Assembly: GCA_002811645.1 (NCBI GenBank)
Contig: PDIP01000105.1
Location: 94,573 to 158,572, forward strand
Source: Corallochytrium limacisporum Hawaii
Taxonomy: Eukaryota > Protista > Pluriformea
Direction: 5' to 3'
DNA: 64,000 bases
Notes under the pieces: model-generated
Told to the model about the DNA's origin: nothing
Database searches by the model: none
Seen by the model: only the letters and a program-made list of their open reading frames with translations
Shown here: one piece after another, positions 1-64,000 of the stretch
How the letters are laid out: each line of letters starts with the position of its first letter
Position numbering within the stretch: position 1 is the stretch's first letter
Translations under genes and position numbers: made by a program

Positions 1-673
1 TCTTTAACCCTCCATGGGTCTCCAGAATTTCTGCGTACCCACTCCTCTGTTCTTTATACTCTGTCGATGTACCGTAAGACTCTTCTTCGTCAATCCGGCG
101 CAGTTCGGCTTCCACATCGTATAAATCCCAGGCTTGGAAAACACCCCCTTTGATGCGCTCTGCCTTCCTTTTCGGCTGGGCCTCCTTTGGCTTGATCACA
201 TCGGATTCCGTCAGTGTCTCCCCAACGGGAACCGTTCCGCGAATTGGGATGGAAGGCTGCACCACGCTGCCATTCTGGGCTGCGAGACCTTGATCTAAAT
301 CCTTCATTCGCTGTGTGAAACTGGCCAGGTCAGAGACTATTTCCTCACGTGTTTCTCCCACCAGAGCCTCAGGTGTCTTCTTGGGATCAATCAGAAGCTT
401 CGACCTTGGGTTCAGGTCTCGTAACTTGCACAGCGCATGCTCCAACAGATGGGGATAAGAACCTTCCTTTCCAGACCTGAGCACTTTGACAATCTTTTCG
501 AGAGTCCGCCCATCCTTGCATTGGTCGATGAATTGATAATCAAGATATGCGATTGGTACATTTGCGCCCTCTGCATTCTCCGCGAACGTATATTGGAAGT
601 ACGGATCCCTCTTCTGGCTCTCCGGGAAGCGGTTCAGATACTCGTCCATCCCGCTATCGTCCTTGTGCGGCAT
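1..673 (-). CDS. SPAG1: SPAG1-like TPR co-chaperone / dynein assembly factor, N-terminal part (continues off the left edge)
   Basis: Manual translation from the ATG at 673 (in-frame TGA just upstream): MPHKDDSGMDEYLNRF...VPIAYLDYQFIDQCKDGRTLEKIVKVLRSGKEGSYPHLLEHALCKL...PIRG...AWDLYDVEAELRRIDEE. This matches the SPAG1 N-terminal motifs IPIEHLDFKYIEKC..LEKIL.VLRSGEEG.YP.L and WDKFDVEKE. It is absent from the ORF track, presumably because the ORF runs off the window edge. Confidence 0.85.
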   Translation of the reverse strand, partial: MPHKDDSGMDEYLNRFPESQKRDPYFQYTFAENAEGANVPIAYLDYQFIDQCKDGRTLEKIVKVLRSGKEGSYPHLLEHALCKLRDLNPRSKLLIDPKKTPEALVGETREEIVSDLASFTQRMKDLDQGLAAQNGSVVQPSIPIRGTVPVGETLTESDVIKPKEAQPKRKAERIKGGVFQAWDLYDVEAELRRIDEEESYGTSTEYKEQRSGYAEILETHGGLK

Positions 674-1502
674 ATCTCCTCAGACACTTCTAGGTTGTGT
701 CCGTGGTCGTGAACAATAACATTTATTGCTTTCGCCCATTTGTTACATGTCTGATCAGCCTTGGGGTGTCAATGCTTCATCTGGTTTAAGGCTTCCAAGT
801 AGCAGATTGCAAGTGGCCGCCTGATGAGATCTACTCCAGCCGAACCCGGAATGTATCGTAACACTGGTAAAGAATACGCACCAACTTGATATTGGAGTTG
901 AAATGGGTACGAGTTGCATCGGCAAGGCAGGTCCTCCGTCAGCAGAAAGGGAGAGGCCCGTCCGTACTGAGACCCAAAAGAGACCGAGGACCGCTTGATG
1001 AGCACCTGTGCATGGTCGGGCGGCTGTTCGGTATCACAACTGTGCGCAATCTTTCATCGCATGAACCTCTTGTACACGACCCTCGTCGGAATCGCGAAAG
1101 GCCGTAATTCCCTTCGATTCTCTCCCTCTCCTCTCCCCCTTCCTTGGGGCGGAAGAGCCGGTAATCTTTGGCTTTTTGGGTCACTTGCGCCTTGGAGACC
1201 TTTCCCTTGCTACAGCCACCCGAAACAGAGCTTCACAGTTGATATTTGCAAAATGTCCGTATATCTACGTAGGGTAGGGGCTTTTTCAGGCAACTATTTC
1301 GATGACCGTTTCTCAAGATTGCGATCGCGCAAGCAAGCAACATGACAATGAGACCCACGTCAATTATGAGAACTAGGATTGACATTATGTATTCCATGCT
1401 GAATTGGTATGTTGTGCTTTTGTGTGGTTCTTCTCTCGTTTGAAAGTCGAGAGCATTTTGATGATTTACACCCTATTCTTGTTTGCAACCCCATGCAAAC
1501 GT

Positions 1503-2183
1503 CTACTTGCCAGGGGAACCGAACAGCTTGATGATGTCTTGCCACACCTTATCCGGACTTTGTGCAGCATCCACGCTCTCGTGAATTCCCTTCTTGGAGT
1601 AGAAGTCCACCAAAGGAGTGGTCTGCTTGTGGAAGGCAGCTAGACGGGCCTTCAAAGTCTCCTCGTTGTCGTCCTTTCGGCGAGTCAAGGGTTCTCCAGT
1701 AACGTCGTCGGTCATGGGCTTTTTCGGGGGGTTAAAGTCGACATGGTAAGTACGACCGGAGGGCTGGTGGATCAGACGGCCGGTGATGCGACGGACGAGG
1801 AGAGCATCGCTGATACGGAACTCCAGAACGTGATTCAGGGGGCGGCCTTCCTTTTCGAGGAATTCGTCCAACTTCTCGGCCTGGTTGATGGTGCGCGGGA
1901 AACCGTCAAGCAAGAAACCAGTCTTGCATTCCGGACGAGACAAATTCTCCTTGATCAGACCCAGCACGATCTCGTCGCTGACCAGCTGACCCTTCTCCAT
2001 GACCTCCTTCGCCTTCAGTCCAATCTCGGTTTTGGCCGCAACAGCAGCTCGCAGCATATCACCCGTGGCCAAATGACAAGCGCAGTAGCGCTCCTTGATC
2101 TGAGGAGCCTGGGTACCCTTACCGGCACCAGGTGGTCCGAGCAAGACCGCACGAATTTCTTTCTCGTTCTTCAGAGCCGGCAT
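1503..2183 (-). CDS. AK2: Adenylate kinase 2 type
   Basis: [18 protein letters not shown]-loop, [19 protein letters not shown] and LID motif [13 protein letters not shown]. Confidence 0.95.
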
Positions 2184-3558
2184 GTTTATCTGCTGTTTAT
2201 GAACATGAAATAAGTATGGGTGCCTGGCTATGATTCAAATGTGCGACCACCATGATCATTCAAATAAGTTTCTAGTTCTTTGGCAGCGACGAGCCCCGTA
2301 CTATGATGAAAATCATCAATAACGCGGACGGTAGCCAGTCTCAGTCGTCTTCGCACTCGAGACCAACACACCAACAACGAAGCTCTAAACAGAGAACATG
2401 AAAAAAAAGAAAGGCTCAGACTTCATCCGATTTCCCGCTGTTACTCTTATTGTTTCCCGTCCCGCTGCCTCCGTCCCATTCGTCCGCATCGCCTGCAATT
2501 CTATTGCGAACCACAGCATCCGGCGCTGTACCCTGCACCCACAGAGCGGAAACACCTCAAGCTCTGGGCCTACCGATACCTTCACTCAATACTTTCATTA
2601 TCGCACATTCTGTCGTTTCGGTCGAATCAGCGCGCGTGGGTCACAGGGGTTGCTCGCAATTGCCGGAAACTGGCTTTTGTGTTTAGTCACAGGTTGCTGT
2701 TGGTCGCACCCTACGCTCTTGTGAACGAGCTATCACCACCCATGCATTCAAAACCTATGGCCACTAGTACGCCGTCTGCGGAAGGCTGACAACTTTTGTT
2801 TATGGTCGGTCGGAAGCAAACGAAAAGGCGTGACCGTTCCACATCCAAGCTTTGGTGTGTGAGGCATGACCCTGGACGTGGAATCTCACCATACAACAAA
2901 ACAACAACTGGTCCTCCATAGAAAACAATTGGGTTTCAGTAGGGCCATATTTGTATTTTTCCTAATCTTGTGATTGCACCGAGAACCCAGGGCGTGTCCA
3001 GCGGAAAAGATTTGATCTCAACGTATCATCACTTGCTGAAATCCAGGGGAAGGACTCCATCGGATGGGGGGTGGGCGGCTGTCCGTTCTGCCGCTGACAC
3101 TCGTGAACGCATGACTACTGTACGCAATACTCGGCACAGCACGAACCACCTATCCTGCGCATTCGGATTTCCGCCCTTAACGGAAGCGCTTTAAACAGAA
3201 ATCATTGTCAGATAGCATGTGCTTTCCGATATCCCGCCCGGGAATATCTATGTACGGGGGGTTTTAAACTCGCTCGCCAGTGGCTGGCTCGCTACGGGCA
3301 GGAGCGGCCCAAAGCAGACGAGATCCACGCGGGTTTGGATGAGGCGAAAAGAGTTTGCTACTCTTGCCTAGCAGGACTAACGGGTGAAAATGGTTATAAT
3401 GCAACACCAGTTGTAATGTTGGAAGCACGTTAACTATACATTTTCTCAGTGGTATTTTAAGGGTGCAGTCAGACGTCAAGGCCGAGTGCAGTAGCGGCAT
3501 CTCTTTGGAGGCAGGAAGTGCCTCCCCGTGGCAGGGATGCCAGGTTCAAGGTGACAAT

Positions 3559-3636
3559 GTAAGTACAATCTATTTATTCGGTTCCTGGCATTTCAAGGAT
3601 GATTACTTTACCATGCTAATATTGACGTTCTTACAG
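3559..3636 (+). other. Predicted spliceosomal intron (78 nt) in a non-coding or leader transcript
   Basis: GTAAGT donor at 3559, GCTAAT branch at 3615-3620, TTCTTACAG acceptor ending 3636. Confidence 0.65.
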
Positions 3637-3668
3637 GACGGTGGAAATGTTACTTTGACATTCTCTGA

Positions 3669-3738
3669 GCAAGTGTCAAGCCGTACTCAATCTTTCGTCT
3701 TTCTCCTGAATCTGTTTCTAACGTATCCGCATCTTTAG
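3669..3738 (+). other. Predicted GC-AG intron (70 nt)
   Basis: GCAAGT donor at 3669, CTAAC branch at 3718-3722, CATCTTTAG acceptor ending 3738. Confidence 0.5.
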
Positions 3739-4217
3739 TCTATCTATTTAACACAACAGTCTTGAAAAGAGATCATCATGGTTCCACTTTGCGGTGCATC
3801 TTGAGGTGATAGTTTTGGAATATCGAAAGCGCCAATGGGGACTCATTGTGAGTTCTTGTAACAGTAGGCCCTCACAGTGCATAATATAATCAATATTACT
3901 TATTCTTCCATACTAAGATAGAATATATTGATTAATAATCCTGGTCCATCCCCGCTCTTTGCTTCCCTGTATTTCGGATATGTACACACACATTCTCAAC
4001 TGTGCCTCCACCAAGAAAATTCTGCGAGGTTGTTTTCGGACGGGATCTCCGCGGTTCCCCCCCCCCTCTTCTTGTGCCGCGTACTTCGGGGCTCCGCGAG
4101 GACCGTGCGACGAAGATCGTGTTGGCACGACCGGCTACTTAATGTGGAGGCGAATATGAATCTAACCGCCTTGTGTGCAGTCTTTCATGACGACGACAAT
4201 CAGAGCGACAACAATAT

Positions 4218-4289
4218 GTAAGTTTATGACTGAAAACGAGATGGTCTTTGCGGAGACTTTCGCTCGCTGTTGACAAGGAATATATTCAG
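4218..4289 (+). other. Predicted 5'UTR intron of TM9SF1 (72 nt)
   Basis: GTAAGT donor at 4218, TTGAC branch-like site near 4270, TATTCAG acceptor ending one base before A-ATG (ATG at 4291). Confidence 0.6.
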
Positions 4290-4290
4290 A

Positions 4291-6045
4291 ATGCTGAAGC
4301 AATACTTTGTGGGATCGCTCACAGCCTTTGCAGCTGTGGCTGCCCAGGGAGTGTACCAGACAAATGACTTAGTACCAGTGTATGTTAACTCGGTTGGTCC
4401 ATTTTTCAACCCGGCGGAGACGTACCTGTACTACAGCTTACCGTTCTGCCAGCCCGATGACATCGAGAAGGTCAGCGCCGGTCTTGCAGGGAATCTCGCT
4501 GGCGATCGTGTCCGCAGTAGTGGTTTCCAGCTCAACTTTGGCAAAAACGAAGATAACAAGGTATTATGCACTGCACGGCTGACCAAGGCAGACATAAATA
4601 AGTTCATCCACGCTATCGAGGAATTGTACAACTTTGAGATATTAGTAGATGGGTTGATTGCGCAGGAATTTGTGGGATATCTCGAGGAGCAGGCCTTCCC
4701 TCATGCGCATCATACATCGCTTTATACTCACACAGATTTCACTATTGGGTACAATGGCAACCAAGTAATCGATGTCACCGTAACGATGAGGGATCTGGAG
4801 GAACTATTCCCGGAAACAGAGGAACTTAGACTAAAGTTCACTTACTCGGTGACGTGGCAGGCTAAGCCACTTAGTGAAAGCCAGCGTGACAAGCAAGTAC
4901 ACAACCAAGACATGTTTCCTCGGACTCTTGAAGTGCACTGGCTGTCAGTTATTAATTCAATCATGTTGGTTGCACTTCTAACGGGGTGCGTATCGATCAT
5001 TTTGTTGCGGATCCTTAAGCAGGATATTGCACGATACAACCGGATGGGCGATGAAGAGGATTTTGGCCTTCCAGGCACCGAAGAGTACGGTTGGAAGCTA
5101 ATTCATGGTGATGTGTTTCGGTTTCCGGAATTCAAGCGTCCTCTGTGTGCCATTGTTGGTGCAGGCAGCCAGTTTATCGCGCTTGCGATCTTCATCATGG
5201 TGCTGGCAATTCTGGACATTTTCAATGTGCATCGTCATGGAGCGTTAAATGCGGCAGCAGTGGTCTTGTATGCCATGTCTTCGTGCGTAGCAGGATATAT
5301 ATCAGGTTTCTTGTACAAACAAATGGGAGGAGACAAGTGGGTGTCCAACGCCTTGCTCACGGCGTCAGTTTTTGTCGGTCCGTTCCTGACCATCTGGTCG
5401 ATTATGAATTCTGTGGCGTGGTCTTACGGATCCACTCAGGCCATTCCATTGGGTACTGCAATTGGCCTGGCATTTCTCTGGGTCTTTGTTGGTTTTCCGG
5501 GCTGTATTGTCGGGTCCGTCCTTGGTAAGAACCGGGCAAATCCTATGGACGTGCCAAGCCGTACGAAGATGATCCCTCGAGAGATTCCTGCCACCCACTG
5601 GCTGCGAAGCTGGCCTTTGCTCTCTGTGCTTGGTGGGATTCTTCCCTTCTGTGCGATCTGCATTGAGCTGTACTACGTCTTTGCAACAGTCTTTGGGCGC
5701 CAACCGTACACTCTGTTTGGTATTTTGCTGATTGTGTTCGTGATTCTCATGTGTGTGACAGCGTGCATGACCATTATGCTAATCTACTTCCAGCTGTCCG
5801 CGGAGGACTATCGCTGGTGGTGGAACTCTGTTTGGTACTCTGGCAGCACATCGCTCTTCATCTTCCTGTACGGTGTATACTATTTCGAAGAACGGTCTAG
5901 CATGAGCGGTGTAGTCCAAACCACGGACTTCTTTGGCAATCTGATCATCGGATGTTACATCTTTTTCCTTATGCTTGGCACCGTCGGCTTCTTTAGTGCT
6001 TTTGTCTTTGTGCGATACATTTACAGCACACTGAAGACCGACTGA
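4291..6045 (+). CDS. TM9SF1: Transmembrane 9 superfamily (nonaspanin) member, TM9SF1-like
   Basis: Signal peptide, YVNSVGPFFNPAETYLYYSLPFC, FPRTLEVHWLSVINS, GWKLIHGDVFRFP, HRHGALN, EDYRWWW and C-terminal KTD Golgi-retention motif. The first ATG is 4291; the ORF-track start at 4270 is TTG. Confidence 0.92.
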   Translation: MLKQYFVGSLTAFAAVAAQGVYQTNDLVPVYVNSVGPFFNPAETYLYYSLPFCQPDDIEKVSAGLAGNLAGDRVRSSGFQLNFGKNEDNKVLCTARLTKADINKFIHAIEELYNFEILVDGLIAQEFVGYLEEQAFPHAHHTSLYTHTDFTIGYNGNQVIDVTVTMRDLEELFPETEELRLKFTYSVTWQAKPLSESQRDKQVHNQDMFPRTLEVHWLSVINSIMLVALLTGCVSIILLRILKQDIARYNRMGDEEDFGLPGTEEYGWKLIHGDVFRFPEFKRPLCAIVGAGSQFIALAIFIMVLAILDIFNVHRHGALNAAAVVLYAMSSCVAGYISGFLYKQMGGDKWVSNALLTASVFVGPFLTIWSIMNSVAWSYGSTQAIPLGTAIGLAFLWVFVGFPGCIVGSVLGKNRANPMDVPSRTKMIPREIPATHWLRSWPLLSVLGGILPFCAICIELYYVFATVFGRQPYTLFGILLIVFVILMCVTACMTIMLIYFQLSAEDYRWWWNSVWYSGSTSLFIFLYGVYYFEERSSMSGVVQTTDFFGNLIIGCYIFFLMLGTVGFFSAFVFVRYIYSTLKTD

Positions 6046-6446
6046 TCTAATTGCTGTTACAGTTGACCTTTCTTGGTATGATGATGTTACGAATAGAAGG
6101 CATATTTAGTGTAACTGCGTTAATGATGAGGCCCAATCTTTCCACGGTTATCGAGATTGCTGTGTATTAAAATGGTGTGCCCAAATTGACTGAGTCGACC
6201 TCAAGTCAATGACTATTGAGTTCAACGTAAACATCAAGAATGAAAGCTTTTGAATCGTTTATTCAGTTTAAGTTTGTAGGTACAAAGTCAATGTTTCTTT
6301 TGAAGAGGCGCTTTCTCTGTTTTAGGAGCTGTATGATTCTTCCTCGACAGACGCTTATACAGAGATGATGATTATGCTTGGTGATCTAAACACAAATGAT
6401 GTCATGTTGTTATATGGGCTGTTTCAGATGAATACATTTGTTTTGT

Positions 6447-7943
6447 CTACACACCAAAGCCCTCCTCCTCCACAAACGTGAAGCCCTTGAACTGAGCCTG
6501 CAGTGTCTTGCTCAGGGCAGAGTCCTCAACCACAGAGTCCAGGGCGGGCATGGCCGTGAACTCCTCGTCAAAGTTGGAAGTGTCCAGCTTGTCAGCCAGC
6601 GGAGGTTTCCAAGCGGGCTGGAGGCTCTTGGCCAGCAGGGAATCCCAGTCCACGGCCTTGAAGAAGTCGCTCCGCTTAATGGTCAGTGCGCCGTCCTTGC
6701 CACTGCCGAGACGCTTGGTAGGATCACGCTGCAGCAGGTTGGTAATGACCTGCTTGGCAGCAGGAGATACGTCATTGGGGAATGTTAGCTCGCCGTAAAG
6801 GATCTTCTGGTACATGGCGTTGGTGTTTTCATCGTAGAAGGGGGGCAGACCAGTGAGCATCTCGTACAGGAGGATCCCCAGGGTCCACCAGTCGACGGAA
6901 GGACCATAACCCTTCTGTTGGAGAACCTCGGGGGCCATGTACTCTGGTGTACCGCAGAAGGTATTGGTAGTGTCATTGTGCCGCACGTTCTCCTTGCACA
7001 GACCAAAATCGGTCAGAGCAATGTAGCCGTCATAGTCAATGAGAATGTTTTCGGGCTTGAGATCACGGTAGATGACATCTTGCTTGTGGAGGTGCTCCAA
7101 AGCGAGCAGAAGTTGGGCAGCGTAGAAACGAGCGCGTTCCTCGGCAAATGTACCCTCATTCTGCAGATGGAAGAACAACTCACCTCCGTTGACGTAGTCC
7201 AGCACCAGGTAGACTTTGTCCGCGGTCTGGAAGCTGAACTTCAGACCGACCAGGAAAGGGTTGGTGTTCTTGGCAAGGATTTTGCGCTCAGCCTTTGTGT
7301 GCTCAATCTCCTCCCGGGCTGCCAGTTGGGATTTCTTCAGAATCTTCATGGCATAGATACGACCTGTGTCTTTCTTGCGGACTTGCATGACCTTACCAAA
7401 GGAACCCTTGCCGATGACCTTGAGGAGCTCAAAGTCGTCAATGGTGAGCTTCTTGCTGCCCATTTTGAAGATGGTGGCAACCTTGATTTCGCCGCTGACC
7501 TTCTGCTTGCCGTTCAGGCTGGTAAGGCTGTACCAGTGCTCGTGGTTAAAGCCTGGCTGGCTGAGGTTTGGTTGGATCTGTACCTGACCAATGAAGTCCT
7601 GCCCACTGGGAGCAGTGGAGTCCTGGACCGTGATGGTCAAGTCGTCCAGGTTGGTTATGTCATACTGCAGTGTAAAGTTCCAGGCACCGTTGACCTTCGC
7701 AGTCGGAGGAGTCAGGATCTGGTTGTGACCGTATGAGATCACGCACAAAGGACGAGCACCAGGCTTGGTCGTAATGTTGCGCGACTCAATAATGCGGACA
7801 ACGAGCTTGCCTCCTGTGGTAAGGTCAACCTTGGCGTCAGTGACAGCGGGGGCAACAGCGGTCACGGCGGTGGCCTTGGTATTGGAAGGCTCGGGAGCAA
7901 TGGCTTGAGCAACCTTCTCCTTCTTCTTGCTAAAGAGGCCCAT
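6447..7943 (-). CDS. Ypk1/Gad8/SGK-type AGC Ser/Thr kinase with C2 domain
   Basis: MGLFSKKK N-terminus, C2-like region, LTIDDFELLKVIGKGSFGKVMQVRKKDT, TFCGTPEY activation loop, AGC tail NFDEEFT and hydrophobic motif FKGFTF. Confidence 0.92.
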   Translation of the reverse strand: MGLFSKKKEKVAQAIAPEPSNTKATAVTAVAPAVTDAKVDLTTGGKLVVRIIESRNITTKPGARPLCVISYGHNQILTPPTAKVNGAWNFTLQYDITNLDDLTITVQDSTAPSGQDFIGQVQIQPNLSQPGFNHEHWYSLTSLNGKQKVSGEIKVATIFKMGSKKLTIDDFELLKVIGKGSFGKVMQVRKKDTGRIYAMKILKKSQLAAREEIEHTKAERKILAKNTNPFLVGLKFSFQTADKVYLVLDYVNGGELFFHLQNEGTFAEERARFYAAQLLLALEHLHKQDVIYRDLKPENILIDYDGYIALTDFGLCKENVRHNDTTNTFCGTPEYMAPEVLQQKGYGPSVDWWTLGILLYEMLTGLPPFYDENTNAMYQKILYGELTFPNDVSPAAKQVITNLLQRDPTKRLGSGKDGALTIKRSDFFKAVDWDSLLAKSLQPAWKPPLADKLDTSNFDEEFTAMPALDSVVEDSALSKTLQAQFKGFTFVEEEGFGV

Positions 7944-8096
7944 GTTTTCGAAATACTGAGACGCTCAATCCCTTTGCTGAGAAAGATCTTTCTATATGTA
8001 ATACTTCCCGGGCACTAAAGGATGATTTAGTCTGACCCGAAGTTGCAGTCTGCCCCGAGTTCGTATATTGTCCCCTGTTCGTCACAAGCACAAACG

Positions 8097-8119
8097 CACA
8101 CACACACACACACACACAC
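8097..8119. repeat. (CA)n microsatellite upstream of the AGC kinase
   Basis: Direct read: cacacaca... Confidence 0.9.
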
Positions 8120-8264
8120 TAGAAGGACTAATCACAATTTAAACCGCCGTATTTCGTCCGAGAAATTTGAGCTTTTATAGCAGATTATTTGTACCATACG
8201 AATTTTGTCCTTGACAATCCACCGTAATATGCACACACGACACTTAAATTCTTAACAGGGCATG

Positions 8265-8405
8265 CTGAGACAGCGATACTTGCAATCAGTTGGACCAAAG
8301 AACGAACAGTACAATGACATGGGTTCCAAGGCAAATTGTTTAAGAACTCTTCCGCAGATGCCGCTTTACTGCAGCACAAGTGGTAACTCTAGTGTACGTA
8401 CTCAC
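8265..8405 (-). other. Predicted 5' leader intron of the AGC kinase (141 nt)
   Basis: Minus strand: GTGAGT donor at 8405, ACTGAT branch at 8290-8285, TGTCTCAG acceptor ending 8265. Confidence 0.4.
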
Positions 8406-8801
8406 GTCAATCTGACTCCTTGATTGTTTAAACAAGGGGTTCTCCGGCAGTGCATGAAACCGCCGAGGAAGCATATTGGATACACTCCATCCCCTTCCCC
8501 GAGCATTCCAAATCCCATTGAAAATATACTGTTCAGGGAAACCTGATTCGTGGAGAACGATTGGGGAGGAGGGTTAGAAGTTCGGCAAGGTTCAGGCTTA
8601 CGGAGGTGGCGCACCCACCCTTCCCCCTTCCCTTCTCCCCTTTTCGGGGGACGGGAACATTGAAAACCACCGCTTTTTCCCTTGGAGCTCTCTCTCTTTT
8701 TCCCGTTTGCCGTTGAAACGGAGGGGGAGGCCTGGCAAGTTTTGTTCCTGGGGGGAAGGGGGGGAGGGGGGGTTGTCAGAAAGAAAAGAACCCCTCCCCC
8801 C

Positions 8802-9399
8802 NNNNNNNNNNNNNNNNNNNNNNNNNNNNNNNNNNNNNNNNNNNNNNNNNNNNNNNNNNNNNNNNNNNNNNNNNNNNNNNNNNNNNNNNNNNNNNNNNNN
8901 NNNNNNNNNNNNNNNNNNNNNNNNNNNNNNNNNNNNNNNNNNNNNNNNNNNNNNNNNNNNNNNNNNNNNNNNNNNNNNNNNNNNNNNNNNNNNNNNNNNN
9001 NNNNNNNNNNNNNNNNNNNNNNNNNNNNNNNNNNNNNNNNNNNNNNNNNNNNNNNNNNNNNNNNNNNNNNNNNNNNNNNNNNNNNNNNNNNNNNNNNNNN
9101 NNNNNNNNNNNNNNNNNNNNNNNNNNNNNNNNNNNNNNNNNNNNNNNNNNNNNNNNNNNNNNNNNNNNNNNNNNNNNNNNNNNNNNNNNNNNNNNNNNNN
9201 NNNNNNNNNNNNNNNNNNNNNNNNNNNNNNNNNNNNNNNNNNNNNNNNNNNNNNNNNNNNNNNNNNNNNNNNNNNNNNNNNNNNNNNNNNNNNNNNNNNN
9301 NNNNNNNNNNNNNNNNNNNNNNNNNNNNNNNNNNNNNNNNNNNNNNNNNNNNNNNNNNNNNNNNNNNNNNNNNNNNNNNNNNNNNNNNNNNNNNNNNNN
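8802..9399. other. Assembly gap flanked by a C-run (left) and a G-run (right)
   Basis: N run. Confidence 0.99.
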
Positions 9400-10635
9400 G
9401 GGGGGGGCAAAGGGGCTTTGGGGGTCTTAAGTTCCTGGTGGAAGGATGACAGTAACTGTAGACACGAAAGAGATTGGTATCTTTGTTGGCACCTTTGTCG
9501 CATCTCCTCCTTTCCTCGAAAATCGATTTGCGTGTGAGTGTGTGAGTGTGTGTGCGTGCGTGTGTGTGCATGTCCCTCTTCCATTGTTCTTTCGCTTTCT
9601 CTGGGTGCAGTGTGTGAGCCCGACATGTCTGCTGGTTAAGCTTCTCAACACACCAGCATGTCAACTCCAGACAGCGGGTTCGTGCCTCCATACTGTACGT
9701 ATGCACAACGTGCCGATGGCAACACCCTCTTGAGACCCATCGTTCACAGGATGGGCCCTTCTTTGCTGTGGTGCTTGTAGATCCACTGCACACTTTCCAG
9801 CCAATCGGAGGGCCGGAAGCCAATCATGGGAATTGTATGCAAGGAACGACCAACACTGTGCTTTGGGGTTCGGTCTGGCTTTTGCAGATAATGCTTATGC
9901 CATCAATTTTTATGGCATTTGGCCCAAGAGCTTTAGATGGCCGCACCGCAACGCAGTGTGCAATCTATGTATGTTGGACATCTTCAATCTGTACTGCAGG
10001 TGGCAACTGCAGGCGACATAGTGTTTGCGGAATGATGCCCGGCCCGGTCGTGGTTTGCTACGTTTTGGCCTCCCGCCTATGTACCGGAGAAACAGCGGTT
10101 GAGTAGGGAACGAGAGGGGGAGAGTTGGGGGAGAGGAGAGAAGGAGCGCAGAGGTGCACCTTCAGAAAATTAAAGGCCGAACCGGCGTGGGGTAACGCTC
10201 CACCGTGGGCGGCTCTACCCCCCTGGTGCTCTCGACGGTGCAGGCATAAAATGCTTCTGGTTCGTGGTCCCCTTAAGGGAGAGTGGTTTTCTGCTCCATT
10301 TTCTAGATACTGCACTCACCTATGTGATCAAAATAGCAGGACCATACGTATGGTGTATTTTACGTGCCCGATGGCGCCTCCTCTAAGTCTATTATCATCT
10401 GATTGTTCTGTGCCCACTCCATGGTACAGTGAGGGCACCTTTTAGAAGCCGTTCCACGCCTCGAAAGGAATGTGTGTCAGTGGAAGAAGGGGCAATCTTC
10501 TAACCCTGGGGTTTCATTTGGCTGTTCAGCTTCCTACAAACGGGTGCGGCCCTTCCGCTTAGACTCTAACTGCGATCTAGTGCAATGTGTAAGCCACACT
10601 GTATTTCCTCTTACGGTTTGAATGGTGAAGTTCAC

Positions 10636-12528
10636 TTATGGACTCTTTGACAAGTCACCAAGATGCACATTGAGCATAAAGAAGGTGGTGATGAAGAGAG
10701 GAAGCAACAGCTGCATCGCCTCGAAGATAGTTAGTGAGAACCAGTAGTATGCCACATACGAGTTGTAGCCAATGATGCCGGCCAGTGCAACAGATCCAGC
10801 AAGTCCCATCTTGCTGAGGTTCAAGTTTGCGACACGGGGTAGGATGTAGCCGATGAGGATCACAAATGGCAGAGATACAGCTGCAATGAAAGCAATTATG
10901 ATTGCTGAGCTGGCACGCTTCTGAGGCGGCGGGAAAGTATGTTTTTGCATTGGCTTCGGAGCATAGGGATCCCGCTCAAGCACTTCCTCCGCGGTGTATA
11001 GGCCCAAGTACTTCACTTTGCCGATCTCACGCTCAGTGTAGGCATTGGCCTGGACACAACCCACTTCGAGCTTGAGATCGTAGACGTCATCGATGTCCTT
11101 GATGGCACTGCGATGAATCTCATCTCCAAATGAGGCAACACATGTCATGTGTGCGACACTGGAGTCTCCCTGATCCGCCTCAGTGCAGTGATAGCCTCCA
11201 CCGGTAAGTTGCTTCGCACCCTTACGATCAAAACGGAGGATACCATGTGCGTAGTCGCTGGCGCCCTTGCAGCTGCTTGCATCGAAAGTAACTTCCAGGA
11301 GCCTAGTGGAGTGGACTACCGGGATCGACTCCATCTTCTGGCCAAGAGTCAGACTCTGTGTCTCCACAGTATCCGTCGGCTCGTTGGTAAATGGATTCAA
11401 GTTGCTTACAGTGACCTTGACATTGGAAATATCAATGACCTGCTGTGTCGTCAATTCAATGGTACTGGTGGTTCCCTTTGTCTTTCCTTTGACCGGAGTT
11501 AGGGTAATGGTCACGCTGCCTTCTGGTATAGCCGCTGTATATCCACCCAAGCCATCAGGTTTGAACTTGACCGTTTCACTCCCGGTGACTTCGATGATGG
11601 CATCTTTGACAGGCTTCGCGTGTTGGTCAATTATCTGTACAGAAAGAGATTTCTTGTCCAAAGTCACAGCACCAGCCACAATGCAGTCGGGCAGACCGGC
11701 CATTGCTTCCAGTGCCTGGATGCTAGCCACACCGCTGACTTTGGCGCCGGCAGCAACGGACAGAACCTTGCAAATCTGAGGCACAAGATCCTTGAGGGCT
11801 TTGGAGGTGCCAACGTCCGTCAACTTTAGTACGTTGATGAGAACCGGAACACCGCCCGTGAAGGCCACATCGACAGCAGATGACGATCCCGACTCGATAA
11901 TCATCTTGACCACATTCGCAACAGATGCATGACTTTTGTCAACAATGCTCGCAGCTGCCTTAGCGACAGCTGGGATGGTCACTGCTTGGCTCTTGACAGC
12001 GGACTCGACATCTCCCAGAGCCGTGCCCATCAACTCCGAAAACTTGCGGTCATGTCCCAGGGCTCTCAAGCCAACCATGGCATCTAGCATATTATCCAAA
12101 TAGGAACCCATTGCGGAAAGGGGCGTGCCTTCCGCGGGAACGATTGTCATGGCAAGATCAATGTCAAACTTACCCTTAGTTTGAGCACCACAGTTGGCCA
12201 CCTGGCTAAGTTTAGCCAGGCAGGCAAAGTTTCTGACACTTCCTGGGCTAGTGAGCTCCATCTCTGCGGATGCTCCTGCAGCCAGTGCTTCTACATACAG
12301 ACAGATGTCTTTGTCGTTGACACCGGCATCTGCCTTCATTGCCTTCAGCAAGAGATATGCATCTCCGAAACTACTGCACCGCCATTTCTCGTCCATCGCT
12401 GTCATAATCTCTGCCTTTGCGAATGCGGTTACGCCATCAAACGTGGGCAGAGCGGGCTGGAGATACACTTGCCCAGCTGCAGTGCTCACACATGCCAGCA
12501 GGGCACCAACAAGGCCAAAGCTTACCAT
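10636..12528 (-). CDS. RPN2: Oligosaccharyltransferase subunit ribophorin II (Swp1), divergent
   Basis: Signal peptide, large lumenal domain, YAPKPMQKHTFPPPQKR motif (cf. PKPEIxHxFRxPEKRP) followed by three TM helices. Confidence 0.8.
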   Translation of the reverse strand: MVSFGLVGALLACVSTAAGQVYLQPALPTFDGVTAFAKAEIMTAMDEKWRCSSFGDAYLLLKAMKADAGVNDKDICLYVEALAAGASAEMELTSPGSVRNFACLAKLSQVANCGAQTKGKFDIDLAMTIVPAEGTPLSAMGSYLDNMLDAMVGLRALGHDRKFSELMGTALGDVESAVKSQAVTIPAVAKAAASIVDKSHASVANVVKMIIESGSSSAVDVAFTGGVPVLINVLKLTDVGTSKALKDLVPQICKVLSVAAGAKVSGVASIQALEAMAGLPDCIVAGAVTLDKKSLSVQIIDQHAKPVKDAIIEVTGSETVKFKPDGLGGYTAAIPEGSVTITLTPVKGKTKGTTSTIELTTQQVIDISNVKVTVSNLNPFTNEPTDTVETQSLTLGQKMESIPVVHSTRLLEVTFDASSCKGASDYAHGILRFDRKGAKQLTGGGYHCTEADQGDSSVAHMTCVASFGDEIHRSAIKDIDDVYDLKLEVGCVQANAYTEREIGKVKYLGLYTAEEVLERDPYAPKPMQKHTFPPPQKRASSAIIIAFIAAVSLPFVILIGYILPRVANLNLSKMGLAGSVALAGIIGYNSYVAYYWFSLTIFEAMQLLLPLFITTFFMLNVHLGDLSKSP

Positions 12529-12975
12529 TGTTGATGATCTAGCTATCTACTATGGTCCAAGAGATCTGGGTGCTTGCCTTACTTCATTCTCCAGTTCCTG
12601 GTAAACTTCCTTGCGCTCACTCAAGGTAAGAGTTAACACAAACGTGTATGCCTGTAATGTGTATTCAATGCCTGAAACACCAAAAAGAGTCTACATGCCA
12701 CTTGCCGCCCTCATCTACATCTGTCTGGAGGGGTGAACAATGTCCGGGTTTCGTGCCGCTTGTTTTGGCACTCCACCCCCCCCTTTGTTTTGCCATTCCC
12801 ATCCTGCCACTTCCCCCCACCCCACCGGGAGGCTGTCCTGCGCAGACTGGCTTTTTCGGTGAGTTATTTTCACATACGGAATATTTTTTAATTCCAAAAT
12901 ATTGATTATTCGTCACAATGGAGTTTCTTTATAGACTTTTGCATTGTACCCTATGGGATGATGTGCCCGGTCTTG

Positions 12976-14229
12976 TCACGACCGGGCCGAAGAGATCCAT
13001 GATCCGATGATGCGGTTGTCATGCAGAGTGATAAGGTGATGACCGTCATCGGACAGGTTTGCGGATGTCAAGGGGCCAGTGAACGCGTTTTCGCCTTGAC
13101 TGTCCAGTTTGGTAACGTAGCGCAACCCACCATCGTGTGTACCGACCTCGAACACATTTATGCAGAGGGAGTCCTCGTGAATGGAGCCAGTGACCAAAAT
13201 CCCCAAAGTCTCATTGTAAGCTGGCCACAGATCGTACACTGAGGTTTCTGCCTTTCCCAGGCCTCTATACTGTTGGGTAATTTGCGGCTGCTTCATTCTG
13301 GCGTCGCTACTGATATCGAGTTCATTAATGTCACCGCATCGTTTCAATGGTCCGTTGGTTGTCAGAATACGACCAGACCGGGTGATCTGCATCCAGTCTG
13401 CTGGAGACCGTGGCTGATCGCTGCCCTTTGGCGTGATCCAAATAACTTCTGTTGCTTCCACGTCCATAGGGGGTTCCGGTTTGCCATCCGGACACTTGGG
13501 CGGCTTAGGCAAATCAATCATGCTGATTGCATAGTCAGGCTCGGCCTCGCCGCAATACACCCGGTACTTGTGTTCGGGGCGGGGATCCCAGCACACATAG
13601 AACATATTGCCCCCGCCAAACTCATAGTGTTTCACGAAGGAATAGCTGTTGGCGCCCTTCGAGGATGTGATGCTGGTAATGCTGAGGATGTGGACGCGCC
13701 AGTCTTCACCTGCACAGGCCAGCACGCCCGGATCGGTAGGGTGGAACGCGACATGGGCCAGGGCAGTCTCTTCCTTTGTGACATGATGAGCAGCCACAAT
13801 GCCTCCATGGATGTCGTGCAAACGAATAATGTATAGGTAGCCACCGTCACCTCCCGCAATCAGAACCGGTTCCGTTTTTTGTCCTCTAGTGTTTCCGATC
13901 TTGCCAAACGCAAGGGTTCTAATCTTTTCATTGCCCGTGTTTTGTACCATGACTTCCTTCATCATGCCCTCACTGGTGACTTCAATCAACCAAACTCCTG
14001 CAGAGGTTGCCAAAGCGACAAGCTCATCAGAGCCGGGTCTTAATGCATTGGGGGCAACCTCTGTCCGGTATACAACAATCGAGGCCTCTCCCGAAGCAGA
14101 CAGATCATGACGAAGTTCTACTCTATGCCTCAGTTTGTAGGCATAGTCGTCGGCCGAGCGCGCGGCCGTTGCCTTTGCAGGAGTCTTTGATCGGCTCCGG
14201 TTCGACACCTTTCTCGTACTTCCTGGCAT
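12976..14229 (-). CDS. WD40 protein, LRWD1(ORCA)/EED-like propeller
   Basis: NEKIRTLAF...VLIAGGDGGYLYII...LAHVAFHPTDPGVLACAGEDWRVHI resembles LRWD1/EED blades. The first in-frame ATG is 14229; the ORF-track start is TTG. Confidence 0.55.
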   Translation of the reverse strand: MPGSTRKVSNRSRSKTPAKATAARSADDYAYKLRHRVELRHDLSASGEASIVVYRTEVAPNALRPGSDELVALATSAGVWLIEVTSEGMMKEVMVQNTGNEKIRTLAFGKIGNTRGQKTEPVLIAGGDGGYLYIIRLHDIHGGIVAAHHVTKEETALAHVAFHPTDPGVLACAGEDWRVHILSITSITSSKGANSYSFVKHYEFGGGNMFYVCWDPRPEHKYRVYCGEAEPDYAISMIDLPKPPKCPDGKPEPPMDVEATEVIWITPKGSDQPRSPADWMQITRSGRILTTNGPLKRCGDINELDISSDARMKQPQITQQYRGLGKAETSVYDLWPAYNETLGILVTGSIHEDSLCINVFEVGTHDGGLRYVTKLDSQGENAFTGPLTSANLSDDGHHLITLHDNRIIGSWISSARS

Positions 14230-14824
14230 GATGCTTTCGGGTACAAATGCTTCACGACAACAGCGTATCGCGTGGCTAACATACCCATTCCTTCTCAAAT
14301 AGCCGTTGAATTGATCTCAATGTGGTTGCATGTGCACATCAACCACAGACCTCATAACTCAGCAAGTGCGTCCTATCATCGCGTACGGCGAAGAGAATTG
14401 TACTTGTAACTGACAGGGATCTCACCCGGCACTGCCCCCCACGCAATCTTCATTTCAAACCTGTCCGGTTGCGCTCCTTTTCGCGCGCAAACACATCCCC
14501 CCTTCCCCCCGAAGAGCTCGGGATCGGCTTTTCTTCACTGCCCTTTGAAAACATTCGGCGGGAAGGGCCCTTGCAGTGCGCCCGCCGTACAGATGATGAG
14601 AGTACAGACTGCCGAGAGTATTGGCTACCAAGAAAGGTGTTTGAGTTGGAGCACAGGTCGACAAGGATAGATAATTTGCGAACATCAAGTCGTTCCGATC
14701 ATCAACACTGGTGCCCATGAAAGACCTTGATCACAGTGACACTGGGAATGACTATGATAGAGAACGACAAAGAAATTAGACCAAGAGAATCGGATTTGGG
14801 CAAATGTAGAGCAAAAGTGGAAAA

Positions 14825-17749
14825 ATGTCAGAGTCTCCGACAGGACGCCTTCGTGTACGTTTGCATGGCCCAGTAAGTGGGTTTCAATCCCTGAGCCCTC
14901 CAAAGAATAAGAGCCGTGCTTCTAGTGGAGGTCGACAAACTGGACACTTTGGTACAGGACAGAAGAAACAAGCACCAGATCTGGAGGAAGAACTGACCGT
15001 GGAGTCCCATAGTAATGCCTTGAGGGATCTTAGTGGTCAAATAATTGACGGCCGCAACAAACAGTGGCCGGGATCAGGCCTCAGTAATATGCAGGAAGCA
15101 AAGCATGCAGCTCATGGACGTCGCAGACTTGAGAAAGCAGTGTCCCAAGACTCTCAAGCTCGGGACGCGGGCAACGGCGATGGAGGTCGCAGAGAAGGTC
15201 ATTTGTCAACGGCTAAGACGCGCAGCCGCATCGCGCAAAATCTAGAAGAGGAAATTGAGCGGATTGAACGCATTCACAGCCACTTCTGCACCACTGATTT
15301 TCCGGACCAACAGCGCAAATGCTTGGGCACCACGGAGGAGAATGCTTTACGCCAGCTTGAACACCAAAGCCGCCTCCTGAGCATTATGATGGAGAATAGT
15401 CGTGATACAGCGGCGAAGATTGCACTCGGACAAGCGCCGCCAGCACCACTACGGGTCATGCAGGGAGGAGCGAGGCCATCGTCACGGTTACCAGTGCATG
15501 GTCCGCGCCATTCTGGACGATCTCCGAGCCCAGATCGTGAGGAAATTTCTCGTATTCTGCACAACGCCGAAGATGCCATGGTTCAGGTTTCATTAATCGA
15601 GAAGGCGGCAAAGAGCAACTTGGAGGAGCTGAAGCAGGCCATCCGTGAAGACCAGGACGAGGCGAAGCGTGGTGTGGATTACAGCCCTCTTGACGCCTAC
15701 CTCAACCAGGTCGCACTCGACAGGGCACGGATTTTCCCTGAGCGTCAGCGGTATCCCTCTCCGCAAGGCAACGAGAACATCCCTCCGTCCGTTCCACGGC
15801 CACAGGCCCGATACGCAGAACCAGATATTGATACCCGCAGCATCAGGGTCTTGCTTGACAACATTCGCCGCTACCGGGAGGACTTTGAACGAAACCTTAC
15901 TGAGCTGGATCAGTCGCGTTTCGGAATGGTTTACCGAACAGACTATAGCTCTGAGAAATTTGAAGTGGATGGCAAAGGTAACCAAGTTACAAAGAGCAAA
16001 GTTCGTGCCGGCATCAAGGACCCTGGAAGGAAGCGCGGCAAGGATCGAAGTGTAGCTGCATCGACCTCTGTTGCAGGCGGCAGAGTGGTGAGACCTAAGA
16101 GCGGCAGAGGAAGGGACCTTGGTGCCAACCCGCCGGGCAAGACTCTGGAGACCGGTGAAGGGCTCAGCAATGAATATCTCAGACACATCTACGGAACAAG
16201 GTCTGTGTTGGGTCACCCGAGTCGCATCACTAAGAAACCGGCCAGTCTTCGCTTCCCGTCGAAGCCAATCCCAGCGCCGGATATTTTTGAGCGTCCCTTG
16301 AACAAGCGGTCGGCCGCGGTGATCCTACGCGGTGCTTCTAGAGCACCGCCCCAGAGCATCCAACCGCCGACATATATCGAGCGTATCCACAGTCCGACAG
16401 AGCAGGGGCTGGAGTATCCACAGCGCGAGATCGTCCACCGCATCGAAAAGCAACGTGCAGTCGTCGAAGAGCGCCGCCCGACACACTTCGCAGAAGAGGC
16501 AGGGCCATCTATTGATATCGCCGGGTACCCCCGCCCTGAACGGTCGCCTGTCAAACCTGCGGTCGCGACGTACCACCGCTTCGAGCAAGACGTCGAGCCT
16601 ACACCGCCACCTCCAGAATTGCCATTGTACGCGCAAGGCACACAGACCTTACCTGAGCAGTGGGAAAAGGAGACCTTCGCCCGCCCACAGTCCGCTGATC
16701 GGCCGGTGTCCCCGGTCCCGACGCCCGCAATGACCCCAGAACCCGCGGAAGTAAGGATCAAGGACGAACCATTCTCCCCAGTTCGCACCCCCGCGCCAAC
16801 CCCTCCGCGCATGCGCGTGCTCAAGTCTGAGCTCGACCGTCCTTTGGATGAGCTTTTGAATATTACGCAGCCACCACCGCAGCCCGAGGACCAAGGCTTA
16901 CCGGGACCCGTGCTTCCAGTCGCCACAGGCACCGATCGCGGCATTCAATTAACACCCCCCTTACCGTCGCCCCAGCATCCACGACAGCGCCAGCGCTATG
17001 TTCCCTCACCCCTTTCGGAAAGCTCATCGTTATCGTCGTTCGCAAAGCCAGAGGGCCACATGTCCGAGGGTGAGTATGCGTCGACGATGGGTTCAGTGGG
17101 GGAGGGTGTCTTTGCGCAGACTGCTGGTGGTGGATCAGAACGGGTCTATCCGAGGGCAGGGTTTCTGGATCCCGATCAGCTGCTGGGCGACATCGCTTAC
17201 TCTGAATTGGTTGGCGATGTGGACATGGGCCACCAACTGGCTCGGGCTATTCTCGAGGAAAGTATTGTTGAGGCCGGTGCAGCATTCCGTCCCGACGGCC
17301 TGGACGGTAGCGAGGGCGAAGTGGTCAACGCTGCGGACCGGAAACCCAACTTCGGCGGAGAAGAGGCCGGTGAGGCCAATGCCCCGAATCTTGGAAATGA
17401 AGAGGTTCGGCGCCAGCCTCATGTGCTCGAGCAGCGCTACCCGCGACAACCGGTTTCTTCCACAGAGAGTGAGGGCCAGCGCAACCGCCGGGCGCCGGAG
17501 GACAGTGACGAAAGCTCAGGATTGGCTGGTCGGCACCCGGCGCCGTACACTGAAGCGGAGAGCGAGGGCGAGGTAGCCATTACCGGGGCAGCCCCCCATG
17601 AACTTGCCCACGGCGGAAGCCCGCGTACGCGCCCAGGTGACGGCGGGGTCAGAGGTCAGGGTGGCGCCGTCCAACAAGACACGTCACGAGGAGAGGGGAC
17701 CTTTCTCCCTGAAAAGATTATCGAGAGACCAAGCATTCAATGTCAGTAG
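14825..17749 (+). CDS. KIAA0586: TALPID3 (KIAA0586)-like centriole distal-end protein
   Basis: Coiled coil followed by EYLRHIYGTRSVLGHPSRITKKPASLRF (cf. recalled vertebrate YML-QVYGK...GHRSTLKKGPYLRF), PVPTPAMTP/PVRTPAPTPP Pro-Thr motifs and repeated SEGE motifs in an acidic tail. Confidence 0.7.
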   Translation: MSESPTGRLRVRLHGPVSGFQSLSPPKNKSRASSGGRQTGHFGTGQKKQAPDLEEELTVESHSNALRDLSGQIIDGRNKQWPGSGLSNMQEAKHAAHGRRRLEKAVSQDSQARDAGNGDGGRREGHLSTAKTRSRIAQNLEEEIERIERIHSHFCTTDFPDQQRKCLGTTEENALRQLEHQSRLLSIMMENSRDTAAKIALGQAPPAPLRVMQGGARPSSRLPVHGPRHSGRSPSPDREEISRILHNAEDAMVQVSLIEKAAKSNLEELKQAIREDQDEAKRGVDYSPLDAYLNQVALDRARIFPERQRYPSPQGNENIPPSVPRPQARYAEPDIDTRSIRVLLDNIRRYREDFERNLTELDQSRFGMVYRTDYSSEKFEVDGKGNQVTKSKVRAGIKDPGRKRGKDRSVAASTSVAGGRVVRPKSGRGRDLGANPPGKTLETGEGLSNEYLRHIYGTRSVLGHPSRITKKPASLRFPSKPIPAPDIFERPLNKRSAAVILRGASRAPPQSIQPPTYIERIHSPTEQGLEYPQREIVHRIEKQRAVVEERRPTHFAEEAGPSIDIAGYPRPERSPVKPAVATYHRFEQDVEPTPPPPELPLYAQGTQTLPEQWEKETFARPQSADRPVSPVPTPAMTPEPAEVRIKDEPFSPVRTPAPTPPRMRVLKSELDRPLDELLNITQPPPQPEDQGLPGPVLPVATGTDRGIQLTPPLPSPQHPRQRQRYVPSPLSESSSLSSFAKPEGHMSEGEYASTMGSVGEGVFAQTAGGGSERVYPRAGFLDPDQLLGDIAYSELVGDVDMGHQLARAILEESIVEAGAAFRPDGLDGSEGEVVNAADRKPNFGGEEAGEANAPNLGNEEVRRQPHVLEQRYPRQPVSSTESEGQRNRRAPEDSDESSGLAGRHPAPYTEAESEGEVAITGAAPHELAHGGSPRTRPGDGGVRGQGGAVQQDTSRGEGTFLPEKIIERPSIQCQ

Positions 17750-17816
17750 ATAAACAGCATCTTGCAATGCAAAATGTTAGCATCTGTGTAGATGTTGTGT
17801 ATTGCTTTCTTCATTC

Positions 17817-20207
17817 TTAAAAAATGTCCGGCACGCCTTTCCAGTTGCCATCCGCCTTCATTTCCCAGTACCCACCTTTGTAGACCCATTCGTTGTCCCT
17901 TACTTTCTCGAACCAAGTGTTCTGCCACTTAGCTCCTGTCTCCTCACGTTTTCTTCGGGAGGCGCGTTGCTTCTCTTCGAGGCGGTGTTTCTCCTGGTCT
18001 GCACGGTCGAGCTCCCCTTCCTCCATGAGGCGCTGGTCCGGTCGCAGCCGAGAGTCGGTTGGAGCAACGCCAGCTTCGAGTTCGTTGAGTGTACAGGCAT
18101 GGTATGTGAACCCATAGATCTTCTCATAGTTGGGCGGAAATGGGTTCACCTGCCATACGCGTTCACGGCTCCCGTCGAGCGCAATAACATCCATGTACTT
18201 ATCCCAGTAACCGTCGAGGCGGTAACACACCTTGCCTGAGCTGTCCAGCACCTCGCCCTCTACCCTGCGCACCATTTCAGTGGAGGCAAAGAATGAATAT
18301 GCGTGGAACTTCATGCGACAAAGACAACCGTTCCTGCGCTCAGTGATTTCCATGGTGCCCGTATTATCGACCCAGAGCTTACCAACAATAATGTTGTGCA
18401 CAAAGGTGTCCACTTTGCGCCACTGGTACTCCTCGTCAAACTCCTGGAACTTCAGATAGGTTGTGTTTAAAGGGATAATCTGCAGATACTTGCCACGGAA
18501 CTTGGAGCTCATGGCGAAGCATTGGTTCAGTGTCCAATGCTTGGCCTCAGCGTGCATGGCACTAATCGGAGGATGATGACTCACCTGCTCACTTACGTAC
18601 CACCATCCCTTGTCAGCACGACGATCGGCCTCGTACGTCTCGCCCAGCAGAGGGTTAAATGGCTTACCAACGCGGGTTGCGGTACTGTTGTATGGGCTCA
18701 CCGTGAAGCAGGCAACAAGGGCCATGCGCAAAGCTGTATCCTGCTCCTCCGCAGCACGGTGCAGAATCTCGGCATACTCAAGATCTTCTGACAGACGCTG
18801 CAGGAAGGACGTTGGTTCGTTGAAAAATACTGGCATGGGTATCTTGCTTAGGTCTTTGCCGATGCAGTTCTTCATGACACCCCACAGGCTCACACTACTT
18901 GCCACCTTGAGCTTCACTGTTCTTCTGCGCTCTCCTTTGAAAGGCTCCACGGGAAGTGGCGGATAGTCACCTTCCGATGTTCTCTTTCGCATAGATGCAG
19001 TGGAAAGCTGACGTCTGTGACCTTTCTCAGCATGATGATCGTCTGTGGCATCCTCGAACTCGTCCTCTTCTTCTTCCAACTCTGGCTTTTCGGAAGTAGG
19101 CATCACTACGTGTACCATTTCCTCTTCGGCTTGTTCCATAGCATCATAAAATTCCGCGGTGTCCTGGTCAAAATCACCCGCGATCGAGGCCAAGGACTTT
19201 GCTTTTTCCTTCTGAATAGTGCTTGCTGCACGCACCTCAAGGGCAGTATGCTGGCGAGCGAGGTCCCGGAGGGCCTTTTCCAGCGATCGTTTCTTTCTTT
19301 CATGGGCCCTCTGAATCCTAAGAAAATCACGATGCTGTGACTTCATATCGGACATGAAGTCATCACAGCTAGTTTGCAGCTTTCCGATATGTTTGTCCAC
19401 TAGCGTCAAGTACTTACACAGGCCCGCTACTTCAGGATCATCACCAAACTTGTCGTGTAACGCTTTCACACGATTCCCATGTCCCGTAAAGTACTGCTGA
19501 GATTCGTTTAGAGCGTCCCGGAAAGCGCCAAGGCTTTCACTGAAGGCACGCTCATTGATTTCCAAAATTTCATCATCACCGTAGTCGTCATCCGTATCGA
19601 GCCCCTGATCGTCACTCATGGTGTCATCCTGGGAACGAGGTTGTGAGAGACCACTGGACAGAGACGCCGGTGGTGCAATCTTTTTCATTACTTCCGCCGC
19701 CTGAGGTGTGCTCTGTGACTCTCTCGACCTCTGCTTGGCGAGCTCAAGTACTGTGATCCATTTTGCCCTTAGTTTTTCGTCCTTTGCCCTGAGATAGAAT
19801 TCCATAGCACCTGTACTAATTATGAACGAAAAGCGATCGGGGCCGTGCGAGATTGTTGCGCCACGCAGTAAGATTGCACCTCGATTTGTATGATTCATCT
19901 CCTCCTTCGACCGATAGTATGTCAGAACACCATCCTCCAGTACGAACCAACGGTCTCTGTAACCAGAAACATAGTTGGTCCACTTCAAGAGCCAGCCCTC
20001 GAAGTGTTTGGTTCGTGTCTGTACTTGATTGCTCTGCACCCTATCCGCCATTTCATTTGTTTTGGAGCCTCGCTTCCCTGGCGATGTAGAAAATGACATT
20101 GCGCCCCAGACGTTTCTCAGTTGCCCGGGAATCGCTGCAGCCAGATTCCTCCCTTGCCCCTGCGTCTTATCGTCCGGAGAACTCTCAGTCCTAGGTGGCG
20201 AACTCAT
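17817..20207 (-). CDS. OSBP: Oxysterol-binding protein (PH + FFAT + ORD)
   Basis: EGWLLKWTNYVSGYRDRWFVL PH domain, EFYDA FFAT, MKNCIGKDLSKIPMPVFFNEP, KPFNPLLGETYE, EQVSHHPP, PTDSRLRPDQR. The first ATG is 20207. Confidence 0.95.
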   Translation of the reverse strand: MSSPPRTESSPDDKTQGQGRNLAAAIPGQLRNVWGAMSFSTSPGKRGSKTNEMADRVQSNQVQTRTKHFEGWLLKWTNYVSGYRDRWFVLEDGVLTYYRSKEEMNHTNRGAILLRGATISHGPDRFSFIISTGAMEFYLRAKDEKLRAKWITVLELAKQRSRESQSTPQAAEVMKKIAPPASLSSGLSQPRSQDDTMSDDQGLDTDDDYGDDEILEINERAFSESLGAFRDALNESQQYFTGHGNRVKALHDKFGDDPEVAGLCKYLTLVDKHIGKLQTSCDDFMSDMKSQHRDFLRIQRAHERKKRSLEKALRDLARQHTALEVRAASTIQKEKAKSLASIAGDFDQDTAEFYDAMEQAEEEMVHVVMPTSEKPELEEEEDEFEDATDDHHAEKGHRRQLSTASMRKRTSEGDYPPLPVEPFKGERRRTVKLKVASSVSLWGVMKNCIGKDLSKIPMPVFFNEPTSFLQRLSEDLEYAEILHRAAEEQDTALRMALVACFTVSPYNSTATRVGKPFNPLLGETYEADRRADKGWWYVSEQVSHHPPISAMHAEAKHWTLNQCFAMSSKFRGKYLQIIPLNTTYLKFQEFDEEYQWRKVDTFVHNIIVGKLWVDNTGTMEITERRNGCLCRMKFHAYSFFASTEMVRRVEGEVLDSSGKVCYRLDGYWDKYMDVIALDGSRERVWQVNPFPPNYEKIYGFTYHACTLNELEAGVAPTDSRLRPDQRLMEEGELDRADQEKHRLEEKQRASRRKREETGAKWQNTWFEKVRDNEWVYKGGYWEMKADGNWKGVPDIF

Positions 20208-20504
20208 AGGCGCCGAGCTCGTAAGTTTGAACTGACTATCTGTCCCTTCTATGCACACCAACTAAACAGAATCGATTTGTCTACAGATCTGTAGCGTTCC
20301 TAAGTCTGCAAGTGACACACCTGGAACGTCCAAATACCAGCTACCAAACTTTTTAGCGAAAACTATTACTAGAGTTTCAATTTTTTTTGGGACGATGGGG
20401 TCTAGATACGGGCGGGTCTCACGCCTGCTTTACCGGTGTCGACTCCACCCGGCCCTGTGTCACCACCACCCGCTGCCCTTCGACAAAAGTGGAAAACTGG
20501 AAAA

Positions 20505-20625
20505 GGGAAGTTTGCCGGGGGGGGGAGGGAAGACTTCTTCGCTTTTTCGCATTCTGTTCCCCTCCCTCCCTCAGCCTGTTGTGCCCCCCCCAGGGCGGGG
20601 GGGGGAGGTAGCAATCCCCACCCCA
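20505..20625. promoter_or_regulatory. Poly(dC)/poly(dG) tract, putative promoter element for OSBP
   Basis: G-runs at 20517-20525 and C8-AGGGC-G9 at 20584-20605, in the tandem intergenic 5' of OSBP. Confidence 0.45.
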
Positions 20626-20763
20626 GATCCACGGGCGCGAAGCAGTAAGGAAAAGTGACTGTCCGCAGCGGAGTTTGTTATTTGACAAAGTCGATCAATA
20701 TTCAACTCATCATCGATATCATAAATACTATGTTTTCAATTGTATTGATCGAAACCAGCGTAC

Positions 20764-23700
20764 CTACCAGAATGGGCACCAGCCGATGTAGCATTGGCAG
20801 AGATTCTCGTGGCTTGTAGCCTGGATGATCAGACGTTGGACTTGCTCAGGAACCTCCAGTGTCTCATGTGGGCCAAAGTCACGCCCGGTCAGTTTGGCCT
20901 GCACACGAGTGATGACTTCTATGGCTCTTTCATTCAGGGCTTCCGGCTTTTCTACATTGTCCATACCATCAATCACCTCTGTCTCTTGCACCTGGCGGTG
21001 CTTCGAGGGTTTGTCGACGGCAGGCTTTCGGCTGCTTTCGTCCATTTCACTTTCGAGGCCTTCCTTACCGGCGTTGGAGTCACGCGTCCCGGCTTGACGC
21101 TTGCCCTTCGAGTCTACAAGACGCCAGTTGATCAACGGATCGTATACAAAGGCCTCAAGCACGGCCATCAGACTATCCTTATTGCCGCGCAGAACTCTCA
21201 TAACCGCCTCCGAAATAATGCGATAATTTCCTTCGATCCCAGACACTTCCATGACTGCGGTTAGCATGCGCGTTAAGCGGAAGGGAATCTTTTCAGGGAA
21301 CTTCTCACGATGCATTGCAACCTCGAAACAGTCACCGAAATCAATGTGCAAAATTTTGCCTGTGAATCGGTGCAACATGAGGTTAGATGGGTGGCGATCT
21401 CCCAGACCGAGAATATATCCCACAATGCTCATGGTGGCGAGAGACCGCGTATAGTTGGTACGCCGTTGCAGCCAGGACTCAGAATCCTGGGCGCGAAGCC
21501 AGAGCACCTTCGCAAGGTCAGTTCCCGCCGTGTTGTCAAGGGCGTACTGGAAGACTTCAATCTTGTTGAGCACAGGCAGATGATCGTAGTCGGGTGCCAT
21601 CTGCAGCATCAAACGATGCTCAATGTTGAGCAAAATCTTGCGTGAGTCACGGTAGTCGCGGATCAATGAATGGAGAGTATCGCAATGGGAAACCCATCCA
21701 ATAAGACCAGAATTTGGCGCAAGAGGCACCACTGCATAGCGCCGGATACTCAGGTGTCTTTGGAATGTCTCTGGCGACGTGGCCAGCAGAGTATTCACTA
21801 AGCCGAACAATTGCATCACCCTCTCGTCCTGGCGCAAGTCTTCGTGTCCCTTGAGCAGGTACTGGTAACTCTTACCATCAGATCCCACAATGCTCAACTT
21901 CCTTGGACGCTGCTTCGACGTAATGACAGATAGAGAAGATGAGAACGACTTGATGCGCACCAGTGGTTCACCAGACTGATAGGTACCAGGAACAGCCAAC
22001 TCGAGGTCAGTGGCGGCCAGAAGCTTTGGCGACACAACCTGCAGCTCAAGACTGGTGAGACTCGGCAGCTGCTTGCTGATCTGGCGGAACACCTGGTAGT
22101 ACAGATCCCATGCCTGCAGAATATCCTTGGAATTACGTGTGCGCTTGAACTTCCTGCACCACTCAAAGGCTTCCTTCAAGTCTTTGCCGTAGGCCTGGAT
22201 GAAGTTGATCTCACGCATGGTCTCGGGGCCTCGTTCCATCATCTGATGCAATGGTTCTACGATGGCGAACATTCCCTCTACATTCTGGTCCACAAAGTAC
22301 ATTTTTGATGCCTCCTCCAGACCTTCATGCCACAACTCTTGCCACAGAATGGCTACTCGGATAAGCTCTTGACTGACTAGCAACGCTTGGTCTACCAAAT
22401 CCTTGGAATGCTGTCGCATGTTCTCTAAAATTGTGCTGGCTGCCTCTCGTCGGGGGACAGACTGAGACTTGGAAGCGACAGTTAGAGGGTAAATCAGAGC
22501 CTGCGGATGCTCCTTTCCAATATCCACGAGTAATTCACTGATGAGACGTCTCACATTGCGAGCTTGAGTGTGGATACGAGCAATGAGCTGAGGAATCACC
22601 TGCAGCCATGTATCAATGCTGACTGTCCGAATCCCTCGTTCAGAGCGAATGCCTTCGCGGATGCGATCACTCACCTCTTCATGGTATCCGTACTTGAACC
22701 AGAGGGTCAAGAGACGCAGTACGTCCTGGAGACTGTTTCCCTTTAACAACGAAATGGACGAGAAGAAACCGGACACCGCAGAAGTGATATTGTCCAAATA
22801 CTCCGAAATGTGGGTGCCCTGCTTTTCCTTCTGGTTCGCTGCCTCAAAGGACATGACTGCAAATGCATGCCATGCCTTGTACCACATTTGGTCCTTTTCA
22901 GTTGCTGCTTCGTAGTACGCCAGGGTTTGGCGAATCGTATCCTCTGTCATGTCCTCCTCAAGGGCCTGACACCAGTGTCCAAGATTCACATAGCACCTTG
23001 CCAGCAGCGCATCGGTCTGCTCTTCAGCAACCCCGGCGCTGATAGTGCGGTTGAGGTGTTCCACAAATTTCTGCATGCCTTGGTAGGCGCCTTCTCTGTC
23101 TCCTTGCACCCATTTGTGCCGCAAAAACGTGTAGGCTATCTTAGGATATGCTTGGATGGGTGGTTCACGAGCTTCTGGGAGCACTCCTCCGGGAAGAAGT
23201 TGACGGATGATCTTCTCGCTGAGGTCAAGACGGCCGCGCTTTTGGGCCAAAGCAACAAATTTCAGGAGCATGTCACGATTCTCTACAGGGGTCAAAACCA
23301 TGGAATGGACACGGATGATGCGCTGCCAGATATCCAGGTCACGTTGAACACCTTTGAGACGAGATTCCCATGTGTGACGTATGAATTCACGTCGAGTGTG
23401 GTCGCTCTTCTTGTAGAGCATGACCTCCTCGAGCTCACTTAGCATCTGGGCACGCACCACAGCATCATACGCGCGGTAGTAGGATTCACCGGCTAACGCA
23501 GTGAGCTCGACATCGAGGCGGTCACGGGTGCGCTCAATTTCCTTCTGGGCGCTACTGTTGTCGTTGACGTGCACATGGTAAACAGCCCTATAGAAATAGC
23601 CATCGAGGTGAGATTCGCCGATGATTTGGCCATACTCTTGAACACTGCGGAAGTCCTGCAGTGCGAAAGCGGCAGCCGCAGCGTCACATGCCAAGGTGCG

Positions 23701-26700
23701 CTTCTGATTGTCATCAAACATTATCCAGTGGCTGCGAACCAGGTTATGTACCTCCTCAAAGTTGCCCATGGAACCCAAACATCGCACACGACCATACAGG
23801 AGTTCAAAGTTGTTGGGATCTGTCTCCTGCTTCTTTTCATACGCTGCAAGGGCTTCATCCCAGTGTTGCAGCTTCTCGTACCACGTTTCCTGAATAGTGA
23901 ATCCCAGGTCGTGATGCTTCTGCGCATAAATCAGAATACCAGTTGCAGCCTCTGGCTGTTGTAGCTGATTATTGATGGAAATTAGGGCTTCGAAAGTATT
24001 CTGTGGAGAAATGAAAAACTCCTGCTCCTTATAATGCAAAGCCTTCGCATATGCATGGCACTTCAGTGCATACTCTCCCAGGGTGCGCACATCTATGGGC
24101 AACGTCTTGTCGTCGTGCTCCATAAACTCTGCCAAATTCAAAAGAGTTTGCAGAATCTCCGGAGGCATGTTCGGAGACATAAGTGCGATTTCCAGAGAAC
24201 GGACAAGCTCCTCTTGATGTTGCTCGTAAAGTTCAGTCCAACAGCTCACAAAAGCAGCATTGAAGAGCTCTCGAGCTAGCGGTTGGTGCACCGCAGCCAA
24301 CGCAGAGCATGAGCGCAGGGACGGTGAAGGAGATTCCCGCAATAATTCAACAGAAAATCGTCGCATCCATTCCATCCAGTCTTCCTTGGTTGATCTTTGT
24401 GACGCTTCCCATGCACGTTTTAAGTTCTGTTGGTTCACGTGCAATTTCTTGATGGTCGTTCCCGTGTCAAATTTGAAACGATCGTCGTCAATTGGATTGG
24501 TACTATTCGAGAGGGCTGCATATTCATCGAGCGGCAATCGAATCCCTCTCATGATGCGCGAGACAAGCTGCTCGTAACGCGGTCGATGGATACCGTGCAC
24601 AGCCATAGCTTTGGCCACCAATGGTACGAAGATAATGTAGCGATCCTGCATTTGGAGGGCCAAGATGGTTAGGCAGTCAATAACCGGGTAGTGCAAATCC
24701 GTAGGTCCAGATTCAAGAACGCGCGCAAAGGTGTGAATGAGTCTTGAACTGAAGTCAACGAAGTTGAGGCGACGGCTCAGCCGACCAATGGTCAAAACAA
24801 TCTCTTTTCGAACTGCAACAGGGTGTTCACTTGACTCTACGGAGTCTACCAGTGGCGTGATGATCAAGTGTAGGTAGTCAGTCAGATTGAGGCCGAAGAC
24901 TTCCAAACAATGCAAGACCTTCAGCATTGCAGTTCGCCGTTCGCTCTTGTCATAGGTATACACTCGCATGATCTGCGGCAGCAGCTTTGACATGTGCACT
25001 TTAAATTCGGAGTCGAATGCTGAGCTGATAGACTCCAGAAGCGTGATGATGGTAATTTGACCACCGCCAGGAGTGCCCCAGTACTCTTGAATCAAGTCAA
25101 ATATGTCGTTCAAGTACTCACGGATATTCTGTTTCACAATGGAAACAAGGACTCCAAGCTGCTGGAACATGAACTCCCGCAACGACTGCTCACCGGTACG
25201 CATGACCTGCAATAGAGCTGGCATAACATGTCTCAAGAATGGCACGCACTTCAGACCCAAAGACTTGAAGATGAACATCACTGCCTGAATGACTGAGTTA
25301 TGATGGGCAGACTTGGACGGGTCCCTGAGAATGCGCATGAGCGCACGAATAGCGACTGTCGGAAAGTAAGACTCGTCATTAACTGACAGATTCGAGACCA
25401 ATTCCAAATTATCCAAAGAATTTGCGTCAATGTACCCCTGGTCTGCCTTGGCGTCACTGTCCTGCAGTTCAGCCAAATTTACCCGATGCTTGTACGGGTC
25501 GAGAGCACCCAGAATGCCGAGGACCTTCATTAGCTCCCTCCGGATATGCGGAGCCTGCTCCGACTTGAGGAAGTTCAAAATAAGATCCAGCAGATTGGGA
25601 TAGATTTCATAGGGGACAATAACATAGCCCGTACTTTGGGCCAATTGTCCCAACGTTCGGATAGCCACCTCTCTCTTTGTTACACTCGATTGATCCTGCA
25701 GGGTTTCGATAATGAGTGCCATCAACGTGTTCATATACTTATCCATTTGAGATCCACCTACTTGCGCCAGTTCTCCAATGGCAGCAAGGGAATTTACCGC
25801 TAAGCCATGAGACGACTCACGCAATTTAGGTACCAGTGCATTTAGCACAGGATCTACGTATGGCTTGATCAAACCCAAAGCATTTGCAATCAAGTGGCAC
25901 AAAAGTCTTGCCGATTCCTCCTTTGTCCTCGTTAGCATCGAGAATTCAAGTTCGTTCAGCAACTGAAGGAGGTATTTCCGCAACGTGGGAAGGCAGTCGG
26001 CCGGGTTGCACGCAGCCAGATGCCCAACCATTGCCACTGCCAGCTCTCTAATCTCAAAGACTTCGTCGTTCAATGCCAGGAATATATAGCGAACCGTTTC
26101 CATCTGAGCAAGGTACTTATCAAAGCGCTTGTACAAAGATTTCAGTACCTCCAGGCGAATTGTAGGATCTGGATCCGTGATCGCAACGGACAACAGCTTT
26201 TCCAAGATATCAGGGACAATCTCTGCAGTTTGCAACACCACTGGGGCTTCCGTTTTCATATCTCCGTTCATAATGTGTCCATAGCTGTTTGCAATTTGGT
26301 CCTCATCCTTGTAGCGCTGAAGTAGTCTTGACAGTGTGATAGCTGCCTCTTTCCTAATGTGTGGATTCGGGTTGTCCAAAAATGCTACAACATTCTCCCA
26401 TACTGAGTGCGTGATAAGCTGCCCACGGAATTCAAACACTCCCAATGTGTTCAAAGCCAATTTCATGACATGGCCTTCTGCTGACTCCTTGAGTGTACCT
26501 GAGGCACTTGACATGCTCAAGTTGATCTGTGATGATTTGATAGCCACTAAGCTTCCTCTATGACCATTCATGCCATTGGCTTTGGTCTTACCCTGGAGTG
26601 GTCTGGACAAAACGTCAGAAATAGCCTCAAGAAGCATTTCTTGCACTTCTTCTGTTGCACTTGGAAGATTTGCTGTGATCCCGGATAGTGATTCTGTCAG

Positions 26701-27912
26701 TTCTTGGCTCAGCCCAGAGCTAAACATCAGTGGAATAAGGTTGATAATCTCAGCTTCTATGTCTCTGCCTGCTCCTTTTACAAGCATACCAATGCATTGC
26801 AAAACTTGCTTTTCTGCGTGGTACTTTGCTTTTTTGTTGTGCTTGACCTGCAATTCTTGTTTCAAAGGTACGATGATTTGGTCAATGTACGGGACGATGG
26901 CAGTCTTTACTTCTACCGCAAGCTTGCCAATGGCCTCAAAAGCTGCTCCTCGCTCTTTCGGTACCTTCAACATGGTCGTCAAAGAATTGATACAAGACTC
27001 AAGGTAGCCTTGTGTGAATGCACTCTGATTGATGGCAGCCAGTCCAGGAAGCATATCAATGACTGTCCGAGCAATGTATGGAGTCTTGTGCTCTAGGAAT
27101 TGCATCACCAGTTGACAGACTTCCTCGTATCTAAGTTCAATGAAGTCTCCAGCGACCATAATCAACTCTTCGATGATAAGTAATGATCCATGCACCATTT
27201 CGTCCTTGCTTGTGGCAGCGGCTTTCAATCCCGTTACCGAGTCTTCGTAAATTTTGTTGTACCACTGTGCCTTGATACGGTACTCCCTTTGCGCTGTAAG
27301 TTGCAAAACAGCATGCAAAGCTGCCTTCGCTCCGTCCCGAACCGACAGCTTAACGTCTTTGATGGCTACCACGATAGCATCAAAGAATGGGGCCAAATGG
27401 TTGTAGAACAAAGCGGGGGCATTGAGCGCAATTTGTTCCAGTGTGAATACAGCACTTAAGCGTTTACTCTCAACTCGATCCGCCTGCTGTAGCCATTCAA
27501 AAGATCTCTCGCATTCAAACTGGACCATGTCTGCAGTTAAGGAACCTCCAGCAAGAACAAGCCTGCCGATCGCTCGAGAGGCAGCCAATGTGACGTGAAC
27601 ATCGCTGGTTGGCAACACCTCTCGGAGATATGTATGGAACCTCGTAAATTTTTGGGTGTTTTCTTCACCTTCAATGTCAATCAATGCTTCAATCAAGGAG
27701 ATTCCCCCCAATTTTTCATTGCTGTCTGACCCCTTGGAAACGAACTCGTATATAAGCTTGTTCACCTCGTCATTAGTTTTAGAGAACACATCTCCGGATT
27801 CGTCCCGGGCAGCTGAGCTCACAGCATTACTGATATCCTTGGCAGCATTGAGACGAACCTCTTCAGACCTGTTCCGGAGGTCGCTAACTAATTTTTGTTT
27901 AATCATTCCCAT
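20764..27912 (-). CDS. TOR: Target of rapamycin kinase, intronless
   Basis: HEAT repeats, FAT, FRB (AILWQELWHEGLEEAS), kinase (LLKGHEDLRQDERVMQ, GLGDRHPSN, HIDFGDCFE) and FATC ending LCQCYIGWCPFW. Confidence 0.99.
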   Translation of the reverse strand: MGMIKQKLVSDLRNRSEEVRLNAAKDISNAVSSAARDESGDVFSKTNDEVNKLIYEFVSKGSDSNEKLGGISLIEALIDIEGEENTQKFTRFHTYLREVLPTSDVHVTLAASRAIGRLVLAGGSLTADMVQFECERSFEWLQQADRVESKRLSAVFTLEQIALNAPALFYNHLAPFFDAIVVAIKDVKLSVRDGAKAALHAVLQLTAQREYRIKAQWYNKIYEDSVTGLKAAATSKDEMVHGSLLIIEELIMVAGDFIELRYEEVCQLVMQFLEHKTPYIARTVIDMLPGLAAINQSAFTQGYLESCINSLTTMLKVPKERGAAFEAIGKLAVEVKTAIVPYIDQIIVPLKQELQVKHNKKAKYHAEKQVLQCIGMLVKGAGRDIEAEIINLIPLMFSSGLSQELTESLSGITANLPSATEEVQEMLLEAISDVLSRPLQGKTKANGMNGHRGSLVAIKSSQINLSMSSASGTLKESAEGHVMKLALNTLGVFEFRGQLITHSVWENVVAFLDNPNPHIRKEAAITLSRLLQRYKDEDQIANSYGHIMNGDMKTEAPVVLQTAEIVPDILEKLLSVAITDPDPTIRLEVLKSLYKRFDKYLAQMETVRYIFLALNDEVFEIRELAVAMVGHLAACNPADCLPTLRKYLLQLLNELEFSMLTRTKEESARLLCHLIANALGLIKPYVDPVLNALVPKLRESSHGLAVNSLAAIGELAQVGGSQMDKYMNTLMALIIETLQDQSSVTKREVAIRTLGQLAQSTGYVIVPYEIYPNLLDLILNFLKSEQAPHIRRELMKVLGILGALDPYKHRVNLAELQDSDAKADQGYIDANSLDNLELVSNLSVNDESYFPTVAIRALMRILRDPSKSAHHNSVIQAVMFIFKSLGLKCVPFLRHVMPALLQVMRTGEQSLREFMFQQLGVLVSIVKQNIREYLNDIFDLIQEYWGTPGGGQITIITLLESISSAFDSEFKVHMSKLLPQIMRVYTYDKSERRTAMLKVLHCLEVFGLNLTDYLHLIITPLVDSVESSEHPVAVRKEIVLTIGRLSRRLNFVDFSSRLIHTFARVLESGPTDLHYPVIDCLTILALQMQDRYIIFVPLVAKAMAVHGIHRPRYEQLVSRIMRGIRLPLDEYAALSNSTNPIDDDRFKFDTGTTIKKLHVNQQNLKRAWEASQRSTKEDWMEWMRRFSVELLRESPSPSLRSCSALAAVHQPLARELFNAAFVSCWTELYEQHQEELVRSLEIALMSPNMPPEILQTLLNLAEFMEHDDKTLPIDVRTLGEYALKCHAYAKALHYKEQEFFISPQNTFEALISINNQLQQPEAATGILIYAQKHHDLGFTIQETWYEKLQHWDEALAAYEKKQETDPNNFELLYGRVRCLGSMGNFEEVHNLVRSHWIMFDDNQKRTLACDAAAAAFALQDFRSVQEYGQIIGESHLDGYFYRAVYHVHVNDNSSAQKEIERTRDRLDVELTALAGESYYRAYDAVVRAQMLSELEEVMLYKKSDHTRREFIRHTWESRLKGVQRDLDIWQRIIRVHSMVLTPVENRDMLLKFVALAQKRGRLDLSEKIIRQLLPGGVLPEAREPPIQAYPKIAYTFLRHKWVQGDREGAYQGMQKFVEHLNRTISAGVAEEQTDALLARCYVNLGHWCQALEEDMTEDTIRQTLAYYEAATEKDQMWYKAWHAFAVMSFEAANQKEKQGTHISEYLDNITSAVSGFFSSISLLKGNSLQDVLRLLTLWFKYGYHEEVSDRIREGIRSERGIRTVSIDTWLQVIPQLIARIHTQARNVRRLISELLVDIGKEHPQALIYPLTVASKSQSVPRREAASTILENMRQHSKDLVDQALLVSQELIRVAILWQELWHEGLEEASKMYFVDQNVEGMFAIVEPLHQMMERGPETMREINFIQAYGKDLKEAFEWCRKFKRTRNSKDILQAWDLYYQVFRQISKQLPSLTSLELQVVSPKLLAATDLELAVPGTYQSGEPLVRIKSFSSSLSVITSKQRPRKLSIVGSDGKSYQYLLKGHEDLRQDERVMQLFGLVNTLLATSPETFQRHLSIRRYAVVPLAPNSGLIGWVSHCDTLHSLIRDYRDSRKILLNIEHRLMLQMAPDYDHLPVLNKIEVFQYALDNTAGTDLAKVLWLRAQDSESWLQRRTNYTRSLATMSIVGYILGLGDRHPSNLMLHRFTGKILHIDFGDCFEVAMHREKFPEKIPFRLTRMLTAVMEVSGIEGNYRIISEAVMRVLRGNKDSLMAVLEAFVYDPLINWRLVDSKGKRQAGTRDSNAGKEGLESEMDESSRKPAVDKPSKHRQVQETEVIDGMDNVEKPEALNERAIEVITRVQAKLTGRDFGPHETLEVPEQVQRLIIQATSHENLCQCYIGWCPFW

Positions 27913-28585
27913 CTTTACAGATAATTGGGAGCCTTTCCATCTGTATCTCTAATCTTCTGAATCCATTGTGATCGCTGTACACATGGGTAGAATAAATTGG
28001 TCCCTTCCCGATACCCTTACAGTACTTGCTTATCACGTATTTTGTCATCTAATTCCTAACAACTACATAGAAATCCATTCAGATCTGAAATACAACCCTA
28101 CATCTCACTTTAAAATACAGAAATTCATAGTCCACATCGGCGCAGGTGCTCTCCTACTTGGTAGTCGAGCCCTCCGCTGATCCACCCCGGAGCCGTCTCT
28201 ACGCGGTAGTAGGGCGCCACTGCGCGGCGGTGGTGATTCAGTGCGATACACTGTCCCACTGCTCCGGCCCCTCCCTTCCAGTAGTCCTTCGTTACTAGTG
28301 GGCGCAGCAACAGCCGAGGCGCTCCACAACAACACCCCCCTCCCTTCCCTCTTTCTCCTTGGTTGAGATAGTCCTTCCTCCTGTATTTCTTCCTGGTTTC
28401 CTTCCTCCCTGCTTTTTATTTACGCTTGTTTCCCTCGCTCCCTCCCGTTCGGTTTCACTGCTTCCCAGCCTCTCCCCGTCTTCGATTCCGAGCACTATCC
28501 TTTCCCGCCCCGGCCCCTTCCCCAATTCCCCGTCCTCGCCACAGAAGCCGACTCGAGTGGCTGTTTCACAAACCGCTGTTGCCGG

Positions 28586-28708
28586 NNNNNNNNNNNNNNN
28601 NNNNNNNNNNNNNNNNNNNNNNNNNNNNNNNNNNNNNNNNNNNNNNNNNNNNNNNNNNNNNNNNNNNNNNNNNNNNNNNNNNNNNNNNNNNNNNNNNNNN
28701 NNNNNNNN
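28586..28708. other. Assembly gap in the TOR/RalGAPA divergent intergenic
   Basis: N run followed by a G-run. Confidence 0.99.
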
Positions 28709-29764
28709 GGGGGGGGCCGGGGGAGGCTGGTACGGAGGACTGCCGGCCAGGCGCCGAAGGCCGACGAATGAGACAGAGACACGGCTGAAACCGTAGGGCG
28801 GGCCCGGGGATCTAGGTGGGTGGGGGGTGTACACCACAGCCGACCAAGCTTCCGTAGAAAAAGAACGGGAAGCTGGAGCTGGAGACTATATCGGAATGAA
28901 GCGAAGCCCGCCCCTCCCGGGGGGGGGGGCATGGAGTGTGGAAGGGGAGTAGCGAGAGTTGTCATTTTCATAAAAAATGTATAGGAGATGTGCGACCAAC
29001 GCGGTAAGGCCCGTGCAAGCGGAGAGAGATCGGAACGTTAGCGGTGCGATGGGTGGATGGAAGTTCATGGTCTGATAGGAGCCTGCCCGTTCTTTGTTCC
29101 ACTCCGGCATCAGAAAGTCATGGTAGGTTTGATAGCAAGATAGGATGATGACAATCATGTGAAGATGGATTCTTTATTAAGGATATGCATATGGACGACG
29201 GAACAAGAGTTAGAATGATACAGAGTTACAATCCGTAGGCACAGGCAGTGTTTATGCCAATTGTGAGAACTACGAAGATGCACACCTTCATCAAAGTGTC
29301 ACTGTTCACTTTCCTGGTCTCTTCATCTGTCCGACTGTCCAGATAGATCTGCCTAAAGTTCGGTAGCATGGACATCGTGTTCGAAAGGAGGATTGCCTTT
29401 GTACTGCTCTTGTGACGTGACTCTCACGTACTAGTGAGACTTGACTCTCTGTACGGGATCAGTGGTTTATCTTTTCAACCTTATGCACAGCCATAACAGC
29501 CCACTCTTTTCAAAAGACAACAACAAGTTGCAGCTTCTTCTCCGAAGGCGTTCGGATACACAAAACTTGTCGCTCCCCGACACTCCTCCCCTTGGCAGCA
29601 AGAGCCCCTTTCCTCCATCCCAGGCCGCGCTGCTAGGCGCTGTTCATTCCGTCCCTCCGTCCCGCTGCTGTGGCGCTCTTTTTCCCTCAAAAACCGCGGT
29701 TCTGTGACCGCATTGTAAACACATTGCTGTGCCCGTATCTGGACGCACACAAAAATGTCAACTT

Positions 29765-29842
29765 CCCCGGCCCCCCCCCTCAACTCCCCCCCCCTCTTCC
29801 TAAAGGCCTATCCCACAGCTGCTCCCCGGGGGGGGGGCCCCC
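29765..29842. promoter_or_regulatory. Poly(dC)...poly(dG) tract upstream of RalGAPA
   Basis: Two C9 runs, then CCCC-G10-CCCCC. Confidence 0.45.
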
Positions 29843-29941
29843 TTACGCAAGGGACTCGGACCACTTAAAGATCGTAGTTGGGACCCGCGAAAGTGGTTAC
29901 CACCATGGAGCGTACGCTGACTGGTACTGCTGGCCATTATG

Positions 29942-30021
29942 GTAGGTATTTTAGGGGTCACAGGACTGATTGGATATGAAATCTGTAATATTCAATTGCT
30001 AATGCCCCTGAGTATCTACAG
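29942..30021 (+). other. Predicted intron (80 nt) directly after an ATG, in frame with RalGAPA
   Basis: ATG(29939-29941)|GTAGGT donor, GCTAAT branch at 29998-30003, CTACAG acceptor ending 30021. The spliced product ATG CGC GAT AAA... is in frame with the ORF. Confidence 0.6.
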
Positions 30022-30105
30022 CGCGATAAAGATATAGACATTCAGTACGTGCGACATGGTGAAACAGAGAGGCATACAATATGTGAAGAGCACAACAAAA
30101 TCAGG

Positions 30106-33100
30106 ATGAGTAGTCGTCGGAGTCGGAGTCCTATCAGCCCGCGCGATGCTCGGGAGACGCCCCGTAGCTCTATTCTGAGCCTTGGAGGAAGGAAACCCAG
30201 CAACTGGGCAACAGTACAGCAATTTTTCAACACCAAAGAGAAAATTGAAGACTACAAACGCGGAGGGAAGATGCAAAAGAAGATCGAGACGTTCTTCAAG
30301 GAAGACAAGGACTCAAGCAAGCGTTTTAAAGCTTTGTGGACTTTTCTCGAAGGAACTAGCGTCCGGGAACAGCAGCAATTTTTCTCGGAGAACGCATTTG
30401 CTATCTACTTTGTCGTTCGGGAGAATATTGCCATCCTGGAAATGTCGGTAAAGAACCGTTTGTTGAAGGACAAGGAAGCCAGTGATGAAACGCGAAAGGA
30501 GATAGTTGACTGCTTGACCGTTCTGTCAAAAATGATGCAGTACGTGCCAGACCTCATTCGACAACGGTGGCAGGAAGTGAGCATGTCACAAATCCTTAGG
30601 AAATGCACAGCAGCGGGCAACACCGCAGATGTGAGATCCGAAGGACTCAATATTCTCTTAACTTGGTTACTTACTTTTGAGGAGTTGAAGACCCCCACAC
30701 TGGTTATCAACCTGTTTGAGAATATGTTTGACTTAAACCAGTTTGTGCCGAAGGAAAAAGCAAACATTATTGAGCTTCGGGAAAGACGAAGCTCTGGCGT
30801 AGTCGAAGCACCCATCGTGCCACTGCCGAAGGACACTGATCTTGATACTCAACAGGTCACTGTGGATCAGCTGTCTTTATTGCTGAACTATATGGGCTCA
30901 TCGATTGAGATCTTCAAACGTCTCTGGCATTTGCTGAAGGTTAAGTACCTCGTCGATCTGTACCCGGAGCCATGCCGCGAAAATGGTCTCCTTGCTTCCG
31001 ATTCTACAAATGGTTTTCCTCTGTGCCCGATGCGAATCGAACTGGTCATGTTGGAGTACGTAATTAAGTGGTTGCGTGGCGACTCGGAGGTTCATGCAGA
31101 GATTCGGTCATATCTCTCCCAATGCCCGATCGATATCATGTTGGTCACCGAGATATTGAGACAAGGGTTTTACTTGCCGTTCGACGAGGCCGATTCAATT
31201 ATCATGACTGTTGATCTCTATGGGTGGATGTTAGAAAATGATGATTCTTTCATGTTCCTGAAGGATGAGGCCTTGTTTGGCGATGCACCCCCATATTTTG
31301 TGTATGGATATCAGAACTACGTACGACTCTTCATTGATCATGCGTCGCGGATCTTCTTTACCGACGTCACTGATCACGACACTGCGCTCGCAACGAGGGT
31401 TTTTCTGAGAGTTTTCTCCTTTTATCAAACCCTTTCACAGAGTTCGAAAAACTCTGCAGAAAAGATCACCGAGTATTTGCTCCAGACCATCATGAGCATC
31501 ACAGAACAGATGTTGCAAGGCGCAGAGCGGATGACCCGACAATCAAAAGATATCGAAGCGACTGAATCATATCGGGCTGATGAATTCTACCTCAGCGTCG
31601 GCAAGTACGTGACCCGTAACCTGTTGAGCATGTGGATACGAGCAAATGTCACAACTCCTCTCTCCCGAGAACTTTGGGCGGGTTTGTTGCAGCTACTTTC
31701 GGGCATGGCAGACCGATCATCGGTGATCGAAAATTGGCGGGCTTGCATGTTGGAGTTGACTTACATGCTAGGTGACATTGTGTACGAAGTGAAGCTCGAT
31801 AAGCTGCCGCTGAACCTGAGCCGCTCGAAGAGTCGTCGTTTCAGGGATGAGCAGACCGCGAACATCAATCTGAACGAACCAAAGAATGTGAAAGAAGATT
31901 CCAAGGGCCTGAGTAATGCCAATATGACCATGCCAATATTGAACATGGCTGTGGAATTGCATCCGCAAATTGTTGAAGTACTCGAGGGCGAGGATCTTAT
32001 GCGCCACTACGAAGAGACAACCAATTTCCAAGATTCCGAGCTGGAACCCGAGCAGATAGTATATTTGTGGAAGAACATGCTGAGCATCGTTGGCGATATG
32101 AATGAGATCAAGTCTCCACAAATTTACGCCATGGCCATGGATGCTCTGGAGGCCTTGTGGACAAACCTCTACATTATCCGGGCCAACATGGGCATCGGAG
32201 CCGATGGCAAAGCAATTTCTATGGAGCACCGGAAGACTCCTCCTTTGTTTTACATGTCATCATGGGTTTTTGAGGCGTGCGAAAGGGACATTGCTTACCT
32301 TGATGGTAAGTACACGGCATACCGCATGCTCTGCAGGATGATGATCCGCCGGCTTGACCACGACGTGCCCAGCCACTATTGGTCGAACTTTTATCGGTTG
32401 CTGCACCAGGCGTTCACTAGCGAGGATGAAAAGGTTTTAAGCATTGTTTTTCGTCACTGTCAGTCAATCTTCAGTCTGCTGCCTCCGGGCTTCAGTGTCA
32501 TTGTGATTGATTTCCTGCAGGCTGCTGAGAAGGTTTTGAGCAGCGACTCCCGCACTTTTGGACTCTCTGTGCGCAAGGATGCTCTTGGTATCCTGTTGAC
32601 CCTCATTACCCAACATCGCACTTATGAAGGTCGCGAGCTCGTAATTCTGGACCGGATGTCTGGATTTGGCAAGATGGAGGCTTCTTATGTGCCGTATGTG
32701 GTCCTCCGTTCACGGCTGTGGACGATTCTGAAAAAGGCTGTCACCGAAGAACCGTTCGAAGAAACTCGTTATATGGGATTTTCCGGCCTAACCACTCTGG
32801 TATTTGAGGAGATGTCCTACAATCCAACGACTCAGATGGTGGTTGACGCACTCAACATTTTCCTCGGCCTTCTCAGCTTCCCCGATCGAAATGTTGCGAG
32901 CTTGGCGGTAAGTAGTATCGACTTAATGCGAGAGCGCAAATCGAACATCATTCGTGTCTGCCCCGACATCGAATCTCGAGTGATTGAGGGCATCCTTCAG
33001 GCCATTCGTCCTCTGGCCAGCAAAGCCATTGGAGATGGCTCGAACAGCCCAAGTCGTTCCATTGTGGTTCAGTTATTTGCCTGTCTTTTGCCATGGTTCA

Positions 33101-35367
33101 TGGAAGCTCGCAAAGATATACTGCAAGAGAGCGATGTAGCACACTTGACCTTTTCCACTATTCTGTCTCTTCTGACAATGACCACTGGTCAGCGTGCAAG
33201 CCAGCTGTTTGACTCAGACAATCGAATTGATGGTGGCATGGGAAGCAGCAATTTGTCTCCCAGCCCACAACCGAGGCGTCAGAGGGCACTCACAACGGAT
33301 TTAGAACACGTCCCATCCTCAACAGAGGGCCCGGGCTCCGCAAAGCTGTCTCGTCGTGGTGAAATGGCTATGCAGTCCACCTCAGATGCCGATATTGCAA
33401 GCAAGGCAGGCAACGGAGACGCATCAAGTGCCATGAACGCGGTCCAGGCAGCTGCCAGAAACATGCTTTTCACTCTTGTGAACCACTTTGGTGCGTTCCC
33501 AGATATTGCTGGCATCACACGATTAACAAGTGCTATTTCCGAGAATGATGATGCCACGAAAGAGACAGAATTGTCAAGTGCCATATTCCAGTGCCCCGGT
33601 GTACAATTCTTTGCATATGGGGACCACTTGCTGTTGACGTTGATTGAGATTCCCTCGACTCCCAGACATCCCGGTCTGTGTCGAGTAATTGTCCGTGATG
33701 TTCGTGGCAAATACACATGGGACCTGCAGTTGGAGAATGAAGATATTGCGCTGCCAACGAGCAACCCTTTGGATGTCAATGGTGGTCCGTACGGAATGAT
33801 GGGGGATACCGTCGAAAAGGGGGAGAATGGCGTTGTGCCCTACCCCGGTGTTGTGCGCGATTACCAGATGAAATCTGGTCTTTCGACGAGCAGCGGTGGT
33901 CCTGATGATGTCAACTGTCCGCTGTTGACCGACGAGTCTGGTCCCGGTGCCCTGGGAATCAAACCGGGTGCGGATGTCTTAGACTCTGCTCGCCCCATTG
34001 AGGATGACTTAAAAGATGGGTTGTCGCAAAGAGCCAGTAGTCAAGGTGGCAGCCGAACTTTGGCTCCAAATTGTTTGAACGACAGCCAGACTTCAGCCAG
34101 CGCTTCCACGATGATACGTGGCATCGGATCACAAGGTCTGGCACTGGGCTCGATGGGTCAACTTGCCCACAGCCGCCGTGCTGACTATCGCAGTGTTCAC
34201 TCTCTCACTAGTCCCCGTGGAGACGAATCTGATGATATAGATGGTGACAACTTGGCTCCACAGGTGGACCCCAGTGTGCTTGTTCTGCCTCGTCTGGATG
34301 TGCGAGTGCCCACGGCGGACGTCCTTGACGAGCTCCTTCAGTACATTGGCAACAGTGCTCCCGAGAATCTACCCACCGATTCGCGTCCCCTTAATTGCAT
34401 TGCACCGGCTCCAGAATCCGTTGTAGCTATCGAAGATGCTCTCTGCGAGACAATTGAAGACTACGCCCTGAAATCTGCGTATGACCAGATGATACATGCT
34501 CACAAGGTGATTAACCGCCTTGAACCACCACCAGTGTGCCCAATCTTCGACAACTTCCACTACTGTCGCCTGTTCATCTCACATATGGGCCTTCTCGATT
34601 GGAAGAACCGTCAGCACTTCCAGCTGCTCAAAAAGAATGACAACCTCATCCGGCGCATCAAACAGCTTGACAAGGTTAGTTCTCGAGACTACCACAAGAT
34701 CGGCATTGTCTACGTCGGTCGCGGGCAAGAGGATGAGGCCAGCATCCTTGGCAATACCCAGGGTAGTGTTGCCTATGAGACGTTTGTTTCCAGTCTCGGG
34801 TGGGAAATTGATCTCGCTTCGCACACCGGTTTTATGGGAGGGCTCAGTGCCAGTGGCCTGAATGGCAAGACGACGCCCTACTACGCCACGGCAACCATGG
34901 AAGTCATCTTCCACGTGTCCACGCGTATGCCGCAAGTCGACGATGATCCCAAGCATTTCCGCAAGAAAAAGCACATCGGTAATGATCGCGTGACCATTAT
35001 CTGGAACGAGCACACCCGCGCGTACCGCCCTGAGGTGCTCAAGAGTCGGTTCAATGATGTTATCTTCATTATCACGCCGCTGAAGAATGGTACGTTCCTT
35101 GTAGAGATTGAAAGGAAGCCTGAAGTTCCTGTCTTCGGAGTCCTCGAGCACGGCACCGTGGTCACGATGCGGTGCCTCGGGCCCCTCATCCGTGCCACTG
35201 CCATCAATGCTAATCGTGCTGTCATGTCGCTCGAGTTGGGATACCAGTCCTACAGCGAGCAGCGTGAGACATATCTGAAAGAAATCCTGACCAACCATAA
35301 GATGCACAGCAGTGCCGAGTTCTTCATGGGTGCCACACTGGTCCCGTCCATCGCCGTGGCAAACTGA
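30106..35367 (+). CDS. RALGAPA: Ral GTPase-activating protein alpha subunit
   Basis: N-terminal KRFKAL...QQFFSENAFAIYFVVREN and C-terminal Rap-GAP domain HKIGIVYVGRGQED...LGWEIDL...GFMGGL...EVIFHVSTRMP...KKKHIGND. First ATG in the exon is 30106; it may start at 29939 via the intron. Confidence 0.9.
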   Translation: MSSRRSRSPISPRDARETPRSSILSLGGRKPSNWATVQQFFNTKEKIEDYKRGGKMQKKIETFFKEDKDSSKRFKALWTFLEGTSVREQQQFFSENAFAIYFVVRENIAILEMSVKNRLLKDKEASDETRKEIVDCLTVLSKMMQYVPDLIRQRWQEVSMSQILRKCTAAGNTADVRSEGLNILLTWLLTFEELKTPTLVINLFENMFDLNQFVPKEKANIIELRERRSSGVVEAPIVPLPKDTDLDTQQVTVDQLSLLLNYMGSSIEIFKRLWHLLKVKYLVDLYPEPCRENGLLASDSTNGFPLCPMRIELVMLEYVIKWLRGDSEVHAEIRSYLSQCPIDIMLVTEILRQGFYLPFDEADSIIMTVDLYGWMLENDDSFMFLKDEALFGDAPPYFVYGYQNYVRLFIDHASRIFFTDVTDHDTALATRVFLRVFSFYQTLSQSSKNSAEKITEYLLQTIMSITEQMLQGAERMTRQSKDIEATESYRADEFYLSVGKYVTRNLLSMWIRANVTTPLSRELWAGLLQLLSGMADRSSVIENWRACMLELTYMLGDIVYEVKLDKLPLNLSRSKSRRFRDEQTANINLNEPKNVKEDSKGLSNANMTMPILNMAVELHPQIVEVLEGEDLMRHYEETTNFQDSELEPEQIVYLWKNMLSIVGDMNEIKSPQIYAMAMDALEALWTNLYIIRANMGIGADGKAISMEHRKTPPLFYMSSWVFEACERDIAYLDGKYTAYRMLCRMMIRRLDHDVPSHYWSNFYRLLHQAFTSEDEKVLSIVFRHCQSIFSLLPPGFSVIVIDFLQAAEKVLSSDSRTFGLSVRKDALGILLTLITQHRTYEGRELVILDRMSGFGKMEASYVPYVVLRSRLWTILKKAVTEEPFEETRYMGFSGLTTLVFEEMSYNPTTQMVVDALNIFLGLLSFPDRNVASLAVSSIDLMRERKSNIIRVCPDIESRVIEGILQAIRPLASKAIGDGSNSPSRSIVVQLFACLLPWFMEARKDILQESDVAHLTFSTILSLLTMTTGQRASQLFDSDNRIDGGMGSSNLSPSPQPRRQRALTTDLEHVPSSTEGPGSAKLSRRGEMAMQSTSDADIASKAGNGDASSAMNAVQAAARNMLFTLVNHFGAFPDIAGITRLTSAISENDDATKETELSSAIFQCPGVQFFAYGDHLLLTLIEIPSTPRHPGLCRVIVRDVRGKYTWDLQLENEDIALPTSNPLDVNGGPYGMMGDTVEKGENGVVPYPGVVRDYQMKSGLSTSSGGPDDVNCPLLTDESGPGALGIKPGADVLDSARPIEDDLKDGLSQRASSQGGSRTLAPNCLNDSQTSASASTMIRGIGSQGLALGSMGQLAHSRRADYRSVHSLTSPRGDESDDIDGDNLAPQVDPSVLVLPRLDVRVPTADVLDELLQYIGNSAPENLPTDSRPLNCIAPAPESVVAIEDALCETIEDYALKSAYDQMIHAHKVINRLEPPPVCPIFDNFHYCRLFISHMGLLDWKNRQHFQLLKKNDNLIRRIKQLDKVSSRDYHKIGIVYVGRGQEDEASILGNTQGSVAYETFVSSLGWEIDLASHTGFMGGLSASGLNGKTTPYYATATMEVIFHVSTRMPQVDDDPKHFRKKKHIGNDRVTIIWNEHTRAYRPEVLKSRFNDVIFIITPLKNGTFLVEIERKPEVPVFGVLEHGTVVTMRCLGPLIRATAINANRAVMSLELGYQSYSEQRETYLKEILTNHKMHSSAEFFMGATLVPSIAVAN

Positions 35368-35501
35368 ATACGTGAGAACGAACAAACTGTACAATGGAAA
35401 AACGACAAGTAGTAAATCTTACTTCTAATCAAGGAACGAATGGAAACGTAGGTGATGTATTTTACACGGTGGTTCGATAATAAATTCGTTGGTTATTCGC
35501 T

Positions 35502-36230
35502 TTACAGTCGGCGCCTACGAGGAGGACGGCAACCATTGTGGGGTTGCCGTGTCTTGTCAACAAGTGCCACAATGTTGATACCGGTCCTGCCAATCTGTTC
35601 CACCACACGGCTACGGTGGGGACCCACTCCCTTCAGCACAACTACGCACGTATCAATCTGAAGGTCTTGCATGCGCTTCACCAGCAACTGGGCTGCTGTT
35701 TCCGCTGCATAGGGCGTCGACCGCCGCGAGTTCTTGAACCCACAGACACTCGGGGTGACCCAGGTAATGACATCCCCGTTCGGCTTGGTGAGAGTTAGAC
35801 GGGTGAGATTGCGGGTGGTTTGAATGTTGACATTGTGGAAGCAGCGCTCGACGGGCTTCTCTCCCGCAGTTGTAGCGATGTCACGGTCTCCCGCACCCCA
35901 CGTCTGCCTGCCCAATTGGTCCATGGGTGCAACGTCCGCAGCCGCCCTGTCAGAGTTTGTGATTGGTGGTGCGTTCAGTTTGTTCTCGTAGCTCTGTAAG
36001 AGTTTCTTTCCGGCTTCAGTCGCAGCCGCAGGGATGCGAAGCATGGTGGCGTGCATAGGCCGCATGGTACCCCGCACAGAAGCTGGAGTCTGGTTACTTC
36101 CAGATGTGACGCCTGAATTGCTCCGGATTTGTGTAATGACTCGTGCATACCTGGTAGGCACAATGCCATGTCTAAGCTGAGTAACACCTGCCCGAGTGAA
36201 CGGCGCTCTTACTCCGAACACTCTGAGCAT
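35502..36230 (-). CDS. MRPS11: Mitochondrial ribosomal protein uS11m
   Basis: Arg-rich presequence, GFKNSRRSTPYAA, VVLKGVGPHR, C-terminal PHNGCRPPRRRRL. Confidence 0.92.
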   Translation of the reverse strand: MLRVFGVRAPFTRAGVTQLRHGIVPTRYARVITQIRSNSGVTSGSNQTPASVRGTMRPMHATMLRIPAAATEAGKKLLQSYENKLNAPPITNSDRAAADVAPMDQLGRQTWGAGDRDIATTAGEKPVERCFHNVNIQTTRNLTRLTLTKPNGDVITWVTPSVCGFKNSRRSTPYAAETAAQLLVKRMQDLQIDTCVVVLKGVGPHRSRVVEQIGRTGINIVALVDKTRQPHNGCRPPRRRRL

Positions 36231-36818
36231 TTTGGTTCGATGGACTAAAGCTATTCTGTGTTATTATCTTGTGACCTTACAAACCTAGTTCATGCTAGCA
36301 TACATTCACTTGTCTGGTCGTTGCAACCCTCAAATATGCAGATGGCTGTCTGGCTGTGTATCCGTTTATATGAGCACAAGTTGAAATAGCAAGAATGTAC
36401 AATAACAAGGAAGTGTGTGGATATCAATGATCAGCATAAAAAAGTACGCGGGACACAGACATAAAGGAAACCGGCGACGCGATGAACGGAGTTTCGTATT
36501 CGCCGCTAAGGTCTCCGTGCAACAATCGTCCAAGTCTCAGGGAGGAGCGGCCGCGCACACATGCGCCTCACCTCAGTTCACATTCCCGTCACTCTGCTCC
36601 CTCTCCACCCGGGAAAATTGATCAATATATCAATTAAAAAATAACAAAATCCTACCAGCCCCCTCGGATTAAAAAGTAATTAGTTGCAGGAGCCACAGGG
36701 TTTGTATGGGCTGGACCAGTATCTGCTATATTTAGCAACGGCCCGCCACTAAGAACGCTGGGGAGGTTGATGGTTTTTGGGGAGGAAAAAGGGGGGGTGG
36801 GGGGGGGGGCAGCGGAAC

Positions 36819-37005
36819 NNNNNNNNNNNNNNNNNNNNNNNNNNNNNNNNNNNNNNNNNNNNNNNNNNNNNNNNNNNNNNNNNNNNNNNNNNNNNNNNNN
36901 NNNNNNNNNNNNNNNNNNNNNNNNNNNNNNNNNNNNNNNNNNNNNNNNNNNNNNNNNNNNNNNNNNNNNNNNNNNNNNNNNNNNNNNNNNNNNNNNNNNN
37001 NNNNN
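36819..37005. other. Assembly gap in the MRPS11/ACOX divergent intergenic
   Basis: N run with G-runs on both sides. Confidence 0.99.
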
Positions 37006-37555
37006 GGGGGGGGGGGGGGGACAGCGGAACTTGAGGGGTCGGCTAAGCGGAAGGTTCTGTAAAACTCATAGTGTGAGTATGAGGAATTACCACCCAAAAC
37101 CCAGTCAACAGTCGAACCACAAGAGTTCCGTTTCGTTGCTTCCTTACACAATCCAGATGCACAGCAGACACGTACACAATACGAGAGGGGACGAGACCAC
37201 TCCCTGTGCGAGCCATCTACTATTGCTGTGGAACTGGTGGCAAACCGGAACTGCGCAGTCGATGACTAGAAATAGAGCATCAGGAGATCCAATCCTGCGG
37301 GGCGTTTCCAGGTCTTTGCGGTCGATAGGGACTGTCCGATCACTTCAAACTTTTTTGGTTTCCCCAAGAAGTAAGCTATCGTTTGTGTCAAAGAAGTAGA
37401 GCGGCGATAAATAGGTATTCTCAGGACTCTCGCGTGTGGTATAAATAGGTGGTCTCGCACCCTCCATGGGGGCGAGCGCCGACAAACCATCATCGAGCGT
37501 AAACAGTTCTCTCACTAGCGTTGTAACAACTCATTGGGAAAATTTTGCGTTAATC

Positions 37556-39559
37556 ATGCCGGACCAGACCACGAAAGATCTGCAGAACGAGCGGGCTAAG
37601 GCTACCTTCAATTCCCGGGAGCTGACCTACGTACTCGACGGCGGCAGGGAAAACACTGAGAAGATTGAACGTATCCGTCGCCTGGTCGAAACGGACCCCG
37701 TGTTCTATAAGCTGGACCGCATATTCAAGTCTCGCAAGGAACACTATGTAAACAATCTGGCCAAGGTCAAGCGCGCTCTGGAGCTTCGCTTCTCCTTAGG
37801 AATGGACGAAGAAGAGTGGAAGATCATGTTCAAGGAAATCGACGAACCTTTGCCCACCACTCTGCACGAGTTGGCTTTCCTGCCAACTCTGCGCGCACAA
37901 TGTGACGAGGAGCAGTACGAGGAATGGGTACCCCGCTCCGAACGCTACGAGATCATCGGATCCTACGCCCAGACTGAACTTGCCCACGGTAGCAATGTCC
38001 GTGGTCTACAGACCACTGCGACATTCATCCCAGAAACCGATGAAATTGAGCTCAACACTCCGGAACTGTCGGCCGCTAAGTGGTGGCCTGGTTCCATGGG
38101 CCGCACTGCCAACTTTACCATTGTCTACGCCCAGCTCATCGTCGGTGCCAAGAACTACGGCGTACACCCGTTCATCTTGCAGATCCGCGATTTCGAAACC
38201 CACCGCGCTATGCCCGGCATCCGGTGCTTCGACATGGGCCCGAAGATGGGCATGAGCACCATCGACAATGGCTGTCTCATTATGGACCACGTTCGCATTC
38301 CTCGACGTCAGATGCTCATGAAGTTCAGCAAGCTGGAAGCTGACGGCACCTATGTCCTGCCTCCCCACGCCAAGTTGGCGTACGGCACCATGACCGAGAT
38401 TCGTGCCGGAATTGTCAAGGCTGCCGGCTATGAGCTTTCCAAGGGGGTCACTATTGCTGTGCGTTACTCTGCGGTGCGTCGTCAGGGCTACATTGGTGAG
38501 AGCCAGATTGAACTCCAGGTCATTGACTACAAGACCCAGCAGTGGCGCGTGTTCCCGCAGCTTGCCAGCGCCTATGCTCTGAAGTTTACTGGCGACTACA
38601 TGATGGAACAGTTCCATACCATGTACAACCAAATGATGCAAGGCAATGTATCTATGCTTCCCGAGACCCATGCCTCCAGTGCTGGTCTTAAGTCTATCAC
38701 CACTCGCATGGCTGGTGATGGCCTTGAACAGCTGCGTCGCGCCTGTGGTGGAGCTGGCTATCTGCGGAGTTCTGGCATTGCTGATTTGGTGGGCGACTAT
38801 GCCGGTAACATCACTGCCGAGGGTGAAGCCTACCTCCTGCCCCAACAAACGACCCGCTTCCTGATCAAGCTGGCCCAAGGTCTTGCGGCCGGAAAGGTCA
38901 AGAAGGTCCCTGAGTCCGCTGCCTACCTGGCTGCCTACAAGCCCGGCAACAAGGCCAACGAGAACAGTGACGTGCGCAGCATTCAATTCCTGCGCGGAGC
39001 CTACGGCCACCGTGCCGCCCGCCTTGTCGCTGACCTGTCCCGCCGTATGCAGAAGAGCGTTCAGAGCGGCAAGACTTTTGAGGAGGCCAATATTGAGAAC
39101 CAGTGGGAGGTCATCGAGGCCAGCGATGCTCACTGTATGGCCCTTATCCTGGAGTCCTTCTCCAGTCGCCTGCAGAGCATGGCTGGGGACCTGCGAGCGC
39201 CTGTGAAGCCTCTGTTTGACCTGTTTGCCCTGTACCATATTGAGAAGGATCTGGGTCAGTTCATGAAGGACGGTTACTTGTCGTTGGGAATTTCTGAAAA
39301 GATCCGCAATGAAATTCGTAACATCATGAATGAGATCCGCCCCAATGCGGTTGCCCTGGTGGACGCCTTCAACTTTTCTGATTTCGGCCTGAATACTGCC
39401 ATTGGCAAGTACGATGGCCGTCCCTATGAAGGGCTATTCCTCATCGCCCAGAAGGAACCATTGAACCAGACCGACGTTGTCGTCGGCTACGAGGAGCACC
39501 TCAGCAAGATCATCAAGCAGCAGCTGTTCAGTCCCACTGGCAACATGTCAAAGATCTAA
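37556..39559 (+). CDS. ACOX1: Peroxisomal acyl-CoA oxidase
   Basis: DLQNER, YAQTELAHGSNVRGLQTTAT, KWWPG, AVRYSAVRRQ, RRACGG, TAEGE and PTS1-like -SKI terminus. An upstream in-frame ATG at 37466 is also possible. Confidence 0.93.
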   Translation: MPDQTTKDLQNERAKATFNSRELTYVLDGGRENTEKIERIRRLVETDPVFYKLDRIFKSRKEHYVNNLAKVKRALELRFSLGMDEEEWKIMFKEIDEPLPTTLHELAFLPTLRAQCDEEQYEEWVPRSERYEIIGSYAQTELAHGSNVRGLQTTATFIPETDEIELNTPELSAAKWWPGSMGRTANFTIVYAQLIVGAKNYGVHPFILQIRDFETHRAMPGIRCFDMGPKMGMSTIDNGCLIMDHVRIPRRQMLMKFSKLEADGTYVLPPHAKLAYGTMTEIRAGIVKAAGYELSKGVTIAVRYSAVRRQGYIGESQIELQVIDYKTQQWRVFPQLASAYALKFTGDYMMEQFHTMYNQMMQGNVSMLPETHASSAGLKSITTRMAGDGLEQLRRACGGAGYLRSSGIADLVGDYAGNITAEGEAYLLPQQTTRFLIKLAQGLAAGKVKKVPESAAYLAAYKPGNKANENSDVRSIQFLRGAYGHRAARLVADLSRRMQKSVQSGKTFEEANIENQWEVIEASDAHCMALILESFSSRLQSMAGDLRAPVKPLFDLFALYHIEKDLGQFMKDGYLSLGISEKIRNEIRNIMNEIRPNAVALVDAFNFSDFGLNTAIGKYDGRPYEGLFLIAQKEPLNQTDVVVGYEEHLSKIIKQQLFSPTGNMSKI

Positions 39560-40251
39560 TCTTTGCTCTCCCCACCGTGATACACCGGTACGCCGACGAT
39601 TATTCCCTGGGCACTTTCTGCTCTCTACAATATCATCGTTACAAATCAATCCAGTAGACTACCAATACACCCGCATCGAGGCATTGAAACATCCCGAAAG
39701 ACAAAAACCCGTGCCCACTCTTCGTCTGTCGCTCTCACTCCCTAAATCCACATTCCCACTCCCCGATCCCCTTCCCCGCTGTCCCTCCCGCCAGGTAACC
39801 CTCCTTCTCTCGTTCCCCCCGCCCGAGGGGGGGGGGGTGTTTAAAAGGCGGGTTAGCGCGACCAACAACAAAATAGCATAGCAAAATAGCAGAGAGGTGC
39901 ACACAAAGAAAGGGAGAGAGCCGCCTGCCGCTGCGGACAAGAAAACACGCCGTGGCCGCTCAGGGTTCGTCCTAACCCTCTGTGGTTGGCGTGATCCAGT
40001 GCCGCAGACAAGGAGCGGCAGTAGAGAAATTTTCCATGCCACAAACAGACAAGATGCGCCAGTCTAAGGTGCACGGTGAAGGTGTCCAAAACACACCTCC
40101 ATCACCCCACAAGAACCCTTGTGCTCTATGCAGTCAACCACGCTTGGTAGTGCGTATTCTATAGGTGACTTTGGGTATTCGCCAGCGGCAACGTTGCGCA
40201 TTGGTGTGGAAGAATCCTTTTTGGCAGTAGGTTTTCGAACAGTCTTCGGAC

Positions 40252-41928
40252 ATGCCAAACTACGTGCTTTCCATTGACCAAGGCACCTCCAGCACTCGGA
40301 CCATTGTGTTCGAGGCTGGACGGGCTGAGATTATTACATCGTCTCAAGTGGAAGAGCAGCAAATCACTCCACAGGAAGGTTGGGTGGAGATGGACCCCTT
40401 GGCAATCATGGACTCTGTCAACAAAACCATGGTGAGTGCAGTGGAAAAGCTACGTGAAAAGATGCCGGACTTGGATGTGGAAGAAGATCTAAAGGCAATT
40501 GGCATCACCAACCAGCGTGAAACCACGGTAGTGTGGAATAGGAAGACCGGCAAGCCATACCACAATGCGATTGTTTGGCTTGATGGTCGTACCAGTGAAA
40601 CCGTTGAGAAGCTGCAGGCGAGGGTGGGCGGCGACATGTACCACTTTCAGAAGACCAACGGCTTACCCTTCAGTACCTACTTCAGTGCCTTCAAGATTCG
40701 TTGGCTGATGGACAATGTCCGTGGCGTGGCCGAAGCGATAGCCAGAGGCGAGGCTTTGATGGGTACCATCGACAGCTGGGTTGTATGGAACTTAACGGGC
40801 GGTCCAGATGGCGGCAGCTACGTGACCGACGTGAGCAATGCCTCTCGGTATTTCCTGATGAACTTGGGGACTCTGCAGTGGGATCCCAACATTTGCCGCT
40901 TCTTCGGCATCGAGCCATTCTCATTGCCTCGTATTTGCAGCAGTTCGGAGGTGGTGGGCGCCATCATGCACGGTCCCCTCCGGGGGACCAAGGTCTGTGG
41001 CATCCTTGGTGATCAACAGGCGGCCTTGGTGGGCCATGGGTGTCTGGAAGAAGGCAGTGCGAAGAACACATATGGTACGGGCTGCTTTCTGCTGTACAAC
41101 ACAGGTGAGACGGAGGTCATTTCCCGGCATGGTCTGCTTACTACCGTGGCGTACAAATTGGGACCACGGGCGAAGCCAGTGTACGCCCTTGAAGGCGCGA
41201 TTGCAATCGCGGGCGCTGCGACTCGCTGGCTTAGGGATAAGCTGAAGCTGATCGAGGATTTAAAGGATGTCGAGACGGCGGCCAGGCGGGTGGATAACAG
41301 CGGCGATGTTTACTTTGTGCCTGCTTTTAACGGACTCTTCGCGCCCCATTGGCGGATGGATGCGCGCGGCGTCATGTGTGGCATCACGCAGTACACACAG
41401 AAGGAGCACATGTGTCGCGCCGTCCTGGAGGCCATCTGTTTTCAAACCTGTGAGATCATCGATGCAATGCGGTCAGACTGTGGCTACCAGCCCACGACTT
41501 TACGAGTTGACGGTGGCATGTCAGCCAACAAGCTCATGATGCAGATCCAGTCTGATTTCCTTGGCATCAAGGTTACCAAGCCTGACATGGAGGAAATGAC
41601 CGCCCTGGGGGCCGCCATGGTGGCCGGGAACGCCATGGGACTGTGGAATTTGGACGGAACGAGGCGAGACTACACTCAGCGCATGTTTGAACCCCACATG
41701 GATGCCGCCATGGTCGATGAGAAGAAGGAAAAGTGGAGTATGGCAGTGGAACGGTCCCTCGGATGGCATAGGACGGAGACTTCAGAACCTGCTCGGCCCT
41801 TGCCTACAGGTCGCCGGTCGTCCTTTTCCGACATACAGGATGTTATTGCCCTGCGACTTCCACTCACATCATTGAGCATCTTGGGCCTTGGCATCATCCT
41901 TGGATACAGCTTGCGCAAATTCACATGA
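40252..41928 (+). CDS. GK: Glycerol kinase with hydrophobic C-terminal tail
   Basis: IDQGTSSTR, IGITNQRETTVVW, YFSAFKIRW, GDQQAALVG, KNTYGTGCF, FVPAFNGLFAPHW, LRVDGG. Confidence 0.96.
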   Translation: MPNYVLSIDQGTSSTRTIVFEAGRAEIITSSQVEEQQITPQEGWVEMDPLAIMDSVNKTMVSAVEKLREKMPDLDVEEDLKAIGITNQRETTVVWNRKTGKPYHNAIVWLDGRTSETVEKLQARVGGDMYHFQKTNGLPFSTYFSAFKIRWLMDNVRGVAEAIARGEALMGTIDSWVVWNLTGGPDGGSYVTDVSNASRYFLMNLGTLQWDPNICRFFGIEPFSLPRICSSSEVVGAIMHGPLRGTKVCGILGDQQAALVGHGCLEEGSAKNTYGTGCFLLYNTGETEVISRHGLLTTVAYKLGPRAKPVYALEGAIAIAGAATRWLRDKLKLIEDLKDVETAARRVDNSGDVYFVPAFNGLFAPHWRMDARGVMCGITQYTQKEHMCRAVLEAICFQTCEIIDAMRSDCGYQPTTLRVDGGMSANKLMMQIQSDFLGIKVTKPDMEEMTALGAAMVAGNAMGLWNLDGTRRDYTQRMFEPHMDAAMVDEKKEKWSMAVERSLGWHRTETSEPARPLPTGRRSSFSDIQDVIALRLPLTSLSILGLGIILGYSLRKFT

Positions 41929-42006
41929 GGAGCGTTTGGCGGCTCATTGCACCATATAAATAGATGCGTACTCTGGTCTTTATTTTAAAACTGGACCCGT
42001 CGGCAA

Positions 42007-42939
42007 TCACCGACGGTCACGGTGGTGACGGCGGTCGCGATCTCTGTCTCTGTCTCTGTCTCTGTCTCTGTCTCTGTCTCTGTCTCTGTCTCTGTCTCTG
42101 TCTCTGTCTCTGTCTCTGTCTCTGTCTCTACGATGGTCCCGGTGATCATTCCGAGATCGGTAACGGTCATCTCGCCTACTACGGTCGTCTCTACGATCCC
42201 GATCCCTGTCACGGCCCCCACGGTCCCTGTCACGGTCCACTCGAGGAGATCGGCTGCGTGACCGCCCACCGCTGCCCCGACTGCACGGGGTTTCGTAGCC
42301 CGACGATTTGTAATCCCTGCCTCCTCCGCCATACGACCTGTTGAGACTGGAATTAACAATGCTCTTAAACTCACGATTGCTCACCCGAAGCTCGCGGTGA
42401 TGGATGTTGCACTTGTCGAGAGAGGCGTAGGCCATGCGTGCAGCATCTTCGTCCGTGAATTGAATGACGCAAGCACCATTTGATTTTCCACTCACGGGGT
42501 TCTCGTGAAAACGAATCAAATCGATGCTGTTTACATCTACACCTCGCTCCATGAGTTTATTCTTAAGTGTACGGTCCGAAGTATACCAGTGCATGTTTGC
42601 CACCCAAATAGAATAGATTCCGTCGCGTAGGAAGGGGGCAGGCAGCTTTGCCAGCTCTTCTCTGCTCAGCATTGGCATGGCCTCCAAGGCAGCTTTAATG
42701 TTCTCATCTGTCTCTACATCCATGGGCTTCTCTGCCTCTTCCGCACCATTGCTGTTTTTGGTTCCTTTAGCACTGTCCTCAGGTGCTGTGTGGTCCAAGG
42801 CAGGAGCGTCACCGCCCTTCCCTAGGCTAAAATCACCGAATATATCATCGGCTTGAGCTCCACCTTCTGCCTCTTCCTTGGGTTTATCCCCCCCTAAATT
42901 GAGGTCCAGGTCGTCGCCGTAAAGATTGAAGTCTCCCAT
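42007..42939 (-). CDS. CPSF6: Cleavage factor Im large subunit (CPSF6/CPSF7-like): RRM plus RS/RD tail
   Basis: N-terminal [20 protein letters not shown]...[12 protein letters not shown] (cf. YIGNLTWWTTD...FFENRANGQSKG), RS and RD-rich C-terminus. Confidence 0.8.
42041..42129. repeat. Perfect (TCTCTG)n hexamer microsatellite, about 15 units, encoding the RD dipeptide run
   Basis: Direct read; lies inside the CPSF6-like CDS. Confidence 0.95.
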
Positions 42940-43847
42940 TCTGCTGAGAAAGACTGTTCTTAAGTAATTGAACTATGCAATGTGTGTAATACATCACATC
43001 CTTGAAACTCAAAGGTATCACTCAGCAGGTTCCACAGATGCACTATTGCCACCATGCAAAGCATCAGAAAACAATGTATCCGTAAGATATAGAGCTAAAA
43101 TAGCTCCCTCCTAGCACAATCTTTCCAACTTTCTCACAAAGACAAGGCACACGCAGTCATATCCTAACGATTTCTAACCACAGCGAACACCCACAAGGCT
43201 GGTCAGGACCCTCTCCCCTCGTCTCCTCCGTTTGCCTTGGTCCGACAGGTCTTGTGTGCGAATCTACCTGGACCCCTAATTATTCATTTGCATCGTTTGC
43301 TTCAACAGAGAGACAGAGGATGGGAAGGTGAGCGTTGCTTGCACTGTCGGCTTTTGAGGCGACCACTGCCATGATTGGACCCTTCCCATACTGAAAATAC
43401 TGACAATAGAACCCAGAGAGATAAAAAGTGTTCCCAAAAGCCAGGAAAAAAGGAAAAAGAAGGAAGAAAAGAAACAAAACTAAACGATACACCGGGAATC
43501 CAGCCCAGTGTTTACCCTTCGGTAATGCTTGTCCCCCTTTCCCTATCCTTCCCCCCTTCGGTCTTCCGCCTCGGGCAAAGACAGCAGTGCACTCCTGCAC
43601 TGTGAACGAAGCTTAGCCACCGCACCGTCCCGACGCGGTCCCGTTTGTTTTCCGGGATGCCTTGCTTTCCATAGCGCCTTGCCCTTGTGCAGCAAGCCAT
43701 CCCCCAGCCTCTCCGTATTTAAAGTACCCCAATTTTTGGGCGAGCGTTTTGTCCGTTGTGCTTCTGTTTTGCCTTTTCCTTCTTTGGGACACACGAAAGG
43801 CGTTCGACGTGTGTGCCGCCTTTACGCGACACTTTCGCTCCCCCCCC

Positions 43848-44077
43848 NNNNNNNNNNNNNNNNNNNNNNNNNNNNNNNNNNNNNNNNNNNNNNNNNNNNN
43901 NNNNNNNNNNNNNNNNNNNNNNNNNNNNNNNNNNNNNNNNNNNNNNNNNNNNNNNNNNNNNNNNNNNNNNNNNNNNNNNNNNNNNNNNNNNNNNNNNNNN
44001 NNNNNNNNNNNNNNNNNNNNNNNNNNNNNNNNNNNNNNNNNNNNNNNNNNNNNNNNNNNNNNNNNNNNNNNNNNNNN
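43848..44077. other. Assembly gap in the CPSF6/PSMC1 divergent intergenic
   Basis: N run, C8 on the left, G5C6 on the right. Confidence 0.99.
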
Positions 44078-44443
44078 GGGGGCCCCCCGCGCCTAATTTC
44101 CTTCCGGAAGCCAACGGGAACAGAAGCGAAGGAGGGGAAGGGAAGGGAAGGGGGGGGGTTGGTGGGGGAGGCCCCGGTTTCCGAAGGCACCGCGCTGGCT
44201 AAAGGACAACAGTGCAAAGACTTCACAGGGATTGTCCGCCGAATCTCAAGAGACAGAAGCCAGGCCACAGCAGCGATACACAAGCGGGCCTGCTTGCGAA
44301 ATATTATACAGAAGAAGGACATAGCAATTATATCAGAATAGCTATTTTAGGGATCCTTTGTACACCGGAGAATGGCACAACACGAAGTATAGATCACGTA
44401 CGTACACAGTAGACCGGGTTCCCTGTATTTCTGTTTTGGAAAT

Positions 44444-45772
44444 ATGGGCAATGCACGTTCCGGTCAAGGCCAGCCTGGTGGGCAAGGCCAGGGTGATGGT
44501 AAGAAGAAACAAGAGAAGAAAAAGTTTGAGGCGCCACCTCCCACGCGCATCGGTAAGGGCAAGAAGAAGAAGGGACCTGACGCAGCACACAAGTTGCCCG
44601 ATGTGCTTCCCCACACACGGTGTCGTCTGAAGAAACTCAAATTGGATAGAATCAAAGATTATCTGCTTATGGAGGAGGAATTTATTCAAAATCAGGAACG
44701 GCTCAAACCCCAGGAGGAGAAGAGCCAAGAGGAGCGTCAAAAGGTTGAAGAATTGCGCGGCACCCCGATGGGCATCGGTACCCTCGAAGAAATCATCGAC
44801 GACAACCATGCTATCGTTAGCTCAAGCGTGGGTCCGGAGTACTATGTGACGATTATGTCCTTCGTAGATAAGGATCAATTGGAACCAGGATGCTCCATTC
44901 TGCTGCATAATAAGGTTCTCTCTGTGGTCGGCGTGCTCGGTGACGACGCAGATCCTATGGTCAGTGTTATGAAACTAGAGAAAGCCCCTCAAGAGAGCTA
45001 CGCGGACGTCGGTGGTCTGGAACAACAGATCCAAGAAATCAAGGAGAGTGTAGAGCTGCCCCTGACACACCCTGAATTATATGAAGAAATGGGCATTAGG
45101 CCGCCCAAGGGCGTGATTCTTTACGGTGAACCGGGAACTGGTAAGACCCTGCTGGCCAAGGCTGTGGCCAACCAAACCTCTGCCACTTTCTTGCGTGTGG
45201 TAGGGTCAGAATTAATTCAAAAGTACCTCGGTGACGGTCCCAAATTGGTTCGTGAATTATTCCGTGTGGCCGAAGAACATGCGCCTTCCATTGTGTTTAT
45301 TGATGAGATTGACGCGGTCGGTACGAAGCGCTACGATTCAAACAGTGGTGGCGAGAAAGAAATTCAACGTACTATGTTGGAGTTGCTGAATCAATTGGAT
45401 GGTTTCGATTCCCGTGGTGACGTGAAGGTCATCATGGCCACAAACCGGATAGAAACATTGGACCCTGCTCTGATTCGTCCCGGTCGCATTGACCGCAAGA
45501 TTGAGTTCCCTCTACCGGACGAGAAGACCAAGCGCCGTATCTTCCAGATTCACACCTCTCGCATGACCCTGGCGGAGGATGTGGACCTAGAACAATTCAT
45601 CATGGCCAAGGATGATCTTAGTGGTGCGGATATCAAAGCTATCTGCACCGAGGCTGGTCTCATGGCTCTGCGTGAGCGCCGTATGCGAGTGACCAATGAG
45701 GACTTCCAGAAGTCTAAGGAGAATGTGCTGTACCGCAAGAACGAGGGCACTCCCGAGGGACTGTATGTGTAA
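44444..45772 (+). CDS. PSMC1: 26S proteasome AAA ATPase Rpt2
   Basis: MG N-terminus, [41 protein letters not shown]-terminal TPEGLYV. Confidence 0.98.
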
Positions 45773-46231
45773 ACTCGTAGCAAATGCGCCTTTACTTTCT
45801 GTTTTCTTTCTTGTATGAGGAACGCTAAACGTGAAAACTAGGCTACATTGCAATAAATGTGTGCTCGACAAAGAGTAATAGAACCCATGTTGTCTGATTT
45901 GATTCGTGGCCGGCTCCGGCCAACCGCTGTACCCTCCTTGTCCTCAACAGCTCGCCTGCGGAGCAAAGGGGGGGGGGACTGATATAGTTCCCTCCACCTA
46001 TGTCCGAGGACTTGGGAGGGGTGACTGAGGTATGGCCCAAGCCTGCCAGGTGCCACGAGAGTCCACCACCTCACCTCGGTTTGCTGTGAAAACGGAGTTA
46101 AGGAGTCATCCAATACAGTGGGTACAAAAGATTCATCAAAGAACCAAATGGTTTGACCATAACATAGTATGACACAAAATTTTGCCCTTAGTACCATTTC
46201 TATTCGAGCCTAAACATTCAAGACAAGTTTT

Positions 46232-46681
46232 ATGTATGGGATTTTGAGACGGATCGGTGGTTGCCCGGGGACGTGCACCGCAACATACCGAGGCGTTAGA
46301 CTCCTTTCACTAACGCACACTACAGCACAAGCAGATAGAAAGCACTCTAGTACGGCGGTAGAACTTGACGAGAAATTGATGAATCGTGTGTACGAACTAG
46401 CACTCCTGCCGAAACCCGACACACCGGAAAGACTAGCTGCAGACAAGAAGTCCATCCAGGAAATCTTGCAATTCGTTGAAGTGTTGCAGCAGGTGGATAC
46501 AAATGGTGTTGAACCAATGACCAATCCACTGGAATTGTATGGTTCAAACGTCAACGCACTGCAACAGGGCTCAGATGACTTTGTTAAGGATGGCGATGTA
46601 ATGCCGAGGTCTACTCTAATGGGCCAGAGTCGTTTCGCCCGCGACGAGTACTACCAATATCCACAGGGAGCGAAAGAGTAG
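46232..46681 (+). CDS. GATC: Mitochondrial Glu-tRNA(Gln) amidotransferase subunit C
   Basis: Presequence-like N-terminus; ELALL...EILQFVEVLQQVDTNGVEPM motif. Confidence 0.8.
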   Translation: MYGILRRIGGCPGTCTATYRGVRLLSLTHTTAQADRKHSSTAVELDEKLMNRVYELALLPKPDTPERLAADKKSIQEILQFVEVLQQVDTNGVEPMTNPLELYGSNVNALQQGSDDFVKDGDVMPRSTLMGQSRFARDEYYQYPQGAKE

Positions 46682-47096
46682 ATGTCTCTGCTGGCGGAGA
46701 CCATGTTGGAAACAAAAGTACAAACTTGCGACGGAAGTCAAAGACAAAGTATAAAAGTGTTCGTTGTCTGTAATAGATAACGATGACATGCCAATTTCAT
46801 GTTTTATTAAACTAGTGCGCAGAATGAATGATGTGTGAAGCGAATGTGGTGATGAACATTATACACTACTGATGAATCATCTCATTTCATGCTAACCCTT
46901 TCACGAGTGAGGTCTGTTGATCAGTTTTGGGGGTCCCGTGGAATGAGAAGTACCCGGAAAATGTCATTTCATGCACCAAGTATTGCAGTTTTGTGTTTTG
47001 CGGGTCTCGTTCCAGTGCAGGAAACAACGGTTATACACTGCAGAACGCCCAGAACGAACCCAAAGTAATTATTTTCCCGTTTAGAAAGACTGCAAA

Positions 47097-47564
47097 TTAA
47101 ATACGGTTGAGCTTGTCGGCAATGACCTTGGGGTTGTTGGCGGCGACCTCTTCCCGGCCCATGGCCTTGTAGTCAAAGGAGCACTCGTGCTTATCAGAGT
47201 AGCGGTGCAGACCACAGTAAATGCCTTCGCAGCGGCACTTGAAGCCAGTCAAACCGACCTTCTTCTTGCATACTCCACAACGAGTGGGCTTCTTCTTCTG
47301 TGGTGTTTCAGTGACTTCGAGTGTGGAGACCTCGACGGTCTTGACTTCCTCGACAGGCTTAGTCTGGAGGACAGGAGCAGGGGTCTGTGCAACAGCAGGG
47401 GCAACGGCAGGTTGGCTAGTTTCTGCCTGCTGCTGCTTGTTCTTGATCTGTTCCTTGAAGCAAACGGAGCAGAAGTTGTCTGTTTCGGGCCGTCCGTGGA
47501 ACATGCATCCAGGCTTGGCGCACTGGCCAGGAGTGCTGTTGTTGATATCCTGGTGGGATTCCAT
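47097..47564 (-). CDS. A20/AN1 zinc-finger stress-associated protein (ZFAND5/6-like)
   Basis: A20 finger CAKPGCMFHG...FCSVC and AN1 finger RCGVCKKKVGLTGFKCRC...YCGLHRYSDKHECSFDYK. Confidence 0.95.
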   Translation of the reverse strand: MESHQDINNSTPGQCAKPGCMFHGRPETDNFCSVCFKEQIKNKQQQAETSQPAVAPAVAQTPAPVLQTKPVEEVKTVEVSTLEVTETPQKKKPTRCGVCKKKVGLTGFKCRCEGIYCGLHRYSDKHECSFDYKAMGREEVAANNPKVIADKLNRI

Positions 47565-47605
47565 GTTTGTTTTGTATTTCTTTACCTGTTTTCTCTTAAA
47601 CTTCC

Positions 47606-47928
47606 CTAAGTTAGCTCAAATAGGCACCCGGAGGTTTTCTTTCGCAAGTAGTCGCTTTGTTTGAATGTAAGTTTCGTGGTTGAGATGGCTGTAGACGTCG
47701 CTCACACTACAGATGTGCAAGTAGCGACCGTCAAGTACCACCAAAGGGATTGTGGGCGACGTGTCCGTTCTTGTTCTCATTGTTTGATACATAGGAACGG
47801 GTCTTATCGTTCTTCTTTCAGAAACTTTATTTATTTGCAGGCATGGCATTGACACAACGCACCAGTGAAACCCACAGAATTGCCAAGTCGTTCATTGTTC
47901 TTTCTCCCTTCTGTCGTCGCCCACTCAC
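47606..47928 (-). other. Predicted 5'UTR intron of ZFAND (323 nt)
   Basis: Minus strand: CTG|GTGAGT donor at 47928 and GCTAACTTAG branch-plus-acceptor ending 47606, 41 nt before the ATG. Confidence 0.5.
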
Positions 47929-48724
47929 CAGACCAGAGAGGCGCTCTATTCCCTTTCCCTTCGTCGTCGTTCGTACGCGTCTCCATTCACTGGCCCTTGA
48001 GAATGAATGGGCGTGTCTCGGCGTAGTTTCTAGAGGCACCTAAAAAGGAGAGTTCGAGAGCAAACGGGAAAAAAAAACTTGGCGGAAGTCAAGAAAAGTT
48101 GCAAGCTCGGACAAAACCCTTACGACCAGACTGAGCGGTGGGCTGGTTCGTTTACTATGAAATGCAACCTCCCGCGTTCTCGTCACCGGAGGGGGTTTTT
48201 TAAAATTCGGGAAGGGCCCTTCTTCGTATCTATTTAGTCGTCAGCCGTCAGTCTCTCTACGGGGTTTGCGGGCAGGGAAAAGAAGGGGGGAGGGGGAGCA
48301 GAAAAGTGGAAAATTTTTCTTCTTGTTTCGAATGCTCTCGAAACTCATCAATATTAAAGTGCTATATTGAAACTATTCAGATCTGGTGCACATTGACCTA
48401 AAACCCCCTAGAAAATGGAAGAATTTTCACTCCGTTTCACCTGGTTGGGACCGAACCGTGTGTCCTTGTTCCGCGAGGTTAAGTCTCTCGCGCAAGTTGC
48501 TGACCGGCCCCTGCAAGCAACACTTCTGCATCACTTCAAAGCTAGAAACAATCCAGTCAGCCAGCCGAGAGTACTCCCTCCTCCTCCCTTCTCTGCTCCC
48601 CTCCGTTCCCTTCTTGTTTGCGGCCCTCGCCCAAGCGGACGACACTCCCCTCGCTAATCTCCCTTCTCCCCCTGAAAATGGAAAGTGCAGCACGATCGGG
48701 GTAGGCAGTTAACGCGGAAGAGAA

Positions 48725-48845
48725 GAAGAGGGGGGGGGGAGTGAGGGGCAGAAATTTTTTTTCCTTTGAAGCAGAAAAGCACGCAAATGTCAAACTTCTC
48801 CCCCCTCCCTCCCCCCCCCCCCCCCCCCCCGGGGGCTCCCGCGGC
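48725..48845. promoter_or_regulatory. Poly(dG)/poly(dC) tract (G10; C20 followed by G5)
   Basis: Direct read; longest homopolymer in the window. Confidence 0.45.
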
Positions 48846-51800
48846 GGACGCGCCTCCCTTTCTCCCTCCCTGTCGGGACCAGTCCTCTTCGGACCATAGG
48901 CAGTCTGCACAGTTAATCTTCATCTCATTCTGACATGTATATTAAATGTATTGAGCTTCTCTCCCACACCCGAACACTCTATAAGGCTATATCTTGCCAC
49001 CTCCCCTCAATTGATCTGGGCTCGAACCCTACGATCACCCGAAACCAGCTGGCGATGGGTTACCTTCTTCCGTCCTTCTCTAATCATCTCCCTATGGACC
49101 TTCTTACACACTCACACCAGGCAAGATACGAAAAACTGTTCGTCAGTGCTGGGATACGCACTCACGGTTGGGTGGCGATGTGGCCGTCAGAACCTCTGCT
49201 GCTGCCAGTGCTCCTGACCTGAATTGGTCACACCGCCCTAGTACGCCAGTGTTGGTCCTGCTGAACTGGAGTCCAACGAGCGCGGACTTTTTCCCGTGAC
49301 TGTTCAGACTACTTTTTCTGGGCAGTTGTATTGCTATACCGAAGTCTACCCAGTCCATCCTTCCCGAATATTTGGCCTGTATGGACAAGAATGGTCACGA
49401 AACAAAACAAAACGTGCCAAATCTTAAATTGCTGTGTGTGGCACGAACCCAATTTTTTTCTCCCTCCCGAAAACTTGGTATGGGCTGACCGCGTTCATGC
49501 CCAGGCCATTGTTTCAGTAGGGGCATGGCGGTGTGCGGGTTGTAGCTCTGATCATGCCTTCCCTCGACAAGAGGGGGTGGGATGAACAGCTGTAGTTATA
49601 TGACCATCCGATTGCGATACCCGCCCCGCTCTTTGTTCGCAAATTTTTTAAACTTGGCAATGTGGACGTCGAACCAGTTTCCTTTACCAGACTTCTCTCA
49701 TCTATTTGGTGACACCGTCCAGTGATAATAGGTCTGATGGACAGGCTGATGTGGGATATGATAATAATATAAGGCAAAATTTGTAATTCTTGCGGGTATT
49801 TGGTCAATCCTCGCGGGGTGGGTTGCAGACAGCGCGTTCGCCCTGTGGAGACACTCCTTTTCTGTTCATTGGAAATCTTTGTTGTACAGCTGCACGCAGC
49901 AGCGTGAAAGGATTGTTCCTTGCCACGATCGATTTCTTCGGTAGTATTTTAAGAACCGAAGAAGAAGGGAGAAAAAGGGATTGGGAGAGGGGGGATTCCG
50001 ACCTGACCTCACCCACCACGAACTCGTGCGTTGGTTTCCTCGGCGCCGCGGTTTGGTACTCAATATATCCGTCCCAGGCGATGGCCATGTGCGTCCTTCA
50101 CTTTTCGAACGATTTCTCTCGTCTTTGTCTCCAATTTTACTTGCGTTGTCATTTCCTAGCGCGTTCCAAGATGGGTCGATCGGGCCTATTTGTTTAAGTA
50201 AAACAATGGGACCTACGTCCTGCTAGGCTTGCTTTGTTGAGCCTGTCATGGTCACACCCTTTCCAAACTACCCTTGCCACTATTAATGCCGACCTCCCAC
50301 ATAGTTTTCGGTGCACGTTTCCTGTCCGCCCGCCCAGCCAGAACACATCCGTTGAACCGCACGCCATCGAGCGAACAACCCGTGACGACGACCATATTTT
50401 TATATTGCTTCGTCGCTTCTTCTCCGATTTCTCGCCTGGCACAAGCGAGTTGGAGCGGGTATATGACGGTAGAGCGAAAAAGCTCCTCTCGTATTTTATC
50501 CACCCTCATGCGTTTTGTATACACTTGTGAAGCGCGTGTCCATTGCTTCCCATTTTGGGAGAGCCGTGGACGAAGGCAGCAACAGGGAGGAAAACGATTG
50601 GAAGCGGGAAAAAGACGGTATGAATATGCGGCAAAGAATATTTTTTGGTCGACTGTATCTGTAGCTGCCGGTGCCGTTTCCAAAGAACAGAGCCGGGAGA
50701 CTGGCCCTGGCCAGCGCGCCACTTACGTGTCGGAGTGTAAATTCTATAGTCAGGCGGTAGCGAATTATCGTCACTGATTCCTTGAACCACAGTTTAGAAA
50801 ACAAAGTGTTTGCTGTAGTGTAACACCCCTCCCCCTACCTTCCTTTGTGCCGCTCCTCCTGTCATGGACCATTGCTGTGCTGTCAGTAAACCTTGCTATG
50901 TTGGGGCTTCGGGGTCAGCGTTCTCCCGTCGTTCCCGGCTCACGGCACCTTCCTCGAATTCTCGAGTATTTTCTGGTGTTCTCCGCGCCCGCCCATTTTT
51001 TTTGTCTCCCATACCAACCGCTTACACGCAATGCTGGACAAGAAAATAGGCCCGCGGATGACAAAAAGGAGAAGAGTCAGAACGGAGCAGAGACAAAGGA
51101 ATTTTTGATGGACGGAGCGAAAAATCGAAAGGGACACCCCGGGGTTGCGAAAATGGCGATATCGGGGAGAGTCTTCAAATGCGGCTGGCAGCTCACCCAA
51201 GGTACAACGGCCACCCACAATGCAAACCACACACCACACCACTAGGTCGTCATTGTCTTCCAGTTTTTTTTCAGTCCTCCCGGCCTTCCCTGTTGCTTTT
51301 GTGTTCCAGGCCTCTTTTTCTCACTCTTTCACTCTGTCTCTCCATCTCCTGACGGTTTTTTTGGGGGGGGGGGGGCAACAACCTTTTTGACAACCAAGCC
51401 AAAACCTTTGCAGCCGCTCTCGTCATGGAAGCCCCTCCTTCCCAACCATGGCTCGTTGGCAGCCTCACCTCCTAAAGGATCTTTTTCTCATTCAAATTGT
51501 TACACGGAGCAAGATCTCTAGCCGTTCCTCTTCAGAAAAACAAGATCCAATGGCAACGGAACCCTACCAATAAAGAAATGGAGAACCCGTCCCCAGCAGC
51601 TGCCACCCTGTCTCGATCGACCGCCGTGCTAAAATGCCGTCCCGAACAGAACGTCCCTCGGGGTGCCTGTGGTTGCCTGAGTCTCCGTCGGGTGCGGTGG
51701 GTGTCGTTGAGAATACTAATTTATGATAAAGGGCCAGGAAAACCACACGTACATTTAGTATAGAGATTTCAACCTACAAGGCAGGCACAGAGGCCCCTTT

Positions 51801-54800
51801 CTCTCAGGACCGGACCTTCTGTGCTTTGTTCATGCCCCGACCAACCCCCGCACGGATCCAACCATACCCTTTTCCCCAGGTTGACCCCCCAGTGTGGCAA
51901 GCAAGATTCTTCCGAGGAGGCATTGGACACGGGTTCCAGACCCATTCATCTTCATAGTTACTTCACTGCACCTGTGAACACACTACGACACCCTTAGTGG
52001 GAGCGAACAACGACGCAGGTGACAACGACGAGTACGGTCTCCCTAAAGTTAATTGCCCCGTGCCACGGGCCTATTGCGCAAAACAGGTGGCTCATGATTT
52101 GCCAATTTTGCCTCGTCAGCAAAAGGAAAGGCCTCAGAAACGGTACAGTTTACCGGGACATACTATACATGGCCTATATATTGTGTCCATCCCCACTCAC
52201 CCCGATCCCCTTCTTTCATTCCGCTGAGAGCACGAATGATGGGCCAATGGAAAAGTAGGCATTTTCTGTGATTACACTATTGAAGGTGGCACATTCAATA
52301 GGAAAGTAACCTACTGGCGGCACCTCACCGACACCATCCTCAGAATCACTACCAGCAGCGGGCGGTAAGTCTCGTGGACGTCTCTACTGTTGTGATAAAA
52401 CTCCAATTGATTCAGCACCGGGTGCGGTACCGAGAGTGTGTGTGCTTTTTGACGTGGTCCGGTTCGGCTGCGGCTGTGAGCAACCATGTCCCCATTTCAT
52501 TACTTAAGTATGAATGAAAACGAAAGCACCAAAGTGAAATTCCACTGCAGAGCCCAGTAGGCTTCGGTTCAAGGAAACATTTCTCGGCACGAACAGGACT
52601 GGCAACATCAGAATCCTGAGGGTGAATTCTGCTGCAGGAGGGTGGGTGATATACCCAGATCGATGATTGTGGGTTACAGAAAGGCCTGGAGAGTGACGGG
52701 TTCTGTGAGGATGTCAGAAGGCCGCCAGGGGAGGAGAAGAAAGGGGAGGGGCGGCACCCGCCCGTGAATTAGGCAAAAACGATCAACTGGTTGACTATGG
52801 AAATATGGCCCGCATCGGCTAAATCCACTCCTTCGTCTGATGGAGGATCTGAATGAAATCTGAGAAAGCGATGAGCGGCGTACGTACATTTACTATCAAA
52901 GAGATTAAAGATAAGAGTGGTGGAAGATAGTGCAAGCGCGTAGAGAACACCCACGATCAGAGATTAGTCGCGTGAAATTAGCTGCTAATTCTACACCATA
53001 CTCATTCACTAGGATACCACTTCGTTGTCCTCACAATTCTATGACAGCAACACCCACAGACAATTGTAGCGGTCAAGGAACATAGCTACTTGGCACGCAC
53101 TGTGCTCACCGACAAGCATTTGGGGATTGTATGCAATTGGCTTAACGCCACACTAGTAACAGTCTTGAGAGCAGATACTGACACTCTGAGATAAAGCAGG
53201 ATACTGCTCAACCAAGAGGCTAACTGATGAAGGAACGTAGGACGAGGGGCAATGAAAACTAGAGAACCTCAGTTTGGTCAGAGAAGGGGTGATTGTGACC
53301 CCGCTCACCCCGCAGCAGCCAGTGCTGCGCTCGTTGTCCATCCCTGAGTCTTACTGCTAGGAATCGCCTGCCTGGATATGTCAAATTGAGCATACGGAAC
53401 ATAGGCTTTGGGAAGGAGACCCAATCGATTGGAGACACGAACAGTTTGGTGTCGGTGAGACATCGTCGTTTCCTTTTGGGTTGCTGTGAGAAGCCCGTGG
53501 AGAGTGGGAGTGACAGTGATACCCTCGGTTCCTTCCCTAAATACCGCGGCGCTACCGTGTATAGCTCGGAGCTCTGCTCCTTTCTCTTGCCCTGAATGGG
53601 TTGCAGCGGTGGTGGGGGTGGTGTGATCACCCCTTGTAGCCTGCTTTCCGGCATCGTCTCACACTAACAGCTGGGTCAAGTTCCTGTGGTAGGACGGTTC
53701 AAAGTGTACGTCTGTACCGTGATGTTATCGAGGAGCATGTCAACAAGAGCAATGCCAACTGGGAATGAATAGGACATTGGTTTGCACCACGAAAGTGAAC
53801 ATAACAGGAGCGGTCCCTCCACCGCCAATCGAATGGTGGTGATGTGTACGATGATCAAAAGTAGAAACTGTCTACGCTTAGAATCATCCGCCCGTCCTCA
53901 CCCAAGCTCACTGTGGTCAAGAGGCATGGCCAGAGGGCGCACTTAAATCACTTACAATAAGCCTCGGTTGTTTGTTTGCATGTATGTCTCCCAGCATCGA
54001 ATTCTCTCCTTCCAGAGCAACACAGCACCACCCCAGCAACAACCGCACGCACAAATCACAACAGATGCTAGACAAATATCTCTCGTCCTCTACAACAGTA
54101 TTGTCTCATAGATACAACAGCACTCGTGACGGCCTACCTGACCACATCCCAAGCTTTGCATGATTCACTTGCATCTTGTGATGCTGCTGGCATGTTACAT
54201 GTCGCGACCTTCTTTTGGGATTGCTTCGGGTACTCCTTATAAAGTGATAGGCTTGCTTTGGAGGGAAGCGGGGTGGGGGGCCTTTATCTCCTCTTCTACT
54301 TCTTTCTATCTCAGTGGCCTTCTTTCCTTTTCATTTCCAAATCCGGCCTTTCGATGATGAACCAATGAAACCGAAAGAGCAAAGAGATTCAAGGGGTAAA
54401 AGCAAATGAAAGGAGACGGAAACAAAATTTGAAGAATCAAAACAGGAACGAACAAGAAGCAAAATAAACAAAGGAAAGAGGGAAGAGAAACCCACAGCAG
54501 CGGGGGCGGAAGAAGATGCCTTCCGACCAGGGGACCAGGCTACGTGCTTGACATGCTTGACCATGTCCAGGTACTGGTGCCCCATTTCAAGCACCATCAT
54601 ACAGCGTATCCGTTCCATAGTCGTATATGCGCTGGTGGGGTTACGCCCTTGATCTCGGCATGATGCTGAAGATGGAATGTCGTCAGCTCCGGTTCTGTGC
54701 CTGCCGCAGGCGGCATCCGTCTACAATTGTCTAGCTCGGTCGAACAGCTGGTTGTCCATTCCTCTCTCTGCAGAAGATCTCCCTTACTAGCAATGGACAC

Positions 54801-57800
54801 GGGCTAGTGGACAGGATCTTGCGGATCGGACATGGGCACCCATAGATCATTACACACTAAACTGCCAGTTCAGCCCGCCTTCAACAACATGCCGACCATG
54901 AACTTCTTGGAGATGTCCGATCATCCTGAGGAGTTCCCGATGGTGATGGTGAGCTTCTGACTGGGACGAAGGTGCGATGCCTAAGTGTGCTTTCCAGCAC
55001 GGTAGTTTTCCAGGACGATACTTCCGATCAAGGATCACGATCACGCCTCGCTTCCCTGCGTGAAGGCTTTCGATAAGGTCGACTGCCTTGTCAACGCTTA
55101 TTCACTAACAGGCTGCTTCGCGAGCGGTGGGGACCAGCCTAGCCTGGCAAAAATTCTGTGGATCGTCCCCACGGGCACCCCGCTCCCGTCTCCCCCCTCC
55201 AGCGCCGAACATACATAAAAAAAGGAACATTTCTTGTGTGATATACACCGCAAAGACCCATAGCCGTGAACTATTCTGTCCACAAAGATGTTGCGTATTG
55301 TCATTGCGTCGTTTGAGGGTCACCATCATTGTCGTCATGGCCTGTGCTTTTCACCACCAATCTATATTGCTCAAATTCGTCCTCGGACATCATCAACTTA
55401 AACACGTCCACATGAGTCACCGGGTCGTTGCCGGGTCCCGTGCGACCTCTTCGGTCAAGCTCATTGCCTTTTGTTTGCGCAATGTTCGTCATTTGACGAC
55501 GACTTCAAGTTTATTTCTGTTTCTCTCCGATGGCTCTATCTGCTTGCTCTCGTGCGTCCCTTAATTGCAGTACTCAATCATATGCCCTCGCTCCTAAGGG
55601 ATTGGGAGTGAGGCAGAAGAGAAGAGAAGAGAAGGGGGAGGGGGGCCGACGAACGGTCGGGTCGATCAGACCAGGGAATCAGGAACGTTTCGTTCTTCTC
55701 AGCGCCTGTTCCGTTTTGTACCACTCGTGCCCAAAAGCAAACAGTACATCACACCTCTCCGATCGCAGAAAAGGTGGGTCAAACCACTGGGTTGCAGTCA
55801 CCGCATTTTGTCCGAGCGCATGCGTCCCTCCACACCAATGCGGATCGAGTCCGCACCCAGTTTCAGTAGAAAATGTTCGAAGGTTCATTGCACAATTCTG
55901 GGAAAGGGGACAAATCCAAGAAGAAAATGTGGCTGACGTTGGGGTTGGCAGGGGACGCAGATATCCACCCACCATCGTAGAAAGGTGTGACTGAGTCTGC
56001 GCTATGCGGATTCATCACCAATCAGACCCTCAGACCCTCATAACATCAACGCAACACAATGAACGGTGGCTGTCAGCATCATCATAGGCTCCGCTACCGT
56101 ACATGGTAGTTCATAGCAGTACGCGATCGTGGCTGCCTTAAAACCTTTGCTAAGATGCGTGCGATGCATGAGGAGAATGGCAGGTTCCTCAATTTGGTAG
56201 ACAGTTAGAGATATTTGGAACCCCAGTCGGTCCCAAAAATCGTCAATCCCGGCAAACAGCAAGCAGGAAGCTGGTCATACTAAGCAGAGCTGAGACGATG
56301 CTCATGTGAGTGAGCATCAATTGTGCGTGTTTACGGAATTGGAGATACCATTCACAGGCGATGTCGAAAGAGATGCTTACTCATATGGTGGGTGTGAAAC
56401 AGCGCCCAAACCTTCATCATCATTCGCTAGTCATCGAGATATTCACACCAACAAGTATATTCGACCCCACCACATCCGGTCTATACATGGACATACACCT
56501 AGAGCATCATGCAGGTTCATAGTATGTCAGATAATGTATGGGGTGCATGTATGCACTTGCCGGAACGGGGGGCGTGTCCAAGAGTGACTAAAGTGCGTCC
56601 ATGATGATGATTTCCCAGTAGGCTGTCCCGTCCGAATTTCAAAGCAATAGGTCACACGTACCGTAATCCACCTTCAACCTGTGCTTGCTCACCCACCCAC
56701 CCACACAGATGACTGTCTCATTCTCACCAATGTGATCGGCTCAACAAACGACTTTGGGAACTGTAGACAGCCTGATCACACAAACATACCGGGAGACACG
56801 TTGGCACCATACGCTTGACATGGTGCCCATCATGGTGAACCTTTATCTCGAAGCCAGTAGCATCCCCTTTCGACTCTCAAATCAAACACCCAGTGCCTGA
56901 TCAGCAGATGCATTGGATGTTCAGCGCACGGCACCTGATGGATGACCCCTGGGTCCATTCAAGGGAGAGCCTACAGCCATGCCCCTCTCATGCCATACCA
57001 ATGCTACTGTCGCCAAAACCTAAAGAAGACAAGGAGGAAAAAACCCACGAGCCATGGGTCCCGTGCACAGAGAGTGAGAGAGGTTCATTACTAACTCCCA
57101 GCTCCCTCCTAACTTTCTTCCTTCCTTGTGGGGTAAGGCGTCTGCCTTATTTTGTTGGTGCCATCTTTTTTTCTTTTTGTTTTCCTTTTTTCCCAGTGCC
57201 CGACCAGCATTTGGCATACAAACACACCCTCTCTCTTCTTTTGACACCGGGCATACTGCTGCGCCATTCTTTCGACGATTCCAGAAAGTACGGATCCAAA
57301 GGGAAAATGCTGGGGCAGGCAATGTATTCCATATCGAAACCATTAATTAGCTTCTGGGGGCGTTGCTTGCATCGTGGTTGATGGTTGTGACCTGACATCA
57401 GGGCTGTGGCCCGTTACCTTAATTATACCTCTCCGCGTCTGGCCCTCCTCCCAATCTGCATACTAGATTAATGTATAGTTTACACAACAATTTTTGATTT
57501 TCTTACTTGCTTGGACATCAGAGCGGTATCGGTGTGCTGGGTGTGACCTTTCGTTGACATTGTCGATTCCTTACCCCGCACCATGTTGTTTGACCTCGTG
57601 CCCATGAACCGTACGATGAAGGTAGGCTTAACTCATTACCGTTGGCGTCGCAATTCTGTTTTGTTGTGTATATGTCAGGTGTTCGATCTCTCTCACTCGC
57701 TCCGTGTCTCTCTCGCACGCTCTCTTGTGGTCGGTTTGTGCCGTTTCGCTATCCGCGTCTACCTCGTATTCCGACTCAGTCACTAGCCCTACATTGGTAT

Positions 57801-59119
57801 CGCCACAGGGAAGGGGTACATCAAGCAAGGCACACGAATCAATGCAGACTGGTCACGCAAAAGATAAAAAGCAGGTGAGACCTGAACTGTGGTGGACGGC
57901 ATATTTAAACAATGAACAAAAAAATTGAAACCATGAACAGCCAGGAGAGACAAAAGGGTGGCGACAGCAGTAACAACATCATCACAAGGAAAAGCGAAAA
58001 GAAAAAAGTTTTCGGGCCCCGCTTACTTTTTTGCTCGTGTTTTATTCGCTCCCTCCTGACTGCGGGTCCTTGATGTTTGGTATTTATTTACAACAAAATC
58101 TCTCCGCCGTTCGCGGTTCCTCGTGGAGCTGCAGCATAGAAAGAGGAAAAAAACAGTTATGGCGATCGCAAAGCGCGCACGCACGTCCCTGCTTCTCTTC
58201 TCCCTCCCCCGGGGTCTCCGCCGCACCGGGGGTTTTACCATGTGTTTCAACCCCGAAATAAGGCAGTTTTCATCTCCAGAGCGTCGATCGATTGCTGCTC
58301 CTACTCCTGCCAGTTTTTGAATTGTTCATAAGTTTATGATAAATATATTGAATCTTGTCCAGAGCGCTTGGACCTAGCTCCCCGATCGTCTTCCTTCTGC
58401 GTGAGGGAATGTGATCTCATCGCATTCTTCCTCATCCCGCAGGAGCGGACGAGGACGGAGAGGGCACGTTCCTGAATCCTACATATACCAACACCGTCCC
58501 AGGTGATCTCAGTATCCAGTGTACAAGAGTTGTTATTCAGAGTATAGATCAATTAACTACCTATCGATGCTGGCGCCGATGCGCCACAAGACTGCCAGTA
58601 AAACGCGGCAGAGCCAGGTCCCACTCGCAGGTAGAATTCCATTATTTCACTACCGAATTTGATGATCGCTGGGCCGTGAGTCCAAACGACCCATCTCTTA
58701 CCCCTTTTCCCTTCCCTCTCACTCTCTCTCTCACTCACCAGTGCGTGTGCTGCCGCTGAGTTCTCCCCGATCGTGGCACTCTTGGCCTCCCCCCCCCCTT
58801 CACCCCGGTTGACAGCGTGGCACTCTCTTAGTTTCAGTACATTTATTACGGGTCAGAAAATTTTTTCTTCTGCGCCCGCTCTAAAGTTTCTCGATCTACC
58901 GCCGACTATCTAATCAGTGAATTCTGGTGTGTCGGACATAAAATGAAAATGAATAAACCGAGCAAGGATAGCAATTGCCAGTCTATGCCCGAGCACTCCT
59001 TGCTGCACCGACTGGGGCGGAAGAGGAGGAATGGGAAGGGGCGACGGGGAAGGGGGAGAGAGATCGAAGCCCTGTGTGCAACACACACCAAGAAACCCCC
59101 TACGAAAGTGAGAAATTGA

Positions 59120-59670
59120 GCAGGAGCAAAAGGGGGGGTGGAGGGAGGGGGAGGGGGGTTAATGCCAGAGTGGGAAAACCAAAGAAATCAGGAGGGAAAA
59201 AAAAAGAGTGGGGCGGAGCTCGAGCCGATCTGATTCTTCTTTGAACAGGACACCTCCCACCCCACGAAGGGTGGCGGATCGCGGAGAACGGGTCGTCAGT
59301 GCAGAGAAAGCTTTCCGGGACGAGTGAGGAGGTGGGGAGGGGGGAGAGGAGGAAGAGGAAAAAGGTCGAGAAGAAGCGGAAGAAAAAAAGGGGAAAAGAA
59401 AGGAAACGACGGGGACCAAAAAAGAAAAAAGACCCGGGTGAGGGAGACACCCCCCACCCTCCCCGCCGGCCACACCACCGCTGCGCCGGGGGGGGTCTGG
59501 GTTCCGAAAAAGTAAAGAAGAACGCGAATGTTTGTGGGTCCCCGCACCCAGAAAACTTTGGATAATTGAATGCGAGGCGGAAAAAAGAGAGGAGCGGGGA
59601 GTTGGAGGGGGGCCAGAAGGGGTGGGGGGGGAGGAGGGGGAGAGGCAAGAGAAGGGAATGGTGGAGAGAA

Positions 59671-59701
<31 letters not shown>

Positions 59702-59740
59702 GAAGGGAGAGGGGAGAGGGGAGGGATTGGAGGGGAGCCT
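59120..59740. promoter_or_regulatory. G/A-rich low-complexity region with multiple G-runs and (CA)n (59671-59696) upstream of the MARK kinase
   Basis: Direct read; G-quadruplex-compatible runs on the + strand. Confidence 0.45.
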
Positions 59741-60341
59741 GGTAGCGTTGCCGCAGTGAAGGGAAATTCCCGGTGCGGACCCTGTGTAAGACTGCACTCT
59801 AACGCCACAGCCTTTGTGAAGTTCCAAGCCTTGCCCATTTTGCTGCCTCCCATTCTTACTGCCGTAGTGGCCTGGTCTCCACACCCAGAGTCACCCACCA
59901 GATGATATGTTCTAATTTTACTTGAGTTGGTAGAATATGTGGGCTTAACTGTGTGCACAGTCTTGAAAAGATTGCCCACTTAGACCTGCCTTTTTTAAGA
60001 CACTCAGTTGTCATATAACATATGTAGCAGCGGCGAAGGTTTTTGAGACTGAGCATCTAACATGATCTGTCACCTTTCGACTGTCTTATTCATCCAGTGT
60101 CTCAACCCTGCCAAGGTGACATGCTACAAGAGATGTGAAAGCAACAGGGTCTATGAATGCGCAAAACAACATTCGGGAAGAATAGTGCTATCTCAGCAAG
60201 AGTTTATATTTACAAGGTTTAAATCTTTGTCTGGTAGATTGGAATATACAGGCTGTCGCAGTGGGCAATTAACAGCGCCAGGGATGACCATGAGGTCACC
60301 TTACAACTGATGTAACTGATATTAGGGAAAATACGGAAGCC

Positions 60342-62351
60342 ATGTCAACAACAGTGGAGTCAACTCAGTCAGCGCTGGCTGAGAAGCTGGCACAGTTGGA
60401 CATTCAGGTAAGCCACAATCTTCAACAGGGGAGCCTAGCAGAATATGTTCATGGAAATCCCCGCGTTGCAGAGTTTATGGGCCATTACCGTGTCGAGAAG
60501 ACCATTGGACAGGGTTCGTATGGCAAGGTTAAACTAGGGTGCCACAAATCAACTGGGCAGCACGTTGCACTCAAAGTGCTTATGAAACAGAATATCAAGT
60601 CGGCGAAAGCTTTTGGACGAGTACAGCGGGAAATTAGGTTCCTGAAACTTATGCATCACCCCCACATTGTGAAGCTCATGGATGTGATAGAGAACCAGGA
60701 CCGGTATGTCTTGGTCATGGAGTATGCATCAGGAGGAGAGCTATTTGATTATATTGTGTCACGGCGGCGGCTGAAAGATGCGGAGGCACGGCATTTCTTC
60801 CGTCAAATGTTATCGGCCGTGAGTTACTGCCATCAGAACTCACTCATTCATCGAGATCTCAAGCCTGAGAACTTACTTCTTGATGAGAATCGACAGATCA
60901 AAATCATTGACTTTGGTTTTAGTAACATGTTTTACCATGACAATATGATGGCCACATATTGTGGATCCCCATACTATGCAGCACCGGAAATGGTTTTGGG
61001 AAAGACGTACGTAGGACCTGAAGTTGACGTATGGTCCATGGGCATTATTCTGTATGCCTTGCTGTGTGGGTTCCTTCCATTTGACGATTCAAACGTGAAG
61101 AGGCTGTATGACAAGATTGTGGTTGGCACGTATCAATGCCCTCCCCACATGAGCCCGGAAGCAAAACATCTGCTAAGCAGAATGATTGTCGTAAATCGCA
61201 GAGATCGGGCAACCATTGAGGAGATTATGAAGCATCCTTGGACCAACCAGGACCACGATGGGCCACCCGATACATTTTTGCCCGAGCGTGGTCCTGTGGA
61301 TATGGATCTGGTGACGGAGGATGTTATTGAACAGATCGAATCCTTCGGCTTTGATCGCGACAAGGTCATCGACAGCTTAACAAATAATGTTCAAGGTCCG
61401 GAATTGGCCACGTATCATCTGATGTGTGAGCGCGCAGCCAGGGATGCCATAGCTGCTGCAGAAGAGCGGAGTAGACGCAAAGAGAGGAACGGTGACATGA
61501 ACGCCATTGACGAGGATGCCGACGGTGAACTTGATGACATGCCGACGGAATCTATGTTCCGTAATCCATCAATGAATCAATATGGACAACGCACAAACGC
61601 AGATGGTCATGCCCACGATCTCATGGCCGCCTTGCGGAAGGCTCGGGATGACAAGGGACCTCATCGTGCGGGGCCGTCAGCAGGCCCGACTAAGCATGGA
61701 TCTGAGTCTTCACTGAAGATTCGTGGACTAAGCCCTATGGTCGAAGAATCACCCAGCGTGACGACGTCCTCGGAAGAAATTTCCAGGAACAACAAGAAGC
61801 GTGGACGTACCATAAGTAAGAGTGAGAAGAAGACAGCCAAGAAGGTAAAGGAATCGGAGGATGCACAGGCTGTGGCAGAAGTCAATCAGGGCAACAAGCG
61901 TCGCTGGTCTCTTGACACCGCAATGGCCTCGCTTATTTCTGCCTTCCATCGGAACCGGCGCATCTCGTCTAGTGGCCTTGACAAGGACACGGCAGCTCTT
62001 GCCAAAGAAGTGGCCGCAAAGCGTAAAGCCGGAGGTGACTTTGAGATTCGCTCGGTACGGGGAGCCTTCAGTGTGTCCACAACGTCGACTCTGTCACCAC
62101 CGGATATCATTAAGGAGGTTAGTCGAGTATTGACCAGCAGCAACATCGATTTCGCGTGGAATGGCATGACGGTCGTGTGTGTTGAGCGTGCTCTAACCGG
62201 ACACCAGCTCCAGAACCCGATCCAGTTTGAAATTGAGATTTGTTCAGTGCCGAACATGAATATTTACGGCCTGAATCTGAAGCGCATTGCCGGTGACACC
62301 TGGCCGTACAAGCGCCTGTGTAACAGACTAATGCTCCAAATGCGTTTGTAA
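60342..62351 (+). CDS. MARK/Par-1/Kin1 family kinase (kinase + UBA + KA1)
   Basis: IGQGSYGKVK, EYASGGELFDYI, HRDLKPEN, TYCGSPYYAAPE, YVGPEVDVWS, UBA-like region, KA1 QFEIEIC...LKRIAGDTWPYKRLC. Confidence 0.93.
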   Translation: MSTTVESTQSALAEKLAQLDIQVSHNLQQGSLAEYVHGNPRVAEFMGHYRVEKTIGQGSYGKVKLGCHKSTGQHVALKVLMKQNIKSAKAFGRVQREIRFLKLMHHPHIVKLMDVIENQDRYVLVMEYASGGELFDYIVSRRRLKDAEARHFFRQMLSAVSYCHQNSLIHRDLKPENLLLDENRQIKIIDFGFSNMFYHDNMMATYCGSPYYAAPEMVLGKTYVGPEVDVWSMGIILYALLCGFLPFDDSNVKRLYDKIVVGTYQCPPHMSPEAKHLLSRMIVVNRRDRATIEEIMKHPWTNQDHDGPPDTFLPERGPVDMDLVTEDVIEQIESFGFDRDKVIDSLTNNVQGPELATYHLMCERAARDAIAAAEERSRRKERNGDMNAIDEDADGELDDMPTESMFRNPSMNQYGQRTNADGHAHDLMAALRKARDDKGPHRAGPSAGPTKHGSESSLKIRGLSPMVEESPSVTTSSEEISRNNKKRGRTISKSEKKTAKKVKESEDAQAVAEVNQGNKRRWSLDTAMASLISAFHRNRRISSSGLDKDTAALAKEVAAKRKAGGDFEIRSVRGAFSVSTTSTLSPPDIIKEVSRVLTSSNIDFAWNGMTVVCVERALTGHQLQNPIQFEIEICSVPNMNIYGLNLKRIAGDTWPYKRLCNRLMLQMRL

Positions 62352-62916
62352 GTGTGGGATGACACCATTAGGTCCCAGAGCGACACAATTCAAGAGAAAC
62401 CAACGAGATCACGTTGACCATTGTAGTTTGCTTGTTTCTAGAATACGTCTAGACACTTTTTCGTGTCTTCTTTCTGTACATATATAAATCGCCTATTCAG
62501 CGAGCAACTTCCTCTATTTTGATTACTTTAGTATTAGGCTGGTGAACACACCCCTCTCCGTTTCCCTCCTCCCCTCGCTCCCCCCGCTTAAAACTGCCGA
62601 CCGCAGTGATTGTGACCGCCGGCAAGGTCTCGCGGTTTTTTTTGGGGGGGGGGGGAGGAGAGCAGAGGAGCACGGACCCAGGTTTCTTCGTCAATGCAGT
62701 GCCTCTGGGAGGCAGGCTTGGTATTTCTGAACGAACGGTGGTGCATCGTTGGTATGCGACTATGTAATATACTGGTACAAGTTCAAAGTGACGGATAACT
62801 CTCTTATAGTGATAAGGAATAGATACAGAACAGGTGTGCAACTCCACAACATGTAATGCAAGTGAATTCACCAAGTGCCACAACGGCCAAACACAGATAT
62901 ATACAGAGGTAAAATT

Positions 62917-63663
62917 ATGTCTCAACTACGAATGCAGTTGACGCAAAGTCAGTTGCACAACTTGCATGATCGATGGGTTGGCCTGTTAAAGAATCGTCCT
63001 GGACTGGGTACATACACGGACTCCATATTAGAAGTATGGTGGCAAAAGATTAAGCACCTATACCAGGATGAGGCTCGATGTTACCACACTCTACATCATA
63101 TTCTTGAAATGTTTGAAGCGTACGATGCGAACCGGCACAATGTCCGCAATCAGGTTGCCACAGAGCTTGCTATCTGGTTCCACGACATTATATACAACCC
63201 GCGAGCCAACAATAACGAGATTCTTAGCATCAACGTCTTTTTGAACTTCAGTGTGGAGGTCAGCTTACCCACAGATATTACGGAAACTACTAAGCGTTTC
63301 ATTTACACTACGATCACCCACAAAACACCGGAGCACATGGACCAAGATCTTTTCGGCGGAGAGGATTTGCACTATTTCCTCGACATAGACATGGCAGTAT
63401 TGGGTAAGCCGAAGCGGCGATATATGCAGTACGCGAGCCAGGTACGAGAAGAGTACAAACATGTACCCCATGACCACTATTGCTTAGCTCGAAGCCGCCT
63501 GTTGCGGGATTTTCTGGGGCAGGCCAACATTTACGCAACCATGGACTTCCGTATGGACCTGGAAAGTAGGGCACGTGCGAACATTGAGACGGAGCTTGCC
63601 ATGCTCGAGGAAGGGATCATTCCCGGGTCATCATCTGACAAGGGCGACGCCATAGAGGCGTGA
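62917..63663 (+). CDS. Predicted metal-dependent HD-superfamily phosphohydrolase (COG4339-like)
   Basis: RCYHTLHHI, AIWFHDIIYNP, FLDIDMAVLG, YASQVREEY, ARANIETEL. First ATG is 62917. Confidence 0.85.
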   Translation: MSQLRMQLTQSQLHNLHDRWVGLLKNRPGLGTYTDSILEVWWQKIKHLYQDEARCYHTLHHILEMFEAYDANRHNVRNQVATELAIWFHDIIYNPRANNNEILSINVFLNFSVEVSLPTDITETTKRFIYTTITHKTPEHMDQDLFGGEDLHYFLDIDMAVLGKPKRRYMQYASQVREEYKHVPHDHYCLARSRLLRDFLGQANIYATMDFRMDLESRARANIETELAMLEEGIIPGSSSDKGDAIEA

Positions 63664-63731
63664 CCAGCGCTAGCTCGGAAATGTATAGCAAATCCATACA
63701 TTACATTCGTTTCTTTCTATTTTGACAATAG

Positions 63732-63901
63732 CTATGTGGCAGCCTGCTGCGCAATCTCTGCCTTGTACTCAGCGATCCTTCGGTCATTCTCTATCATCTC
63801 CCTAGCCAGGTCTATGTGGTAGTCAATGATCAGGTCCTTTTTCTGCGCCAAGGTGACCGATATCTGCTCAGTCTGAATGTGCTCCTTTGGTGGTTCTGTA
63901 C
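63732..63901 (-). CDS. Probable terminal coding exon of an unidentified gene whose 5' part lies beyond the window
   Basis: Protein-like frame (G)TEPPKEHIQTEQISVTLAQKKDLIIDYHIDLAREMIENDRRIAEYKAEIAQQAAT*. There is no N-terminal ATG, in-frame TGAs lie just upstream, and it is preceded by a TCGCAG acceptor. Confidence 0.55.
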
Positions 63902-63920
63902 CTGCGATTTTTGCTCAACA

Positions 63921-63954
63921 GTGAAGCGGCTCTCCCGCGGGGGAGCCGCTTCAC
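63921..63954. repeat. 34-bp near-perfect palindrome / hairpin
   Basis: GTGAAGCGGCTCTCCCGCGGGGGAGCCGCTTCAC is self-complementary except for one T-G pair. Confidence 0.9.
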
Positions 63955-64000
63955 AGATCAATACTTTTGGTTCTCCGTCGCCCCCCCCCGGCGCGGGGGG

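What the first reader, a model, noticed from the sequence alone, without database searches (positions are those of the whole stretch)
3384..4289. Chain of 4-5 uniformly sized short introns with a micro-exon and no ORF upstream of TM9SF1
Seen on the + strand: 3559-3636 (78 nt, GTAAGT/GCTAAT/TTACAG), 3669-3738 (70 nt, GC-AG with CTAAC), 3848-3917 or 3921 (GTGAGT donor, 70-74 nt), 4218-4289 (72 nt), and possibly 3384-3449 (GTTAAC...TTTCTCAG). The exon 3637-3668 is only 32 nt. The frames I traced through the first junctions hit stops quickly. Inference: either a heavily spliced 5'UTR or a separate intron-dense non-coding RNA in a genome whose coding genes have no introns. The C10 tract at 4057 lies inside this chain, suggesting two transcription starts.
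Basis: partly seen in the sequence, partly recalled or inferred. Interest (0 to 1): 0.7.

Follow-up and report, generated by a model that had tools for sequence, protein, structure and literature searches.

The report
Intron-borne snoRNA with three guide boxes
What looked like a chain of tiny introns is likely a small non-coding gene whose spliced-out intron carries a ribosomal-RNA methylation guide of the old snR53 family, a known arrangement, with the oddity that this guide carries three predicted targeting units instead of the usual two.

Summary
All motifs are at the stated coordinates, but the micro-exon and the GC-AG intron are misread parts of a box C/D snoRNA. The 'branch point' GCTAAT is the conserved snR53/snoR53Y guide (18S/U6). 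The 3636 acceptor lies in the D'-C' hairpin, the micro-exon holds a 14-nt 28S guide plus box D, and the 'GC donor' is the 3' arm of a 14-bp terminal stem. RNA contigs of two runs both start exactly 30 nt before donor 3559, and one ends 30 nt after acceptor 3917: assembly-graph fork signatures, not junction reads. They argue against acceptor 3636 and show no sign of splicing at 4218-4289. The unit is likely a separate non-coding snoRNA host upstream of the TM9-family gene's promoter, in a near intron-less holozoan (likely Corallochytrium). The oddity is a second exact CUGA box 41 nt downstream, whose guide targets the same LSU adenosine as the D guide of Neurospora snR53/CD11 (1 of 200,000 shuffles). 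No small-RNA, junction or methylation data; no homologous locus found. New variant of a known kind.

The parts
3529..3558 (+). 3' end of short first exon of the host transcript (its 5' end is not mapped; contigs do not cover upstream of 3529)
   Evidence: both RNA contigs begin at 3529, 30 nt before the donor
3559..3564 (+). 5' splice site GTAAGT of the snoRNA-bearing intron
   Evidence: 8 of 9 consensus; fork signature in 2 of 2 runs; the only donor-like ends among 43 contig ends
3579..3594 (+). 5' arm of snoRNA terminal stem
   Evidence: 14 bp, -13.0 kcal/mol with 3669-3683
3596..3602 (+). box C (AGGATGA, one mismatch to RUGAUGA)
   Evidence: aligned to box C of Rfam snoR53Y and snoU6-53
   Evidence: 10/10 pairs with L004 SSU, A at position -5; same guide as Rfam consensus; U6 target string from PMC2780460 supplement 4
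3626..3640 (+).
   Evidence: fold
3641..3647 (+). degenerate box C' (GTGGAAA), inferred
   Evidence: position directly after the hairpin; sequence
   Evidence: 14 pairs (1 GU) in 8 fetched LSU fragments, which were fetched with that motif; 0 of 3000 shuffles; 2 of 487 CTGA in the window reach 14; offset 12
3669..3683 (+).
3693..3709 (+). guide 3 (12 nt, 2 GU) + second box D (CTGA 3706-3709); predicted target: same LSU A as Neurospora CD11 D guide (26S-Am356)
   Evidence: pairs in 3 LSU fragments; same register as CD11; 1 of 200,000 shuffles
3718..3738 (+). branch-like CTAAC (A 3721) and acceptor TTTAG; near 3' splice site, use inferred
   Evidence: sequence; D box 1 ends 53 nt before the branch A; not visible in the contigs
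3739..3847 (+). optional middle exon (109 nt) or part of one 359-nt intron; no second snoRNA found
   Evidence: contigs cannot decide
3848..3917 (+). donor GTGAGT (use inferred) and acceptor TAAG 3917
   Evidence: X2 contig ends at 3947 = 3917+30; no YTRAY branch motif within 45 nt
3918..3985 (+). last exon of host; 3' end approximate
   Evidence: X1 contig ends at 3985
4057..4066 (.). C10 tract, likely in the promoter of the TM9-family gene
   Evidence: 13 of 25 such tracts lie 234-460 nt upstream of an ORF start; X2 TM9 contig starts 4098
4218..4289 (+). possible 5'UTR intron of the TM9-family gene, not supported
   Evidence: both runs' contigs cross it unbroken
4291..6045 (+). intronless EMP70/TM9SF-family gene (584 aa); neighbour, not part of the unit
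   Evidence: Pfam PF02990 E 1e-157; subfamily TM9SF1 not tested

Best explanation
The stretch from about 3500 to 3985 is likely a small non-coding snoRNA host gene whose intron, starting at 3559, carries a box C/D snoRNA of the snR53/snoR53Y family (about 3590-3672) that would be released by splicing and trimming and is predicted to guide 2'-O-methylation of 18S rRNA, U6 snRNA and 28S rRNA. Shown by sequence and calls: boxes C, D' and D, guides in register with their targets, the internal hairpin, the 14-bp terminal stem, and transcription of 3529-3985. Inferred: splicing at 3559 and 3917 (from contig ends), use of 3738 and 3848, + strand, release from the lariat, and the methylations. The short exons are likely disposable, and the intron is likely kept in a near intron-less genome because snoRNA maturation depends on it. 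A second CUGA box at 3706 with its own guide lies just outside the terminal stem; it is likely functional, most simply through a longer minor form that pairs box C with this second box D. The TM9-family gene is likely transcribed separately from a promoter near the C10 tract.
For: Rfam snoR53Y (E 0.048 on 171 nt, 22.1 bits) and snoU6-53 align over box C, guide and D'. Guide 1 pairs 10/10 with SSU and guide 2 pairs 14 nt with LSU, each in the -5 register. The C box at 3596-3602 gives the only C..D pairs among 139 in the window with both guides of 10 or more. Guide 2: 0 of 3000 shuffles; guide 3: 1 of 200,000. Terminal stem -13.0 vs -3.2 kcal/mol for the second box. D box 1 ends 53 nt before the branch A, near the ~50 nt optimum quoted in PMC8162545 (passages). 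Contigs of 2 of 2 runs start at donor-30; no other of 43 contig ends is donor-like. The host contig is separate from the TM9 contig in both runs. Neurospora CD11 is itself intronic, and non-coding hosts are common in fungi (PMC2780460 passages; PMC3596301 section 5).
Against: Rfam scores are far below gathering (22.1 vs 43 bits) and the gathering scan of the window is empty. No junction was seen directly; the splice evidence rests on recalled behaviour of k=31 assembly graphs. X1 runs on past 3947 to 3985, so 3917 has support in 1 of 2 runs, and 1 other of 43 ends shows a chance AG. The contigs are unspliced throughout, so intron-retaining RNA is abundant. Targets are rRNAs of other eukaryotes, not this organism. 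The guide-2 site is not among the mapped Nm sites of Arabidopsis or the Neurospora predictions. Box C has a U-to-G change. PMC10234308 reports most expressed human snoRNAs lie 100 nt or more from the branch point, so the 53-nt distance is weak evidence. No homologous locus was found.
Confidence: 0.78

Rival explanations
1. The snoRNA is real but its host is a long alternative 5'UTR of the TM9-family mRNA, spliced from 3558 to an acceptor at 4180 or 4289.
For: Same strand, 300 nt apart; a good acceptor-like CTAAC..TGCAG at 4162-4180; a gap between contigs proves nothing (caveat).
Against: Host and TM9 contigs are separate in both runs; neither TM9 contig breaks at 4290 or starts at 4181 or with a loose end; a C10 tract sits at the usual promoter distance from the TM9 ATG.
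Confidence: 0.1
2. The snoRNA is cut from a mostly unspliced, independently transcribed precursor by nucleases, as in budding-yeast clusters, and splicing is a minor side path.
For: Both runs hold continuous unspliced contigs over 3529-3947; a long terminal stem could support splicing-independent processing (PMC10234308 passage).
Against: A fork at the donor survives in both assemblies, so the spliced form is not rare; donor and branch/acceptor motifs are strong and placed at the usual distance.
Confidence: 0.06
3. One reading: 78-nt intron, 32-nt micro-exon, 70-nt GC-AG intron and further short introns are each spliced out of a non-coding RNA.
For: Motifs are present; CTAAT..TTACAG looks like a fair acceptor; donors are over-represented (41 of 5000 shuffles).
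Against: A 3558-3637 junction would share the G and put the contig start at 3530; both start at 3529. The 'branch point' is a conserved guide, the acceptor lies in a hairpin, the GC donor scores 5 of 9 and is a stem arm. Such splicing would cut the snoRNA in three.
Confidence: 0.06

Closest known systems
snR53 / snoR53Y family (Rfam RF01279; Neurospora CD11, fungal family CD_11) and mammalian mgU6-53 (RF00377)
   Same: Box C, short spacer, guide CCAUGCUA.U and D' box; 18S target (yeast A796, Arabidopsis A801) and U6 target (PMC5824354 section 27; PMC8053127 tables). Guide 3 plus CUGA is in the same register on the same LSU adenosine as the CD11 D guide. CD11 is intronic.
   Different: An extra module (hairpin, C'-like box, 14-nt LSU guide, exact CUGA) sits between D' and the CD11-type D guide and is closed by a strong terminal stem, leaving the CD11-type guide outside. 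The CD11 D target was reported only for Pezizomycotina, Taphrina and Yarrowia. Score is below Rfam gathering.
Non-coding snoRNA host genes (UHG/gas5 type; fungal intronic snoRNA clusters I-III)
   Same: Short, ORF-less exons around snoRNA-bearing introns (PMC2780460 passages; PMC3596301 section 5).
   Different: Only one snoRNA found here; organism is a near intron-less holozoan rather than a fungus or animal.
snoRNA-bearing introns kept in intron-poor fungi (RPL7/snR59, NOG2/snR191)
   Same: Intron retained around a snoRNA in a genome that lost most introns (PMC8476143 abstract and passages).
   Different: Host here is likely non-coding. Non-coding cases in Candida (Mitrovich et al. 2010) are recalled, not read.
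SNORD86 in NOP56 (two-conformation snoRNA tied to splice choice)
   Same: Only an analogy for the novel case: alternative folds of an intronic C/D RNA linked to splice-site use (PMC11028025 passages).
   Different: No evidence here for autoregulation; here the alternatives would swap D boxes and targets.

Membership tests
box C/D snoRNA | box C (RUGAUGA) near 5' end and box D (CUGA) near 3' end, 60-120 nt apart | tested here: met
   AGGATGA 3596-3602 (1 mismatch), CTGA 3665-3668
box C/D snoRNA | terminal stem closing the C/D motif | tested here: met
   14 bp, -13.0 kcal/mol
box C/D snoRNA | 10-21 nt antisense element directly 5' of D or D', target base paired at -5 | tested here: met
   10, 14 and 12 nt guides against fetched rRNA of other eukaryotes; shuffles
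box C/D snoRNA | internal D'/C' motif | tested here: inconclusive
   D' TTGA is clear; C' GTGGAAA is degenerate, placed by the hairpin
box C/D snoRNA | stable small RNA bound by fibrillarin/Nop58/Snu13 and directing 2'-O-methylation | not testable with these tools
   only assembled contigs of two runs were available
snR53/snoR53Y family | D' guide for the 18S A796-type site (and U6) | tested here: met
snR53/snoR53Y family | Rfam gathering score for RF01279 (43 bits) | tested here: not met
   22.1 bits; filed as a divergent relative by guide identity, not as an Rfam member
snR53/snoR53Y family | fungal D guide for LSU A356/359 | tested here: met
   present, but at a second D box outside the terminal stem
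intronic snoRNA / non-coding host gene | snoRNA lies wholly between a used donor and a used acceptor | tested here: inconclusive
   contig-end signatures at 3559 (2 of 2 runs) and 3917 (1 of 2); no junction read
intronic snoRNA / non-coding host gene | exons lack coding potential | tested here: met
   longest ATG frames of the unspliced region 59 and 41 aa, no Pfam hit; spliced forms not translated
GC-AG intron / micro-exon chain | strong consensus around the GC donor and use of acceptor 3636 | tested here: not met
   5 of 9 consensus; contigs start at 3529, not 3530
box H/ACA snoRNA (3844-3940) | two hairpins with pockets, H box, ACA box | tested here: inconclusive
   two hairpins and an ANANNA, but 36-nt first hairpin, tiny pockets, no ACA, straddles acceptor 3917; no Rfam hit

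The most novel reading that the evidence does not exclude
One snoRNA gene yields two RNAs that share box C but end at different D boxes: a short form (to 3668) aimed at an LSU uridine and a long form (to 3709) aimed at the ancestral CD11-type LSU adenosine. The choice would be set by competing helices (the post-D1 arm pairs either with the 5' flank or with guide 2) and possibly by which 3' splice site is used: with 3738 the second box is only 12 nt from the branch point, with 3917 it is free. That would be a three-guide snoRNA whose target set is switched by alternative D-box use, and it would date the A356-type guide to the opisthokont ancestor.
Probability: 0.22. Interest if true: 0.7.

Novelty: new variant of a known kind. 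Interest (0 to 1): 0.42.

Why it matters
The basic arrangement is known from fungi and animals. It is a further, independent case of a lineage that lost nearly all coding introns yet likely keeps splicing for a snoRNA host, which bears on why such genomes keep a spliceosome; the organism can be transfected (recalled), so this is testable. The three guide-box units with two exact D boxes are the unusual part. If both D boxes are used, this shows how a guide RNA can gain a target without losing the old one. A library search for snoRNA plus Corallochytrium found 0 papers, and two searches for three-guide snoRNAs found 0; these are narrow phrase searches of an open-access library and do not prove absence.

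Tried and rejected
No own genome was held, so the organism's rRNA, U6 and other introns could not be searched. No listed run is on record as RNA; I treat X1 and X2 as RNA because their contigs stop at gene ends and leave intergenic gaps. The lack of cover at 2255-3451 is not used as evidence. The metagenome scan for both guides in order gave 1 hit, L022, which lies in phage-like coding DNA with no C/D Rfam match at the site: chance. The U6 motif scan of viral contigs gave 0. Of 18 genome-contig loci only part are rRNA; 8 were scanned with Rfam and 2 held eukaryotic rRNA. tRNA: none. No 90-nt window on + in 2200-4330 folds better than z -2.6. The 15-nt LSU complement at 3448-3462 has no box in register. 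A possible second C/D RNA at 3336-3390 has a box C-like GGATGA but no CUGA. An H/ACA RNA at 3844-3940, U14-like similarity at 3770-3800 (compared by eye), telomerase RNA (no template seen) and spliced-leader RNA (no matching loose ends at mRNA 5' ends) were considered and dropped. The other strong CTGA guide in the window (19212, 16 nt) is antisense to a coding gene and is taken as chance. A paper search for the guide-2 target string returned 7 unrelated papers. In one search, 9 of 24 laid records were not shown, so the 43 contig ends tested come from the 23 records listed.

Full report
Setting. The window is gene-dense with long uninterrupted ORFs. The finding lies between adenylate kinase (1503-2183, -) and an EMP70/TM9SF-family gene (4291-6045, +). 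The three proteins looked up are held only by EukProt, each alone in its cluster. The best named single-domain kinase hits are labelled Colp12 (71%) and Nk52 (67%); that these labels mean Syssomonas and Chromosphaera is recalled. A 22-protein tree places the kinase on the non-fungal side, outside the animal clade, without a well-supported sister. Corallochytrium limacisporum is reported at 0.0 introns per kb of coding sequence (PMC5560861, passages), so it is the likely organism (inference, about 0.85). No genome was available.

Observation check. Three GT[AG]AGT donors in 906 nt are reached by 41 of 5000 shuffles. GCAAGT occurs 41 times in the window and the 3669 site fits the donor consensus at 5 of 9 positions, against 8 of 9 for 3559. 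There is no credible ORF.

A box C/D snoRNA. Rfam gave weak but coherent hits at 3589-3650 to snoR53Y and snoU6-53 (22.1 bits, gathering 43). They align box C (AGGATGA, 3596-3602), the guide CCATGCTAAT and box D' (TTGA, 3622-3625). It pairs 10 of 10 with eukaryotic SSU rRNA of locus L004, with an A at position -5, and with the U6 string printed for Neurospora CD11 (PMC2780460 supplement 4). In Arabidopsis SnoR53Y is assigned to 18S A801 and U6 A48 (PMC8053127, passages and section 12); in fungi snR53 is assigned to 18S-796 and predicted on U6 (PMC5824354 section 27). This guide pairs with conserved LSU sequence in the -5 register. I recognised the target from memory and fetched the LSU loci with that motif, so their number is no test; the tests are 0 of 3000 shuffles and 2 of 487 CTGA boxes in the window reaching 14 pairs. 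Among 139 C..D pairs on both strands, only the two that start at this C box have both guides of 10 or more. The predicted LSU uridine lies 12 nt 3' of the Cm2159/Cm2198-type cytidine, that is about U2210 in Arabidopsis; it is not in the Arabidopsis Nm table nor among the Neurospora predictions, so it would be lineage-specific or the guide may not methylate.

The third unit. A second exact CTGA at 3706-3709 has a 12-nt guide (2 GU) to the LSU sequence GGGAAAGATGAAA of 3 fetched fragments. The adenosine at -5 is the one targeted by the D guide of Neurospora CD11, the snR53 homologue (supplements 1 and 4), a target predicted across Pezizomycotina, Taphrina and Yarrowia. In 200,000 shuffles of 3669-3738, 1 gave such a guide for that site and 8 reached 10 pairs. 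The site was chosen after seeing the match, but it is the family's own known D target; allowing for some 70 listed sites still leaves about 4 in 10,000. This box has no terminal stem (-3.2 kcal/mol) and is 12 nt from the 3721 branch A. The post-D1 arm can pair with guide 2 (-8.6) about as well as with the near 5' flank (-7.6), though the full terminal stem is stronger. How guide 3 is used is not shown. A longer form using box C with the second D box is the simplest route; a relic is possible but should have decayed.

RNA evidence. Two runs, kept as contigs and only guessed to be RNA, behave as RNA: contigs follow genes and stop in intergenic DNA. One matches the window exactly, the other differs at scattered letters. 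Both have a separate contig over the locus, 3529-3985 and 3529-3947, colinear with the genome. In a k=31 assembly graph (recalled) a path leaving a fork starts 30 nt before it and a path entering a merge ends 30 nt after it. 3529 is 30 nt before donor 3559 and 3947 is 30 nt after acceptor 3917. Of 43 contig ends tested, the only 2 donor-like ones are these, and 2 have an AG at the merge position, one of them 3917. A junction to 3637 would share the G and shift the start to 3530, so 3636 is not the main partner of 3559. The contigs cannot tell one 359-nt intron from two (3559-3738, 3848-3917), because short junction paths are pruned once short end exons are removed (recalled assembler behaviour). 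No joint was displayed anywhere, so there is no positive control for the signature in this genome. The TM9 contigs (4211-6101, 4098-6183) cross 4218-4289 unbroken; contigs drop rare forms, so minor splicing there is not excluded. Contigs give no strand.

Mechanism. Likely: a short transcript starts within about 150 nt upstream of 3558, is spliced at 3559, and the intron is debranched and trimmed to the protein-protected C/D core. With acceptor 3738 the first D box is 53 nt from the branch A, close to the ~50 nt optimum cited in PMC8162545 (passages), though PMC10234308 finds most expressed human snoRNAs farther away (passages). The TM9-family gene likely has its own promoter: 13 of 25 C/G tracts lie 234-460 nt before an ORF start, this one at 234.

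Comparison and novelty. Intronic C/D snoRNAs in ORF-less hosts are standard in fungi and animals, and snoRNA introns persist in intron-poor fungi (PMC8476143). By guide identity this is a divergent snR53/snoR53Y relative; it fails the Rfam threshold. New are the lineage (0 papers for snoRNA plus Corallochytrium) and the three guide-box units (0 papers in two phrase searches). Papers were seen as passages or named sections only; PMC2780460 supplements 1 and 4 were read whole; PMC3511168 gave no passage, and PMC8583080 and PMC12645875 were seen as passages. The supplements of PMC5824354 were not opened and may list the guide-2 site. No homologous locus was found: the single metagenome hit is chance phage-like DNA. 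Verdict: observation partly confirmed, interpretation partly supported, new variant of a known kind, interest 0.42.

Noticed in passing
window 12859-12934 (+): AT-rich 76-nt stretch GTGAGT..TTATAG just downstream of a C-tract promoter region, facing the 3' end of the minus-strand gene at 12976-14229; looks like a real short intron of a divergent non-coding transcript. No listed contig spans it.
   Followed up: partly
window 3844-3934 (+): Two hairpins: a 9-bp stem that hides donor 3848 and a 10-bp AT-rich stem spanning acceptor 3917; could modulate use of the second intron.
   Followed up: partly
window 3496-3541 (+): GC-rich two-part hairpin in the presumed first exon; z -1.1, not significant.
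   Followed up: partly
   Followed up: partly
window 4216-4243 (+): Upstream ATGs (4216 start-stop, 4226, 4241) overlap or lie inside the unsupported 72-nt intron; splicing would remove all three.
   Followed up: no
window 3256-3268 and 48191-48204 (+): G-run, T-run, AAA motif occurs twice in the window, both intergenic; the first may mark the host promoter.
   Followed up: no
window 47600-60300: About 12.7 kb with no ATG ORF over 185 aa, unusual in this gene-dense window (44000-55900 read).
   Followed up: no
L004, L011 and others: Prokaryote genome records carrying eukaryotic rDNA contigs; L004 has two group I introns called by Rfam.
   Followed up: no
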